Shown in pieces: positions 1 through 64,000 of a stretch of DNA of 64,000 nt. The DNA lies in the NCBI GenBank assembly GCA_020137815.1, contig CM035362.1, positions 1 to 64,000 on the forward strand, in the 5' to 3' direction. Position numbers and translations under genes: made by a program. Position 1 is the first letter of the stretch; every line of letters starts with the position of its first letter. Source of the DNA: Hormiphora californensis. Lineage: Eukaryota > Animalia > Ctenophora. Under the pieces are notes generated by a model, which did not search any database, had not been told where the DNA came from, and worked only from the letters and a program-made list of their open reading frames with translations.

Positions 1-324
1 CCCAAATCTAAGCAACCTCTAACTGTTATATAATGCAATATTCATGTACTATTGATGACCTGATCATTTCTGATTAGAAATAGAAAACTATAAAATAATT
101 TTTTCAAAAATATTGTGAACAATTTTCGTTGCAGCTTACTGGATGTCATGTCTAATTAGCGGGTTCGAAACGAACCGATACGTGATACCATACCGAATCG
201 GGGCACCCTAATTAAGCGGGTGAGGAAGTATCAAAATTTCAAAATAACATTTTCTCTCAAAATTTAGGAGGAGCACCGATCAAAGCATTGACAATCGTAC
301 TGTAAAGTTTTGCAAAAAAGTTTT

Positions 325-603
325 AAATTTTTTTAAAGGTATACCAGCCACGTCCGAATCGTGTTTCGAATCGGTGCATCTTATCGCATGTCCTGCTGCT
401 AATTAGACGGTTTGGAACGAATCGAAACGTGATCCCCATCGAATCGAAATTTTGACGCTCGGTGAACTTGTGATTCAATGGCCGGCCCATGGGGATCACG
501 TATAGGTTCGTTCCGAACCGTCTAATTAGCAGCAGGACATGCGATAAGATTCACTGATTTGAAATACGATTCGGACGTGGCTGGTATTCCTTTGAAAAAT
601 TTT
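325..603. mobile_element. Palindromic non-autonomous DNA element (MITE-like)
   Basis: About 120-bp imperfect inverted arms (AAAGGTATACCAGCCACGTCCGAATCG... / ...CGATTCGGACGTGGCTGGTATTCCTTT); partial copy of the arm at ~150-200. Confidence 0.6.
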
Positions 604-678
604 CAAAAAAATTAAAAATGTTTTCTCTGGATCAGCTGTATAGGGTTGATGACACCGTCCGTGGTAGAGACATGTTGA

Positions 679-1801
679 GGGGGTGATCCCTGTATTGATC
701 TCACGTGGTTCGAAGTTTGGTCAGGCATAGAAGACTCGGGATATTACAAAGGTGAACAAATTTCAATAGCAAAACAGACTTTTCGGCGTAAAATAGCCCT
801 CATCAGTGAAAGAAATAAACTGTTCATAGTGGTGGGCAGACTCTAGTGCTAACGGACTCTTTATCTAAACTCAAGGCGGACTCTATTATATCTAAAACCG
901 GACTCTTTATCTACAGTTAGACTGAAAAAAGTTTAGATAAAGAGTCCGCCCAGTTTAGACTTTTTAGATATAGAGTCCGCCCTGTGTAGACTTTTTAGAC
1001 ATAGAGTCCCCTGGTACATTTTGGCGCCAAATCCCCCAACCCGGACTCTATGTCTAAATTCCTAAACCAACCCAAAACCGGACCTACCGCTTCCTAGCTG
1101 CTCTCCTCCCTGGATCACTTACCTCTCTCCCCTCCCTGGATCACCTCTCCTTCCTAACCACATCTCCTCCCTCTGGATCACCTATCTCTTCTCCTCCCTT
1201 ATAAGGACTACCACCCTCACTCTCATTATAGCTGAAGACGTGATACACAGTGATCTCGAAAGCTTCTGTCAATTTATTTGATTTAGTACCATTATATCGT
1301 TGTCTATCTTGTTAATCAACCCAAAACCTAACCCTAACCATAACCCTAACCCTAACCTCGAACCCAAATAATGGCCCTAACACTTCTCAATTAGTATAGA
1401 GGTACAGCAAACTCTCGTTTCAGGCCTAACGGCCGAAATCTCGAGTTCGCTGAGAATGGCGGACTCTATGTCTAATTTAGATTTATGTAGATATAGAGTC
1501 CGCTCTTTGTAGACTTTTTAGATAAAGAGTCCACCCTGTTTAGACTTTTTAGAGATAGAGTCCTCCTAGAGTTTAGACTTATTTGGACTCTTTATCTAAA
1601 TCTAAATTTAGATATAGAGTCCACTGTATAGTAGACTTAGAGTGTAGCACTAGAGTCCGCCCACCGTTCATAGTGACACACATTTATTTTACGCCGAAAC
1701 GTCTGTTTTGCTATTGAAATTTGTTCACCTTTGTAATATCCCGAGTCTTCTATGCCTGACCAAACTTCGAACCACGTGAGATCAATACATGGATCACCCC
1801 C
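679..1801. mobile_element. MITE with ~115-bp terminal inverted repeats, hosting a nested element
   Basis: GGGGGTGATCCCTGTATTGATCTCACGTGG...CGGCGTAAAATA at 679-795 is the reverse complement of ~1685-1801. Confidence 0.75.
831..1665. mobile_element. Mutator-like (MULE) non-autonomous element
   Basis: TIR GGTGGGC(A/G)GACTCTAGTGCTA; exact 9-bp TSD GTTCATAGT at 822-830 and 1666-1674; many internal GGACTCT(T/A)TATCTA motifs in both orientations. Confidence 0.8.
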
Positions 1802-2163
1802 TAAACGAAAAAAATTTTGGGGAAAAAAATCATGCCACCAAATCGGGGTGCCACTAAATCGGGGGCCACTAAATCGGGGTATATACAATTAATTAGCTTT
1901 GGAGTAGAGCTGGTTATTAGCAATCCTATTGCAATTACCATTGCAATTACCATTCGGCTAAATTCCAATTAAACAGTATTTTTACATACTATTCACCATG
2001 AATGTCATATTGGTATGTAAAATTCTAAACCCCCTATAGGATAGGCATAGATGCCTTTTTTCAAAGGCATCCGGGTGAAAAAAATAAGAAGGAGAGGGAG
2101 AGGGAAGGAGCTGGAGAGGGAGGGAGAGGGAGTTTTCTATTTGAGTTTTAAAAAGGTCTAGTA

Positions 2164-2283
2164 CAGTCGGACCCCGATTTAGTGGCACCCCGATTTAGGG
2201 GACAGGATTTTTTTTTCCCGATATAGGAAATTAACCTTATTTGACCCCGATTTAGTGGGTGTCCCTAAATCGGGGTCCGACTG
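2164..2283. mobile_element. Tc1/mariner-type mini-MITE
   Basis: TA|CAGTCGGACCCCGATTTA...TAAATCGGGGTCCGACTG|TA; related copies at 33564-33677 and ~52238 (partial). Confidence 0.75.
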
Positions 2284-2300
2284 TAGCCATTGCCACCAAT

Positions 2301-2700
2301 GGGGGGGGGGGGGGGTGACACGTAACACTTTGTAACATGTAACGCACACAAAAAGTTTTCTGCACATGTTACAAAATGTTACAAAGTGTTACAAAATGTT
2401 ACAAAGTGTTACATATTTTATATGGCTTAAAACCGGTCCGTACACCCGATTTTGAGCTGATATGTTGCATAAAATACCATGAAACAGTGTCTTAGGTTCA
2501 GCCGAATACGAATACGTAAAATTTATTTCGGTATTTTACGCTAGAAAATTTTTTTGGTCAACTTTTGTAACACTTTGTAACAATTTGTAACACTATGTAA
2601 CACTTTGTAACAATTTGTAACACTTTGTAACACTTTGTAACATGTAACGTGCACAAAAAGTTTTCTGCACATGTTACAAAGTGTTACGTGTCACCCCCCC
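2301..2700. mobile_element. MITE with poly-G/poly-C termini and 10-bp subterminal repeats
   Basis: G-run+TGACACGTAACACTTTGTAACATGT is inverted at the other end; TGTAACACTT arrays; 8-bp flanking duplication CCACCAAT. Confidence 0.75.
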
Positions 2701-3036
2701 CCACCAATACAGGTGATTAAAACTAAATTCCATTTTTTGCTGAAAAGTTTTCAAAGTAAGGTTTTAAAACCGTGATCCACACCGGTTGAGTCGTCCTATT
2801 CTTCCACCTTTGCCAAATATGGAAACTTTAGACAATTTCCAAAAAGATAAGCCCTCAATTACTTGTCTATGAGAATTCTATAGACCCTTTTTCGCTTCCC
2901 AAAGTTCAAGGGTCTCCAGATCCACATAGGTTGAGTAATTAACAACTCAACCAACCCTAATATAAGCTAGTCATGACGATTATCTATAATACTCGTTGGA
3001 CTAAAACTAAAATGGTGGTAACTGTGGTTCTGTGGA

Positions 3037-3490
3037 GGGGGGGGGGGGCGTCACTTTTTTTGCCCATATGGAAACAACTAATTTTTCAAAATTCGTGGGA
3101 CTTTGGGCAAAATGGGCAAAAAAATAACTCCTGCACCTTACATCATAGATAGGTTTATAGCCACTATAATCGAAGCAGAATTTCACGCTGAGGAAGATGC
3201 TTGTATTTATTTTGTTCTAGGACGTTTCTGAAACCCATAAAAGCAAGAAAACCTAAAAAAAATTTGACTTCTAATTAGACACCTAAGACCATTCTGACCG
3301 AGTTTTATCAAAATTTGGGCTGTTCTCTCACACTTTAAAGAGATGAAATCAAGCTATAGAGTTGAAAAAAACGACATATAACACTAAAAATAGCATTTTG
3401 CCCATTTTTGCCCATTTTAACCGTATGGGCAAAACCAAAATTCGCTGGGATTATGGGCAATGGGCAAAAAAGGTGACGCCCCCCCCCCCC
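3037..3490. mobile_element. MITE with poly-G/poly-C termini
   Basis: G-run+CGTCACTTTTTTTGCCCAT ... ATGGGCAAAAAAGGTGACG+C-run; TTTTGCCCA motifs repeated. Confidence 0.7.
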
Positions 3491-3882
3491 GGTTGTGTAT
3501 TTTAATATTTACAAATGTTATCCTGAGATCCACTTCGGTTGAGTAATCGTAAGCGGAACTGGTCAAAAATAATGTATATTTTTAATTACTATTGTGGGAA
3601 ATGGAAGTGAGTTTAGACGTAATTTGCGTAGAGTGAATTTTGAGTTGGCCGTGTGGCCAAAATCTTTATTATTATTATTATTATCGTATTTTTTATTATC
3701 AAATACATATCGTATTTTGATCATATTTTTATCTGCTCCCAAATTTTTAAGTGGTTTGGATGAATAAAAGTACATACCATATTTATAAGTTTTAAAATTT
3801 TTGGTTGATATTTTTAAATTTTTAAATTTCAAAATGTCCCGACTTTATGATCATGACCATAATATATACCCCTATTGTTTAC

Positions 3883-4093
3883 CAATAATTTTCGCTGATG
3901 GAAGTTGTTTCATGAGACTAGATACAATCAGCAGTTGGGCCTTCTTGTCAGCAATAGTCTGTAGATTGTTCTGGCCGCCCTTATCAATAATACCCAGGTC
4001 CCCACTAGCCATCACCTCACGGAGTACAGCCCCGGCTCTCTCTGAGATGGCGACAGAGGCTGCCAGAGCACGCATGAAGGGTGTCAGGGACAT
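3883..4093 (-). CDS. BPNT1: 3'(2'),5'-bisphosphate nucleotidase 1, first coding exon
   Basis: MSLTPFMRALAASVAISERAGAVLREVMASGDLGIIDKGGQNNLQTIADKKAQLLIVSSLMKQLPSAKIIG closely matches the BPNT1 N-terminus (GDLGIVEK, LQTKADR.AQ, IIGEE); ends in a G|GTAAAC donor. Further exons were not found in the window. Confidence 0.9.
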
Positions 4094-4147
4094 GTCGAGC
4101 TAAAGAGGGGGACGGTTGATTAATAACTGTGGGCATTGTTAGGATGG

Positions 4148-4351
4148 CCGACACTAATTGCCATATCTCGACGTGAACTTCGACGTGGAATTCGACGAGG
4201 AATAGCAGGCGTTTGTAGTTATGAACTCCTGTTGCCCATGCCGCACGTGCCAATGTGCCGCGCACAGCAGGCGTTCATAACTACAAACGCCTGCTATTCC
4301 TCGTCGAATTCCACGTCGAAGTTCACGTCGAGATATGGCAATTATGTCGGA
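4148..4351. repeat. Near-perfect ~200-bp hairpin (MITE-like) just upstream of the BPNT1 ATG
   Basis: TAATTGCCATATCTCGACGTGAACTTCGACGTGGAATTCGACGAGGAATAGCAGGCGTTTGTAGTTATGAAC is repeated in reverse complement at ~4274-4345. Confidence 0.8.
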
Positions 4352-4499
4352 TGACCACTGTCATAACGCCCATGTAAGATTTAGAAAGGTGGCAAAAGTG
4401 CGTACAGCTTTGTACAAATAGTCATAATGCAGTTGAGTGTCCAGTTGCAGAACCTGCACTTCCTAAATCTACCTCAATATTTACACCCACTCACAAATA

Positions 4500-4506
4500 T
4501 AGAGAT

Positions 4507-4542
<36 letters not shown>

Positions 4543-4990
4543 GGAGAAGAGAAGATTAGAGGGGATAGAGAGTCAAGAGATAGAGAGTTCGAGAGAGGGG
4601 AAGAGAGAGAGCTACAGAGAGGAGATCGGAAGGGGCGAATCTCTCAGCGTATTCCCGCTAGCGGAATTTTTCAGCGCTCTCCTCTTCCTCGCTCCGCTTC
4701 TCCTCTCCCTCCCGCTCTCCTCTCTCCTCTCGCTCTCTCTTCTCTCTGCTCCGACTCGCCTCTTCCTCGTCTTCTCTCTCTACCCCTCTCCTTCTCTCGC
4801 GCCTCTTCGCTCCTCTTCCTCGTCGGGGTCTCTCCTCTCTCTCGCCTCTTCTCTCCTCGCTCCTTCCTCTCTCTCTCCTCTTCTTTCCTCTCCTCTCGCT
4901 TTCCCTCTCTCTCTTCTTCTCTCCTCTTCTCGCTCTCTCTCCCCTGTTCTCCTTCGTTTTCTCCCCTGCTAGCTCTAGCTCCCTCCTCGT
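4500..4990. repeat. (GA)n then degenerate (CT)n microsatellite
   Basis: Visible directly; source of spurious ER/SL-rich ORFs. Confidence 0.9.
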
Positions 4991-6229
4991 TTGGTTCCTT
5001 CCTGAACAGTACCAACGAAACGCCACTCAGCTCACGTCATCTGGGATATTTTACCGCTTCGTCATCCCAGTCACGCACAGAGGTGTATCTATCTATCTCG
5101 CTATAATTGTCACTCTGTCAAATTGACAGTTTCGATTATAGGAGCAATCCGGATCACACCCTTGTCCAGCCAGATAGAGGTGTTGGTTTCACCTAGTCTT
5201 GGACTAGCTCTCTTGACAGTACTAACAAGACAATCTACAAACTGAGAACGAGTGCTTGAGGAGTGAGAACAGACCCCGTCGACGACAGACACTACGAGAC
5301 AGCGCTACTATACTTATTGTCTGAAATCGGCAATTTCAACTTTGTTTTAGACAACCTTCCCGTTGTCTTACGAACTTGCCGCTTGGTAGCAAGTCGTCCA
5401 AGCATGAAACTACTATCGCATAATAATTGTAAGTGATAATAATTGTAAGTGATTGGAGTTATCAAGATGAGGGTAAAGTTGAAGCACTTCGTAACAAACT
5501 AGGGTCTCCTAAGCAACTGTCTTGGTTATCATAGCAACTGCCTTGGTTACCATAGCAACTGCTTTGATTACCATAGCAACCACCATGGATACCATAGCAA
5601 CTAACATCGTATCAGCCAAAATTGTTCTTTGAGTGCAAAATTCATCGGGAAGTCCAGTTTAGTCATCAATTTTACACCCATCTGGGGCAGGGAAACACCG
5701 TATTATGAATACATAATGCAATAAATCTTGTTTTTGTTGGAAATTCACGAACCCCAACACCGATTGGCATCACTTTCCAACAGCCGAAGAGAAGCTGCCG
5801 AAGAGAGAAAGGGGGTAACCGTATGAAGAGTTAATCGCGATGATTAAGTAAAAATAAAAATCGCGACCGATTAAGTAAAAAGTTAACCATTTTGCCCCGG
5901 TTTACCCTATGTATGGTCTTCTTTCTTCATTCTTCGGCATAAGACTCAGCCAGTCTGGAACCTCAGCTACTCAAACTCTGCTAAACAACTCAGAGGTCAG
6001 AAAATGTTAACAATTTACACAACAAGAATTATTTTCATTATGTACCCATAATGCTGTATTTCCCTGCCCAACTTCAAGGATATAAACTTTGAGTCAAAGT
6101 TTGACAGCCGGCATGAGATCTGGATTGTGCCACGCCTGCTTCTTAGTGGATGCTGATATGTGAGCCGGTAAAGCTGATGGGTTGACTAATTAGACTCCAG
6201 TTTCAAGGTTATGTGATATCATGTAGTAT

Positions 6230-6585
6230 TCAAGTCGCAGTTCATGCCATTGCCACAACTCAAAAGTGAACATTGTACAGTACAATGACGTAGGGCGCGG
6301 CGCCAAAGTTATAGACTTTCTTTGAAGTGAAACATAAACGTCCTGTGCGCGCGCGAGTTTCCTGCAGGAGAAGCGCCTCGTGACATCATATTTCATCAAA
6401 ACAATTAATTGATTTGATGAAGGAGCGTTGTCAAGCGTTGTCCGTGACGGACGGACGGACACTTTTAGTTAACTACACAATCTGCTGATTTCTAAACCCT
6501 GAATGATCTTTTTAGCACGCGCGTGCTAAAAACATCATCCCGGGTAAATGCCCTTCGGGCATTCACCCGGGCAGGGAAAAAATGC
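6230..6585. mobile_element. Interspersed repeat with terminal stem-loop (possibly Helentron-associated)
   Basis: Shares GTTGTCCGTGACGGACGGAC, CTGCTGATTTCTAAACCCTGAATGATC and the CCCGGGT.AATGCCC..GGGCATTCACCCGGG hairpin with ~22820-23158; fragment at ~53560. Confidence 0.55.
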
Positions 6586-6719
6586 ACACTTGAAAATATT
6601 AACTCATTGACTCAGTCATGGGTGGTCCCTCTACTAAGTCTCAGGTAGATGTAGGAAGGAATGGTGTAGAAAGTAGGAAGGGATGTAGGAAGGAATATAG
6701 GAAGGAATGGTGCAGAATA

Positions 6720-7350
6720 GAGACAGCAGGTCAGGTGGGATGTAAGGAAGCTGGAGAGAGGGTCTGGAAGAAGAGACAGCACCCAGGACACGGGAAACCC
6801 AGGAACGAACCAGGTAAGGACAGGGAGGCAGACTATTTAGTTCCAGGAAGAAATGATGTAGGATTGAGAAAGCAGGTCATAGGTGGGATATAAGGGAGCT
6901 GGAGTGTGGGTCTGGAAGTAGGGCGTGGTGGCAGTGATAGCGAGAGAGAGCAGACAGGACACGAGAGCCCAGGAGCGAACCATGTAAGGACAGGGAGGCA
7001 GACTATTTAGTTCCAGGAAGCAATGATGTAGGATTTAGACAGCAGGTCATAGGTGGGATATAAGGGAGCTGGAGTGTGGGTCTGGAAGTAGGGCGTGGTG
7101 GCAGTGATAGCGAGAGAGAGCAGACAGGACACGAGAGCCCAGGAGCGAACCATGTAAGGACAGGGAGGCAGACTATTTAGTTCCAGGAAGCAATGATGTA
7201 GGATTTAGACAGCAGGTCATAGGTGGGATATAAGGGAGCTTGAGTGTGGGTCTGGAAGTAGGGCGTGGTGGCAGTGATAGCGAGAGACAGCAGACAGGAC
7301 ACGGGAACCCAGGAACGAACCAGGTAAGGCCAAGGGAGGGATCTATTTCC
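6720..7350. repeat. Tandem repeat, 170-bp unit, ~3.5 copies
   Basis: TTCCAGGAAG anchor at 6841, 7011 and 7181; units nearly identical. Confidence 0.9.
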
Positions 7351-7650
7351 CAAAAGTTGTGAAACAGGATCAGATTTAGAACCGCATGCAAGGAATAGGC
7401 AAGGAATAATGAAGCGTTTATGTGCGGAGCTGGAGCCTGGGGGAAAACAACGGATTTACTGTGAAGTTAACTGGACTGGGTGCCCAGGAAATGATGCGGG
7501 TAGATTTGTGCCGGGAAGATGGTGCGGTGCTGATATAATGCCGAGTGAGGTTTATTCAGGTCCATAAGCCAAAGTAAACATATGGGTTTTTAAGGCCTTT
7601 TTAAACATCGGCAAGGTTTCCGTGGTTCGAATTTCTTTAGGTAGGCGATT

Positions 7651-10455
7651 CTAGATCCTCGGAGCAGCTATACTAAAAGCTCTCTCAGTGGTTTTGTAGT
7701 TGTAGTTACTGTGTACCTCTTCCAGTCGTGTCGTGTCACAGTCGATCAGACAGGCCCTCAAAAGTCCGAATCTCAGCCTTGTTCTGAAGTGGCTGATAAC
7801 TTCAGCATAGGGTTCCTTGGTCTTGTCTGAAACCCTCCTCGATAACTTCTTGAGGAATCTCTCAAACTCATCTCCCATGCCGCCAAAGGTGCTCATGACG
7901 AGAGGGGTGAATGTTCCTCCCTCTACCTCTCTGACTCTTTGCCCGTACGCTTGCTTCTTCCCTGCTTCTTTCGATCTGTAGAGGCTGCCTATCGATTGAG
8001 TTATGTAAGATGGGGCATTTGGATGGAAGACCCGTACAGAATAGAATAGAATAAAACCAACAGGAAAAGAGCCAAAACATCATGGCTGTGCCATCCTGCA
8101 CAGTAGGGGGAAAAAAACACAGATGGGCCCAGCGACTGCCAGATCAGCAATGCTCCCGCGTGCCTGTCCCTCCGCGAAACCGATTGATTTGCGACGAGGC
8201 ACACACACGGCAGCACTACTGGTCTCTACTCAGGCACGTACATCAAAATAACTCAACTGCATATCCCTCCAGAGTCCAGTACATACCACGTCCATTCTGG
8301 CATCCGGTTGTGTGTTGGCAGCAAAATGGAGTTGATGGTGTTTACATGGTTGTAGTAGTTTCTCTTTCTCTACTGCTTTCAGTCCACCATAGACACACAT
8401 TTCCGCAACCAGATCTCGTATTCCATCATGGCGGAGGATTGAATATCCTCCTGTACAGCACGTCAGAGTGTGATCGCCACTGTTCTGTTTGCCACAGACA
8501 CATGCTGATTTCAAGTCCTTTACTTCGAAGCCGTACCGGAGGCAAACTGCATCCACAAACTCCAATTGGTGAAGCTCAAAGTTCAGGTGGGAGTAAGGGG
8601 TAGCGGACAACCATACAGATGCTCCAGGTTCTTGATTGAGTTCCAGACACCTTAGCAACTTTGGACAACTGATATTTTTCTTTAATTTGGACAGTTCCGC
8701 CATGCTATGGTCGCTGTTTTCCTTGGTGATCTCAATACGAGCTTCCTTGGCCTGCTCTTCAACTTTGGACATTCCACCGTTACCTTCAATCGGGTCAATA
8801 ATAGTATCGACTAAGGGTTTTGTGAGTTTACGAGAGTTTGTGTATGCCCTGTCGCTTGTCTGTGTAGGATTGTCCAGGCCCATACCACCTATGTTGGCCG
8901 GTAATGCTAGGATGTTTCTCTCAATGTCCGATACTTGACGTCCAACAAAGCAGGGAATCAATTCAGCTCTTATCAGGTTCTCAAGGGGCTGAAACAAGTC
9001 GGATATCCCATAGATCGTTCTCTGCATATAACACCATTTGAACTTGAAGCTCCTTATGAAGTTGCAATATGCTAGGTGGGGATGAGCCTTGGCAATGTTG
9101 ACCAGATTCATTAGCTCAGCACACCACCTCGAGACCGCTTCAGAGACACTGTCATTTGAGAGACAAATGATTCCCTGAAGGCAGTGGAACCAATCGAAGC
9201 CCCGAGATGACGAGCGCCTTCGGTGGTAATCCGGATACCAGTATCACCAAATAGTCTCTCTGCTGATTCGTAATACTGTGGCTTAACAATAAGAACACAC
9301 TTGGAGGGGTTTACAAAGTATCCAAAATGTGGACCAAATGACGTCACTTTGTCGTACCACGATAGCAGTCCACCCAATGTTCCAGCCGCATTTCCATCAT
9401 CTGCATACCAGATTTGGGTGATGTCAGAGCTCTCAACCATTTCGATCAATCTCAGGATTCCAATGGAATAGAAATCCATAGCCGAGGGGTCACCCTGGGT
9501 GGTTCCTTCTGCACTGAGAAGGGTATGCTCACCGGCAAACAACTTCCGGGATTTGCCATAGATGTTGGTGAGAAAGATGCTCAAATCAGGGCAGTAAAAA
9601 GTCGTACTGTTCAGTGCCATCTTCCTGTTTAGGTTGTTGAACGCATTTTCTGCATCAAGAAGCAAAACACCCTCACATTCTTCACTTCCAAACTTCTCGC
9701 TCAATGCGTGCACAGCGGCTTCTACACCACCAATCTGGCCTGCTGCAAGTTGTACTTTACCCGCCGCATCCTTAATCACTCGTTTGATCGTACGCACAAC
9801 TGATTTGGTGATAACTCGTCTAAAACACTCCCCAATGCCTATCGGCCGCGTTCCGCCTCCAGATTTTGTCAAAGGGATCAGTCTGCTGGTGCAGAATATG
9901 TCAAGTGATTTTAAGTCGATTTGGTTGGTAGCCAAGGTGCGTGCAACTTTAGCGAGAGCATCACAGAGTGCCGGAGAGGAATTTCTGTATTTCCTGGAAC
10001 ACAAGATTCTGTGAATCCCGCCAGCTTCTACTCCACTGGGTCCTCCTTTACCCTTCAGAGTCTTTGCACACTGAAATATCGTGTCTCCCGATAGACCACT
10101 GAATTTAACTTCGAGAACCGGTCCTGTTGGGCCCTGTTTTGCAAATTTACTATTCGCTGGTCGAGACTGAGGGTGCTTCTTCATTAGATCCTCCAGCACT
10201 TCATCATCACATTTCTTTACACCTGTTGTGTGACGTTCGGGGTTCAACCAGGCCGTAGCCTCGGTTATCCTACCCTCTCGCATCAGGTCCACAAACTTCT
10301 TGTTGCTTTGTTCCTCGGAAGGCTCTTGGTGCTTGAGAGGTTTCTGTAGAGCCTTCGCCTCACGAATGAGTGCCTCAAAGTCTCCCTTTTTCCACAACTC
10401 TAATCGTTTTCTAAGGAGTGCAGTGTGTTCCTTGTTTTTTGTTCCTTGTTTTTTG
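7651..10455 (-). mobile_element. CRE-clade non-LTR retrotransposon (RT plus restriction-like endonuclease), 5'-truncated and disrupted
   Basis: RT motifs GGPSG, RPIGIGE, LDAENAFN, QGDP, YADD, HLGASIG; then CxCG..H...C, RHD, RMDV..FDVRV and FTPLVMSTFGG typical of CRE. Frameshift near 9115-9150 and an insertion at 8039-8236. Confidence 0.88.
8039..8236 (-). mobile_element. Short retroposed insert (SINE or LINE 3' end) in the CRE endonuclease domain
   Basis: 6-bp duplication CGTACA (8033-8038, 8237-8242); (TATTC)n tail on the minus strand; removal restores FDVRVFHPNAPSY. Confidence 0.7.
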
Positions 10456-10870
10456 ATCGCGAGAAAAAAAAATCCTCCGCGCGCACACACAATTTTTTGG
10501 GTGAACCGGACACCCTGGTCATGTCAAAATGCACTGTGGCGCGCGAAAGAACCCTCTTTATGCTCTGCCGTGCGTTACAGGTGCGCGCAAACCCAAAATG
10601 TCGCAGTTTTGATCAATTTTTTATAAAGTCGGATTTTTTGAAACTGTCACCCCCCTGAAATAACAAATTTGTCATATCTCCGGTTCCTGATAAGATAGAG
10701 ACTTGAAATTTGGAGGTTCGGAAGAACTTAGCAAGATCTTTATAACCTCCAAATTTCAAGTCTCTATCTCATCAGGAACCGGACTTATGGTCATTTAAAG
10801 AAATTTGAAAACTCAGGGGGGTGACAGTTTCAAAAAATCCGACTTTAATTCCTTTTGTTTTTTGTTTTTT
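10456..10870. mobile_element. Foldback/MITE-like element between the CRE and CR1 elements
   Basis: AAAGTCGGATTTTTTGAAACTGTCACCCCCCTGA (~10625-10658) is inverted at ~10813-10846, with an inner inverted pair CCGGTTCCTGAT.AGATAGAGACTTGAAATTTGGAGGTT. Confidence 0.6.
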
Positions 10871-10993
10871 CTTCTTTTCTTTCTCCTTTTTTTTGGTCTG
10901 GGTGTCCGCGCCCCGCGGACACCCACGAGCGCCGTCCCTGACACCGCTTGTTTTGGTAAACACCAGTGGTGAGAAGATCCCGCCCTCTGCAAT

Positions 10994-11704
10994 TTGTATT
11001 CGTCTCATGCTAACAGGTGTTCCTCCACTGAAACTGAAGACTACTGCAGACATGGGATATCCGGTAAAAAGGAGGTGAATGGGGAAACATGCCGTTTTCT
11101 CCACCGTAAAGTCTGTAGGAAATTTAGACTGTACGGATCTCATTCCCGCCATGGTTGTAAGTCGAGCACAAAGTGCTCTAAACTGCACCCAAAACTATGT
11201 GAGGGCTCACAGCGGAGAATGAAGGAACGACAGTGCCTAAACCCCGATTGCCCACATCTCCACCTCAAGGGTACACGAAGGAAAGTGGAAAACCCTGAAA
11301 GGAGAGAACGACAAGAAATTGCCAGGCCAACACCGAAAACTAGCACTCACACTAATGGTCATAAAGAGAAAGTGCATGATGAAAACCTCCCTCTCAGCAA
11401 CTCACCATTGCGACCAGTTTCGCAGCAAAACCCCGAACACCTACAATCGGGTTTTCTGAGCATTGTCTTGAAGGAGGTCCGGAATGCGAGAGAGGAGTCA
11501 CTGAGGCAAACAGACAGAATGGAAGAGATTCTCTCCCAGCTTGGTCCCACCCACAACGAGTCAATGCTGCACAACCAGCTGGCCCACCATTTACAAGTAC
11601 ACCCGCCAGTACAGTACACTCTACCCACAGGAATATCAATGACTCAAGGAGTACATCGGCAACTGCCGACCCAAATACTTCCCTCTCAAAGATTATCCTT
11701 CTAA
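10994..11704 (+). CDS. LINE A ORF1 C-terminal part with tandem CCCH-type zinc fingers
   Basis: CRHG...CRFLH, CRKF...GC....C.KLH, C...C..PDCPHLH; homologous to the ORF1 at 14811-16265. Confidence 0.7.
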   Translation: MYSSHANRCSSTETEDYCRHGISGKKEVNGETCRFLHRKVCRKFRLYGSHSRHGCKSSTKCSKLHPKLCEGSQRRMKERQCLNPDCPHLHLKGTRRKVENPERRERQEIARPTPKTSTHTNGHKEKVHDENLPLSNSPLRPVSQQNPEHLQSGFLSIVLKEVRNAREESLRQTDRMEEILSQLGPTHNESMLHNQLAHHLQVHPPVQYTLPTGISMTQGVHRQLPTQILPSQRLSF

Positions 11705-14692
11705 ATGGGAGGAGCATTTCACCAGCCGCAGGGGGGAACACTCGGTGGAAACTCCCTTTCATCGAGGCTGTTTTGCTCAACAACCCAAACTCCCCGACAG
11801 TTGCCCTTGCAATAACTGAGTCATGGCTGAAAAACTACATTGCAGACGCCCAAATCAAAATGCAGGGATACAGCACCTTCCGTTCTGACCGCCCTGACCG
11901 GAAAGGAGGAGGTTGTGTTTTGTACATTCGTGAGGACATCCCGGTCAGCTATGCATACTCATTCAGTGACCGAGAATGCAGTCTGGTATTGGCTTTTAGT
12001 AAAGCTAAAAACATGTTGTTTTCCTGTGTTTACCGTCCCCCTGATTCATCTGACCAGTCCTTCATCACAGTTATGAGTGATCTCCAAGATAAAATCGATC
12101 TCCTGTCCAATGAAAGGAGTCCTGAAATGTTTATCATGGGCGATCTAAACTTGCCATTGTTCAACTGGAAAGAGGAATCCCTACCGACAGCTGCTGCCAA
12201 CATAGCAGCCTATCAACGAACCGTGAGCTTCATCGAGGAAAATTTCCTTACTCAGGTCGTAGACAAACCAACCAGAGGCAATAATACTCTGGATGTTATA
12301 ATGACCAACTCACCACAATACGTATCAACCGTGACAACTGAAGAGACAAAGATCTCTGACCACAGAATAGTTGACTGTACCCTGGTGATAAACTCCCTAA
12401 TGGAGACATTAGATACCATCAAAAAGTGGGACCACATGAGTTTTCGAGGGTTGGACATTCAAAAAGCCAATTTTGAAGAAATGAATGTGGACATTACTTC
12501 TGTTGATTGGGACGAACTGCAGACATTATGTGAAGAGTCTGGAGACCCTATTGGTGAAAAATTCAAAGAACTTTTCATTCTAACCGTTTTGCAAATCGCC
12601 ATCAAACACACCCCTCAGAAGATTCAGCGGAGGAAAATCAGCCCCTTGGAACCACTGAGAAGGAGAAGGCGGAAGTTAAAAGCAAGACTTGGAGCAATTT
12701 CTTCTTTAAATGTCGGCATCTCAAAAATGGACGAACTCGAAAACGAGATCACAGTACTCGAAGAGAAGATAAAACACGCTGTAGAAGAATCGATCGAAAA
12801 GAAAGAACACAGCGCCATCAAGACGATCAAGGGGAACCCACGATATTTCTTTTCTTATGCTAAACGACTTTCAAAAGCTAAATCGAACATCGCCCCCCTC
12901 AAACGTGATGACGGAACACTCACCACAGATAACACTGAAAAAGCGGAACTCTTGCAAAAACAGTACTGCCGTGCTTTCAGTGATCCAGATGGTGGAGACT
13001 TGCTGAAAAGTCTATCTTGGGTTGAGGATAGCAATGCGATTCTAGAGGATTTCATATTTACGTCAGCGGATATCAAAGATGCCCTATCAGAACTTGACCC
13101 TTCCTCTGCCGGACCAGATGGTGATATCCCTGCTAAAATTCTCAGTGCTTGTAAAAACACTCTTGCTGTTCCACTCTTTCTTCTTTGGGAGCGGTCTTTC
13201 GAAGAAGGAATAACACCCCCTAACCTGAAAAAACAGTACATCACGCCAATCTTCAAACGTGGTGATAAAACTCTTGCTGTTAACTACCGCCCTGTCTCGT
13301 TGACTTCTAACTTGCTAAAAACATTTGAGCGAGTTGTACGAAACAAGTTGGTGGAACACCTGGAAAGTAACAACCTCATACCAGATAGCCAACATGGATT
13401 CAGGAAGCAACGGAGCTGCCTCACACAGCTACTCGATCACATGGATGGAATTTTTCGAGAGCTAAACAGCGGGAACGAAGTAGATGTTATTTATTTGGAC
13501 TATTCAAAAGCCTTCGACCGTGTCAACCATACCATTCTCATCGCCAAGCTAGAAAAGCTAGGCATTAGAGGGAAAGTACTAAGGTGGATAAAAGACTTCC
13601 TTACTGGTCGGTACCAAACAGTTACTGTCGACGGTGAAAAATCGAACTTTGAGCTAGTTAAAAGCGGGGGTCCCTCAAGGGACTGTACTTGGACCAATCC
13701 TTTTTATCATCTACGTAGCCGATCTCCAAAGCCAAGTGATACACAGTAAAATCAGAACCTTTGCGGATGATACAAAACTCCAAAAGAGCGTCAACTCGGA
13801 AACATCAGGGGCAGAAATGCAAGAGGATCTTCAGCGGGTGGTGGAATGGTCTGCAGCCAATTGTATGACACTCCACGAGGACAAGTTTGAAGTCATTCAC
13901 TACACCCTGAATAAAACATTCCTTCTACGGGAACTGCCTTTCACTCATGAGTTCAGCTCTTACAAGACACCAGCCGGCAACGAAATACAACCAGCGGATA
14001 CTGTGAAAGACCTTGGCATCATTCTCTCAAACAGTGGCTCTTGGACAGACCATGTCATGAGGATTTCTTCAGAAGCACGAAGGATGGCTGCCTGGGCACT
14101 GAGAGCGTTTAAGGACAGATCAGTCACCACTATGCTGACACTCTACAAGTCACTTATAAGGTGCAAAGTAGAATACTGTTCTCCCCTCTGGTCCCCCTAC
14201 AAGATTGGGGACATTCAAGCTCTGGAAAGTATCCAGAGACAGTTCACCAGAAGGATCGAAAACATGGCACAGTTTGACTATTGGGAAAGGCTAAAAATGT
14301 TAAGACTTATGTCATTGCAACGTCGCAGGGAGCGATATACGATAATACAAATGTGGAAAATCTATAATGGTGCAGCACCAAACAGCACAAATACCCGGTT
14401 TTACCATCATCAACGGCTCGGCATCCGAGCTGAGGTACCTACCCTATACAGTGGAGCACAGAAGTCATTCTCAACAAAATACTTCCACTCCTTTACTGTG
14501 AGGGCCGCTCGGTTATGGAACACATTACCGAAAGAGGTTAATACAGCAGTGACCTTAGACACGTTCAAGATCCTGCTGGGCCGTTGGCTGGACCACTTCC
14601 CTGACAATCCACCTGTGAAGGGTTATTCTACCCGGAACAACAATTCTATCATGGACTGGGTTTTGGAGGTTCGAGCAAAAGGGGGATGCTGA
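11640..14692 (+). pseudogene. LINE A ORF2 (APE endonuclease plus reverse transcriptase) with one +1 frameshift
   Basis: ITESWL, VYRPP, MGDLN, SDH; GPDG, NYRPVSLTS, QHGFR, YLDYSKAFD, SGVPQG (extra G near 13670), FADDTK, DLGI, YCSPLWSP, SLQRRRER. Confidence 0.9.
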
Positions 14693-14810
14693 AAGACTGA
14701 CACCGTTTACGATTCTGTAATGAAGTTTATTTATCAAGTTTATCAAGTTTATCAAACAAATTAATTTGTGGTCCCTCAATCCCCGAGGTTCCTCAAATCC
14801 CCCTGTAGAC

Positions 14811-16265
14811 ATGACTCAAAGCCAAGTGTCTACGAAGACCAAGTCAAATACTACCGATAATGACACCATCGACGAGCTAGACATCGATAGTCAGCAAATT
14901 CCTGAGACCAAGACCAAGACTGAGAAGTCAAAGGAACCGCTGCCCAAGAAAGAGATGAGCGAACGAGTAACTGAGGTGATCACCAACCTGGTAACGTTAT
15001 CGGCAGAAACCCACCCCCTTGCCCCAAAAGTATTCCAGGCATTCAAATTCGGTGAAAGCACTCCTTCCAATCTCAACCGCCTAGATAAACCCCATACAAC
15101 CTACAAAGAGGTTATTGCCGCCGGAATTTTCCTTGGACTGGTACAGGACCCCCCTCCCCTAGGCCCCAACGGCAAACCAGTTAAGCAATACAAGAACAGG
15201 CAAACACTAACACATAGGGTTATAAGGAAGATTGAGAGCCTCATGCCAACCCGTTGCGGTGATTGTTGTTCCACCTACCAACCTGTGCTGACTGATACAC
15301 CCATATTCTCATGCTGGTCATGTTACAGGCCCTCTCATGATTGTGCAGTTATAAAAGAGTTGAGTGAAGCAGTTGGAAAAATTGGAGGAACTGTTGGCTT
15401 CAAGTGGATGTGCCCTGAGTGTGCGGACAGGACCAGCCTGTCGCTAAAGAAGAAGCTATCTCTGTTTGATATTGGAGCAGAGCAACCCAATGATAGTGCC
15501 CAAGAGAACGAGGAGGAAGAACCACCTCTACCACTATCACAGCTTACTACATTCTATCAATCCCAGCAGGATCTTACCCAAAAGGAGACAGACACCAAGA
15601 AACCCGAATTCCAGGCTGTTTCCAGACCCTGCAGTTTTGCCCGTAAAGGACTTTGTCGACATGGCCCAGATGGGACTATAGAAATTGATGGTAAGATCTG
15701 TCGCTACTCACATGCGACTACAAAAGACACTGCGAAACCCCCAGCACCCAAAACTGAAGATGGTGTAATGGACTGTCAGAACTTCGTCCAATATGGTAGA
15801 TGTGAACACGGCATCAATGGGAAAATACGAAGAGGTGGTAAAACTTGTCCCGGTAGACATCCCAAAATATGCAAAAAGCTGAGAAAGGGAGCTTACGGTA
15901 AAAATGGGTGTCTGAAAGGAGCCGATTGTAAGTACCTACACCCTAAACTTTGCAGAGGATCAATCTCCAATGAGAAAGTCTGCCCGAACCCCTCAACTTG
16001 CAAATTCTTTCACACTACCGGAACCTGGACTGGATCACAACCCCTTACCTCAGGAGATCAATCGATAAACAGAGCCAAGGGAAACCCACCAGACACCCCT
16101 GTTCCCCGCCCACAGTACAACGAAGCTGTGAAAAAAACCCAAATCCCCCATGTCCCGGAACCCACTGAGACACCGGATTTTCTAAACTCCCTGATAAAGG
16201 AGATGAGGGACGGGTTCCTCTATCAGGGCCAACAGATACAGCAGCTGATGAGGGCTCTCGTCTAG
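14811..16265 (+). CDS. LINE B ORF1: PHD-like finger plus tandem CCCH fingers
   Basis: CGDC...CWSC....HDC...WMCPEC PHD-like pattern, then several C-x-C-x-C-x3-H units; first ATG at 14811. Confidence 0.75.
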   Translation: MTQSQVSTKTKSNTTDNDTIDELDIDSQQIPETKTKTEKSKEPLPKKEMSERVTEVITNLVTLSAETHPLAPKVFQAFKFGESTPSNLNRLDKPHTTYKEVIAAGIFLGLVQDPPPLGPNGKPVKQYKNRQTLTHRVIRKIESLMPTRCGDCCSTYQPVLTDTPIFSCWSCYRPSHDCAVIKELSEAVGKIGGTVGFKWMCPECADRTSLSLKKKLSLFDIGAEQPNDSAQENEEEEPPLPLSQLTTFYQSQQDLTQKETDTKKPEFQAVSRPCSFARKGLCRHGPDGTIEIDGKICRYSHATTKDTAKPPAPKTEDGVMDCQNFVQYGRCEHGINGKIRRGGKTCPGRHPKICKKLRKGAYGKNGCLKGADCKYLHPKLCRGSISNEKVCPNPSTCKFFHTTGTWTGSQPLTSGDQSINRAKGNPPDTPVPRPQYNEAVKKTQIPHVPEPTETPDFLNSLIKEMRDGFLYQGQQIQQLMRALV

Positions 16266-17639
16266 AGAGAAACAAGCTCCCCATTGAAACCACTCAACCT
16301 AGACCACTCTGGGATAATGCCGGACTACATGATGCCAGCAGAAAGAATGGGAGAACTACCGCCAATCCATCCCCTCAATCACCGCTCTCAAAGATCATTC
16401 TACTAAACTGCAGGTCCATCTCTCCTGCAGCTGGTGGGGAGACGAAGTGGAAGCTACCATACATCCACGAATTACTCATGTCTCCACGCCTAGATGAACC
16501 CCCTGTGATAGCAGTTGGTATAACTGAAACATGGCTCAAAAGCTATATAATATCTGACGCCCAAGTAACAGTACCAGGATACGTAACATTTCGAGCAGAC
16601 AGAGAGCTTAAACCTGCTCTTTGCCTGTCTATACCGACCTCCAGATGCAGATGTAAAATCTTACGGAGAAGCTCTCACAAAACTCCAAAAAGAAATTAAT
16701 TCAATCACAGAGGAAAACAAGGGGAAAACACCTGAAGTTGTGATTATTGGAGATTTTAATCTCCCTAATATGGATTGGGGTACTATGGCACCTACAATAG
16801 GTGGTGGAAGAGACACTGGCCCATACCATCAAACTCTCGAGCTAATTAACGAGAACTTCATATCACAACTTGTTACAACTCCAACAAGAGGAGAAAACAT
16901 CCTTGACTTAGTGTTCACCAATACCCCTGAATATTTCACTAATGTGACAACGGCAGATAGTAAAATCTCTGATCATCGTATAGTAGAGTGTGTAATGGCA
17001 TACAACCCCCTGAACAATACTGCGAATGATAAAGTTGAAAACGACCCATTCAGGGATGTAAAGATTCACAACGTTGATTACCTTCCAATGAAAACCAAGC
17101 TGAGTGATGTAGACTGGGACGGGCTACTAAAACTATGCAAGAAAGAGGATTACCACGATCTGGAGCAGTTCAGGACCTATATTACCCAAGTAGTCCTTGA
17201 AATTGCACAGGAAACCCTGCCCAAGAAAGTTGAACGTAACCGCGGAAATTCCTCCAAAAACAGGATATCTGAACCTTTCAAAAGATCAGGCAGGAAGATT
17301 AAGAAGAAAATGAAACAGGAAGATCTCGACCCACTTGAAAGGCTGGCTCTCTTTGATAAACTTGAGACCCTCGATGAATCAATAAAAGAAAAAAATTCTA
17401 GAGAACCTAGACAAGGAGGAGGTGAATGCAGTTGAAACGATAAAAACAAACCCTCGCTTCTTCTTCACCTATGCAAAGAGAAAGTCTAAGACATCTTCTA
17501 CAATTGCCCCACTTAGAAGAAAAGATGGGAGCTTGACCACTGACAGTGCTGAAAAAGCACAGCTATTACAAAACCAGTATGTTGGAGTCTTTAGCAACCC
17601 TGATGATATAGACGTGGAGAGGAGCCTGACCTGGATTAA

Positions 17640-18116
17640 AGTGAGAGTGGACCGGATCAGAATTGGACAAGTTTGTTGTAGGTAATAGAGATTAGCTTTC
17701 TGAGCATTTTGCGTTTTTGCCGCTCAAAATCGACCCACCCATCACTGAGATATTTTTGTTATGTTGGGAGAATTCTTGCTGGATCAATATTTAACAAACA
17801 GGATAGAAACAATCCTTGTGTTTTACTAACACATTCTTTAAATTTTTAATACGGTGGCTTGCATTGCCCTGCTTCTGTGCATGGACATGTCAACCTCACT
17901 GCTTATATTCAGAACGTGTTAGTAAAACACCACGATTGTTTCTGTTCTGTTTTATACATACTGGAGTTTTATACATACAGGAGTTCTCCCAACATAACAA
18001 AAATATCTCAGTGATGGGTGGGTCGATTTTGAGCGGCAAAAACGCAAAATTCTCAGAAAGCTAATCTCTACTACCTACAACAAACTTGTCCGGTTCTGAT
18101 TCGGTCCACTCTCACT
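17640..18116. mobile_element. TTAA-targeting palindromic MITE (Kolobok-like)
   Basis: TTAA|AGTGAGAGTGGACC...GGTCCACTCTCACT|TTAA; removal restores the LINE frame WIKSEP; family copies at ~47544-48017 and ~54655-54770. Confidence 0.85.
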
Positions 18117-19544
18117 TTAAGTCAGAACCCTACCTGGTCACTGAAAACTTTGACTTTACGCCAGAGGATATCCAGGCTGCCCTAAAGGAAATTGATCCGT
18201 ATGGAGCAGTACCGGACGGTGACATCCCGGCCAGAATCCTTCACGATTGCGGAGCGCAGCTCTGCTACCCTCTTTGGCTCTTATGGAGTAAATCGATAGA
18301 GGAAGAATGCATCCCAGAGTCTTTGAAAAATCAGCAGGTTGTCCCAATTTTCAAAAAGGGCGATTAAACAAACCCAGCCAACTACCGTCCTGTCTCCCTC
18401 ACCTCAAATTTAATAAAGACTTTTGAGCGTGTCATGAAAAAACACTTAGTGCACCATTTTGAGGAAAACAACCTATTTCCTGAGTCACAACACGGGTTCC
18501 GAAAGCAACGCAGTTGTCTTACCCAGTTGATTGAACATGTCGACATAATCCTGAAAGAACTACGGGATGGAAATGAAGTCGACGTGATATATGTCGACTA
18601 TGCGAAAGCGTTCGACAAGGTGGATGTTAAACTCTTACTTGCCAAACTTGAACTCTATGGTGTCCGGGGAAAAGTTCTCAGTTGGATCAGATGCTTTTTG
18701 ACAGATAGATACCAAACTGTTACCGTGGACGGAAAAAAACTCATGAAAAGGTTCTGAGTGGAGTCCCACAGGGTACCGTGTTGGGACCCATTCTATTTAT
18801 CATATATATGGCAGACCTAAACTTTGCCGTTAAAAACTCAACGACCAAGACTCTGGCTGATGATACGAAGCTTATCAAAGGAATTGAAGGTGAAACATCA
18901 CAAACCCAACTTCAAGAGGACTTAGATGGACTTGGAAGGTGGTACAAGGCAAACAATATGAAGCTGAATGATGACAAGTTTGAAGTTCTACAATACTCCC
19001 TCAATAAAACCCTGCTCCTAAAACAGTTGCCATTCTCCCAGGAACTCCAGACATACTACACGCCAAAGGGTCTTACAATTGAACCCAAACCCTCCTCTCC
19101 CTTCAACGCCGCCGGGAGCGCTATACCATCGTCATGATGTGGAAAATGGCCAATGAGAAAGCCCCCAACAATATTGGCATTCGCTTTTACAACCAAACCC
19201 GACTTGGAAAGAAGGCAGAGATCCCTACATGCCCCACAAACACCCAGAAATCGGTCCAGACGAAGCACCACAACTCGTTTTCAAGTAGAGCGACCCGGTT
19301 ATGGAATACCCTTCCCAGCGAAGTGAACTCAGCGGAAGATTTGGATTCATTCAAGATACTTCTGGGGAAATGGCTGAAGAGATTCCCGGATCGTCCCCCG
19401 GTACTCGGATACCAAAAACAGAACAACAATTCAATATTGGACTGGATACGGAATGTTTCCAGGGAGGGGGAGGCTCTGTAAGGAACTGACACCGGTGTAG
19501 GATCTACACAAAGACAATAACAAGATAACAAGATAACAAGGATA

Positions 19545-20295
19545 GTCTAACCTCGGGGTAATGATTTCGGGGTAATGATTTCCGATGATCTCTCCTGGGA
19601 AAAACAGGTGGGGAAAATGTCGGAGGAAGCAAGAAAAATGAGTGCTTGGGCATTGCGTGCATTTAAAACTCGTGACAGAAAAACAATGCTCATCCTATAC
19701 AAAACACTCATACGGAGCAAACTCGAGTACTGCTGTGCACTATGGGACTCTCCAATTCAAGCTCTTGAAAATGTACAGAGAAAATTCATCAGAAAAGTTC
19801 AGGGATTAAAGGAGCTAACCTACTGGGAGCGGTTGGAAAAGCTGCATCTTCAATCACTACAGCGTCGTCGTGAACGCTATTCCATAATTCTCATGTGGAA
19901 AATGGCTAATGATGAAGCCCCTAACAACATAGGGATCCGATTTTACTCTTCCGATCGTCTCGGAATCAGGCGGAGGTTCCTACCTCACCCACGAGTACGC
20001 AAACGTCGATAGCAACAAAAAATACAACTCATTTGCTGGCCGGGCAACAAGGCTATGGAACACCCTGCCGAAAACGGTGAATTCGGCAAAAAGGCTAGAG
20101 AGTTTCAAAGTTCTTCTAGGGGAGTGGATGAAACGTTTTCCAGATAGACCACCAGTCTCCGGATACAGCCGTCAAAACAATAATTCAATTCTGGAGTGGG
20201 CCCGTGGGACTGCTTGTGTGGGGGATGTTCGATTGGACTGACACCATTATATGTTGATATATGAAGTTTATTACCAAGTTACAAAGTTACAAACA
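19545..20295 (+). mobile_element. CR1-like LINE copy C, 3' fragment
   Basis: LGVMISDDLSW...LEYCCALW...SLQRRRERY...RLWNTLP...RFPDRPP; tail (AAGTTACA)n. Confidence 0.85.
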
Positions 20296-21170
20296 ACGAA
20301 ATTCATCCTTAAAGGACTAAAATCAGGGGACACGATGACTGCTAAACTCTACCAAATTGAGCCTAGTCACCACTTCTACCATCACACCGATTGTCAAGAG
20401 GTACCTCGAGTTGGCAGATTGTGAACAGGATGGAGACCTTGGGAGGGAGACAGGAAGACGGTCCTTTGTAAGGCAGTGCGATCTCATGACGTATGATTCA
20501 GACAGATTTCACTACTCCAAAGAAGATACGGATGCATACTTCTCCAAGATATGGGACGACTACGTTCGAGCATCCCTTCCGGACATATAAGAGGGCAAAC
20601 AACTGGATTGATTGAAGACTTGGAAAAATATGTGGACACGGGCGCCGTTGCTGCTTGCCCACTTGTTACAAGATCAATGAACAGAGAAACTTCAACGAGG
20701 ATCCTTGCAAGGGCGGTGCGTGGCTTTCAGCCGCTCTGGCCACTATGCGGCTGAACTCTCGTGTTCCGTCGAAATACCCAATGCGGACGGTCCGCATTGG
20801 CTATTTTGACGTAGTGCACAGATACACCTGTGTGGTGCGCAGATTACACTAAAAATCCCATTTAAAACATCAAATTTTGAGAAAAATTTGCCCTTTTTCT
20901 TGAATTTTTTCTTTTTCTCTCCATAATCCGAAGTAAAAATGCGGACGCGTCCGCATCGTCCGCATGGCAGAGCCGCCCCTGGATCCTTGATTTCATACAC
21001 GGACACAATTTAAGGTTCCAGAACTTTGCATTTTCCGTCCAGGGTCGTGGCCAGGCGAATGAAGAACCCTACTGCTTGGAATGTGGTGAGCAGTTGGACT
21101 CTCCATACCATAAACTATTCCAGTGTACGGCGGCTGGTGCAGTGACAGCTCTTAAGGACCACTGACCAGT
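20296..21170 (+). mobile_element. Decayed 3' end of another non-LTR retrotransposon (C-terminal CCHC domain)
   Basis: After removing the 20708-20981 insert the frame reads STRILDFIHGHNLRFQNFAF...PYCLECGEQLDSPYHKLFQC. Confidence 0.6.
20708..20981. mobile_element. hAT-type MITE
   Basis: Ends CAAGGGCGG / CCGCCCCTG; exact 8-bp TSD GATCCTTG at 20700-20707 and 20982-20989. Confidence 0.8.
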
Positions 21171-21504
21171 GTCTACCCCTTTCGGTCTACAATGCCAATT
21201 TTCACATACCTTTGATCTTCACTAGAGATAGAAACCTTAAAGGTTGACAAGATACCTAAAACTTTTCGTATATCGTCTTATTAATTTTCAGCATTTTTTC
21301 AGAATTTTTTGTCGGCTAGAAATATGTGCAAAATAGGGGGTCTACTGATAAACGAGAGGCGCAATTTGAAAATTCATACCGTAATATCTCCGGTTCCTGA
21401 TGAGATACAGAAACCGTTTTGGTAGCGTTGGAAAGGTCTTATTGAGACCAATCCAACGCAACCAAGATCAAGTAGCTATCTTTTGAGGAACCGGAAACGT
21501 GGAT

Positions 21505-21604
21505 NNNNNNNNNNNNNNNNNNNNNNNNNNNNNNNNNNNNNNNNNNNNNNNNNNNNNNNNNNNNNNNNNNNNNNNNNNNNNNNNNNNNNNNNNNNNNNNN
21601 NNNN
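21505..21604. other. Assembly gap (100 N)
   Basis: Run of N. Confidence 1.
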
Positions 21605-23440
21605 ACCTGGGTAGTGTTTGTGCACAGTGGGCTGACCCACCTGGGCGCGGCACCATTCCCCAACAGCTTACGGACCAGGTCCTGCGGTGCCCATCACCTT
21701 CAATTCACTTCAGTCCCGATGAATATCCACTCGCTGACCGAAATCAACACTCTCATCTCCCAATATCCCTAACTACGGACTGTGAACCCTTAAACAATTA
21801 CGCCTCCGCGTTCACTTCCTTGCTCTCACCTCCAGTTGTCGAGGGCACTCGACTGTAATCCTTTGCTCGTGTCACAGGATACTGGAGGGGTTGCCACCCG
21901 GTCTGGATTGATTACCCAGGCACCCGTCCCTAAATAAAGACTCCTGGGGCTTGGGGAAAGCAGGAGGCACTGCACCAGGGCGACTGTGGTAACAGTATTG
22001 TATATGAGGCATAAACTCTGGCCACTGGCACGTTATTTCAGATACCTTTCTCCCAGCGCGCCGCTGGGAGAAGGTAGCTGTAGTTTATCCGCCAGTGGCG
22101 GATAAACTGGTTTAAATCACGACGACGATCCTGAGGCGTAGCCGAGGGAGAGGCGGAGGGGTTTAAACCAATAACGTGCCATTGGTTAGAGTTTATGGGT
22201 TATATACCCTGCTTTAGTTGTTTGTTTCAAGTATTACACACTAACAAGAGAGAGAACACTAATCAAAACACACAAAGAGAACTGAGAAACAGTCAAAAAC
22301 ATCTCTCAATTGAGTGTATATTGTTTGGTAACAGTTACTAAGGAGAGAGAGAAAGAAATAACAAGATATGGGGCATGCCAGACATAACACAGAGGAATTG
22401 AGATAGTGAAACAAAAGGGGAGATAAAGAGAGAGAAATTGACGGAATGTGTTGTTTCTTTCTCTCCAATGCAGTGTGTAACTCTTCCAAACAGTGTTCCC
22501 GCTGTATTTCAGTTAACTGATCATTTACACACACTTTGAATGTAACATAGGAGTTAAAAATAAATAACCTGCCAGTGTGAAATAATCTGCCGCTGGACTG
22601 GCTGGTTATCGAGAGCGCGCTAGTGGGACTTCTCGCCACTGGCGCATTATTTAAGTTAGCAGGGTATATAACCCCATCACACTCTCCCCTGACGGATCCG
22701 CCGACGCCGGAACCGCCACCGACACCCTGGCTGCTGACCAAGGGCACCATCTGTTCTCATCAGAATACACAATGTCAAACATGAATGTAAATATTTATGA
22801 CCCAGTCCCGTGCGAACTGTGACAGTAGTTTCATGCTTGGAAGGCGTTCTACCACTTCATGACATGGCTGTAGGATGCACAAAGTGACTTCAAGTGAAAG
22901 TAGGAAGTGCCATCAGCAAGTAATTGCGCGCCACAATGTTTGTTAATCATTTCCTTTGTTGCATCAACGAAGCGTGAGATGAAAGTTTTATGAAGGAGCA
23001 GCACTTGTTACTATGCGTTGTCCGTGACGGACGGACATTTAGTTAACCCCCATAATCTGCTGATTTCTAAACCCTGAATGATCTTTTTAGCACGTGCGTG
23101 CTAAAAAGATCATTCCGGTTGAATGCCCGAAGGGCATTCACCCGGGCAGGGAAAAAATTTGAAGATGAGAGGATGCTTGTGAATGTGATTTTGGTTGAAT
23201 GGTATGATGTGAAGAGTTCATACACACTCAATGACTCCCTTTCTCAACACATATTGTCTCGATGGGTTCTCTGTTCTCAGTTTCTGTAAAGTCTCAAGAG
23301 ATCTACGTCTCTCTGCTCGCTCCTCAACCGTCCTATCAGGACCCAAAACACCTTGCTGAATAACTGCGACTTTTTCAAGTCCTTAGCTTTCCTCAGTAGC
23401 ACTAACAGACTATCACTGGTTGCTAGCTTGGCAATAATAA

Positions 23441-23548
23441 GAGATAGAGATAGAGATAGAGATAGAGATAGAGATAGAGATAGAGATAGAGATAGAGATA
23501 GAGATAGAGATAGAGATAGAGATAGAGATAGAGATAGAGATAGAGAGA
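23441..23548. repeat. (GATAGA)n microsatellite
   Basis: Visible directly. Confidence 0.95.
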
Positions 23549-23874
23549 TAGTGATGAAACCCGGAGAGGACAGGGCAGGGAAATTCAGCGTTATGTTAGA
23601 ACATTTAATGCAATTAACCTTGTTTTTTTCCGATATTTCACCGAAAAACAAGGGTTACAAAAGTCGTTTGTAATTCAAAGTGGCTCAGCGTATTGAACCC
23701 AGTGGATTCCCTTGGTAACTCCCATGTTAAACAAGGAGATGAAACTGGGGGGGGGGGGGTGGAGTTACCTCACAGTACGGCAAATTTTATCTTTGTTTCA
23801 GAATTCTTAGACAAAACAGTTGTTAGTTAGTCGTATTAATATTGTCGTGAAGTTAAGACCTCTCCCTCCCCCAG

Positions 23875-24064
23875 GCAATCCGGTTCACGTTACTCATTTA
23901 TCGTGTCAATCCACGGACAAGATTTTGACTTGGTGTTCCCGTCGTCCAACACAGTGGCAGCAGTTAAATCCTATATTGCATCCACCTACCACATCCCCAC
24001 CACGGAACAAAATTGGACAGGTTGGCCACCTGCTACCTCTGATTCACTGGAGCTGAGCGATCTG
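23875..24064 (+). CDS. FAF1: FAS-associated factor 1 exon (ubiquitin-like domain)
   Basis: cccccag| QSGSRYSFIVSIHGQDFDLVFPSSNTVAAVKSYIASTYHIPTTEQNWTGWPPATSDSLELSDL |gtgagt; resembles the second UBL of FAF1 (IPVRHQLWEGWP). Confidence 0.8.
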
Positions 24065-24102
24065 GTGAGTAGGTTGATACATGGTGCTCCTTCTCTTACC
24101 AG

Positions 24103-24579
<477 letters not shown>

Positions 24580-24635
24580 GTTGAAGTATCGATCTTACTT
24601 TGTCCTTTGATTCTACCAACCCTATCTCATACTAG

Positions 24636-24753
24636 GTGTTGGAGTCACCCGTTCACAGATTAAGGGTGACCAGGTCGGCACCTACTGTGCCGGTATCTGA
24701 TGATGACGAGTTCGCTGATGCGCTAGATAATGATGATCTAATGGAATTCGCTG
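24636..24753 (+). CDS. FAF1: FAF1 exon (end of UBL, acidic DDEFADA motif)
   Basis: actag| VLESPVHRLRVTRSAPTVPVSDDDEFADALDNDDLMEFA |gtaggt; compare FAF1 PCHRLTV and DDFEDA; phases 0 to 1 fit the neighbouring exons. Confidence 0.8.
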
Positions 24754-25064
24754 GTAGGTGAGGGAGAGGTGATAGTCGATGGAGTTGTGAGGTTGGACAA
24801 TGGAGGGAATATGACCAAGGGAGGGGGGGGGGCGGCTGAAGTTTTTGAAGTTTGAAGTTTTCCACCCTATATACTTTTTGAAGTTGACTTCAAAAACTTC
24901 AAAAAGTCTCAACGACTTGTATATGCTATCAGTGACTATCAGGGTATTATTACACTTGTTTAGGTTAATGTTATCGTTAATACATATTTTGGCTAATTTA
25001 TCTGTCCTTGTCTGCCCCTTTTCTACCACTTATTAGGATATTAATAATAATATAATAACTACTA

Positions 25065-25965
25065 GGTCATTCGGTAAATATCTGGACAGGTATGTTTGTG
25101 AGAGAACGGAGCTAGATAGAGCCAAGCGACCTGTTCCAGCGTCTTCCTTGGACATTTTTAGGTTGGACTAGGATGGTGGGAACCTTCGCCTGCTGGCAGT
25201 ATTGCCTCACGAGCAATATGTTTCAATGCTACTCTAGCTGCCGCTTTATGCTAACTTTTAACTCAATTTTGGACCAATATGACCTACTTCCGGATAATTC
25301 GGAAAGTTTTTAACCCTATATATTGCTTATCAAATGCCTTGAGATGCTCCATAAACCTTCCTGAAATTTTTGGATAAAATTTCTAGCATGGGGAAGCGAT
25401 TTTCACTAGATTTGGTAAAGCTGAATTTTAATTTTTTTTACAAATGTTGAAAAAAGCCGCCATGAGCCAGGTACCCATTGACCGATCGTAATAAAACTAA
25501 CATAGAACCTAGAAAATTGTATAAGCTAACATTTAACGTTGGATTCAAGTCATTTAGACGTTTAGAACGTACAAAAACGGCCATGAAGTGCGCAAGGAGC
25601 AATTTTGGCAAAAATCCAATTTTTAAGGATGAAGATGGAATCTAAACGCTTAAATTATCGTTGCATCATATTCAGGCTTAAAAAGTGATCTAGGAACACT
25701 GGTCAAACCGATCATCTGTCCCCAATAGAGAAAATGCCATGACATATTCAATCATCCGTAGTGCCACAGTTTTTTCTTGCATAAAGCGGCAGCAAGAGTG
25801 GCATTGAAACATATTGCTCGTGAGGCAATACTGCCAGCAGGCGAAGGTTCCCACCATCCTAGTCCAACCTAAAAATGTCCAAGGAAGACGCTGGAACAGG
25901 TCGCTTGGCTCTATCTAGCTCCGTTCTCTCACAAACATACCTGTCCAGATATTTACCGAATGACC
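25065..25965. mobile_element. Non-autonomous DNA transposon with ~180-bp near-perfect TIRs
   Basis: TA|GGTCATTCGGTAAATATCTGGACAGG ... CCTGTCCAGATATTTACCGAATGACC|TA. Confidence 0.85.
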
Positions 25966-26205
25966 TAATATGTTTATATTCCGCCCATATCCGACAGGGA
26001 CAGAACAATACAACAGTTACTGTCACTGAAGGATGATCTGAACGGTTAATATACTAGGAAGAACCTCGACAACTGATCCTTAATACACAAAAATAGTAAA
26101 GAAAATTAACTACCGGCTCACATAACTATCCGTAACTGATTACATAACAGACTGGATTAGAGTCCTGGAACTCTAAAAAGATGGTTTAAATTTCCACATT
26201 TTCAG

Positions 26206-26305
26206 AGAGCTCAGATAGTTCCGATAGCACGAAAAAACCGCTAATGACTCCTGGTAAACCTGCTGATGATAATGCCTTTCAGTTTGTTCAAGTCTTTCAG
26301 GAAAG
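26206..26305 (+). CDS. FAF1: FAF1 exon (start of UAS domain)
   Basis: ttttcag| ESSDSSDSTKKPLMTPGKPADDNAFQFVQVFQER |gtaatt; compare KSPMMP...LQFTAEFSSR; phases 1 to 2. Confidence 0.82.
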
Positions 26306-26317
26306 GTAATTGTTTTT

Positions 26318-28558
26318 GGGGGGGGGGGGGGGTAATCATGGTGACAAATGGTGACAAATGGTGACAAGTGGTGACAAATGGTGACTCATCTGACCATTTA
26401 GAGTATGTCACCATCACCATTTGTCACCCCAGTGGCACAAGCTTTCAATTCTACCGGAAATGTCAAAAAACCGATGACCGATTTCTGCAGTCTGCCGGTT
26501 TCTGCCGGAAAAATCGAAAATATTGCCAATATATACCTGAATATTCTGTCGGTTTTTGATTGCGCATTCTTAGCGCTAAAAACTCCTTTTAAAAGGTGTC
26601 GCCGCTTACATAAAGATGTTAGAGGCTATCCAGAATGATTAATTTGAAAAATTTTGGGGGAAAGTGATTTGGTTCTCTGCCGGTTTTACAATTCTGCCGG
26701 TCAAAACCGGATTGGAAGATTTGGACTTCTGTGCCACTGGGTTTGTCACCATTTGTTTCCATTTGTCAAATTTTTTGACGAAATATGCGAATAAAAATTT
26801 GATAAAATTTATTAGTTTCCTTAGACCGATATATTTGTTCATAAGTTGTTAACATGGCCATTCCGGATCGGCTAGTAGTGTTTTGGAACATACCGTAATC
26901 TGGGGTAACTTTGTTTTGCAGGGTAACTTTGGACACTTTCAAAATTTGGCTTTAGTCCAAAATTACTAACAGATAACGACAGATTTGGCATAATTTTTGG
27001 GTGTACAAGTAATTGACCCACAAATGTTTAACTAACGGTACAATTATTTTTTTCAATTCTATGTTAATTAGCTCCTAATTAGGGGCAAACATAATTGATG
27101 TCAAAATCGCTTAAAATGTTCAAATCAAAATGGGTACCATAGATTTGACCGGGCTAATGACCGAATCAAGTTTGCTCTATAGAGTGGAAGGGTTTCGATC
27201 AAATAATTCGGGGCACCATTTTTCAAACCCAATCAATTACTTTAATTGAGACTAATAGGGGTGGCTAATGTTACCCCGCCATTTTTTGAATTTTGGGGTA
27301 ACTTTGGACGGGGTGCCAAAGTTACCCCACACTACAGGTTTTGAACTTTTGATGTCTGTAGAGTTGCCTTAGACCCTCTCTGAATTGTTTAGGGCCATAT
27401 AACCAAGATTCAGCCCACTCCACGCCCATTTCCATCCGTCTATTCGATAGGTTAGTGAAAAAAAACTAGGATTTGGACTATTTTATGGAGCTAAATCATA
27501 GAAATCCGGCCTGAAACCCATCAAACTTCAATAATTTGGGGTTCCTCATCCATCATGTAGCTTGTTAGATGGTATTGGCTCACTAGGCGAGTGTCTAGTT
27601 CTTGTAGACAATCTATGCAGGAGCACAGGTATAACCAAAACTCCTTTATTTAGCCAGTACCCATAAGTAGACCACTTCCTGTTTATCCAATTCAGCAAAA
27701 AGAACTAACACACTCGCCTAGTCGAGGGCCAATACCATCTACCAAACTACAGGATGGATGAGGGACCCCAAATTACTGAAGTTTGATTGGTTTCAGGCCA
27801 GATGTGGCAACCTCTAAATCAAGTCCGATCGAGCTGAAATTTTATTTGGTGGCTAGTTTCATCATTCCTCAAACCCAAAAAAGTTGAGTCGACATCAACA
27901 ATTTTTTTTAAATCATGGGGCGTTTGGCTAACCCTATTGTTCTTTTTTAATTTATTGACCCATTTAAACCCCATTTAAACATTTTAGGTTCATTTATTTA
28001 TCATTGCAAAATGTTCGGATTTATGTTTGTTCCAATATTACTATCGTGGGGTAACTTTGGACGGGTGTCCAAAGTTACCCCACCCTCATTCCAAAGTTAC
28101 CCCATGCCCTAAAACCCCACTTACACTAAAATACACGTTAATTAATGTAATTAAATGAGATGGGACCAAAAATTTCACTAGTTATATCTGGTGTACTAGG
28201 TCTGGAACGGGATTATTTGGTTCAAAAATTTTCGAGTGTGGTTCTGGCAAGGAGTTATTTTAGGAGAATGCTAAAAAGTTACCCCAACTTACGGTAACAG
28301 TAAAACTTCCCAAAAGTCACGTTGAGGGTTTGCCTCCCTCGCACAACACATAAAAGCTCAATTAACCACCTGTGACCACTTAATTATGTCAAATCGACTT
28401 GAAACTTGGTAGAAGTGCTCTAGTTTTCTTATAATTGTCACGTAACATCATATTATGCCTGTAGGAAGCTCCATAGAGAATGGTGACTCATCTCAAATTT
28501 TTGGTCATGTCACCATTTGTCACCGTATGTCACCATGATTACCCCCCCCCCCCCCCCC
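26318..28558. mobile_element. Poly-G/poly-C-ended MITE with nested insertions
   Basis: G-run+TAATCATGGTGACAAATGGTGAC is inverted at the far end; flanks ATTGTTTTT / ATTGTTTTA; contains TA|CCGTAA...TTACGG|TA (~26893-28295) and an inner inverted pair (~27508-27800). Confidence 0.75.
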
Positions 28559-29509
28559 ATTGTTTTAGTGTTTTGTAATTTTTATTTCCCTGAAAATCAA
28601 GCGCGACCAAACTGTGACTCTGGAGCATGTGCTTTCAGGGGTGGCGGAATGATTTTTCTCCAGCGGGGCTGGGGGCTAACCGAAATTTTTGGTGATGACC
28701 TTTTTGTGAGGAAAATTTACTCGATTTTTCAAGTTCAGATTTCATACTTTTTAGGATTTTAAGCCGAAAAGTTGATGTTTTCATTTTTTGAGGTATCATT
28801 TTTCCAGTATTTCCCAGTATCTTCTTCCCTGTTTAATTGTTGCTCGTATCTCATTCAGAATAACCTTTTGAGATGTCCGAAATCGACTACACATGTGGAA
28901 GACCTTTTTAAATGAACCTTTAGCATATCAAATGTGCCATTTTTGAATTCTAACCCTGCTAATGATCCCAACTCAAATCGAAACGCAGAAACTTATTTGG
29001 GCATGCAATGATGAAAAATCTGACACTCAAAAAATATCAACACACTCATTCAAATTTATTTTCTTCTCTGCTAACAAACATTGTTTTGTGTTAACCTCAC
29101 GTGTATTATTTGTTAACTCTCTGTACAGAGGATATTAGATAAACAAATACACAAATTCACACCTACTCAATATATACATATATCACATTTCATTTTCCAC
29201 ACTCTTGCTTCCCTAGATCTAAAATTTGTTTGTGTTTGGTTGGGGATGGGGTTTACTGTTTAGAATGGTTCGTGTGCAAAAGTCTAGACACTCCTGAAAA
29301 AGAACTTTCCTGAGAGAATTTAACAGTGCCAATGGAAGCTCTACACACAAACACATCAGTCATCACACCGTCTATAAAGTCAGTAACCGGCTGATTTCCC
29401 TCCTTTTCCCGTACGTGCAACTATTCCTGCACGTACATACCAGGTACTCTGTACCTCTTTCATCCTTGCATGATGATGTTGGTCGTCGCCAGATGTTGTC
29501 CCTCCTTTT

Positions 29510-29624
29510 TTACAAGTTACACTCATGAGTACACACGATAAACTGGTCAAACCGAGAGTTAGTATCGCCATTTATATACTTTTGGTAGCACTCCGCAATA
29601 CAACTGAGCAATGGGGTCATTAAG
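29510..29624 (-). CDS. Candidate last exon of a nested secreted-peptide gene (CX3C-X18-CX3C)
   Basis: taccag|C start is phase-compatible with exon 30968-31086; LMTPLLSCIAECYQKYINGDTNSRFDQFIVCTHECNL*. An alternative in-frame acceptor lies near 29662. Confidence 0.4.
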
Positions 29625-30061
29625 CTGGTAGTATCATTGGGGTTTTTTAAGGGGGCTAAACACTGTGAATAATGAATATGGTGGATAGTAATTAGTAGGA
29701 TTACTTACTCTCCTTTTTTTATTTTTTCCAAAGGCATTCAGCCGGATGCCTTTTGTAAAAAGGTTTTTTGTAAATAGGTTTTAGAAATCTGTAGCGGTCA
29801 TAGTGAATACGTGTAGTTCAACCAGCTCAGATGTCCCGTCAGGGCTGGCTCCAGCCCGATATTTCTGGGGGTGCAGTGGCCAAAGGCCACTGATCCCGAA
29901 TAGTAGCATTTGCGACCGGAGCGCCTGAAGGGCGCCACGCCCGGGGGGGGGGGGGGGGTTTGGGGCGAAGCCCCCGGAAATTTTTTAACTACAAAATCAA
30001 GCAAATTTTAGGGTTTTTAATCATTTTTGTACGTCTACTTTCTAGATTTATGAATGCTACA

Positions 30062-30155
<94 letters not shown>

Positions 30156-30967
30156 GCTCTCTCTCACTCAGTGATGTTCACTAGGTGATCTGTCAAAAAT
30201 TCCTGAAATTTTACTGAAAATTCTGTATTTTTGGGGTGGTTTCCCAATCCAAATGGTCTCAGAAAGTCTCAGAAAGTCTTGGCAGCTTCGCTTGGGGGGG
30301 GGGTGTGCTATTTTTGCCAAATCGACTTGAAATTGAATTATAGATCCATTATGTAGATGAATTGGCTCCTGATATGCTACTCAACCAGTTAATAAAAAGA
30401 GTGAACCCATATCACGGGTCAATTACGTTGGCACGTGCTAAAGTGTGTTTTAGGGCGTTATTTCGAACAAAACACACATATTAATCGCCTCTGAATGACA
30501 ACTCATACAACTGCTACTTTCAGTTTGAACCTTCAGAACTCCACTTTATTTAAAAAAATCCTTTTTTTCTCTCATTTTTTCTTGATAATTTTACCAACTT
30601 GCAGTATTTTGGGGACGAATTTTAATTTTTTGAGTTTTTTCTTGGTGGAAAGCAAATTCCGGTTATTACCGACTAATTTTGGCCTGCTGAACACGTTGTT
30701 ACGTGTTACGTCATTGATTACTGGTAGAGTTATAATACTGTATTTATATACGAGTTGTGATCTAAACTGCACCTAGTGTTGCTAGGATATCACATAGCAC
30801 TACAAATAGAGTCTAATTAGACAACCATTAGCTATACCGACTCACGTATCAGTACCCAATTAGAAGCTGGCATGGCAACTGGTACATACTAGATCACATG
30901 CCATTACTATGAGGTGAGGAAATCAGGCGATATGGCACCGTATCGCAATTATTCTCGTTTTACTTAC

Positions 30968-31086
30968 TCTCCCTGGATGATGCCTCGCTTTTGAACGAGA
31001 GTTGAACACTCAGCATCGGGTACCAGGACCATCAGTACCATCACGATTACAGCCAAATAGAGCATCAATGCGGACCTGAACTTCAT
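30968..31086 (-). CDS. Candidate first exon of a nested secreted-peptide precursor (signal peptide plus KR site)
   Basis: MKFRSALMLYLAVIVMVLMVLVPDAECSTLVQKRGIIQG followed by a consensus GA|GTAAGT donor; acceptor-like gttcctag 11 nt before the ATG. Confidence 0.62.
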
Positions 31087-31170
31087 ACGTGCGAGTGCTA
31101 GGAACGTGTCAGATTGTTAGGGATTTTGTAGTATCACAACGCAAGATAACGTGTACATATATATGTATAT

Positions 31171-31312
31171 ATTATGCCAAAAACTAACAGAAATTAGTTG
31201 GCTGGAAAGGTGACCATTTTGTTGTCAAACTGACACCTTTGCCCTCTCCGGGTTTCATCATTATCTTTCCCTCTCTGATTTCTGTCTCTCTCTCTCTTTC
31301 ACTCTCTCTCTC

Positions 31313-31343
<31 letters not shown>

Positions 31344-32397
31344 CCGTGATTTACCCCCTGATTTACCCCCTGATTTACCCCATCGATCATATCCGTAACC
31401 CGGGCCGGGCAAAGGTGTCAGTTTGACAACAAAATGGTCACCTTTCCAGCCAACTAATTTCTGTTAGTTTTTGGCATAATTGGGGTATATTTTTGGTATT
31501 TTCTGATGTGAAATACAATGTAAGACATGTCTGGACGTGTAAAGACCGTCAGGAATCGCTAAAATACGAAAATTTCAATTTTGATGTCATTATGACGTCA
31601 TAGCGTGACGTCACGACGTTATAACGTCAAGATAGGGATATATTATTATCAGGCTCATCTAGATAAAGATGCTGACCAAGTTTGAGATCGATTGGACACG
31701 ATTTGAGGTCGCTCTGGCGAAAAACGCATTATCGTCATATCTATTTTCATACAGTCTTAACACTTCAGACGCGATTTGAGACCCTTAGAAATAGAGTTTC
31801 ACAAATTCGAGATATAGTTTCTGAAAGTATAGACGATTATCTTTCGTAAGTGCGGTCTCCGTTTTTCAATCAGAAGCCGTCTTCAGGGTGTAAATTGAGC
31901 TCAAAGAAATTTGGTTGATTTGAAAAAACTCTTATCTTTATGACAGTTTGTTAAGACGTTCTGGTTGGACCTAGAACATGAAAACTATTCGTCTACACAA
32001 TTTGAACGATTATCTTTCGAATGCAACAAACGAGAAGTGTCTATCTTATGTCGTTTTCTCTCAAAAATGATTATAAATTTGGTAAAAACAGTGTCTATCC
32101 ATAGATAGATACATAGATACATAGATAGATAGATAGACCCGGGACATTTATTGCTTTTTTCACGATACCATATCTCTAAAACGAAAAGAGATAGAGACTT
32201 GCCCTTTTAAACTACAGTAGATCTAGACTATGTGACACTGTATACCAAATTTCAGACCGATCGGTGCAGTGGGGGCCTCCCTATGGGCGTCGCAAAATGC
32301 CATTTTTGGCTAAAAAGTGAAAAAAGTTATTACTGCACTCTGGCACACGCGGCTGGGGGGAGGGGATGGTCACCTTTGCGCTTGCCAGCGCAGTGAT
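31171..32397. mobile_element. Helentron/HINE-like non-autonomous element, copy 1
   Basis: About 70-bp inverted repeats enclose a (CT)n tract at one end; terminal hairpin GCGCTTGCCAGCGC-AGTGAT at the other; TA-rich flanks; near-identical to 38575-39890. The family assignment is an inference. Confidence 0.65.
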
Positions 32398-33757
32398 ATT
32401 GTATATATATAGCGTTAGAATGCGAAGGATTTTCACTGAGAAAAAAAATTCTGCAACTCAATAGAATCGGCAAAGTTCCTATACTGAGTCAATTTATGGA
32501 GAATGATTCCTTAAAATGATGCTGCGGCTGATGCGTCACCATTTTAAATATCTTTCAAGAGCTTTTTACTACGTCAAACAACTGTTATGGACAGTAGGGG
32601 AATGTGAGACTATAGCAGAGGTTGATAGAAAACTGGCAAGCAATTTCGGGCATATTTCGGGGAATTCCTGGTCTTAGTGGTCATCTAACGAGTCAGTTAT
32701 TGCTAATTTTGTGGGATGGACAATATTCATTTGTCTAGAATGGGCCTTATTAGTGTCTCTTCAAAAAGTAACCGGCTTATGGAAAGTTGTATCACGTTCA
32801 TTCTATAATGGTCCTTTCTCGGAAGATGCAACTCTAACAATTGCACAGCTTTTAGAGCTTTTTGAGCTTTTTGAGACTCTGTACACATATCTCGCATAAG
32901 ATCAACAACATTGTGTCAAAATTTTAGAACCATTGGAATTAAGGTGCGGGAGGAATTTAAGATTTAAGGCCCTTCCTTTTTATTGGGTATACATAGCTCA
33001 AAAACCGCACAGTTGTTAGAGTTGCATCTTCCGAGAATGCAGCATAAGTTGCGAGTAGCACAACAGGGACAATCTAATGCCACAAAACCATAATAATAAA
33101 GGCGTATAATGGTAAATTGGGGCCCGGTAAATCGAGGTCAGACTGTATATCCAATAGAAACACGATTGCACAAACAGCGCAGTCAGCTTTAAATTTTGTC
33201 CAATCAGTCAATCAATCAATCGAAACTCCGCTCGGTGCTGCTTTTCCGAGGACTTGTTGTTCCGTCCTATAAGTCGTATAATGCTCAAATTTCACCCTCT
33301 TTATTATAAAGAAAAAATTGCTCTAGATCTTGTGGCTAAAATACTGTATTTGGCAAACTTCTCAACTAGAAAATGGGCTCAGTACCGCAAGTTTACTATC
33401 ATGGATCTGGTTTCATGGAATGCCAATTTGTAAAAAACAGAGTCGAAAGATAAAGAAGGAGTTAATGGAATGGTAACGGGTACTGGGCATGTTCTTTTTT
33501 GTACCCTCCCAGTGACTGGAGTCCTTAACCCATTATTCATCAAGGGAAAACCTCTTTTTTATACAGTCGGACCCCCATTTAATGGTTGCTCGGTGGAAAG
33601 GTTTTTACCCGGTAAATCGTGGTTTCGGTAAATCGGGGTTCCGGTAAATCAGGGACTGGTAAATTGGGGTCCGACTGTATAAAATAGCTGTTTCCCTTGA
33701 TGAATAATTAAATGGGTCCACTGCAGTAGCAGTCATACTATAAGCAATACTCCCTAG

Positions 33758-33946
33758 GGGGAAACTCTAACTGAATGGCATCCCATTAATGAGATCCCAT
33801 CAACAGTAAAACTCTAACTGATAATGGACCACAGTGATGGTTCTTTCTCTGTATTCTCTGTCACCATCACTGTGGTCCATTATCAGTTAGAGTTTTACTG
33901 TTGATGGGATCCCATTAATGGGATGCCATTCAGTTAGAGTTTCCCC
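33758..33946. mobile_element. PIF/Harbinger-like hairpin MITE
   Basis: TAG|GGGGAAACTCTAACTGAATG...CATTCAGTTAGAGTTTCCCC|TAG, 3-bp TSD. Confidence 0.8.
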
Positions 33947-34614
33947 TAGTATATCTATAGTTCAAGGTACTAAATTTTCTTATCTTGTGATAGCAGAGTA
34001 AATTGCAATCAAATCTAGTGCTCATTTATACCATTACCCCCCTTTGTATTACACTTGCACACGTGATGTATCTTCCCCTCATTCTATTCTTATCTCTTTG
34101 TATTCAAGAAGTCTCATTGTTACCCTGCACAACTCTTTGTATCAAGTTAACGCAATCCAACGCACCGATAGCTCCTTTTCTCGAAAACAATACGACTAAT
34201 TTTTTTAAAAGAAGTCTCGAATTGACCAATAATGTATTAACGAGATGAGCCCTGCTCCACCCCTCTTCACTTCTCCAATATATTGCTTCATCATCTCACT
34301 ACTGCTCACCCAAATGCGTGCAAATGCGTGCAGCAATGTACTGCAAAAATCACCCACGTGCACTTCTAACCCCCCAGCGGTGGCAAATCCCAAAACTGGG
34401 AAGCCTCTCATGGTCAACCTGACAGGGCTCCAAACAGTACCAACCGCTCTAACCAACCAACCAACCATCTCACTACAGCTGCAGCTGCAGTCTGCACTAC
34501 CCCTGACACCTGGACATTTGTACCAAAATAGCCGGGCCGTGTGCGGAGGACGCAGTGACGTGAAAGCGGTTGTTTGCGCGCATTGTGGCGCGCATTCTCA
34601 TACTCCACCCGTGA

Positions 34615-34780
<166 letters not shown>

Positions 34781-34905
34781 GTATAGAAACAGGCCGTTAC
34801 ACCAACAACCGTAGAGACAAGCGTTACTGCCCCTGGTGCAAGAGTCTGATCATCTATAAAGTTGAGTATGAGGAACATGTACTGGCCCACTGGCCCACCA
34901 AACTA
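34781..34905 (+). mobile_element. Tiny 3' fragment of a non-LTR retrotransposon
   Basis: IETGRYTNNRRDKRYCPWCK...VEYEEHVLAH matches the IETGRY-CxxC-EDExH C-terminal motif of LINE ORF2 proteins. Confidence 0.6.
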
Positions 34906-35827
34906 ACTTTAAGAAACATGACACTGTGTCTTTTGTGTTTGTCCGATTTAATTGATCTCGGTCACATTGGAAAGCTAATCGATAGCCAAACACAATTGGT
35001 TAAATTTTGGACCGGAAAATAATTGTTTCTGGAATTAATGACCATGTTCATTCCGATAAAAAAAAAGAATTTTGAGCTAGAGGTCTGAAATTTTGGTCAA
35101 GTTATTTATTTGTCTCATAGAGTAGCTGTACCAAATTTTAGAACTCCACGATATCTGGAACTATGGTTGACTTGGGGGGGGGGGGGGGTTTTATTGCCCT
35201 TTATTTATTACTTACTTTACAAAGCCTACCACACAGCAACGAGACCGACGAATGGTCACCAACAAATTTTTCAACTGAAATAATCAAATGACCATCTCAG
35301 CTATCGTGATTATCTTTACTACTTAGTAGTTTCACTGCCAACCCTATTTTACGGCCCTATACTTGCTCTCCCTGTATCTAGCTACCTGTCTCTCACTATC
35401 TTTTTCTCTCTCGATGTGCTTCTCTCTCCCCTACCTTGCGCCTCATCTCTCCTTATCGCCACAAACAAACCAGACAGCAAGCAAAATGAAATGTGATCTC
35501 CAACCCACCTTCCTCCCATACCACTTTAAACTCATCCACAAAATCATGATAGTTTTTTAAAACTTATATTCAAATTGTGTGTTATCCTAATTCTACAAAT
35601 GCCCATAAAAGCGGCAACTCCTCCATGGGAATTGGTTGATTGATTGACTCTAAACTTAGGGGCAGGTTGTCCTCCTTTAGGCAATCATAGACAAATAGAC
35701 CTCTATACTTAGGGGACTTGATATATTATGATCAAATTATTAATTAGGGGGTGATTATGAGCCTGAAAGTAAAAAGTAATGAAAATCTACTCACCACATG
35801 TTCATATTTGCAATAATAACTCCCTAA

Positions 35828-36080
35828 GGGGAAACTCTAACTGAATGCCCGCGCAGTAATGGCGTCCCATCACTGGTAAAACTCTAATTGAATGGAAGGA
35901 ATGATGGAAGAACGCGCGACCATGCTCGTGTGTTTGTCATCGCGCCCTACGTAAAAGCCTTTTCTTGGCAAAATTTGTGGCAAATCCTGACGCACACAGA
36001 GTGATGACTCCCATTATCAGTTAGATTTTTACCAGTGATGGGACGCCATTACTGCGCGGGCATTCAGTTAGAGTTTCCCC
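35828..36080. mobile_element. PIF/Harbinger-like hairpin MITE (same TIR as 33758)
   Basis: TAA|GGGGAAACTCTAACTGAATG...CATTCAGTTAGAGTTTCCCC|TAA. Confidence 0.8.
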
Positions 36081-36116
36081 TAACAATAAATACCCCCTAT
36101 ACCCTCCTTATTTCAG

Positions 36117-36260
36117 GTACGGACCAACCCACCCGAGTTTCCACATGGGCACGCTACGTAGTGCTATGACTGCTGCCTTCTCCGTACCAGCCCAACTCAA
36201 GAGACCATTGATCTTATATTTCCACTCAGACCAGGCCATCTCAGCTCACATATTTTGCAG
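36117..36260 (+). CDS. FAF1: FAF1 exon (UAS domain)
   Basis: tttcag| (R)YGPTHPSFHMGTLRSAMTAAFSVPAQLKRPLILYFHSDQAISAHIFC(S) |gtaaat; compare RYGDCHPVFFIGSL...LAIYLHHD...VFCS. Confidence 0.9.
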
Positions 36261-37339
36261 GTAAATAGTATGGATCATAATAATTCGCTGTGTCCTCTCG
36301 CTTATTCCGAGAAGCGAAACATTCCGATTTTTGATAGGGTAGGCTGGGGCACTTTGGCCCACCGGGTAAAGTGGCCCATGTATGGCGCAAAGTGGCCCTA
36401 GTAATAACATCAAATATGTGGTCACGTGACCTGCTCGTTCTGTTCCGGATTTTTGTTGTAATTTCTGTTTGAAGGATAATGTTTTTTAATTATGCACTGA
36501 ACTGCTGTAGACATCACCCACTCACTTCATACACACACAAACACCCACACACATGACCAAGCCTGTACGACAGGTTATTGATCACCGGCTGTATTACAGC
36601 ACGAGAGAGCCGTCACTAGTATCGTGCAGTGATCCGAAGATCATGATAACAATTAATATGACGTGATCAACTGCTATAGCCCAACTGTTCATTCTGAGAA
36701 TTCTGATACAAAGATATTATTTGCCGTACTGATATATGAGGTAACTCCAACCCCCCAGTTTCATCTCCTTGTTTAACATGGGAGTTACCAAGGGAATCCA
36801 CTGGGTTCGATTAATCTAGGCACATACCCACAGTACTATTCGAATTGGCGTATCTTTATATCAGGAATCTCGGATAGCAACAATCCTTGTGTTTTATTGC
36901 TATCTGAACAGATTAGGCGTATAGACAGGGCTCTTATTATCAGCAGTGCTCACGTTTCAAGGATAATGTTTTTAATTATGCACTGAACTGCTGTAGACAT
37001 CACCCACTCACTTCATACACACACAAACACCCACACACATGACCAAGCCTGTACGACAGGTTATTGATCGACAGGTTATCTCAATCTCTCTCTCTCACCC
37101 TTTCTTTCTCTTTCTCTATTTCACTCACCTCTTATATCCCTGATACATTTTAAAATAAAACCCGGCATCAGGCAAAGGTGTAAGTGGGCCACCTTTCCCG
37201 CCAACTAATTCCAATTAGTTTTTGGCTTAATTTAGGTCCCTTTTTGGTTTCTAATGTCAGTATGACATTATTTCATGATGTAAAATTGTCAAAATGATGT
37301 GTTATATGAGAAACGAGACGAATTTCTGTGAAAATCGTA

Positions 37340-37381
<42 letters not shown>

Positions 37382-38574
37382 ACCATGGTTACACACACAG
37401 TAGCATTTCTTAATCCCCAATCCTGATTGGTCCTCTTTATTTGCTTGGACCAATGAAATTTAGCTTGCAATACCACATGACACTGCACAGTGCACTAGGG
37501 CAAAGTGGTCCAGAACAGAACCTGCTGGAGACAACATGGGCCACTTTGCCCCAACTATCGGTGTTCTAAAAACATCAGTCACGTGATAAAATTGAGTAAT
37601 GCTATTGGCTTGGGCCACTTTGCCCCAGTGCAAATTTTCCAAAAAAAAAGCCTCACCAAATTTTGCCTTGTTCGACAAAAAGGTTTGAACAAAACAAACC
37701 AAATTATTTGAATTGATTAATTAACCAATTAGATAAAACTTGCAGATTTTAAAATTTAGCTCGGCTGAAAGGAAAACGTCTGATTGGATAGCCTATATAA
37801 TTTTTTTCTTCCTGCTGTATATATTGCGTATTTTAGAACCCAAAACGTTAAAAATGGGCCACTTTTGCCCCAGCTTACCCTAATGTGAACGGCCGCCGCA
37901 CATTCAAAAGGTTGTGTGGTGTTATATTGGTGCTTGAAAAGCTATTTCGATTAAAGTGCAGATTAATAATGTGAACCGGGGATACACATTCAAAGAATTG
38001 TATTTGCGTGTGATAAATCCAGTTCCTGGAAGCGTTCCTAGGAATCGCCAACTGGAGTTAAATGCCCGGCAGGGTGATTAAACTGGTTTAAAGGGCCTAA
38101 AACCCAAATTTTATTTATTTATTTTGAACACTACATTGTAACAAGCATGCTATTGGAGTCCCAAATTTGAAGTTTTGGGTAAAATTTAGCCTTGTGCTTC
38201 AGGTGAGTACACTATGATACTACATAATCTTTCTTGTCTCTGTATTCTGGTAAGTTTTCTCCTAGTTTTGATAAGCCTAAATAATTTCTATCCTAGATTT
38301 TATATTTGAGATCATATTGTTAGCATTTCAAGGAATACAAGCGCGTTTACAAATGGGCCCCAACTTCTATGACCAATTATATGGGCCCCAACTTGAGGGG
38401 CTCCCCCTGGGCTCACCTGGGGCCCGTGTGGCATGTACCTATGTTTTTTGGGACTCCAACAGCATGCTTGTTACAATGGAGTGTTCAAAATAAATAAATA
38501 AAATTTGGGTTTTAGGGGGGGGGGGCCAACGAATTTTTTATATATTTCCTTAATTTTGGAATTTTTTATATATA

Positions 38575-39890
<1,316 letters not shown>

Positions 39891-40015
39891 AAAAATATAT
39901 AAAAATATATAAAAATATATAAAAATATATAAAATATCTAAAAATATGGTTAGTGTAGAGTCTGTGTCGTTCAAAGGGACCAAAGGAAGGTAACAAAGCG
40001 TTCCCTCTTAATATA

Positions 40016-41273
40016 TATTAAGCCAAAAACTAATTGAATAGTTGGCGGAAAAGGTGGCCATACACTTTTTCGCACAAAAACGAGTTTCATATCGGTATTG
40101 GGTATTCATTAAATTTTAAGGCTGAGTGTAATAGACGTAGGAATCGCAAATACAAATTTCAGGGACGCATCTAAGTAAGGGTACTGGGATACATAGATGG
40201 AAATCGTATCTTCCTCTATTCTCCTGATCTTGCTCTTTTCTCGCCTTATCTCTTCTATTCTCTCTCTCTCTCTCTCTCTCCCACACTCTATCACGCTCTA
40301 TTTCACTGTCTTATTCCATTGTATTCACCTCTTATATCCCTGATCCCGGCAGCGGGCAAAGGTGTAAGTGGGCCACCTTTCCCGCCAACTAATTCAATTA
40401 GTTTTTGGCTTAATTTAGGTACCTTTTTGGTTTTTAATCGCAGAAAGACAGTATTTCATAATGTAATATTGTCGAAATAATGCGATATATGAGAAACGAG
40501 ACGAATTTCTGTGAAAATCGTGTTTTAGACGTCATTATGACGTCATTTTACGTAATTAGTGACGTCGTAACGACGTAATTGCATCACAATATATTTTGAA
40601 TAAATACCCCAAAGGAGCTTATAAAGTTTCATTGACCACAGTGGTCAGGAAAGGGAGTTTTTACTAGAAAAACGTTCAATTTGCTGAATTTTTCGTCAAA
40701 TTTTTGACTTCCGACGCGATTCAAGGGCTCAAAATGATCAGCTACGAAAATTCGAAATAAAGTATCTGAAAGTTCAGACGATTTGCCGGTAACGATTTTT
40801 GGTCAAATTAGAAATCGGAACACGTCTTCAGGGTGCTAGAGGCGTTTGAAAAAAGTTAGTCGGTCTCGCGCAATGACGTCACTCATGACATCATTGCGCG
40901 CGTCATAGGCAAGATGGAGAGTCGCGACCCAGATGGGTACATGTACGAGACAATTATCTGTCGAATGCCGCTTGGTTTAAGGTCGTACGATGTCTGGTTC
41001 GTCTCAAACAGGGACCAAACGGAAGGTAACAAAGCGTCTATACATGTATGTATGTATTAAGCCAAAAACTAATTGAAATTAGTTGGCGGGAAAGGTGACC
41101 CACTTACACCTTTTGCTACTGCCGTGTATCACCACGAACTCTCATTCTATCCCTCGGTATCTCAATAGTCAATATCTTATTTTTCGAGGGTAACTTATTC
41201 CTGTTCGTTCTATCCCTCTCTCTCCTCCCTGTCTCCCTGTCCCTGTCGCTCTCTCTCGTTCTCTCTCTCTCGT

Positions 41274-41320
<47 letters not shown>

Positions 41321-43690
41321 ATCACACTCTCTTTCACTGTCTTATTCCATCATATTCACCTCTTATATCCCTGATCCCGGCAGCAGGCAAAGGTGTAAGT
41401 GGGTCACCTTTCCCGCCAACTAATTTCAATTAGTTTTTGGCTTAATTTAGGTCCCTTTTTGGTTTCTAATCGCAGCATGACCTTATTTCATGATGTAATA
41501 TTGTCGAAATGATGCGGTATATGATAAACGAGGACGAATTTCTGTGAAAATCGTTTTTTAGACGTCATAATGACGTCATTTGACGTAATTAGTGACGTCG
41601 TAACGACGTAATTGCATCACGATATATTTTTAATCAATACCCCAAAGGAGCTTGTAAAGTTTCATTGACCACAGTGGTCAGGAAAGGGAGTTTTTGCTCG
41701 AAAAACGTTCAATTTGCTGAGTTTTTCGTCAAATTTTTGACTTCCGACGCAATTTAAGGGCTCAAAATGATAAGCTACGAAAATTCGCTATATAGTATCT
41801 GAAAGTTCAGACAATTTGCCGGTAACGATTTTTCGTCAAATCAGAAATCGGAACACGTCTTCAGGGTGCTAGAGGCGTTTGAAAAAAGTTAGTCGGTCTC
41901 GCGCAATGACGTCACTCGTGACGTCATTGCGCGCGTCATAGGTAAGATGGAGAGTCGCCACCCAGATGGGTACATGCACGAGACAATTATCTGTCGAATG
42001 CCGCTTGGTTCAAGGTCGTACGATGTCTGGTTCGTCTCAAACTGGGACCAAACGGAAGGTAACAAAGCGTCTATACATCTATCTATCTATCTATGTATGT
42101 ATCAACCTAGTTATCCCCACACTGAATTTTCTGTTTTGGGGGTGGTGTTATAACTTTTGAACAAAAAGAGCTAGCCACTTGAAATTTTTACCATCGATAG
42201 AGGTCTACAAGAAGCTTCTAAGTACAAAATTTCAGCTTCCTAGCTCTTCCGGTTCGGGAGTTATGGCATGTCAAAAAGTGCCAAAATGGGCTAAAAGTAT
42301 GAAATAACTATATATACGCTGTGAGCAAGCGGGCCGTTTTTGGGGAAATTTTTTTTCGGGGGATGGATGGGGTCACCTTTGCGCTTGCCAGCGCAGTGAT
42401 GTATGTATATATATATCAACCTAGTTATCCCCACACTGAATTTTCTGTTTTGGGGGTGGTGTTATAACTTTTGAACAAAATGAGCTAGCCACTTGAAATT
42501 TTTACCATCGATAGATGTCTACAAGAAGCTTCTGAGTACAAAATTTCAGCTTCCTAGCTCATCCGGTTCCGGAGTTATGGCGTGTCAAAAAGTGCCAAAA
42601 TGGGCTAAAAGTATGAAATAACTATATATACGCTCTGAGCAAGCGGGCCGTTCTTTGGGGGAATTTTTTTCGGGGGGTTGGATGGGGCCACCTTTGCGCT
42701 TGCCAGCGCAGTGATGTATCAACCTAGTTATCCCCACACTGAATTTTCTGTTTTGGGGGTGGTGTTATAACTTTTGAACAAAAAGAGCTAGCCACTTGAA
42801 ATTTTTACCATCGATAGATGTCTACAAGAAGCTTCTGAGTACAAAATTTCAGCTTCCTAGCTCATCCGGTTCGGGAGTTATGGCCAGTCAAAAAGTGCCA
42901 AAATGGGCTAAAAGTATGAAATAACTATATAACGCCCACTGCGCATTTTTTGGAGAAATAACACCCGCGCAGTAGCGGGCTGATATGACTGAATCCGAGG
43001 TGATAAATCTCATAACGCCCGCTCTAAAAGTGCAATTTATTACACGCAAGAATTCACCCAAAAAGGTGTGAAAACTCTTTCTTTTGTGTGTGTGTACTGT
43101 TGTGTACACACTGTTTCAAAGAGAAAGAGAGATTGACACAACAAGGGGCGGCAGAATGGCGACAAGAGAGAGAGACAAGAGAGACATTGGTAATCGTTAT
43201 CTCTCTCTATTTAATTAGCACCCAATAGTTCGCTTGTGTGCGTGTGAGTGTCTAGACATGGCTGGAGTTGAAAAGGGAACATATTTGAAGGGTCATCATG
43301 AGTTGTGTTGCCTCTCTCTCGCTGTGTCATTATTTGTTGTTGAACTGTGAAACTTTGATGATGTTGAATAGTTTGTCAAATTGAGTTGAAAAACTTGAAA
43401 GGGGATTAGTGTTGTTCTCTCCTTGCTTGCAGTGGGCGTTATATGCTATAACACCTTATGTGTATCAAATATATCGCCCTCACTACGTTCGGGGCGATAT
43501 ATTGCATATCGTCTCCTTGCTCCGCAAGAAGCCGATATGCGTGCATATCGCACCCCGCGCGGGGTGCGATATACAGATACACACCGGTGTTATAGCACAT
43601 ATATACGCTGTGAGCAAGCGGGCCGTTTTTTGGGGGAATTTTTTTCGGGGGGTTGGATGGGGCCACCTTTGCGCTTGCCAGCGCAGTGAT
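40016..43690. mobile_element. Tandem array of a related Helentron/HINE-like family
   Basis: Two ~1-kb units (from ~40016 and ~41055) starting TATTAAGCCAAAAACTAATTG, then three ~300-bp modules, each ending CACCTTTGCGCTTGCCAGCGCAGTGAT (42400, 42715, 43690); the last carries an inverted-repeat insert (~42948-43443). Confidence 0.65.
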
Positions 43691-44146
43691 ATATAAAAAT
43701 ATATAAAAATATATATAAAATAAACCCTTTTTTCACCCCTTTTACTTTCAAAAAAGGGGATTATTTCTATTGTTCACTTGAATATGTTTCATAGAGTTAA
43801 TTTAAGTGTTTGAGAGGGTGATAGCTGTTTTACATAATTGAGAATGTGTTCAAAAGTGAATTATGCACTGTCAAAAGTAGAACTGGTGAAGAGAGGTTCC
43901 GGCCTAATAATATCTACCAGTTTTGGTGCGATTTCAATCATTTTTTGTATGTTGATCCGTGCAGATGTACTAGAACTGGTGAAGAGAGGTTGGGATCGCG
44001 AAACTAAAAAAACAAATCATTTTTGACGTCATTTTGAAGTCATGACGTTATTGACGCGACGTCACGATGTTACAAACGTCACATTGATGACGGAAAATCA
44101 TCAGGATTATCTAGATGAAGATGCTGACCAAGTTTGAGATCAATTG

Positions 44147-45548
44147 CACAGTGGGTAACGATGCTATATTAGGAAAAAAATAAATTTTGCTGAAACTTCG
44201 TATATTTGTAGGAAATTGTCTGTTCTATCAGCTAAAAAAAGTCGCATCAAAAAATATTGAGATTCGACCGAGTTATGACTAAAAATATGATGCTCATATG
44301 GAAATTTTCACACTTAATTCAGTTTTCAAAGTTTAAATTGGCTGTTTTTATACCTTTTTTTCGGAATTATGTACATGTTTTCTCCAAAATTTCATTACAT
44401 GATATTATAAAACATAAATTTATCTTTCTTGTGGTTTTAAGTTCATGAAATTATGTTTTACTGTCTGCTGTCAGTGGAAAATTCCGTGTGCATGGTAAAA
44501 ATTGACCCATTTTTTAAGCGAAAAAAGTAAAAATAGTTTAGACGGCGCCCGACTGCGCCATATTTCTTGATGGGACATGTTAATATGGACCCTCCTGAAC
44601 ATCGTACAAGTGGAGATTGCGACGCGACTGGACGCAAAAGTTGCATAATAATGCGATTAAACTTAGAAATTTTGATAAAAACTGGAGAAGGAGAAATGTA
44701 ACTTCCGTTAGAAACGGGATAGAGACAATTACAACCACACCAAAATGTGTAGCGTCCTCGCATTAGTGGGGGTAGGTGCCGGAATTAAGTCGCCATCTCA
44801 TTTGATTAATTAGATAATTGGATAATTAGATATGCGCATAGCCATATTTAGCTATTATACGGTTTAACCGGTTCAGAGTAGGTTTAGCCCAATTTCCCTT
44901 GGCAAATCGATAGAAAATGCCCATATTTACATAGTAGTTATGAAAAAAGACATAGATTTTAAATATATGACCGATAATGAACCATTTGAACCACAATTAC
45001 CAAAATGCGGCTATGCGCATATCTAATTATTCAATTATCTAATTAACCAGATGAGATAGCGACTTAATTCCGGCACCTACCCCCACTAATGCGAGGACGC
45101 TACACACTTTAGTGCCCTTAATTTTATCTCTACTCCTTTCCTAAGTGTAGTTACACTTATAACCCTACAGTCAAAGTAAAGGTGCCACGCCCACCCGGAA
45201 ATGGACCCTTTTTACCACGAATAAATGATGCCATCGATTGTAATCGATAAAGATGACCTTTATGGACACATTTGTGGTGAAAATCTTTTGTCACACACTT
45301 TCCCCTGTTATTACTGACTTATCCGCTTCTTAACAATTTTCTACCCTTTTTTTAACGAAAATAGACTTCCCGTCGAGTGTCCTCAAGCCTCATCCGGGTG
45401 TAAAAAGTCCAAAATTTTGGTATCTAGGTATATTAACTTGCTTTTAAGTCCATTTTGAGGGCTATTTAAGACAAAGAAATGTCTGAATGATGCCTAGATA
45501 AAGTATAATTCCCTAATATAGCATCCCCCCCGTTTCTTACCCACTGTG
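44147..45548. mobile_element. Non-autonomous DNA transposon with CACAGTGGG termini
   Basis: CACAGTGGGTAA.GATGCTATATTAGG ... CCTAATATAGCATC...TTACCCACTGTG; internal inverted pair at ~44748-45105. Confidence 0.6.
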
Positions 45549-46750
45549 GAGCAGCCTGTCGCTTAGATACCGCCTAACGAACGGCCACTTCGACGACGTT
45601 CATCTCCAAATTATAATAGAGACTAGCGCACCCATTGGGTGTGCCTCAAGTATGGGCTTTTTGATTACCCACCCGGCTTCGCCGGGTGGTTCTTTTCGCC
45701 CCTTTCCACGTCAATAACACGGTTGCCATGGCAACTGAATTGATAAATATGGGGACTGGCACTTTGAAAGTCATTCGAAAATATTAACAAACTTCCACTG
45801 GAAGTTCCAAAAGTGTAAATGGCAGCTTTACAGCTTTGGGTACATGAAGTGTTTTATGAAGGAGCAGTCTGTCGCGTAGATACCGCCTAACGAACGACCA
45901 TCACGCGACATCTTCAAATTATAATATAGACTAGCGCACCCATTGGGTGCGCCTCAAGTAAGGGCTTTTTGACAACCCACCTGGCTTCGCCGGGCGGTTC
46001 TTTTCGCCCCTTTGAACGTCAATAAAACGGTTGCCATGGCAACTGAATTGGTAACTATGGGGACTGGCATGTTAAAATTCATTCGAAAATGTTATTAAAC
46101 TTCCACTGGGAGTTCCAAAAGTGTGAGCAACAGCTTTACAGCTTTGGGCCTATAAAGTATTTTATGAAGGAGCAGTCTGTCGCTTAGATACCGCTGAACG
46201 AACGACCACTTCGACGTTCATCTCCAAATTATAATATAGACTAGCGCACCCATTGGGTGCACCTCAAGTAAGGGCTTTTTGATAACCCACCCGGCTTCGC
46301 CGGGCGGTTCTTTTCGCCTCTTTCAACGTCAATAACACGGTTGCCATGGCAACTGAATTGGTAACTATGGGGACTGGCATGTTAAAAGTCATTCAAAATA
46401 TTAATAAACTTCCACTGGAAGTTCCAAAACTGTGAGTAACAGCTTTACAGCTTTGGGCACATAAACTGTTTTATGAAGGAGCAGCCTGTCGCGTAGATAC
46501 CGCTGAACGAACGGCCATCACGACGTCGTTCATCTCCAAATTATAACAACTGAATTGGTAACTATAGGGGCTGGTATGTTAAAAGTCATTCGAAAGTATT
46601 AAGAAACTTCCACCGGAAGTTCCAAAGTGTGAATGACAGCTTATACAGCTTTGGTCATATGAAGTGTTTTATGAAGGAGCAGACTGTCGCTTAGATACCG
46701 CTGAACGAACGACTTCGACCACGACGTTCATCTCCAAATTATAATAGAGA
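45549..46750 (-). mobile_element. Head-to-tail tandem array of a ~310-bp non-autonomous Helitron
   Basis: On the minus strand, units start TCT(A/C)TATTATAATTTG and end with the hairpins CCCGGCGAAGCCGGG and CGCACCCAATGGGTGCG followed by CTAG; CTAG|TC junctions near 45622, 45930 and 46240; outer 5' end is A|TC at 46750. Confidence 0.75.
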
Positions 46751-48297
46751 TGGTTTTGGTCTGACTTGTTAACTCAGTTGTTAAAAAGTTAATTATATAT
46801 GAAACGTCAAACGTGAAGGGGTTAGTTCAATCACCTGATATCCTTCAATGTAGATGTACAGTCACTTTAAGAGCATGGGACCTTCACTAAAGTGTTCCTT
46901 GGATCAAAAAACTAAGTTGGTGAAGGTCCCATGCTTTTAACTTGTCTTTTAAGCTTGCACGTGCATGGGCGTTCCTAGTCATGAATGAATTTCAAACATA
47001 ACATAGAGATGTCATCTTTTCACCAAACTTTTAATCGGACACCAAGCAAATGTAACAAACAATTGGTTAAGACATTATTCCTCTCACTTTAACGGTGCAC
47101 ACTAAAAAGATTCCAACTATTCCAGACCTCATAAGTGACTTTTTGACCCGTCGACCCCCCCCCCCTTTGATAGACGCTGATAAAAATAAATACAAATAAG
47201 TGACAGAAAACCATCACTTCCCAGCTATTACTTTGTAATGTAAACTAAAGTGGCTGGAATTGAGATTTAAAAAGATTAAAAATAACACTTTAACAAATTA
47301 TACTTAGTCCAGCTGTTTGGCTATTAGTGGTAAAGGATTAAGATTTGAGGGTTCATTAAAACATGTTTCATAAACCGTGTCATAGCATTTTAATCTACAT
47401 GAGAAATGAGAATATCCCACGAAGCTTTTTATAATACCTGGAAGAAATATAGATATAATAATACCCGGACACTGGACAGAGTTTAGGACAGTGGTAAGGA
47501 GCCGCTTTCAAGCTCAAAGGTCACCATCTCGTCTTGGACTGAAAGTAAGAGTGGACAGAATCAGAATTGGACAAGTTTTTTTGGAGGTTGTAGAGAATAG
47601 TTCTATGAGCATTGAGCAATGCATTTTGCCGCTCAAAACCGACCCATCCATCACTGAGATATTTTTGTTACTCTCGGGGAATTCCTGCTGGATCAATATT
47701 TATCAAACAGGATAGAAACAATCCTTGTGTTTTACTAACAAATTCTTTAAATTTTTAACATGCTGAATTGCATTGCTCTGCTTCTGTGCATGGACATGTC
47801 AACCTCACTACTTATATTCAGAACGTGTTAGTAAAACACGACGATTGATTCTATCCTGTTTTTTGCATACTGATTAAACAGGAATTCCCCGAGAGTAACA
47901 AAAATATCTCAGTAATGGATGGGTCGATTTTGAGCGGCAAAAAGGCAAAATGCTCATAGAACTAATCTCTACAACCTCCCAAAAACTTGTCCAATTCTGA
48001 TTCTGTCCACTCTCACTTGAAGTTTGAGAATGGTCACATTAATTACTGAATTCTGAGGGAATTTTTTCGGGGGTTAGATGGGTCACCTTGCCAGCGCAGT
48101 GATACATCAGCGGTTACCATAATATTATTCACCTAACGACTTTATGTGGACCCAAGTCTGAAAAATATTTAGGAAATAATTATGAAAAGTACTCTACTCG
48201 ATAGTACTGTCTGTAATTGCCTTCCTCAACCCTCTCTCACATATTGTCTAGGTGTGTTAGGTCATATCAAGTAGGTAACAGAAACCCCTCTTTTTAG

Positions 48298-48419
48298 CCA
48301 GCTGCTGTGTAGTGAAAGTATAGCATCCTACATGGATGAGCACTTCGTAGTGTGGCCCTTCGACCTTACCAATAGGAGGCTGCAGAAAGAGTGTCTAGAT
48401 GAATGTATAAACATTTTCG
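48298..48419 (+). CDS. FAF1: FAF1 exon (UAS domain)
   Basis: tttttag| (S)QLLCSESIASYMDEHFVVWPFDLTNRRLQKECLDECINIF(G) |gtaagt; compare SQMLCAESIVSYLSQNFITWAWDLT. Confidence 0.92.
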
Positions 48420-48543
48420 GTAAGTTACCGGATTTGACTTGTTAACTCAGTTGTTAAAAAGTTAATTATATATGAAACGTGAAGGGGTTAGTTCAATCAC
48501 TTGATATCCTTCAATGTAGATGTACATTGTACAGTCACTTTAA

Positions 48544-49234
48544 GGGTACACCTGGCGTTTTTCATCATCGAGTGCCCAACCAAATGACTTCACCAGGGTT
48601 TAGGCCATACAAAATGGACCTCAAATATGCAATTTTAGCCCTAAAGTTGAATTCATATTTTTGCTACAGCCTATTTTCAAAGTGGCGTTTTTTCAATTGT
48701 TGGTGGAATTATTTGTGCTGTTGCACCTCCCAATAATAGTATGAACAATACAAGGAATTTTTAACCTCAGGACCACTTTTTTTGAGATAGAAACATTAAA
48801 TTCTTGGAATTTGAAGAGAATATAATAAAGGTAAATAAGCCCAAAGAAGGATTTTTGAAATGGAGCTAATTTATGGCCATGAGAACGGTTTACTTTTTTG
48901 CTTCTTTGACACGCTGGCTGAGAATGTTCCCATGCTTCATTAGAGATGAAAATCTGGAAATAGTTGCTCAAAACGATTATCTATGTGGCCCAAAAATTTT
49001 GGAACTTTCCCGCCAAAGATGTGGTGTACAGAGCTTGTTTTGTGAAACCCATCTTTTTGAAAAAGAGGGAGATTCCCTGTATCTCAAAAACGCCACTTTG
49101 AAAATAGGCTGTAGCAAAAATATGAATTCGACTTTAGGGCTAAAATTGCATATTTGAGGTCCATTTTGTATGGCCTAAACCCTGGTGAAGTCATTTGGTT
49201 GGGCACTCGATGATGAAAAACGCCAGGTGTACCC
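48544..49234. mobile_element. TTAA-targeting MITE (Kolobok-like)
   Basis: TTAA|GGGTACACCTGGCG...CGCCAGGTGTACCC|TTAA with ~145-bp TIRs. Confidence 0.85.
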
Positions 49235-49586
49235 TTAAAAGGGTACGGTAAATGGAGAGTTGAATTACAGGTGTGTCAATATTGAAATTTGAATAAATCT
49301 AACTAAACTTTAGTTAGATTTATTACTAAAGTCCAATTTACAGGCCGCCGCTTATCAATTTGTAGCGTATGGTGTACAGGTATTTTTGGTTCCTGATGAG
49401 AAACAATGCATGATTCCGCCTGTGACATTGGAAGATAAACATTTTTCTTTCTAACGCAACCAGGATCAAGTCTTCATCTTATCAGGAACCGGAGATATAT
49501 GACCAATTAACGAATTGAGTGTGCGGCGGCCTGGACTATATAATACAGAAGCTTGTATCGGCTCTAGTAATGATAATGTAACACAG

Positions 49587-49694
49587 GTGTAGAAGCTAGG
49601 CAAGCTATGGAGAGGAGAGTACCTGACAAACTGCCTATGTTGGTGGTTATTACCAAGGTGAAGGGTTCGCCCCAGGTCTTTAGCATGTTCGGCA
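49587..49694 (+). CDS. FAF1: FAF1 exon (UAS domain)
   Basis: acacag| (G)VEARQAMERRVPDKLPMLVVITKVKGSPQVFSMFG |gtaagt; compare DQFPLFLII; phases 1 to 1. Confidence 0.85.
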
Positions 49695-49779
49695 GTAAGT
49701 GTAGCTAACTTCAAACTTACTTTAATAGTTACCCTACCAGAGGTTAGTCTAACGTTTACACCCTCAAACGAACGTTTAA

Positions 49780-50439
49780 AGTAAGAGTGGCGTGCCGTGT
49801 TTTTTCACAAAACTTAGTGGATGAACGGGGAGTACCACCAGGACCATTGGTACGGTATCGAAAATCTCCAATTCTGTCTCGTTCATTAGTTATGACGTAA
49901 TATGTTCATTATTTAAACTTTTATAAAATTGCTCTTCAGAAAAATCTGTGCATTGTGGATTAAAATGGATGCTTGCATCGTGTTCAGCGTCAAAAAATAG
50001 CCGGGGTACCAAATTTTGGTGTCTCTACCTTGTCTGTGGCGCGAGATATCGACAATTATCAAAAACGACCAAAATGGGAGAAAGAGAGTTCGTTATTTTT
50101 GGGTGCTCGTTGTTTGTGCGCGCCACCCAAAAGTAACAAACTCTCTTTCTCTCACTTTGGTCGTTTTTGATATTTTTCAATATCTCGCGTCACAGAGACA
50201 CCAAAATTTGGTACCCCGGCTATTTTTGACGCTGAACACGATGCAAGCATCCATTTCAATCCACAATGCACAGATTTTTCTGTAGAGCAATTTTATAAAA
50301 GTTGAAATAATGAACATATTACGTCATAACTAATGAACGAGAAAGAATTGGAAATTTTCGATACCGTACCAATGGTCCTGGTGGTACTCCCCGTTCATCC
50401 ACTAAGTTTTGTGAGAAAACACGGTGCGCCACTCTTACT
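49780..50439. mobile_element. TTAA-targeting fully palindromic MITE (~660 bp)
   Basis: TTAA|AGTAAGAGTGGCG...CGCCACTCTTACT|TTAA; arms of ~310 bp. Confidence 0.88.
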
Positions 50440-50554
50440 TTAATGATCGATTAATAGACGCTACGTAATGACCAATGTATAGGAAATCTTAATGACTCTC
50501 CGGAGATCTCCTTGCGTAGGTCCACACTAAAATCCTCATTTCAAATCTTTCCAG

Positions 50555-50643
50555 GTGAGATAAACCCAGATCTGTTGATGGCATCCCTGGTAGACGCCAC
50601 GGAGAACTACGCTCAGACTAAATCTCTGGAACGTGCTACTGAG
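50555..50643 (+). CDS. FAF1: FAF1 exon (end of UAS domain)
   Basis: ctttccag| (S)EINPDLLMASLVDATENYAQTKSLERATE |gttcgt; compare TTVDELMMRLMAAME. Confidence 0.85.
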
Positions 50644-50759
50644 GTTCGTAAAGTCGGATTTTTTGAATTTGTAACCTCTTTTGACGTGCGGCGTTGTATT
50701 TGTGCGTGACAGCCCCGACTAGTTCTCTCTACTCTGTGGACGCAATTTTCGATTTGCCG

Positions 50760-51314
50760 CATTCTGCGTCTAGACGATGTAGCAACGCCGTCTAGACGGT
50801 GTCTAGATGGTATACCGTCTAGACGGGTTTTGATAAATCCGCTAAAAACGGTACGGAATTGCTTGAAACGGAGTAAAAAGGTGCTTGATCAAGCTTGAGA
50901 CGGGTTATTTACGGTATCAGACGGTGTTGCAACGGTATCAGACATCGTCTGGACGGTCTCTAGACGGTACCGTCTTGGCGTCTGGAAGGTGTCTAGACGG
51001 TGTCGTATCAAAGTTGAGACGGCACGTCTGAAAATTGTACCAGAAGTTGAGACTGTAACTCAGACGGGGTTCTGAAAGTACACAAAAGTACACAGTCTAA
51101 AGGAAAATCGATGAATGTATCGTCTAAGCAACGTCTCAACTGAAACCGGTAAACATACCGTCTAAACTTGTTGAGTAAGGGGGAAGAGTCTTCCCCCTTA
51201 CTCAACAAGTCTAAACAAAGTCTAAGCAAAATCTCGCGATTCAATTTCAAATACCGTCTAAACAACTTCTAGATAATGTCTGAAAGAATGGTTTCTAGAC
51301 TCGACCGGGCAGGG
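50760..51314. repeat. Dispersed CCGTCTAGAC(GG) motif array, probably a DNA-transposon subterminal region
   Basis: Many degenerate CGTCTAGACG copies in both orientations. Confidence 0.55.
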
Positions 51315-51709
51315 TTTTTGCCTTTTGGAGATCATTCTGGATTACCCATGCCAAAAAATCCAAATCCACGCCAAAAAAACATCTTAGGAAACGAGTAGAG
51401 AAAAAACTAAGGGCACTAAAGTTATCAGCGCCCTCGCATTAGTGGGGGTAGACGCCCATCAAAAATCTCTACCTCATTTGGTTAATTAGTTAATTGGATA
51501 ATTAGATCTACACATAGTCCTTTTTGGCCATATGGCTATAGCCACTTAGGAATGGTTTAGAGACATTTCACTGGTGCCATATTGTAGGCAATGGCCAAGT
51601 TATGGGGGGTCGACGTCGAACTTTTAAGCTCTATCTCGAACCGTTTAGCCGTTATTTGGCTTTAAAGGTGCTCAAAATGAGCAAAAAACGGTAAAAAGCC
51701 CGATTTTGA

Positions 51710-51931
<222 letters not shown>

Positions 51932-52037
51932 TTTATGTATGTAATGTGATCCCCAAGTTTGCAAGGAGTTGTGATTCGTAACAGAAATATATACCTACAA
52001 ATCACATCGCCAGTCGCCACATTCGTTTCTGTTTCAG

Positions 52038-52103
52038 ATGGAGCAGGAGCAGCGGTCTATGTTACGGGAGGAGCAGGAACGTGAATACCGGGATTCATTG
52101 CAG
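52038..52103 (+). CDS. FAF1: FAF1 exon (coiled coil)
   Basis: gtttcag| MEQEQRSMLREEQEREYRDSLQ |gtcaga; compare RENVKREQDEAYRLSLE. Confidence 0.88.
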
Positions 52104-52541
52104 GTCAGAGTCTGAGTTACTATGGTAATGACAGTGTTATCGTTACAGTTCATTCCTGTTTATAGTTTACGGTCATTTTTACGCTGGTTAACCTTTGAAT
52201 TACAAAGAATTACAAGTTCCTTTTGCACTCTACTCTACAGTCGGAACCCGATTAATCGGGCCGGGATGCTCGGGGGAAAGGGCTATGCCCGGTATATCGG
52301 GTTGGTATTATCAGAGAGAGAGATGCCAGAGAGAGAAAGCAGAGAGATAGCAGAGAGAGAGAGAGAGAGAGAGATAGCAGAGCTAGAGAGATAGCAGATA
52401 GAGATAGCAGAGAGAGAAAGCAGAGAGAGAAAGTAGAGAGAGATAACAGAGAGAAAGAGAAAGCAGAGAGAGATAGCAGAGAGAGATAGCAGAGAGAGAG
52501 ATACTAGAGAGAAAGCAGAGAGAGAAAGCAGAGAGAGAGAT

Positions 52542-53154
52542 GGGGGGGGGTCCAGCCCTAAAAAAAGCTAAAGGTACCCTGATTTTGGTCGATAGCGTTT
52601 TTTATTTTAGCTTTTTTTAGCTTTTTTTAGCTTTTTTTAGCCCTACTTTTTATGTTTTTTCAGCATTCATCTTGACACTTTTCCATTAAATTTTCATCCT
52701 TCCGGACGTCTATTGACTGCATTTGTTCATTTCCTGCACATTTTTTTACCATAATCTACCGTTTATGTCCATACATAGCAATTTATGTATCCACCCCTAC
52801 TGCTATTTTCTGGAGACATTTTTTCGATAAAAATATTATTCAAATTTGATAAAAATAGTTTTAAAAAAGTTCAAAAAACGTTATAAAACGTTATAATAAA
52901 AGTTTAAAAAATTTGGCGTCAGCGGGATTCGAACCTATATGAATCCACTAAAAACTCAATTTTAGCTTTTTTTAGCTTTTTTTAGCTTTTTTTAGCCTCA
53001 AAAAAGCTAAATAAAGCTAAATAAAGCTAAAAAAGCTAAAAAAAGCTAAAAAAGGCTAAAAAAAGCTAAAAAAAGCTAAAAAAAAGCTAAAAAAAGCTAA
53101 AGGTACCCTGATTTTGGCCGTTAGCTTAGCTTTTTTTAGGGCTGGACCCCCCCC
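52542..53154. mobile_element. Poly-G/poly-C-ended MITE inserted in a (GAGATAGCA)-type minisatellite
   Basis: G-run+TCCAGCCCTAAAAAAAGCTA is inverted at the far end; AAAAAAGCTA 10-mer arrays. Confidence 0.75.
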
Positions 53155-54220
53155 AGAGATACCAGAGAGATACTAGAGAGAAAGCAGAGAGATAGCAGAG
53201 CTATAGAGAGATAGCAGAGAGAGATAGCAGAGAGAGATAGCAGAGGGAGATAGCAGGGATAGATAGCAGAGAGAGATAGTAGAGCTAGAGAGGTAGCAGA
53301 GAGAGATAGCAGAGAAAGATAGCAGAGAGAGTCGAGAGATAGCAGAGAGAGAAAGCAGAGATAGAGAGGTGGGACTAAGGGGAACTTGAGAGATATGAAA
53401 AGAACGAGGAAGAGGGATATTTAGTGTACGTTGCTTGAGCAATTGATCGATTGCTAGCAATCCCACACAAAAACCAAAGAAAACGAATTTTCTGTGTTAC
53501 GAACGTTTCATGGATAAAACCAATCTTCAGACGATAGCTTGCAATCGATCAATTGTAATCACCCGTGCTAAAAAGACCATCCGGGTGAATGCCCTTCGGA
53601 TTTTTTGAAGTTGTCACCTCCCCCCCCTGGGTTGGAAACTTGTTTTGGCTCTCACGCCTTTGTTTTTTGACCAACAAGACAAAATATGACATTAGTCTAT
53701 TTAATTCTTGTCAAAATACGGCTTAGTGGGGGTAGGTGCTGGAATTAAGTCTCATCTGGTTAATTAGATAATTGGATAATTAGGTCTGCGCATAACCGTT
53801 TTTTGGCTGTATGGCTATAGCCACTTAGGAATGGTTTAGAGACTTTTCACTGGTGCCATTTTATTCATAAATGAATTTTAATCTAATTTTAATTTAATTA
53901 ATAATATAAGAGTTGTGGGAAACCTCCCCCCAACAGGTAGAGCTTAGAACTTTTTTTGGTGTCTTAGGAGGTCCCTGGCTAACATTTAGTGAAGGAATTA
54001 GCTTGCCCCCCAAAAATATGAAGTCATGGCAAGAATTCAATGGACTACATCTAAAATCCGGTCGCACATAGCAATTGTCATATTAGGTTGGGTTTAGCTT
54101 TTATGCCGAGTTTGAAAAAAACACATTGGTAAAGGAATTAGCTTGTCACAAATTGCTTCCCAGTCACACAGCTAACATCCTATACTACTACTCTCACATT
54201 CATCCCCTTCTTACTATCAG

Positions 54221-54341
54221 CGAGACAGAGAGCGAGACGAAGCAAAAAAGAGAGAGGAAAAGGAAGAGCAGCTCCGTAGTCAAACAGAGGTTGCTAAGCT
54301 ATCTTCTTTTGCTGATCTGGTACCTGATGAACCTGCTTCAG
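54221..54341 (+). CDS. FAF1: FAF1 exon (coiled coil to the pre-UBX PxEP linker)
   Basis: ctatcag| RDRERDEAKKREEKEEQLRSQTEVAKLSSFADLVPDEPAS |gtatga; UBX exons are expected beyond the window. Confidence 0.85.
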
Positions 54342-55144
54342 GTATGAGATCCTAACAGTAGTAGTAATGAAATACTTGTAAGTGAGAAAACTGCTTCCAA
54401 AAAACGGTTTCGGAAAAGTACTGTAAGAAGACAACCACGCGTGACCAGTCAGAGCGCCAGATTTACACCACGTGTGTCCGGAAAAGTGCTAATCACGTGC
54501 CCTTTTCTGTAAAAGTTCATTTGCTGTGAAACCATCGCGGCGCCTTACTACGTTTAGCACGTCAAAAAACATATTTTTTAGATACGGTATTATTCAGATA
54601 CCGTATTCCCACTACATAACAAGCAGCACTGTGAACTTCTCTTGTTTGATTAAAGTGAGAGTGGACAGAATCAGAATTGGAAAAGTTTGTTGGAGGTTGT
54701 AGAGATAAGTCATAAGCTATATGAGCATTTTGCGTTTTTGCCGCTTAAAATCGACCCATCCATCACTGCCCTAGTAAACACGCTTACGCCGTTAAACGAC
54801 TTCGTTTATGCAACTAACGGCCGCACGTGCAGAATACGACGCCGTTAACGATGTCGTTCTTGCAACTACAAAATACAAATGCGTGGCGCTAAAAAGTTGC
54901 AAAAACGACGTCTTAACAAGGTCGTATTTTGTGTGCGCTGTTAACGGAGTAGAACGACGCCGTTTATGCAACTAACTGTGTCGACTTCAAAAACTTCAAA
55001 AGTATTGATAATTCTTTATTGGCGCTTTTAAAACAATTTTCTGAGCTTTTTAAAGAACATAGACATGTTTAACATGTTAATACATATCATGAAACACAAA
55101 TTTTTCGGCAAAATTGACTTCAAAAGTTGGCTTCATAAATTTTC

Positions 55145-55819
55145 AAAATTTCAGACTTTTAGCTCAAAGTTCATTTTTTTGATCGGAATGAACATTGTCA
55201 GTCATTCCAAAAAAACATGAATTTTTGATCCAGAATTCAAACAATTGTCTTTGGCTGTCGAATTTCTTTCAAATGTGACTAAGAAAATCAAAAACGGGCA
55301 AGCACGAGGCACACAGTGATCATGTTTCTGACAGTTAGTCAGGTCATGTGATCCCCATCGAATCTTGGACTGTTCTAAATTGCTAATCAGGATTAGTTGT
55401 GGAGAATCACGTATCACAGCCGCCAATGCGGGATGACGAAGATGATTGGCCATGAGATCCGAGGCTCATTAACAAGTGGTCTCTTTATCTCAGTGCTTTC
55501 GAATCACATGTCGCTTTTTCGATACACATCCCTCATTAGCGGCTATGATACGTGATTCTTCCCCAATAAGCCTGATTAGCAATTCAGAAAGTTGTCCACG
55601 ATTCGGTGAGGATCACATGACCTGACTCACTGCAAGAAACATGATCAATGTGTGCCTTGTGGTTGTCTGTTTTTGATTTTCTTGGTCGCATTTGAAAGAA
55701 ATTCGATAGCCAAAGACAATTGTTTGACTTTTGGATCAAAAATTCATGTTTTTTGGAATGAATGACATTGTTCATTCCGATCAAAAAAATGAACTTTGAA
55801 CTAAAAGTCTGAAATTTTG
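55145..55819. mobile_element. Long palindromic MITE-like element
   Basis: CAAAATTTCAGACTTTTAG.TCAAAGTTCATTTTTTTGATCGGAATGAAC... is mirrored at ~55770-55819, with pairing extending inward. Confidence 0.7.
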
Positions 55820-55994
55820 GTCAACCTATTTATTTGTCCCATAGAGTAACTCTGCTAAATTTTGGCGCTCTACAATATCTGGAACCATGCTAGTCCAGGG
55901 CGGACATTTTTTATGCCTACATTGTACATATTAACATTTAATAAGTTGATGTAATAAATAGGGACAAATTGAGACTCGTTGATTTTATTTCAGG

Positions 55995-56040
55995 AATAAC
56001 TCGACGTTTCGCCGTTCGACGGCATCATCAGGATAATCTA
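55995..56040 (-). ncRNA. Minimal hammerhead ribozyme of the Penelope-like element
   Basis: Minus strand reads C-CTGATGA-T-GCCGT-CGA-ACGGC-GAAAC-GTC-GAG: catalytic boxes, 5-bp stem II and GUC site; AATAAA about 15 nt downstream. Confidence 0.75.
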
Positions 56041-56143
56041 TAAATGAAATGGGTCACATATTAGTAAAAATAGACGAAATACACGAAATATGATCTATAC
56101 AAAATATACACACGCAAAAACTAGGAACTGAACATTGTACTGA

Positions 56144-57092
56144 CTAGATAATAAACTGTTCAATCGTATCACCTTCTTCTCTCTTGTTAATAGTAGGCAT
56201 TAATAGTTTAATATGGATTGCCTCCATCACCTTCCTTCTCACTGGTTGGTCAAGCCCAGTTTCCAGTATATTGAATTCTAGATCAGGAGGTTCTCCGTCA
56301 TGAATAGTTGAATAGTGTGTCGCGAGAGCTTCATTAGGATAGGTATTGGGCGATATTGCTGCCAATCTATGTTCTTTGAATCTCTCACGACACGGTCGTG
56401 CTGTCTCTCCTACATAAATCTGTTTACATAATTTACACTCAATTTTATATACAACGCCTTTAACTGTACAATCTAGGGTAGGGTGGTTTATGAGGGGGCA
56501 TATGAGGCAGTTAGTGAGGTGACAATGGGGCCTATCATATGGTCGTGATTTACAGAACAAGTTCCGTAACTTGGTTCCTGGGGTGAATACAGTGCGAATA
56601 GGGAGGTTGTGAGAGGTGATAAATGATGTGACGAATTGGGTGAATGATTCACTGATGTATGGAAGTTTGAGTACTGTTGAGTGATCGCGTGATGTGTTTA
56701 TCTTCATAAGGCGTTGTTCAGACAGTTCTCTAGGATTCGGGTATCCGTTGTTCATCAACAGCTTGTCAACAATGTTTCTCGAGTGATCCTGGTGGATAGC
56801 ATTCGATGAACATGTATCTGCTGTTCGGTAGAAACTCCTGATAGTCTGGAGTTTCACAGTTTCCGGGTGATGACTGTTAGCATGGAGTGTGATAGGTTTC
56901 TTCTGAGGTTTCCGGAAGTATCTATGTTCGATGATACTCTCATCAGAAACACGTATCTCAGCATCCAAAAACGGAACCCAATCTCCTTTCTCTGGATAAT
57001 CCACTTCCCACTGTAGAAGTTGGTCGGGGTCCTCTGCTGCTATACTCGCCACCATTGCTTCAGCTTCTACTTTGGATCTGGCAAACGCTCCG
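56144..57092 (-). mobile_element. Penelope-like element: RT C-terminus plus GIY-YIG endonuclease, interrupted by the LTR element
   Basis: VPFLD, YFRKP, HANSHHP, LPYI, GVVYKIECKLC.QIYVGET.R...RFKEH, R.VMEAIHI...P.IN; the frame stays open up to the LTR junction at 57092. Confidence 0.92.
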
Positions 57093-57475
57093 TGTAATAT
57101 TAAAGGTTGAGTGGATGAGGGTCTGTTTTAAGTACTATCAGAACTGCTTAAATAAGGGGTGGTTAAGAGATAGGTAAAACGTACAGAATATAGAAAATAT
57201 AAGAAGTGTCCGGTAGAGAGGGATCGTAACTGATGATTTGACATGTGTCCTGATAGCCCAGGGAGCACAGAGGTGAGAAATATGAGGAAAGAGAAAGGGC
57301 CCCCTAGAGGGGTGTTGACATGCCCTGTAAACGGGGTGACCAGGTTGCGGCTGCAGGGATGCATAAATAGATGCATAATTGATTATAGCCAAATTATGGA
57401 GATAATTGATTGGAAGGCCGACAGTGTCAACTAGGCAGGCTATTGCGATTGAGGATTGATATGATGATTACAACA
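57093..57475 (-). repeat. Putative 3' LTR of the Gypsy/env element
   Basis: Minus strand starts TGTTGTAAT and ends ATATTACA exactly where the Penelope ORF resumes; the second LTR is not in the window. Confidence 0.72.
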
Positions 57476-57492
57476 GATCCCTCTACTTTTAA
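57476..57492 (-). other. Polypurine tract
   Basis: AAAAGTAGAGGGATC immediately before the LTR on the minus strand. Confidence 0.6.
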
Positions 57493-57755
57493 TTTTTTAC
57501 AAATTCTTAAAAATATATATTCTTTTTTTTTTTTCTTTTTTTTTTTTTGTATCTTCTCATGTTTATAAAACAAACTCTGCTTTCACACGTGTTAGATACA
57601 AATCACCTCTTCTTACAACATGCAAATATGTATCATATATAATTGTCTCTACTACTATTTATTGTCCGTACTAAAATCATGATAATTGATAATGATATTG
57701 ATAATATGAAGTCATGATAATTGATAATGATATTGATAATATAGAAGTCTCTCCC

Positions 57756-59450
57756 TTATCCTTCTAAGTTGATATGCAGAAGCGGGTACGAGCTTCTCCA
57801 TACAAAACTGAGTAAGGTTTGGTATTCCTTGGCCGAAGTTGGCGGTGCCATCCGTTGCCTCCGTGCCACCCAATCGCACGCCTCCCTTAGATACTTTGAT
57901 CTTCGGATGACTATACCCCTGATTGCGTCTTTGATTTCTGCGAAATTGACATGTTGATTTTGATTATTATGGAGTTGAGTAACTTCTCCGATGAGAGGAC
58001 TTAAAGACTCGTGTCTTATGAAGTCTCTCTCTATGATGAAAGCTGATTGTCTGACTCGTTTTAGCATTTTGATGACGTCATCTTGGCAATTGATTGGTTG
58101 TGACAATTCCTTCTGGAATACCTTGATTACTTTCTTCCCTAAGCGGTCTGCCCAACTTTGAGGAATAAATTGAGGATTGATTCTGTGATATGAGTAAGTT
58201 TCACCCCATTCATAAAACGGCTTGAATTCATTTTTGATAATTGAGGACTCTGTGACGTCACTGATTTCTGATGGCACTCTGATTTTATAATTAGGTCCAT
58301 CTGATCGTGGTGACGGTTTGGGCATTGATTTTAGGTCACTTCGCAAATTTTTGACGAATTCCACTGGATCAGTATATCCCATCTTGTCCATGGGTCTGTT
58401 GACGTAAGACTTTAGAACTGAAGAAGTGCTTTGATTCTCTTCCCTGATAGTTGAGTCCCTGTAGGATCGCTGTCGTTTTGAGGACCCGGATGATGATGTT
58501 CTGGTTGTGTCACTTGAAGTTGATTCAGTAGTTGAGGAAGGTGTTTGTCTTCTCTTCCCTGATGTCTCACGAGGCGACCGCGGGGGCGGCGGAGGTGGAG
58601 GAGGTGATTCTCGGTGATGACGGGGTGATGGGGGAGGGGGTGGAGGAGCTTGATTTTGATTCTGAACTATTGTAGCCCACGACTTTGATGATTGATTTTG
58701 TGGTCGATTGAAGGTTGATTTTTCCAGAATTTGCAGTTGATTTTTGATGATAGAGACTTCTCTCTCTTTATCTAAGAGTTTTGTACGTAATTCGGCAATT
58801 CTATTTTGTTTTTCGGTACTCATTTCGGTCATTTCAGGGTGTGGCAATTCTGGTATATAGGGTAAAGGCACCCCTTTTGTTACTTGATTGTGCATTGCCA
58901 TTAAGTGATGTGTAGTAATGTTTGAGTATTCCTTGCAATACACCTGATTCCTGATACTTGATTGTGGTTGTAGAACCTTGAGGAAAGACGATATGAGTAG
59001 TTCCCTATGGTACATCCATAAGATCGATTTGATTGTAGGTGATGGAGTTTCTAGAATTGCATATATCAAATTTGAGAAGGGTGTCAGGTCTAGCCTTCCC
59101 ACGATAAGTTCTGACTCAACCTCCTTTAGACAATGAAAGATTTCGCTGTCCGATAGCTTTGCCCAGCCTTTTGCCATGAAATTGAGTATGGTTTTGAGGA
59201 TGGGTGCCAAGCAATGATTATTGATAATTTCCGATAATGATTCTGGATATGAAGCTGATGTTGATGCTACTGGTTCCACGTTAGATTCTGCTGGTCCCAA
59301 GTTAGTTCCTGATGGTCCCAAGTTAGATCCTGAGGCTGTTATTGAGGTTGGTTTTGCTGCTGTATCTCCGTTGTGGGAGGCTGTATCCATAACTTCGTCC
59401 ATTGACGAAGCCGAAGGGGAACGTAGGAGGATTTCCTCCTCTTTTGACAT
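57756..59450 (-). CDS. Uncharacterised 564-aa accessory ORF between env and the 3' LTR
   Basis: Uninterrupted frame from MSKEEEILL; helical region, coiled coil, poly-Pro and Ser/Thr/basic linker, globular-looking C-terminus; no family recognised. Confidence 0.75.
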   Translation of the reverse strand: MSKEEEILLRSPSASSMDEVMDTASHNGDTAAKPTSITASGSNLGPSGTNLGPAESNVEPVASTSASYPESLSEIINNHCLAPILKTILNFMAKGWAKLSDSEIFHCLKEVESELIVGRLDLTPFSNLIYAILETPSPTIKSILWMYHRELLISSFLKVLQPQSSIRNQVYCKEYSNITTHHLMAMHNQVTKGVPLPYIPELPHPEMTEMSTEKQNRIAELRTKLLDKEREVSIIKNQLQILEKSTFNRPQNQSSKSWATIVQNQNQAPPPPPPSPRHHRESPPPPPPPPRSPRETSGKRRQTPSSTTESTSSDTTRTSSSGSSKRQRSYRDSTIREENQSTSSVLKSYVNRPMDKMGYTDPVEFVKNLRSDLKSMPKPSPRSDGPNYKIRVPSEISDVTESSIIKNEFKPFYEWGETYSYHRINPQFIPQSWADRLGKKVIKVFQKELSQPINCQDDVIKMLKRVRQSAFIIERDFIRHESLSPLIGEVTQLHNNQNQHVNFAEIKDAIRGIVIRRSKYLREACDWVARRQRMAPPTSAKEYQTLLSFVWRSSYPLLHINLEG

Positions 59451-59496
59451 TTGAACACTGATAAAATATGTTTTTAATGAGTATTTCTTAAATTTT

Positions 59497-61272
59497 TTAT
59501 GTGATATTAGAACGTGTATCTGATTCATTTGATAAATTAGGATATAAATTATTTTGATCATAAAGTGAGTTTACTCTGAGATCTATAGCTTCATCATATA
59601 CATGATTAGGCAAACAACAGGTACAGCGTCTTCTGATTGCATGGGTAACAACGGCAACAGTATGAGGATTGTATTTATAAGTTAAGAATAGAGCAACGCC
59701 TAAACTGAGTAATATAGCAGGCGCAGTAACTCCTAAGAAAATGTAAAGAGATGTGTGATGATTGTTTTTGGTTTTATTGGATTCTGATTTTTGATGATCG
59801 ATTAGAGGAAGTAATAATTCTTCTGCTGTTTTATTGAGTTCATTACATAAAGATGTTAGTTGGGCTGTTAATTGAGAACTTGTTATATTGTGATTGTAGG
59901 GGAATGAGAATTGGTTTATAATGATTGGTTCTGGTTCTAGGTATGGAGATTCGATGTGAGTTCTGCACACTTGAGCTGCTTTGATGGTGTCCCAGCTGAC
60001 AAATGATGATTTTGATGGAGGAGTTGAAATGGGATTTATGATTCCCTTTTCGCTAATTGAGTATGCCTGATTTCCAAAATTGTCTCTAAAAAGTATGCCT
60101 TGAGGAAGCAGATTATAAGTACACAGAAAAGGACAAGCTTGTTCTCTAGATTGACACTTGATTTCTTCTGATTGTAAACATGATGTTGTATTTAGTATAC
60201 TGTACGTAGGACAAACAAAGAGTGAATTGTGTTGTTTACATGAGTTGATGTCGATGTCCCAAGAGGATGATTTCTTGAGAATAATGTGTTTTGGTAAGTC
60301 ATAGAATAAGCACTGATCTTGAGAATTAGGAATGAAACTGCCAATTTAATGAATTTTATTGATGTCGTACAGTTCATCTGATTTATAGATGACAGGAATG
60401 AGCAATACAAAATGTACTGTTGATAGATTTTGGGCAACATTGATGAGAGATATTTCTGCTACTGAGTAGAGAAGATGAGGATTAGCATAAAAAATGCTAT
60501 TTGATAATTCAGTGTGATTCGAAATAATTAATTCCAGCATTTCTGGACTGATAATAGAAGGATTAAGTGAAATTTTGCTTTTTCCTTCTAATGCTGGACC
60601 AATGATCTTATCTATAATTTGAGTATGCCTCCAGAAGATGTTCTCCATCTCCTGTATAAGGACTTCAGTATGAATTATGCAGTTTGATGAATCGATGTAT
60701 CTGATTAGATTATCATAACTAGATTTGATTAAGGCCACTATATTTTGCTGAATGATTTTTATGGTCATGTTTTGATTGTTGATTTTTTGTTTTAGTTGAG
60801 CTATGATTTGTTTATTTGACTTTAAGTGTTGTTTGAGTCTGATAATTTGGTATTCTGTGATTCCATTGAATACGAGATTGAGAACACTAGGTAAATACTT
60901 TATTATGCTTCTTTGATCTCTCCCTGACTTTTCTTCAAGTTTGATGATATATGGGGAAAGGATATTCAAACGAGTGTTGATGTATTGATCAGCCCGTTGT
61001 ATCCAATGATTTTCTGATGTTTTTAGACGACTGATTTCCTTACTGAATTTGGAGATATATGTTGAGTAACATGGTTTGTGAGATAGAGCGTGATATTTGA
61101 TTCTGTCAATGTCCCCTTTGATATCAGGAAGTTTGATGATAATTGAGATTAATGTTTGAGTGTCTGATATAGCTACTTTACCCAATTTTTCTGCTGATAC
61201 TCCTAATTGAGGATAAACAAAACCTGATGATTCTACCATGTAGGGTAGAAAAACTAATAAAAACCAAAACAT
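59497..61272 (-). CDS. env: Envelope (class I, F-type fusion) glycoprotein with a single in-frame stop
   Basis: Signal MFWFLLVFLPYMVES; RDQR|SIIKYLPSVLNLVFNG cleavage site and fusion peptide; heptad repeat; Cys-rich region; TM LYIFLGVTAPAILLSLGVALFL; Cys-rich tail. ORFs 60346-61440 and 59497-59970 share one frame, joined across TAA 60346-60348. Confidence 0.85.
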
Positions 61273-61853
61273 GTTAGTCTTTGACGAATACGTAGACATA
61301 AAATGAGGAAGTGGGGCATGAGAATATTTCGTGATTTTTAATGATTCTGTTAAGTTTAACGTGTCAAGATAATGATTTTTCGACATGATAAGGTTCCAAG
61401 AATTAGTCACGTAATATTTACTGGAAACTTTTAATTCCATGAATTTGAGAAAATTCTCTGAAATATACGATTAAACTGTGTTGACCAGGAGGCCACGCCC
61501 CGCCGTCCTGCCGCCAATGAGGATATTAGGAACCTGAAACATGCATAGCACCTAGAATCACCCCAAAAATCGTGGGTGATTAGGATTTGTGTATAGATAA
61601 TACAAATACAAAGAATAAAATATCTAAATACCAAATGAAGAAAAGTAAAATAATTACTTTAAATGATGCTAGTCAGGATACTGATTAAATGCATTCAAAA
61701 AGGTTAAAGTGGTACAACCACGTGCGATGTATTCTACAAAATAGTTGAGTACATCGTTAGATAACCTGTGAGTAAATTGACTGAGCATAATAGTATTTCT
61801 AAGAATACGTGTAAAATGGGATTGAATCCCGTGTTCGAGCAAGTTAGAGCTGA

Positions 61854-64000
61854 TTATTTTGATTTTTTGATAGACTCTTTTTTGCTTCTTAGAGGATACT
61901 TGTGACCACTAGTACTACCCTCAGATGATTGAGGATTAGTCTCCTCGTTCTTAGAACTACCTGAACTGACCTTTTTGAGACCTTTAGATTTCTTTGATTT
62001 ATTTGATGATGTGATTGAACTCTGAAATAATTGAGTCTTTTTAGGATTAGGTCGTAGTTCTCTAGGCACTTCAGGTCTTGGTCTTTTGGTTACTACTGAT
62101 ATTTGAGGTGTTGTGGGTACTGAACTTTCTGAGAAAGATCTCTGTCGGACTCCTTGATTACCGGACTCCTCCACCGTGGGAGTAGCTACAGGAGTGTGAA
62201 ACTCTTGAGACGGAGATTTCTCAATATTATTACTTGAGACTGTAGTACTTGATATTTCCGGAGTTTTTAACTCTGGTACCTGAGGACTGTTTTCTGATGA
62301 CTCTGTTCCTAATTCCAAAATAGGAGTTTCAGGACGACCGCTATGATGTTGAGAATCAGCATTAGGAGGTTCATCGTCCATATGCAAAGATTGAGGAGTA
62401 GCAGAAGGTCTGCTAGTGGGTATATTTTCTTGGGATTGAGTGTTGTCATCATTAGCATTATTGATGGAGTCATGAGATTGAGAGTCCATATTGCTGTGTT
62501 GAGAATTGATTGAATCCAGTTGGTGATGAGGAGTATCACGTGAAGCATGAATATGAGTATTCTCAGAATTAGCTTCAGTGTTATCCATAACAGGTATACA
62601 ATTGCCATTTCTAGACCTAGAGCGATCAAGATTAGGATACCAGGACACGTCTGAATCATCCCCGGCATTTCCGGAGTTTGATTGGTTTCCTTTCACATGA
62701 TGTTTTGAGGAAGTGATTAGGTTGTCTGTGATACTCTGCGAATACTTATTATTTTTATTGGGGTAATGTTTGAGTTTTGATATACTGACTACCCTTTCAA
62801 TACCGTTAAAGTTAATTATGTAGTTATGATCATTGATTTTCTCGAGAATTACGTGAGGTCCTGTCCATTTATGAGAATATTTATGATTACGTATATTGAC
62901 AAGGAGCATACAATAATCACCTTTTTCGAAAAACGGACCACGCACATTTTTGTCATATTGATTAGCCATGTATCTCGATTTCGTTTCTGATTGTGAGCTG
63001 ACCTGACGAGCGATGTGTTTAGCATGAGAATATGAGTCATACACGTTTTGATAATCGGGAGAATTGTCTGGAACAAAGAAATCCCTGGGAGTTCTAGCTT
63101 CCTGACCAAAAACGAGGAAGTTAGGAGAGAATCCAGTGCGATTTGATTGAAGACAATTGAGTGTAAATATAATCCAATCGATATATAGATCATATTTATG
63201 AAAATTCTGATTATTGAGAATTGCTCTGAAGCAAGCATTGATGCGTTTGTGACAAGATTCTACTCTGCCTTGGGTTGATGATTTCCATGGAGTAGATCTG
63301 ACATTATGTATACCAAATGATTTACAAGTTTCTTTGAAGAGAGTTGATTCGAAACCTGATCCTTGATCGTGCGTAATTTTGGAAGGGATTCCAAACTTAC
63401 AAAACCAATGTTTAATGAGAACATTTATTGTGTTATTAGCGCTTGTTGACCTAACAGGTACACACACTAGATACGAGCTGTACATGTCTACAATTGTGAG
63501 GAGTGCTACATGACCTCTTGGAGTTGGTTTCTTAGTAGGTTCCAAGTGATCAATTTGAATACACTGATTAAAATGATGATAAATCTGAGGTTTTAGAGGA
63601 GCTTTGAGAAATTTTGAGGTTGGTTTAGTGCGCTGACAAGTGACACAAGCACTTACATACAGCTTAATTTCTTCTTTTATTTTGTAAAAGAAATAATGTT
63701 TTGAGATTTGCTGATAAGTTTTTTGCACACCCATATGACAACTTTGTATGGTATCATGATATAAATACAGAGCTCTTTTGATAAGAGTTTGAGGAAGAAT
63801 GGTAGCAAAATGATATTTATGAGGATCCGAATTTGAGAATATTTTCATTTGCAAGATTCCATCCTGCAATCTGAGAAATTCGAAATTTCGATAATAATAC
63901 CACAATTCTTTGTGACATTGATTGGGATTGAGTTTTGGTAATTCTGAAGAATCTATCCAATTGATAACTTCATTGATAATTGAGTCATTTTGATATTCTT
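61854..64000 (-). CDS. pol: Ty3/Gypsy Pol C-terminus: integrase with a long low-complexity tail
   Basis: HHCC (YHD...HMG...CVTC), D-D-E (IQIDH, THDQG, GRVES), GPY/F-type WTGPH; the frame is open to the window edge. Confidence 0.95.
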   Translation of the reverse strand, partial: EYQNDSIINEVINWIDSSELPKLNPNQCHKELWYYYRNFEFLRLQDGILQMKIFSNSDPHKYHFATILPQTLIKRALYLYHDTIQSCHMGVQKTYQQISKHYFFYKIKEEIKLYVSACVTCQRTKPTSKFLKAPLKPQIYHHFNQCIQIDHLEPTKKPTPRGHVALLTIVDMYSSYLVCVPVRSTSANNTINVLIKHWFCKFGIPSKITHDQGSGFESTLFKETCKSFGIHNVRSTPWKSSTQGRVESCHKRINACFRAILNNQNFHKYDLYIDWIIFTLNCLQSNRTGFSPNFLVFGQEARTPRDFFVPDNSPDYQNVYDSYSHAKHIARQVSSQSETKSRYMANQYDKNVRGPFFEKGDYCMLLVNIRNHKYSHKWTGPHVILEKINDHNYIINFNGIERVVSISKLKHYPNKNNKYSQSITDNLITSSKHHVKGNQSNSGNAGDDSDVSWYPNLDRSRSRNGNCIPVMDNTEANSENTHIHASRDTPHHQLDSINSQHSNMDSQSHDSINNANDDNTQSQENIPTSRPSATPQSLHMDDEPPNADSQHHSGRPETPILELGTESSENSPQVPELKTPEISSTTVSSNNIEKSPSQEFHTPVATPTVEESGNQGVRQRSFSESSVPTTPQISVVTKRPRPEVPRELRPNPKKTQLFQSSITSSNKSKKSKGLKKVSSGSSKNEETNPQSSEGSTSGHKYPLRSKKESIKKSK

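What the first reader, a model, noticed from the sequence alone, without database searches (positions are those of the whole stretch)
57093..64000. Retrovirus-like Gypsy element with pol, F-type env and an extra ORF, nested in a Penelope element inside a FAF1 intron
Seen in sequence: integrase, then an env-like ORF, then a 564-aa ORF, PPT and TG...CA LTR, all on one strand, with only one visible lesion in ~6 kb. Established: env-bearing Gypsy elements (errantiviruses) normally run gag-pol-env-LTR. Inference: this is a recently active, possibly infectious element with a more complex layout, in what may be an early-branching animal.
Basis: partly seen in the sequence, partly recalled or inferred. 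Interest (0 to 1): 0.85.

Follow-up and report, generated by a model that had tools for sequence, protein, structure and literature searches.

The report
Comb-jelly retroelement with a fourth gene
A retrovirus-like jumping gene of a comb jelly, of a kind already described in these animals, carries after its envelope-like gene a large extra reading frame that other copies share and that likely encodes an accessory protein of the sort known from 'complex' retroviruses.

Summary
On the minus strand lie a Gypsy-type integrase, an F-type env with one in-frame stop, a 564-aa ORF4, a PPT and a 383-nt TG…CA LTR. The element sits in the RT gene of a young Penelope copy. Records named Pleurobrachia bachei match env and ORF4 at 99%, so the host is a ctenophore. 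A 10.6-kb read contig joins the LTR to 3,860 further bases, giving an element of about 11.15 kb; 5′ junction, PBS and TSD were not seen. ORF4 belongs to the family: it is attached to env in runs of three other studies, shows no stop or frameshift, and has relatives with best-stretch identities of 49–61%. No database gave it a family, fold or RNA. Env-F Gypsy elements in ctenophores, P. bachei included, are already published (PMC13524379), so only the post-env ORF is new; six literature searches did not find it. The scan reported similar post-env genes in other animal genomes. The FAF1 intron is inferred, and infectivity is untested. Verdict: new variant of a known kind, interest 0.5.

The parts
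61854..63998 (-). 3' part of pol: integrase (H2C2 zinc finger, rve core, weak SH3-like hit) plus a ~290-aa low-complexity Ser/Pro/basic tail; open at the window end
   Evidence: 706 of 714 residues identical to the full pol record P0004, which has RT-RNase H-IN order and a weak protease hit
61441..61853 (-). pol-env spacer with an acceptor-like TCAG ending at 61458, 18 nt before the first env ATG
   Evidence: sequence; motif count, pattern chosen after seeing the site
59497..61440 (-). F-type env: hydrophobic signal-like stretch (from 61272), R-D-Q-R site (60921-60910) followed by a hydrophobic stretch, Cys-rich part, TM segment (about 59742-59686), tail; one in-frame stop at 60348-60346
   Evidence: ESM Atlas hits to Gypsy env, Baculo_F and Fusion_gly clusters at 0.92-0.96 for the database relative P0048
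59451..59496 (-). 46-nt AT-rich gap between env and ORF4 (17% GC) with an acceptor-like TCAG ending at 59458, 8 nt before the ATG
57756..59450 (-). ORF4, 564 aa: acidic disordered N-terminus with a 21-nt tandem unit, helical domain (~70-195), coiled coil (~205-247), poly-Pro/SPR and Ser/Thr/basic linker (~265-330), helical C-terminal domain (~430-560); no TM segment or signal peptide
   Evidence: the domain boundaries come from a low-confidence model
57478..57490 (-). polypurine tract, 2 nt before the LTR
   Evidence: sequence
57093..57475 (-). 3' LTR, 383 nt, TG...CA
   Evidence: boundary backed by loose ends at 57475 in run X8; joined to the 5' internal region in the contigs of X1 and X2
56010..57092 (-). 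3' part of a Penelope-like element (end of RT, GIY-YIG endonuclease), interrupted by the Gypsy element just after the YVDD motif
   Evidence: X2 contig, 0 substitutions over 56010-57092; empty-site continuation in X1 and X8
23879..54340 (+). host FAF1-like gene fragments: ubiquitin-like exon 23879-24070; candidate coiled-coil exons 52035-52106 and 54221-54340 (context only)
   Evidence: the last two exons gave no hit, and their likeness to FAF1 is recalled

Best explanation
This is the 3' half of a young envelope-carrying Ty3/Gypsy retrotransposon of a Pleurobrachia comb jelly, inserted into a Penelope element, and the 564-aa frame between env and the 3' LTR is likely a fourth, accessory gene that the family maintains. 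Shown: the layout, the nesting, the presence of ORF4 next to env in independent samples, and diverged protein relatives of ORF4. Inferred: the element copies itself through RNA with pol and integrase. Family copies with an uninterrupted env would make a class I fusion protein that could let particles pass between cells, as Drosophila gypsy does; in this copy the env frame is interrupted. ORF4 is likely read from its own spliced subgenomic RNA, because env and ORF4 each have an acceptor-like site just before their first ATG. The product is likely an intracellular two-domain helical protein with a coiled coil and a basic, Ser/Pro-rich linker. Most likely it acts on the host cell (gene regulation or counter-defence), like the post-env genes of complex retroviruses. 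That role is the weakest step, about 0.45 given a real gene.
For: (1) Family feature. All 8 of 8 runs laid cover all or part of ORF4. Single contigs bridge env and the first ~50 ORF4 codons in X7, X8, X9 and X10 (studies P2, P3, P4). X1 and X2, which may be the source of this DNA, hold one 10,604-nt contig with 0 differences that runs LTR - 3,860 nt - pol - env - ORF4. (2) Coding. Among 22 variant sites in ORF4 from X5, X6 and X8 there is no stop, and the indel table lists none in ORF4. 8 of 19 single-site codon changes are synonymous against 22.7% expected (p 0.047). (3) Conserved protein. Among 1.84 billion representatives, 5 hits: the near-identical P0002 and P0049-P0052 at 49, 52, 61 and 52% identity, covering both helical domains. 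P0052 is a second P. bachei gene model. (4) Env type. The ESM Atlas gave 0.96 to Gypsy env clusters, 0.95 to Baculo_F and 0.92 to Fusion_gly, with 192-217 shared features. The stop is absent in contigs of X7, X9 and X10 and in records P0048 and P0055. (5) Lineage. In a quick integrase tree of 53 rows, the window lies in a starred 40-row clade whose only organism-named members are ctenophore proteins. (6) Youth. The interrupted Penelope copy has 0 substitutions against the X2 Penelope contig over 1,085 nt.
Against: The genomic context of the ORF4 relatives was not seen; they lie on contigs of 621-1,967 nt. The synonymous excess drops to p 0.084 with a transition bias of 2, and all its sites come from one study. 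ORF4 has GC3 0.39 against 0.28-0.29 for integrase and env, which fits a separate origin. ORF4 has no Pfam family above cut-off, and the ESM Atlas recognition score for P0048 (1783) is below the 2300 level, where a high score is weak evidence. The env cleavage site is a minimal R-x-x-R, not R-x-K/R-R. The acceptor pattern was chosen after seeing the sites and matches 5 places in 6,525 nt; 15 of 127 CAGs are as T-rich. The P. bachei gene model P0002 skips about residues 170-261 of ORF4. One weak joint in X10 (21-letter side) skips env and ORF4.
Confidence: 0.78

Rival explanations
1. ORF4 is a real gene of the element but a structural part of the particle (a matrix- or tegument-like protein, or a budding adaptor), not a regulator. 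This rival shares the layout and family claims of the best explanation and differs only on the role.
For: Two predicted helical domains and a coiled coil; a poly-Pro stretch; two YP(x)nL-like motifs at residues 68 and 555, whose likeness to late domains is recalled.
Against: No PTAP, PPxY or zinc-knuckle motif, and short motifs occur by chance. The element has room for its own gag in the 3,860 nt upstream. The structure searches gave only generic helical-bundle matches.
Confidence: 0.25
2. ORF4 is passive cargo: a fragment captured from another element or host gene, carried along and kept open only because the family is young.
For: Higher GC3 than pol and env; 11 of 19 changes between copies are non-synonymous; relatives seen only as short fragments without context; env-less relatives exist in the same integrase clade, such as L004 with both LTRs and only 437 nt after pol.
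Against: No donor was found: no host gene family among 1.84 billion representatives, and no match to the window's other elements or to L001-L008. The ATG sits 46 nt after the env stop with an acceptor-like site before it. Length variation in the tandem unit keeps the frame. Contigs in X1 suggest a diverged sister family with similar PPT/LTR and Pro-rich pieces (matches of 31-93 nt, weak).
Confidence: 0.15
3. ORF4 is an independent insertion into this one copy, or an assembly artefact.
For: In the independent runs no single contig spans the whole of ORF4 together with env or the LTR; contigs break at the tandem unit (59288-59321) and at 57706-57713.
Against: Contigs of three other studies bridge env and the ORF4 start, and overlapping contigs chain ORF4 to the LTR in X5 and X8. 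A P. bachei gene model matches ORF4 at 99%.
Confidence: 0.03

Closest known systems
Env-F 'errantiviruses' of Ctenophora in Chary & Hayashi, eLife 2026 (PMC13524379): Pbac_errantivirus_1 and _2, Bfor_1, Bova_3, Hcal_2, Mlei_1
   Same: Ty3/Gypsy pol followed by an F-type env, in the same phylum and, for Pbac, the species whose gene models match this element at 99%. Their supplement lists 9 ctenophore elements, 6 with ENV_F. This family may be one of them; it does not fit Pbac_1, whose listed internal region is 7.9 kb.
   Different: The main text has no hit for 'ORF4', 'extra ORF', 'accessory' or 'downstream of env', and the authors state they did not look for other ORF arrangements. Identity with a listed element could not be tested: the sequences are on GitHub, not in the supplements searched. 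Bfor_1 and Mlei_1 have internal regions of 11.8 and 12.2 kb, longer than the 10.4 kb here, so they have room for such an ORF (inference).
Drosophila errantiviruses (gypsy, ZAM, Idefix; Metaviridae)
   Same: pol-env-PPT-LTR order and an F-type env; the ESM Atlas top hits are PF07253 Gypsy env clusters. Spliced env mRNA is recalled.
   Different: They end with env (recalled); this element has a 564-aa ORF before the LTR. Infectivity is shown only for Drosophila elements (PMC13524379, passage).
Complex retroviruses with genes between env and the 3' LTR (foamy virus tas/bet, HTLV pX, lentivirus nef; recalled) and foamy-like fish ERVs (PMC6431247, passage)
   Same: Position of an accessory ORF after env, on the sense strand, without a membrane anchor.
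   Different: The pol here is Gypsy-type and the env F-type. ORF4 shows no detected likeness to any of these proteins, so it is an analogy only.
Extra ORF3s of bdelloid rotifer LTR elements (PMC5408684, passages)
   Same: Invertebrate Gypsy-like elements that carry family-specific extra ORFs after pol; TelKA has an F-type env of about 600 aa.
   Different: In the passages seen, the extra ORF takes the ORF3 position and is often a recognisable enzyme (GDSL, DEDDy). Here it follows env and has no known domain.

Membership tests
Ty3/Gypsy LTR retrotransposon (Metaviridae) | pol order PR-RT-RNase H-IN | tested here: met
   On P0004, which is 706/714 identical to the window's integrase frame: RT E 1e-28, RNase H E 2e-23, then IN; the protease hit is weak, E 0.18. 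Only the IN part lies in the window.
Ty3/Gypsy LTR retrotransposon (Metaviridae) | LTR with TG...CA ends and a PPT before the 3' LTR | tested here: met
Ty3/Gypsy LTR retrotransposon (Metaviridae) | matching 5' LTR | tested here: inconclusive
   The X1 and X2 contigs pass from the LTR into the 5' internal region with 0 differences. This is a collapsed assembly path, so it does not show two LTRs at this locus or their divergence.
Ty3/Gypsy LTR retrotransposon (Metaviridae) | gag ORF, PBS and target-site duplication | not testable with these tools
   They lie beyond 64000; no genome is held, and the 3,860 letters in the contig are not printed.
Errantivirus in the operational sense of PMC13524379 | env homologous to glycoprotein F downstream of pol | tested here: met
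   ESM Atlas 0.92-0.96 to Gypsy env, Baculo_F and Fusion_gly clusters, 10 of 10 family hits agreeing; hydrophobicity and Cys pattern. No Pfam hit above cut-off.
Errantivirus in the operational sense of PMC13524379 | furin site, fusion peptide and four-domain F fold | tested here: inconclusive
   Only a minimal RDQR before a hydrophobic stretch; the single-sequence model had mean pLDDT 36.5.
Errantivirus in the operational sense of PMC13524379 | uninterrupted env ORF in this copy ('intact' element) | tested here: not met
   One in-frame stop at 60348-60346, also present in X2. Other family copies lack it, so this concerns the copy and not the family.
'Ancient errantivirus' group | RNase H plus 'mini' domain in the pol bridge; position in their RT tree | not tested
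My tree holds only my own search hits.
Retroviridae (complex retroviruses) | retroviral pol clade | not tested
   No retroviral rows in the tree; none of the named integrase hits is a retrovirus. Treated as an analogy only.

The most novel reading that the evidence does not exclude
Ctenophore env-F Gypsy elements form a lineage of 'complex' endogenous viruses: a conserved, previously undescribed two-domain accessory protein, made from its own spliced RNA behind env, is shared by several families and perhaps by the long Beroe and Mnemiopsis elements. Accessory-gene architecture would then have arisen outside Retroviridae in one of the earliest-branching animal lineages, and ORF4 would be a handle on how such elements counter ctenophore defences.
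Probability: 0.4. Interest if true: 0.72.

Novelty: new variant of a known kind. Interest (0 to 1): 0.5.

Why it matters
Env-carrying Gypsy elements are treated as three-gene elements, and the one broad survey annotated only gag, pol and env. A large conserved ORF after env suggests that some of them are organised like complex retroviruses. It also names a protein family with no detected relatives outside these marine sequences, which can be tested for expression and location. The nesting dates this insertion as very recent. The env-bearing ctenophore element itself is no longer a surprise.

Tried and rejected
No whole genome is held, so copies, TSD and PBS could not be read. No RNA holder was listed; this says nothing on expression. 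AlphaFold models were poor: env with X at the stop, pLDDT 36.5; ORF4 with an 8-row alignment, pLDDT 39.8. Foldseek against viral structures gave 0 hits at E 0.001 or better; the baculovirus P78/83 rows (E 0.07-0.6) were rejected as likely poly-Pro noise. VIA-align gave a best Z of 8.1 (apolipophorin-like bundle, rmsd 3.3, 124 aligned), within the range for generic helical bundles. The ESM Atlas gave no usable hit for ORF4. Pfam gave ORF4 only a sub-threshold coiled-coil hit. PDB sequence searches found nothing for env or the ORF4 profile. The word-index searches found only the near-identical P0002 for ORF4 and P0048 for env. Viral contigs gave no locus. The metagenome scan gave 8 loci from 142 stretches, none with env or ORF4 relatives by tblastn; most end soon after pol. 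Contig depth was lower over ORF4 than over env in X7, X9 and X10 but not in X8; the tool states that depth cannot rank parts, so it was not used as evidence of ORF4 loss. The tree is the quick one; the careful search did not finish. No UBX match in 10 of the 35 plus-strand frames of 25 aa or more between 54341 and 57100 that were scanned. Literature searches found no report of a post-env ORF in ctenophore elements. The library lacks most subscription papers and Repbase, and the figures and GitHub data of PMC13524379 were not seen.
Full report
What is there. The minus strand of 64000-57093 carries an integrase frame (63998-61854; Pfam Integrase_H2C2 E 2e-16, rve E 3e-12), a spacer, and an env-like frame from the first ATG at 61440 to 59497 with one in-frame stop at 60348-60346. 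After a 46-nt gap come ORF4 (59450-57756, 564 aa), a PPT (57490-57478) and a 383-nt LTR, TGTTG...TTACA (57475-57093). An open frame of 564 codons has a chance of about 1e-14 at this composition.

Host and lineage. Database proteins match the window at about 99%: P0002 (ORF4), P0048 (env) and P0004 (pol; 706 of 714 integrase-frame residues). The sources name P0002 and P0048 as Pleurobrachia bachei proteins, so the host is that ctenophore or a very close relative. P0004 shows RT, RNase H and integrase in Gypsy order. A quick maximum-likelihood tree of 53 integrase cores (the window, 45 proteins and 7 loci, taken from my own hits aligned over 200 residues or more) puts the window in a starred 40-row clade. 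The only organism-named members of that clade are P. bachei and Mnemiopsis leidyi proteins. The careful tree did not finish, and no reference Gypsy or retrovirus rows were available. The clade also holds an env-less element with both LTRs (L004).

The rest of the element. No genome is held. Runs X1 and X2, which may be the source of this DNA, each hold a 10,604-nt contig with 0 differences. It runs through the LTR, then 3,860 letters not in the window, then on from 64000 toward 57713 (seen in full for X2). With two 383-nt LTRs this gives about 11,151 nt, 10,385 of them internal. The contig is a collapsed path: it shows that this LTR is followed by a 5' internal region, but not the 5' junction, the PBS, the TSD or the LTR divergence.

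Nesting and age. Contigs in X1 and X8 run past 57092 in Penelope sequence with no LTR (table 7). Read by eye, these letters encode YVDD in frame with the window's remnant, so the Gypsy element inserted just after the Penelope RT motif. The interrupted Penelope copy has 0 substitutions and 2 gaps against the X2 Penelope contig over 1,085 nt, so both insertions are likely recent. The FAF1 setting rests on one exon that hits a FAF1 chain (E 5.5e-6) and on two later candidate exons with no hit. The intron is inferred, because the closing exon would lie beyond the window.

Env. Pfam and PDB sequence searches gave nothing above cut-off, and the model was unusable. The ESM Atlas placed the database relative P0048 with Gypsy env (0.96), baculovirus F (0.95) and paramyxovirus-type fusion protein clusters (0.92), with 192-217 shared features; its recognition score of 1783 is below the level where such scores are strong. 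The anatomy fits a class I fusion protein: signal-like stretch, R-D-Q-R before a hydrophobic stretch, Cys-rich part, TM segment and tail. The stop is present in X2, which argues against an assembly error but is not independent. It is absent in X7, X9 and X10 and in P0048 and P0055. This copy is damaged; the family is not.

ORF4 is a family feature. All 8 of 8 runs laid cover it wholly or partly. Single contigs join env to its first ~50 codons in X7, X8, X9 and X10, from three studies other than the possible source; contigs break at a 21-nt tandem unit in codons ~43-54. The 22 variant sites listed for X5, X6 and X8 include no stop, and no indel is listed in the frame. Of 19 single-site codon changes 8 are synonymous (expected share 0.227, p 0.047; p 0.084 with transition bias; one codon with three changes left out). 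This is weak on its own. The HMMER search of 1.84 billion representatives returned 5 proteins: P0002 and four diverged ones at 49-61% identity over the best stretch, covering the N-terminal helical domain (P0049, P0050, P0052) and the C-terminal one (P0051). They lie on short contigs or are gene models, so their context is unknown. In X1, contigs of a more diverged sequence match the PPT/LTR edge and the Pro-rich part of ORF4, and one joins the Pro-rich piece to the LTR end (pieces of 31-93 nt). This hints at a sister family with the same layout. Against a long shared history: GC3 is 0.39 in ORF4 and 0.28-0.29 in integrase and env, and the gene model P0002 skips about 90 residues.

How it likely works. 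Replication through pol and integrase follows from established knowledge of Ty3/Gypsy elements. Cell-to-cell spread through env is an analogy to Drosophila; PMC13524379 states that the mechanism remains elusive outside Drosophila (passage). Env and ORF4 each have a T-rich TCAG 18 and 8 nt before their first ATG, like the two candidate host acceptors. The pattern was chosen after the fact and matches 5 places in 6,525 nt, so spliced subgenomic RNAs are a hypothesis; earlier scan notes prompted this check. ORF4 has no membrane segment (best 19-residue hydropathy 1.32). It has a predicted coiled coil (the only part with pLDDT above 70), three SPR motifs and basic clusters KRR and KRQR. I read it as an intracellular accessory protein, most likely acting on host regulation or defence (about 0.45 given a real gene). 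A structural role in the particle is the main rival, and passive cargo is less likely. No family or fold was found.

What is known. From PMC13524379 I saw the abstract, passages, the first parts of sections 5 and 6, sections 7 and 14 in full, and the Ctenophora rows of supplementary files 1 and 5, plus search hits in three other files. It lists 9 ctenophore env-bearing Gypsy elements, 4 from P. bachei, 2 of those with ENV_F. This family may be among them; that could not be tested. The text does not mention an ORF after env and says that other ORF arrangements were not sought. PMC6431247 (passages) notes that LTR elements can capture ORFs downstream of env, and PMC5408684 (passages) describes extra ORF3s in rotifers, so extra ORFs as such are known. 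Six searches found no description of this ORF; other papers were seen only as listings. Earlier notes of this scan report post-env accessory genes in env-bearing Gypsy elements of other animal genomes; they are unchecked, and none matches ORF4 by sequence.

Verdict. This is a new variant of a known kind: an env-F Gypsy element of a ctenophore with a conserved, uncharacterised fourth ORF. Interest 0.5; 0.72 if the ORF proves to be an expressed accessory gene shared across ctenophore families (probability 0.4).

Noticed in passing
L004:1-7379: A complete gag-pol element with 308-nt terminal repeats (97% alike) and no env, in the same large integrase clade; env is therefore patchy in this lineage.
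   Followed up: partly
L005:6155-6487: A Pro-rich, basic, repetitive frame directly after pol, open at the contig end; similar in make-up to the ORF4 linker but no tblastn match.
   Followed up: partly
window 57115-57145, 57250-57321, 57392-57484, 58582-58620: Diverged contigs in run X1 match these short pieces, and one joins the Pro-rich ORF4 piece to the LTR end: a possible sister family with the same layout in the same sample.
   Followed up: no
window 59288-59321: A 21-nt tandem unit (TNLGPSG-like) near the ORF4 start; P0002 has a longer array in frame, and contigs of six runs break here.
   Followed up: partly
window 61854-62740: The integrase carries a ~290-aa Ser/Pro/basic low-complexity tail; several relatives have similar unalignable tails ending in an 'LRPNPKK'-like motif.
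   Followed up: no
window 10973-20012: Two tandem plus-strand LINE-like elements with Cys/His-rich ORF1s and endonuclease-RT frames, the second one decayed (assignment by eye).
   Followed up: no
window 7651-10523: A minus-strand non-LTR RT frame with a C-terminal restriction-like endonuclease look (CRE-like by recall), broken by frameshifts.
   Followed up: no
window 55144-55819: A very high-depth palindromic element (arms of 161 and 71 nt, 90-96% complementary), MITE-like, next to the Penelope 3' end.
   Followed up: no
PMC13524379 supplementary file 1, Ctenophora rows: Bfor_1, Mlei_1 and Bmic_2 have internal regions of 11.8, 12.2 and 11.3 kb, longer than this four-ORF element, so they may hide unannotated ORFs.
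   Followed up: no
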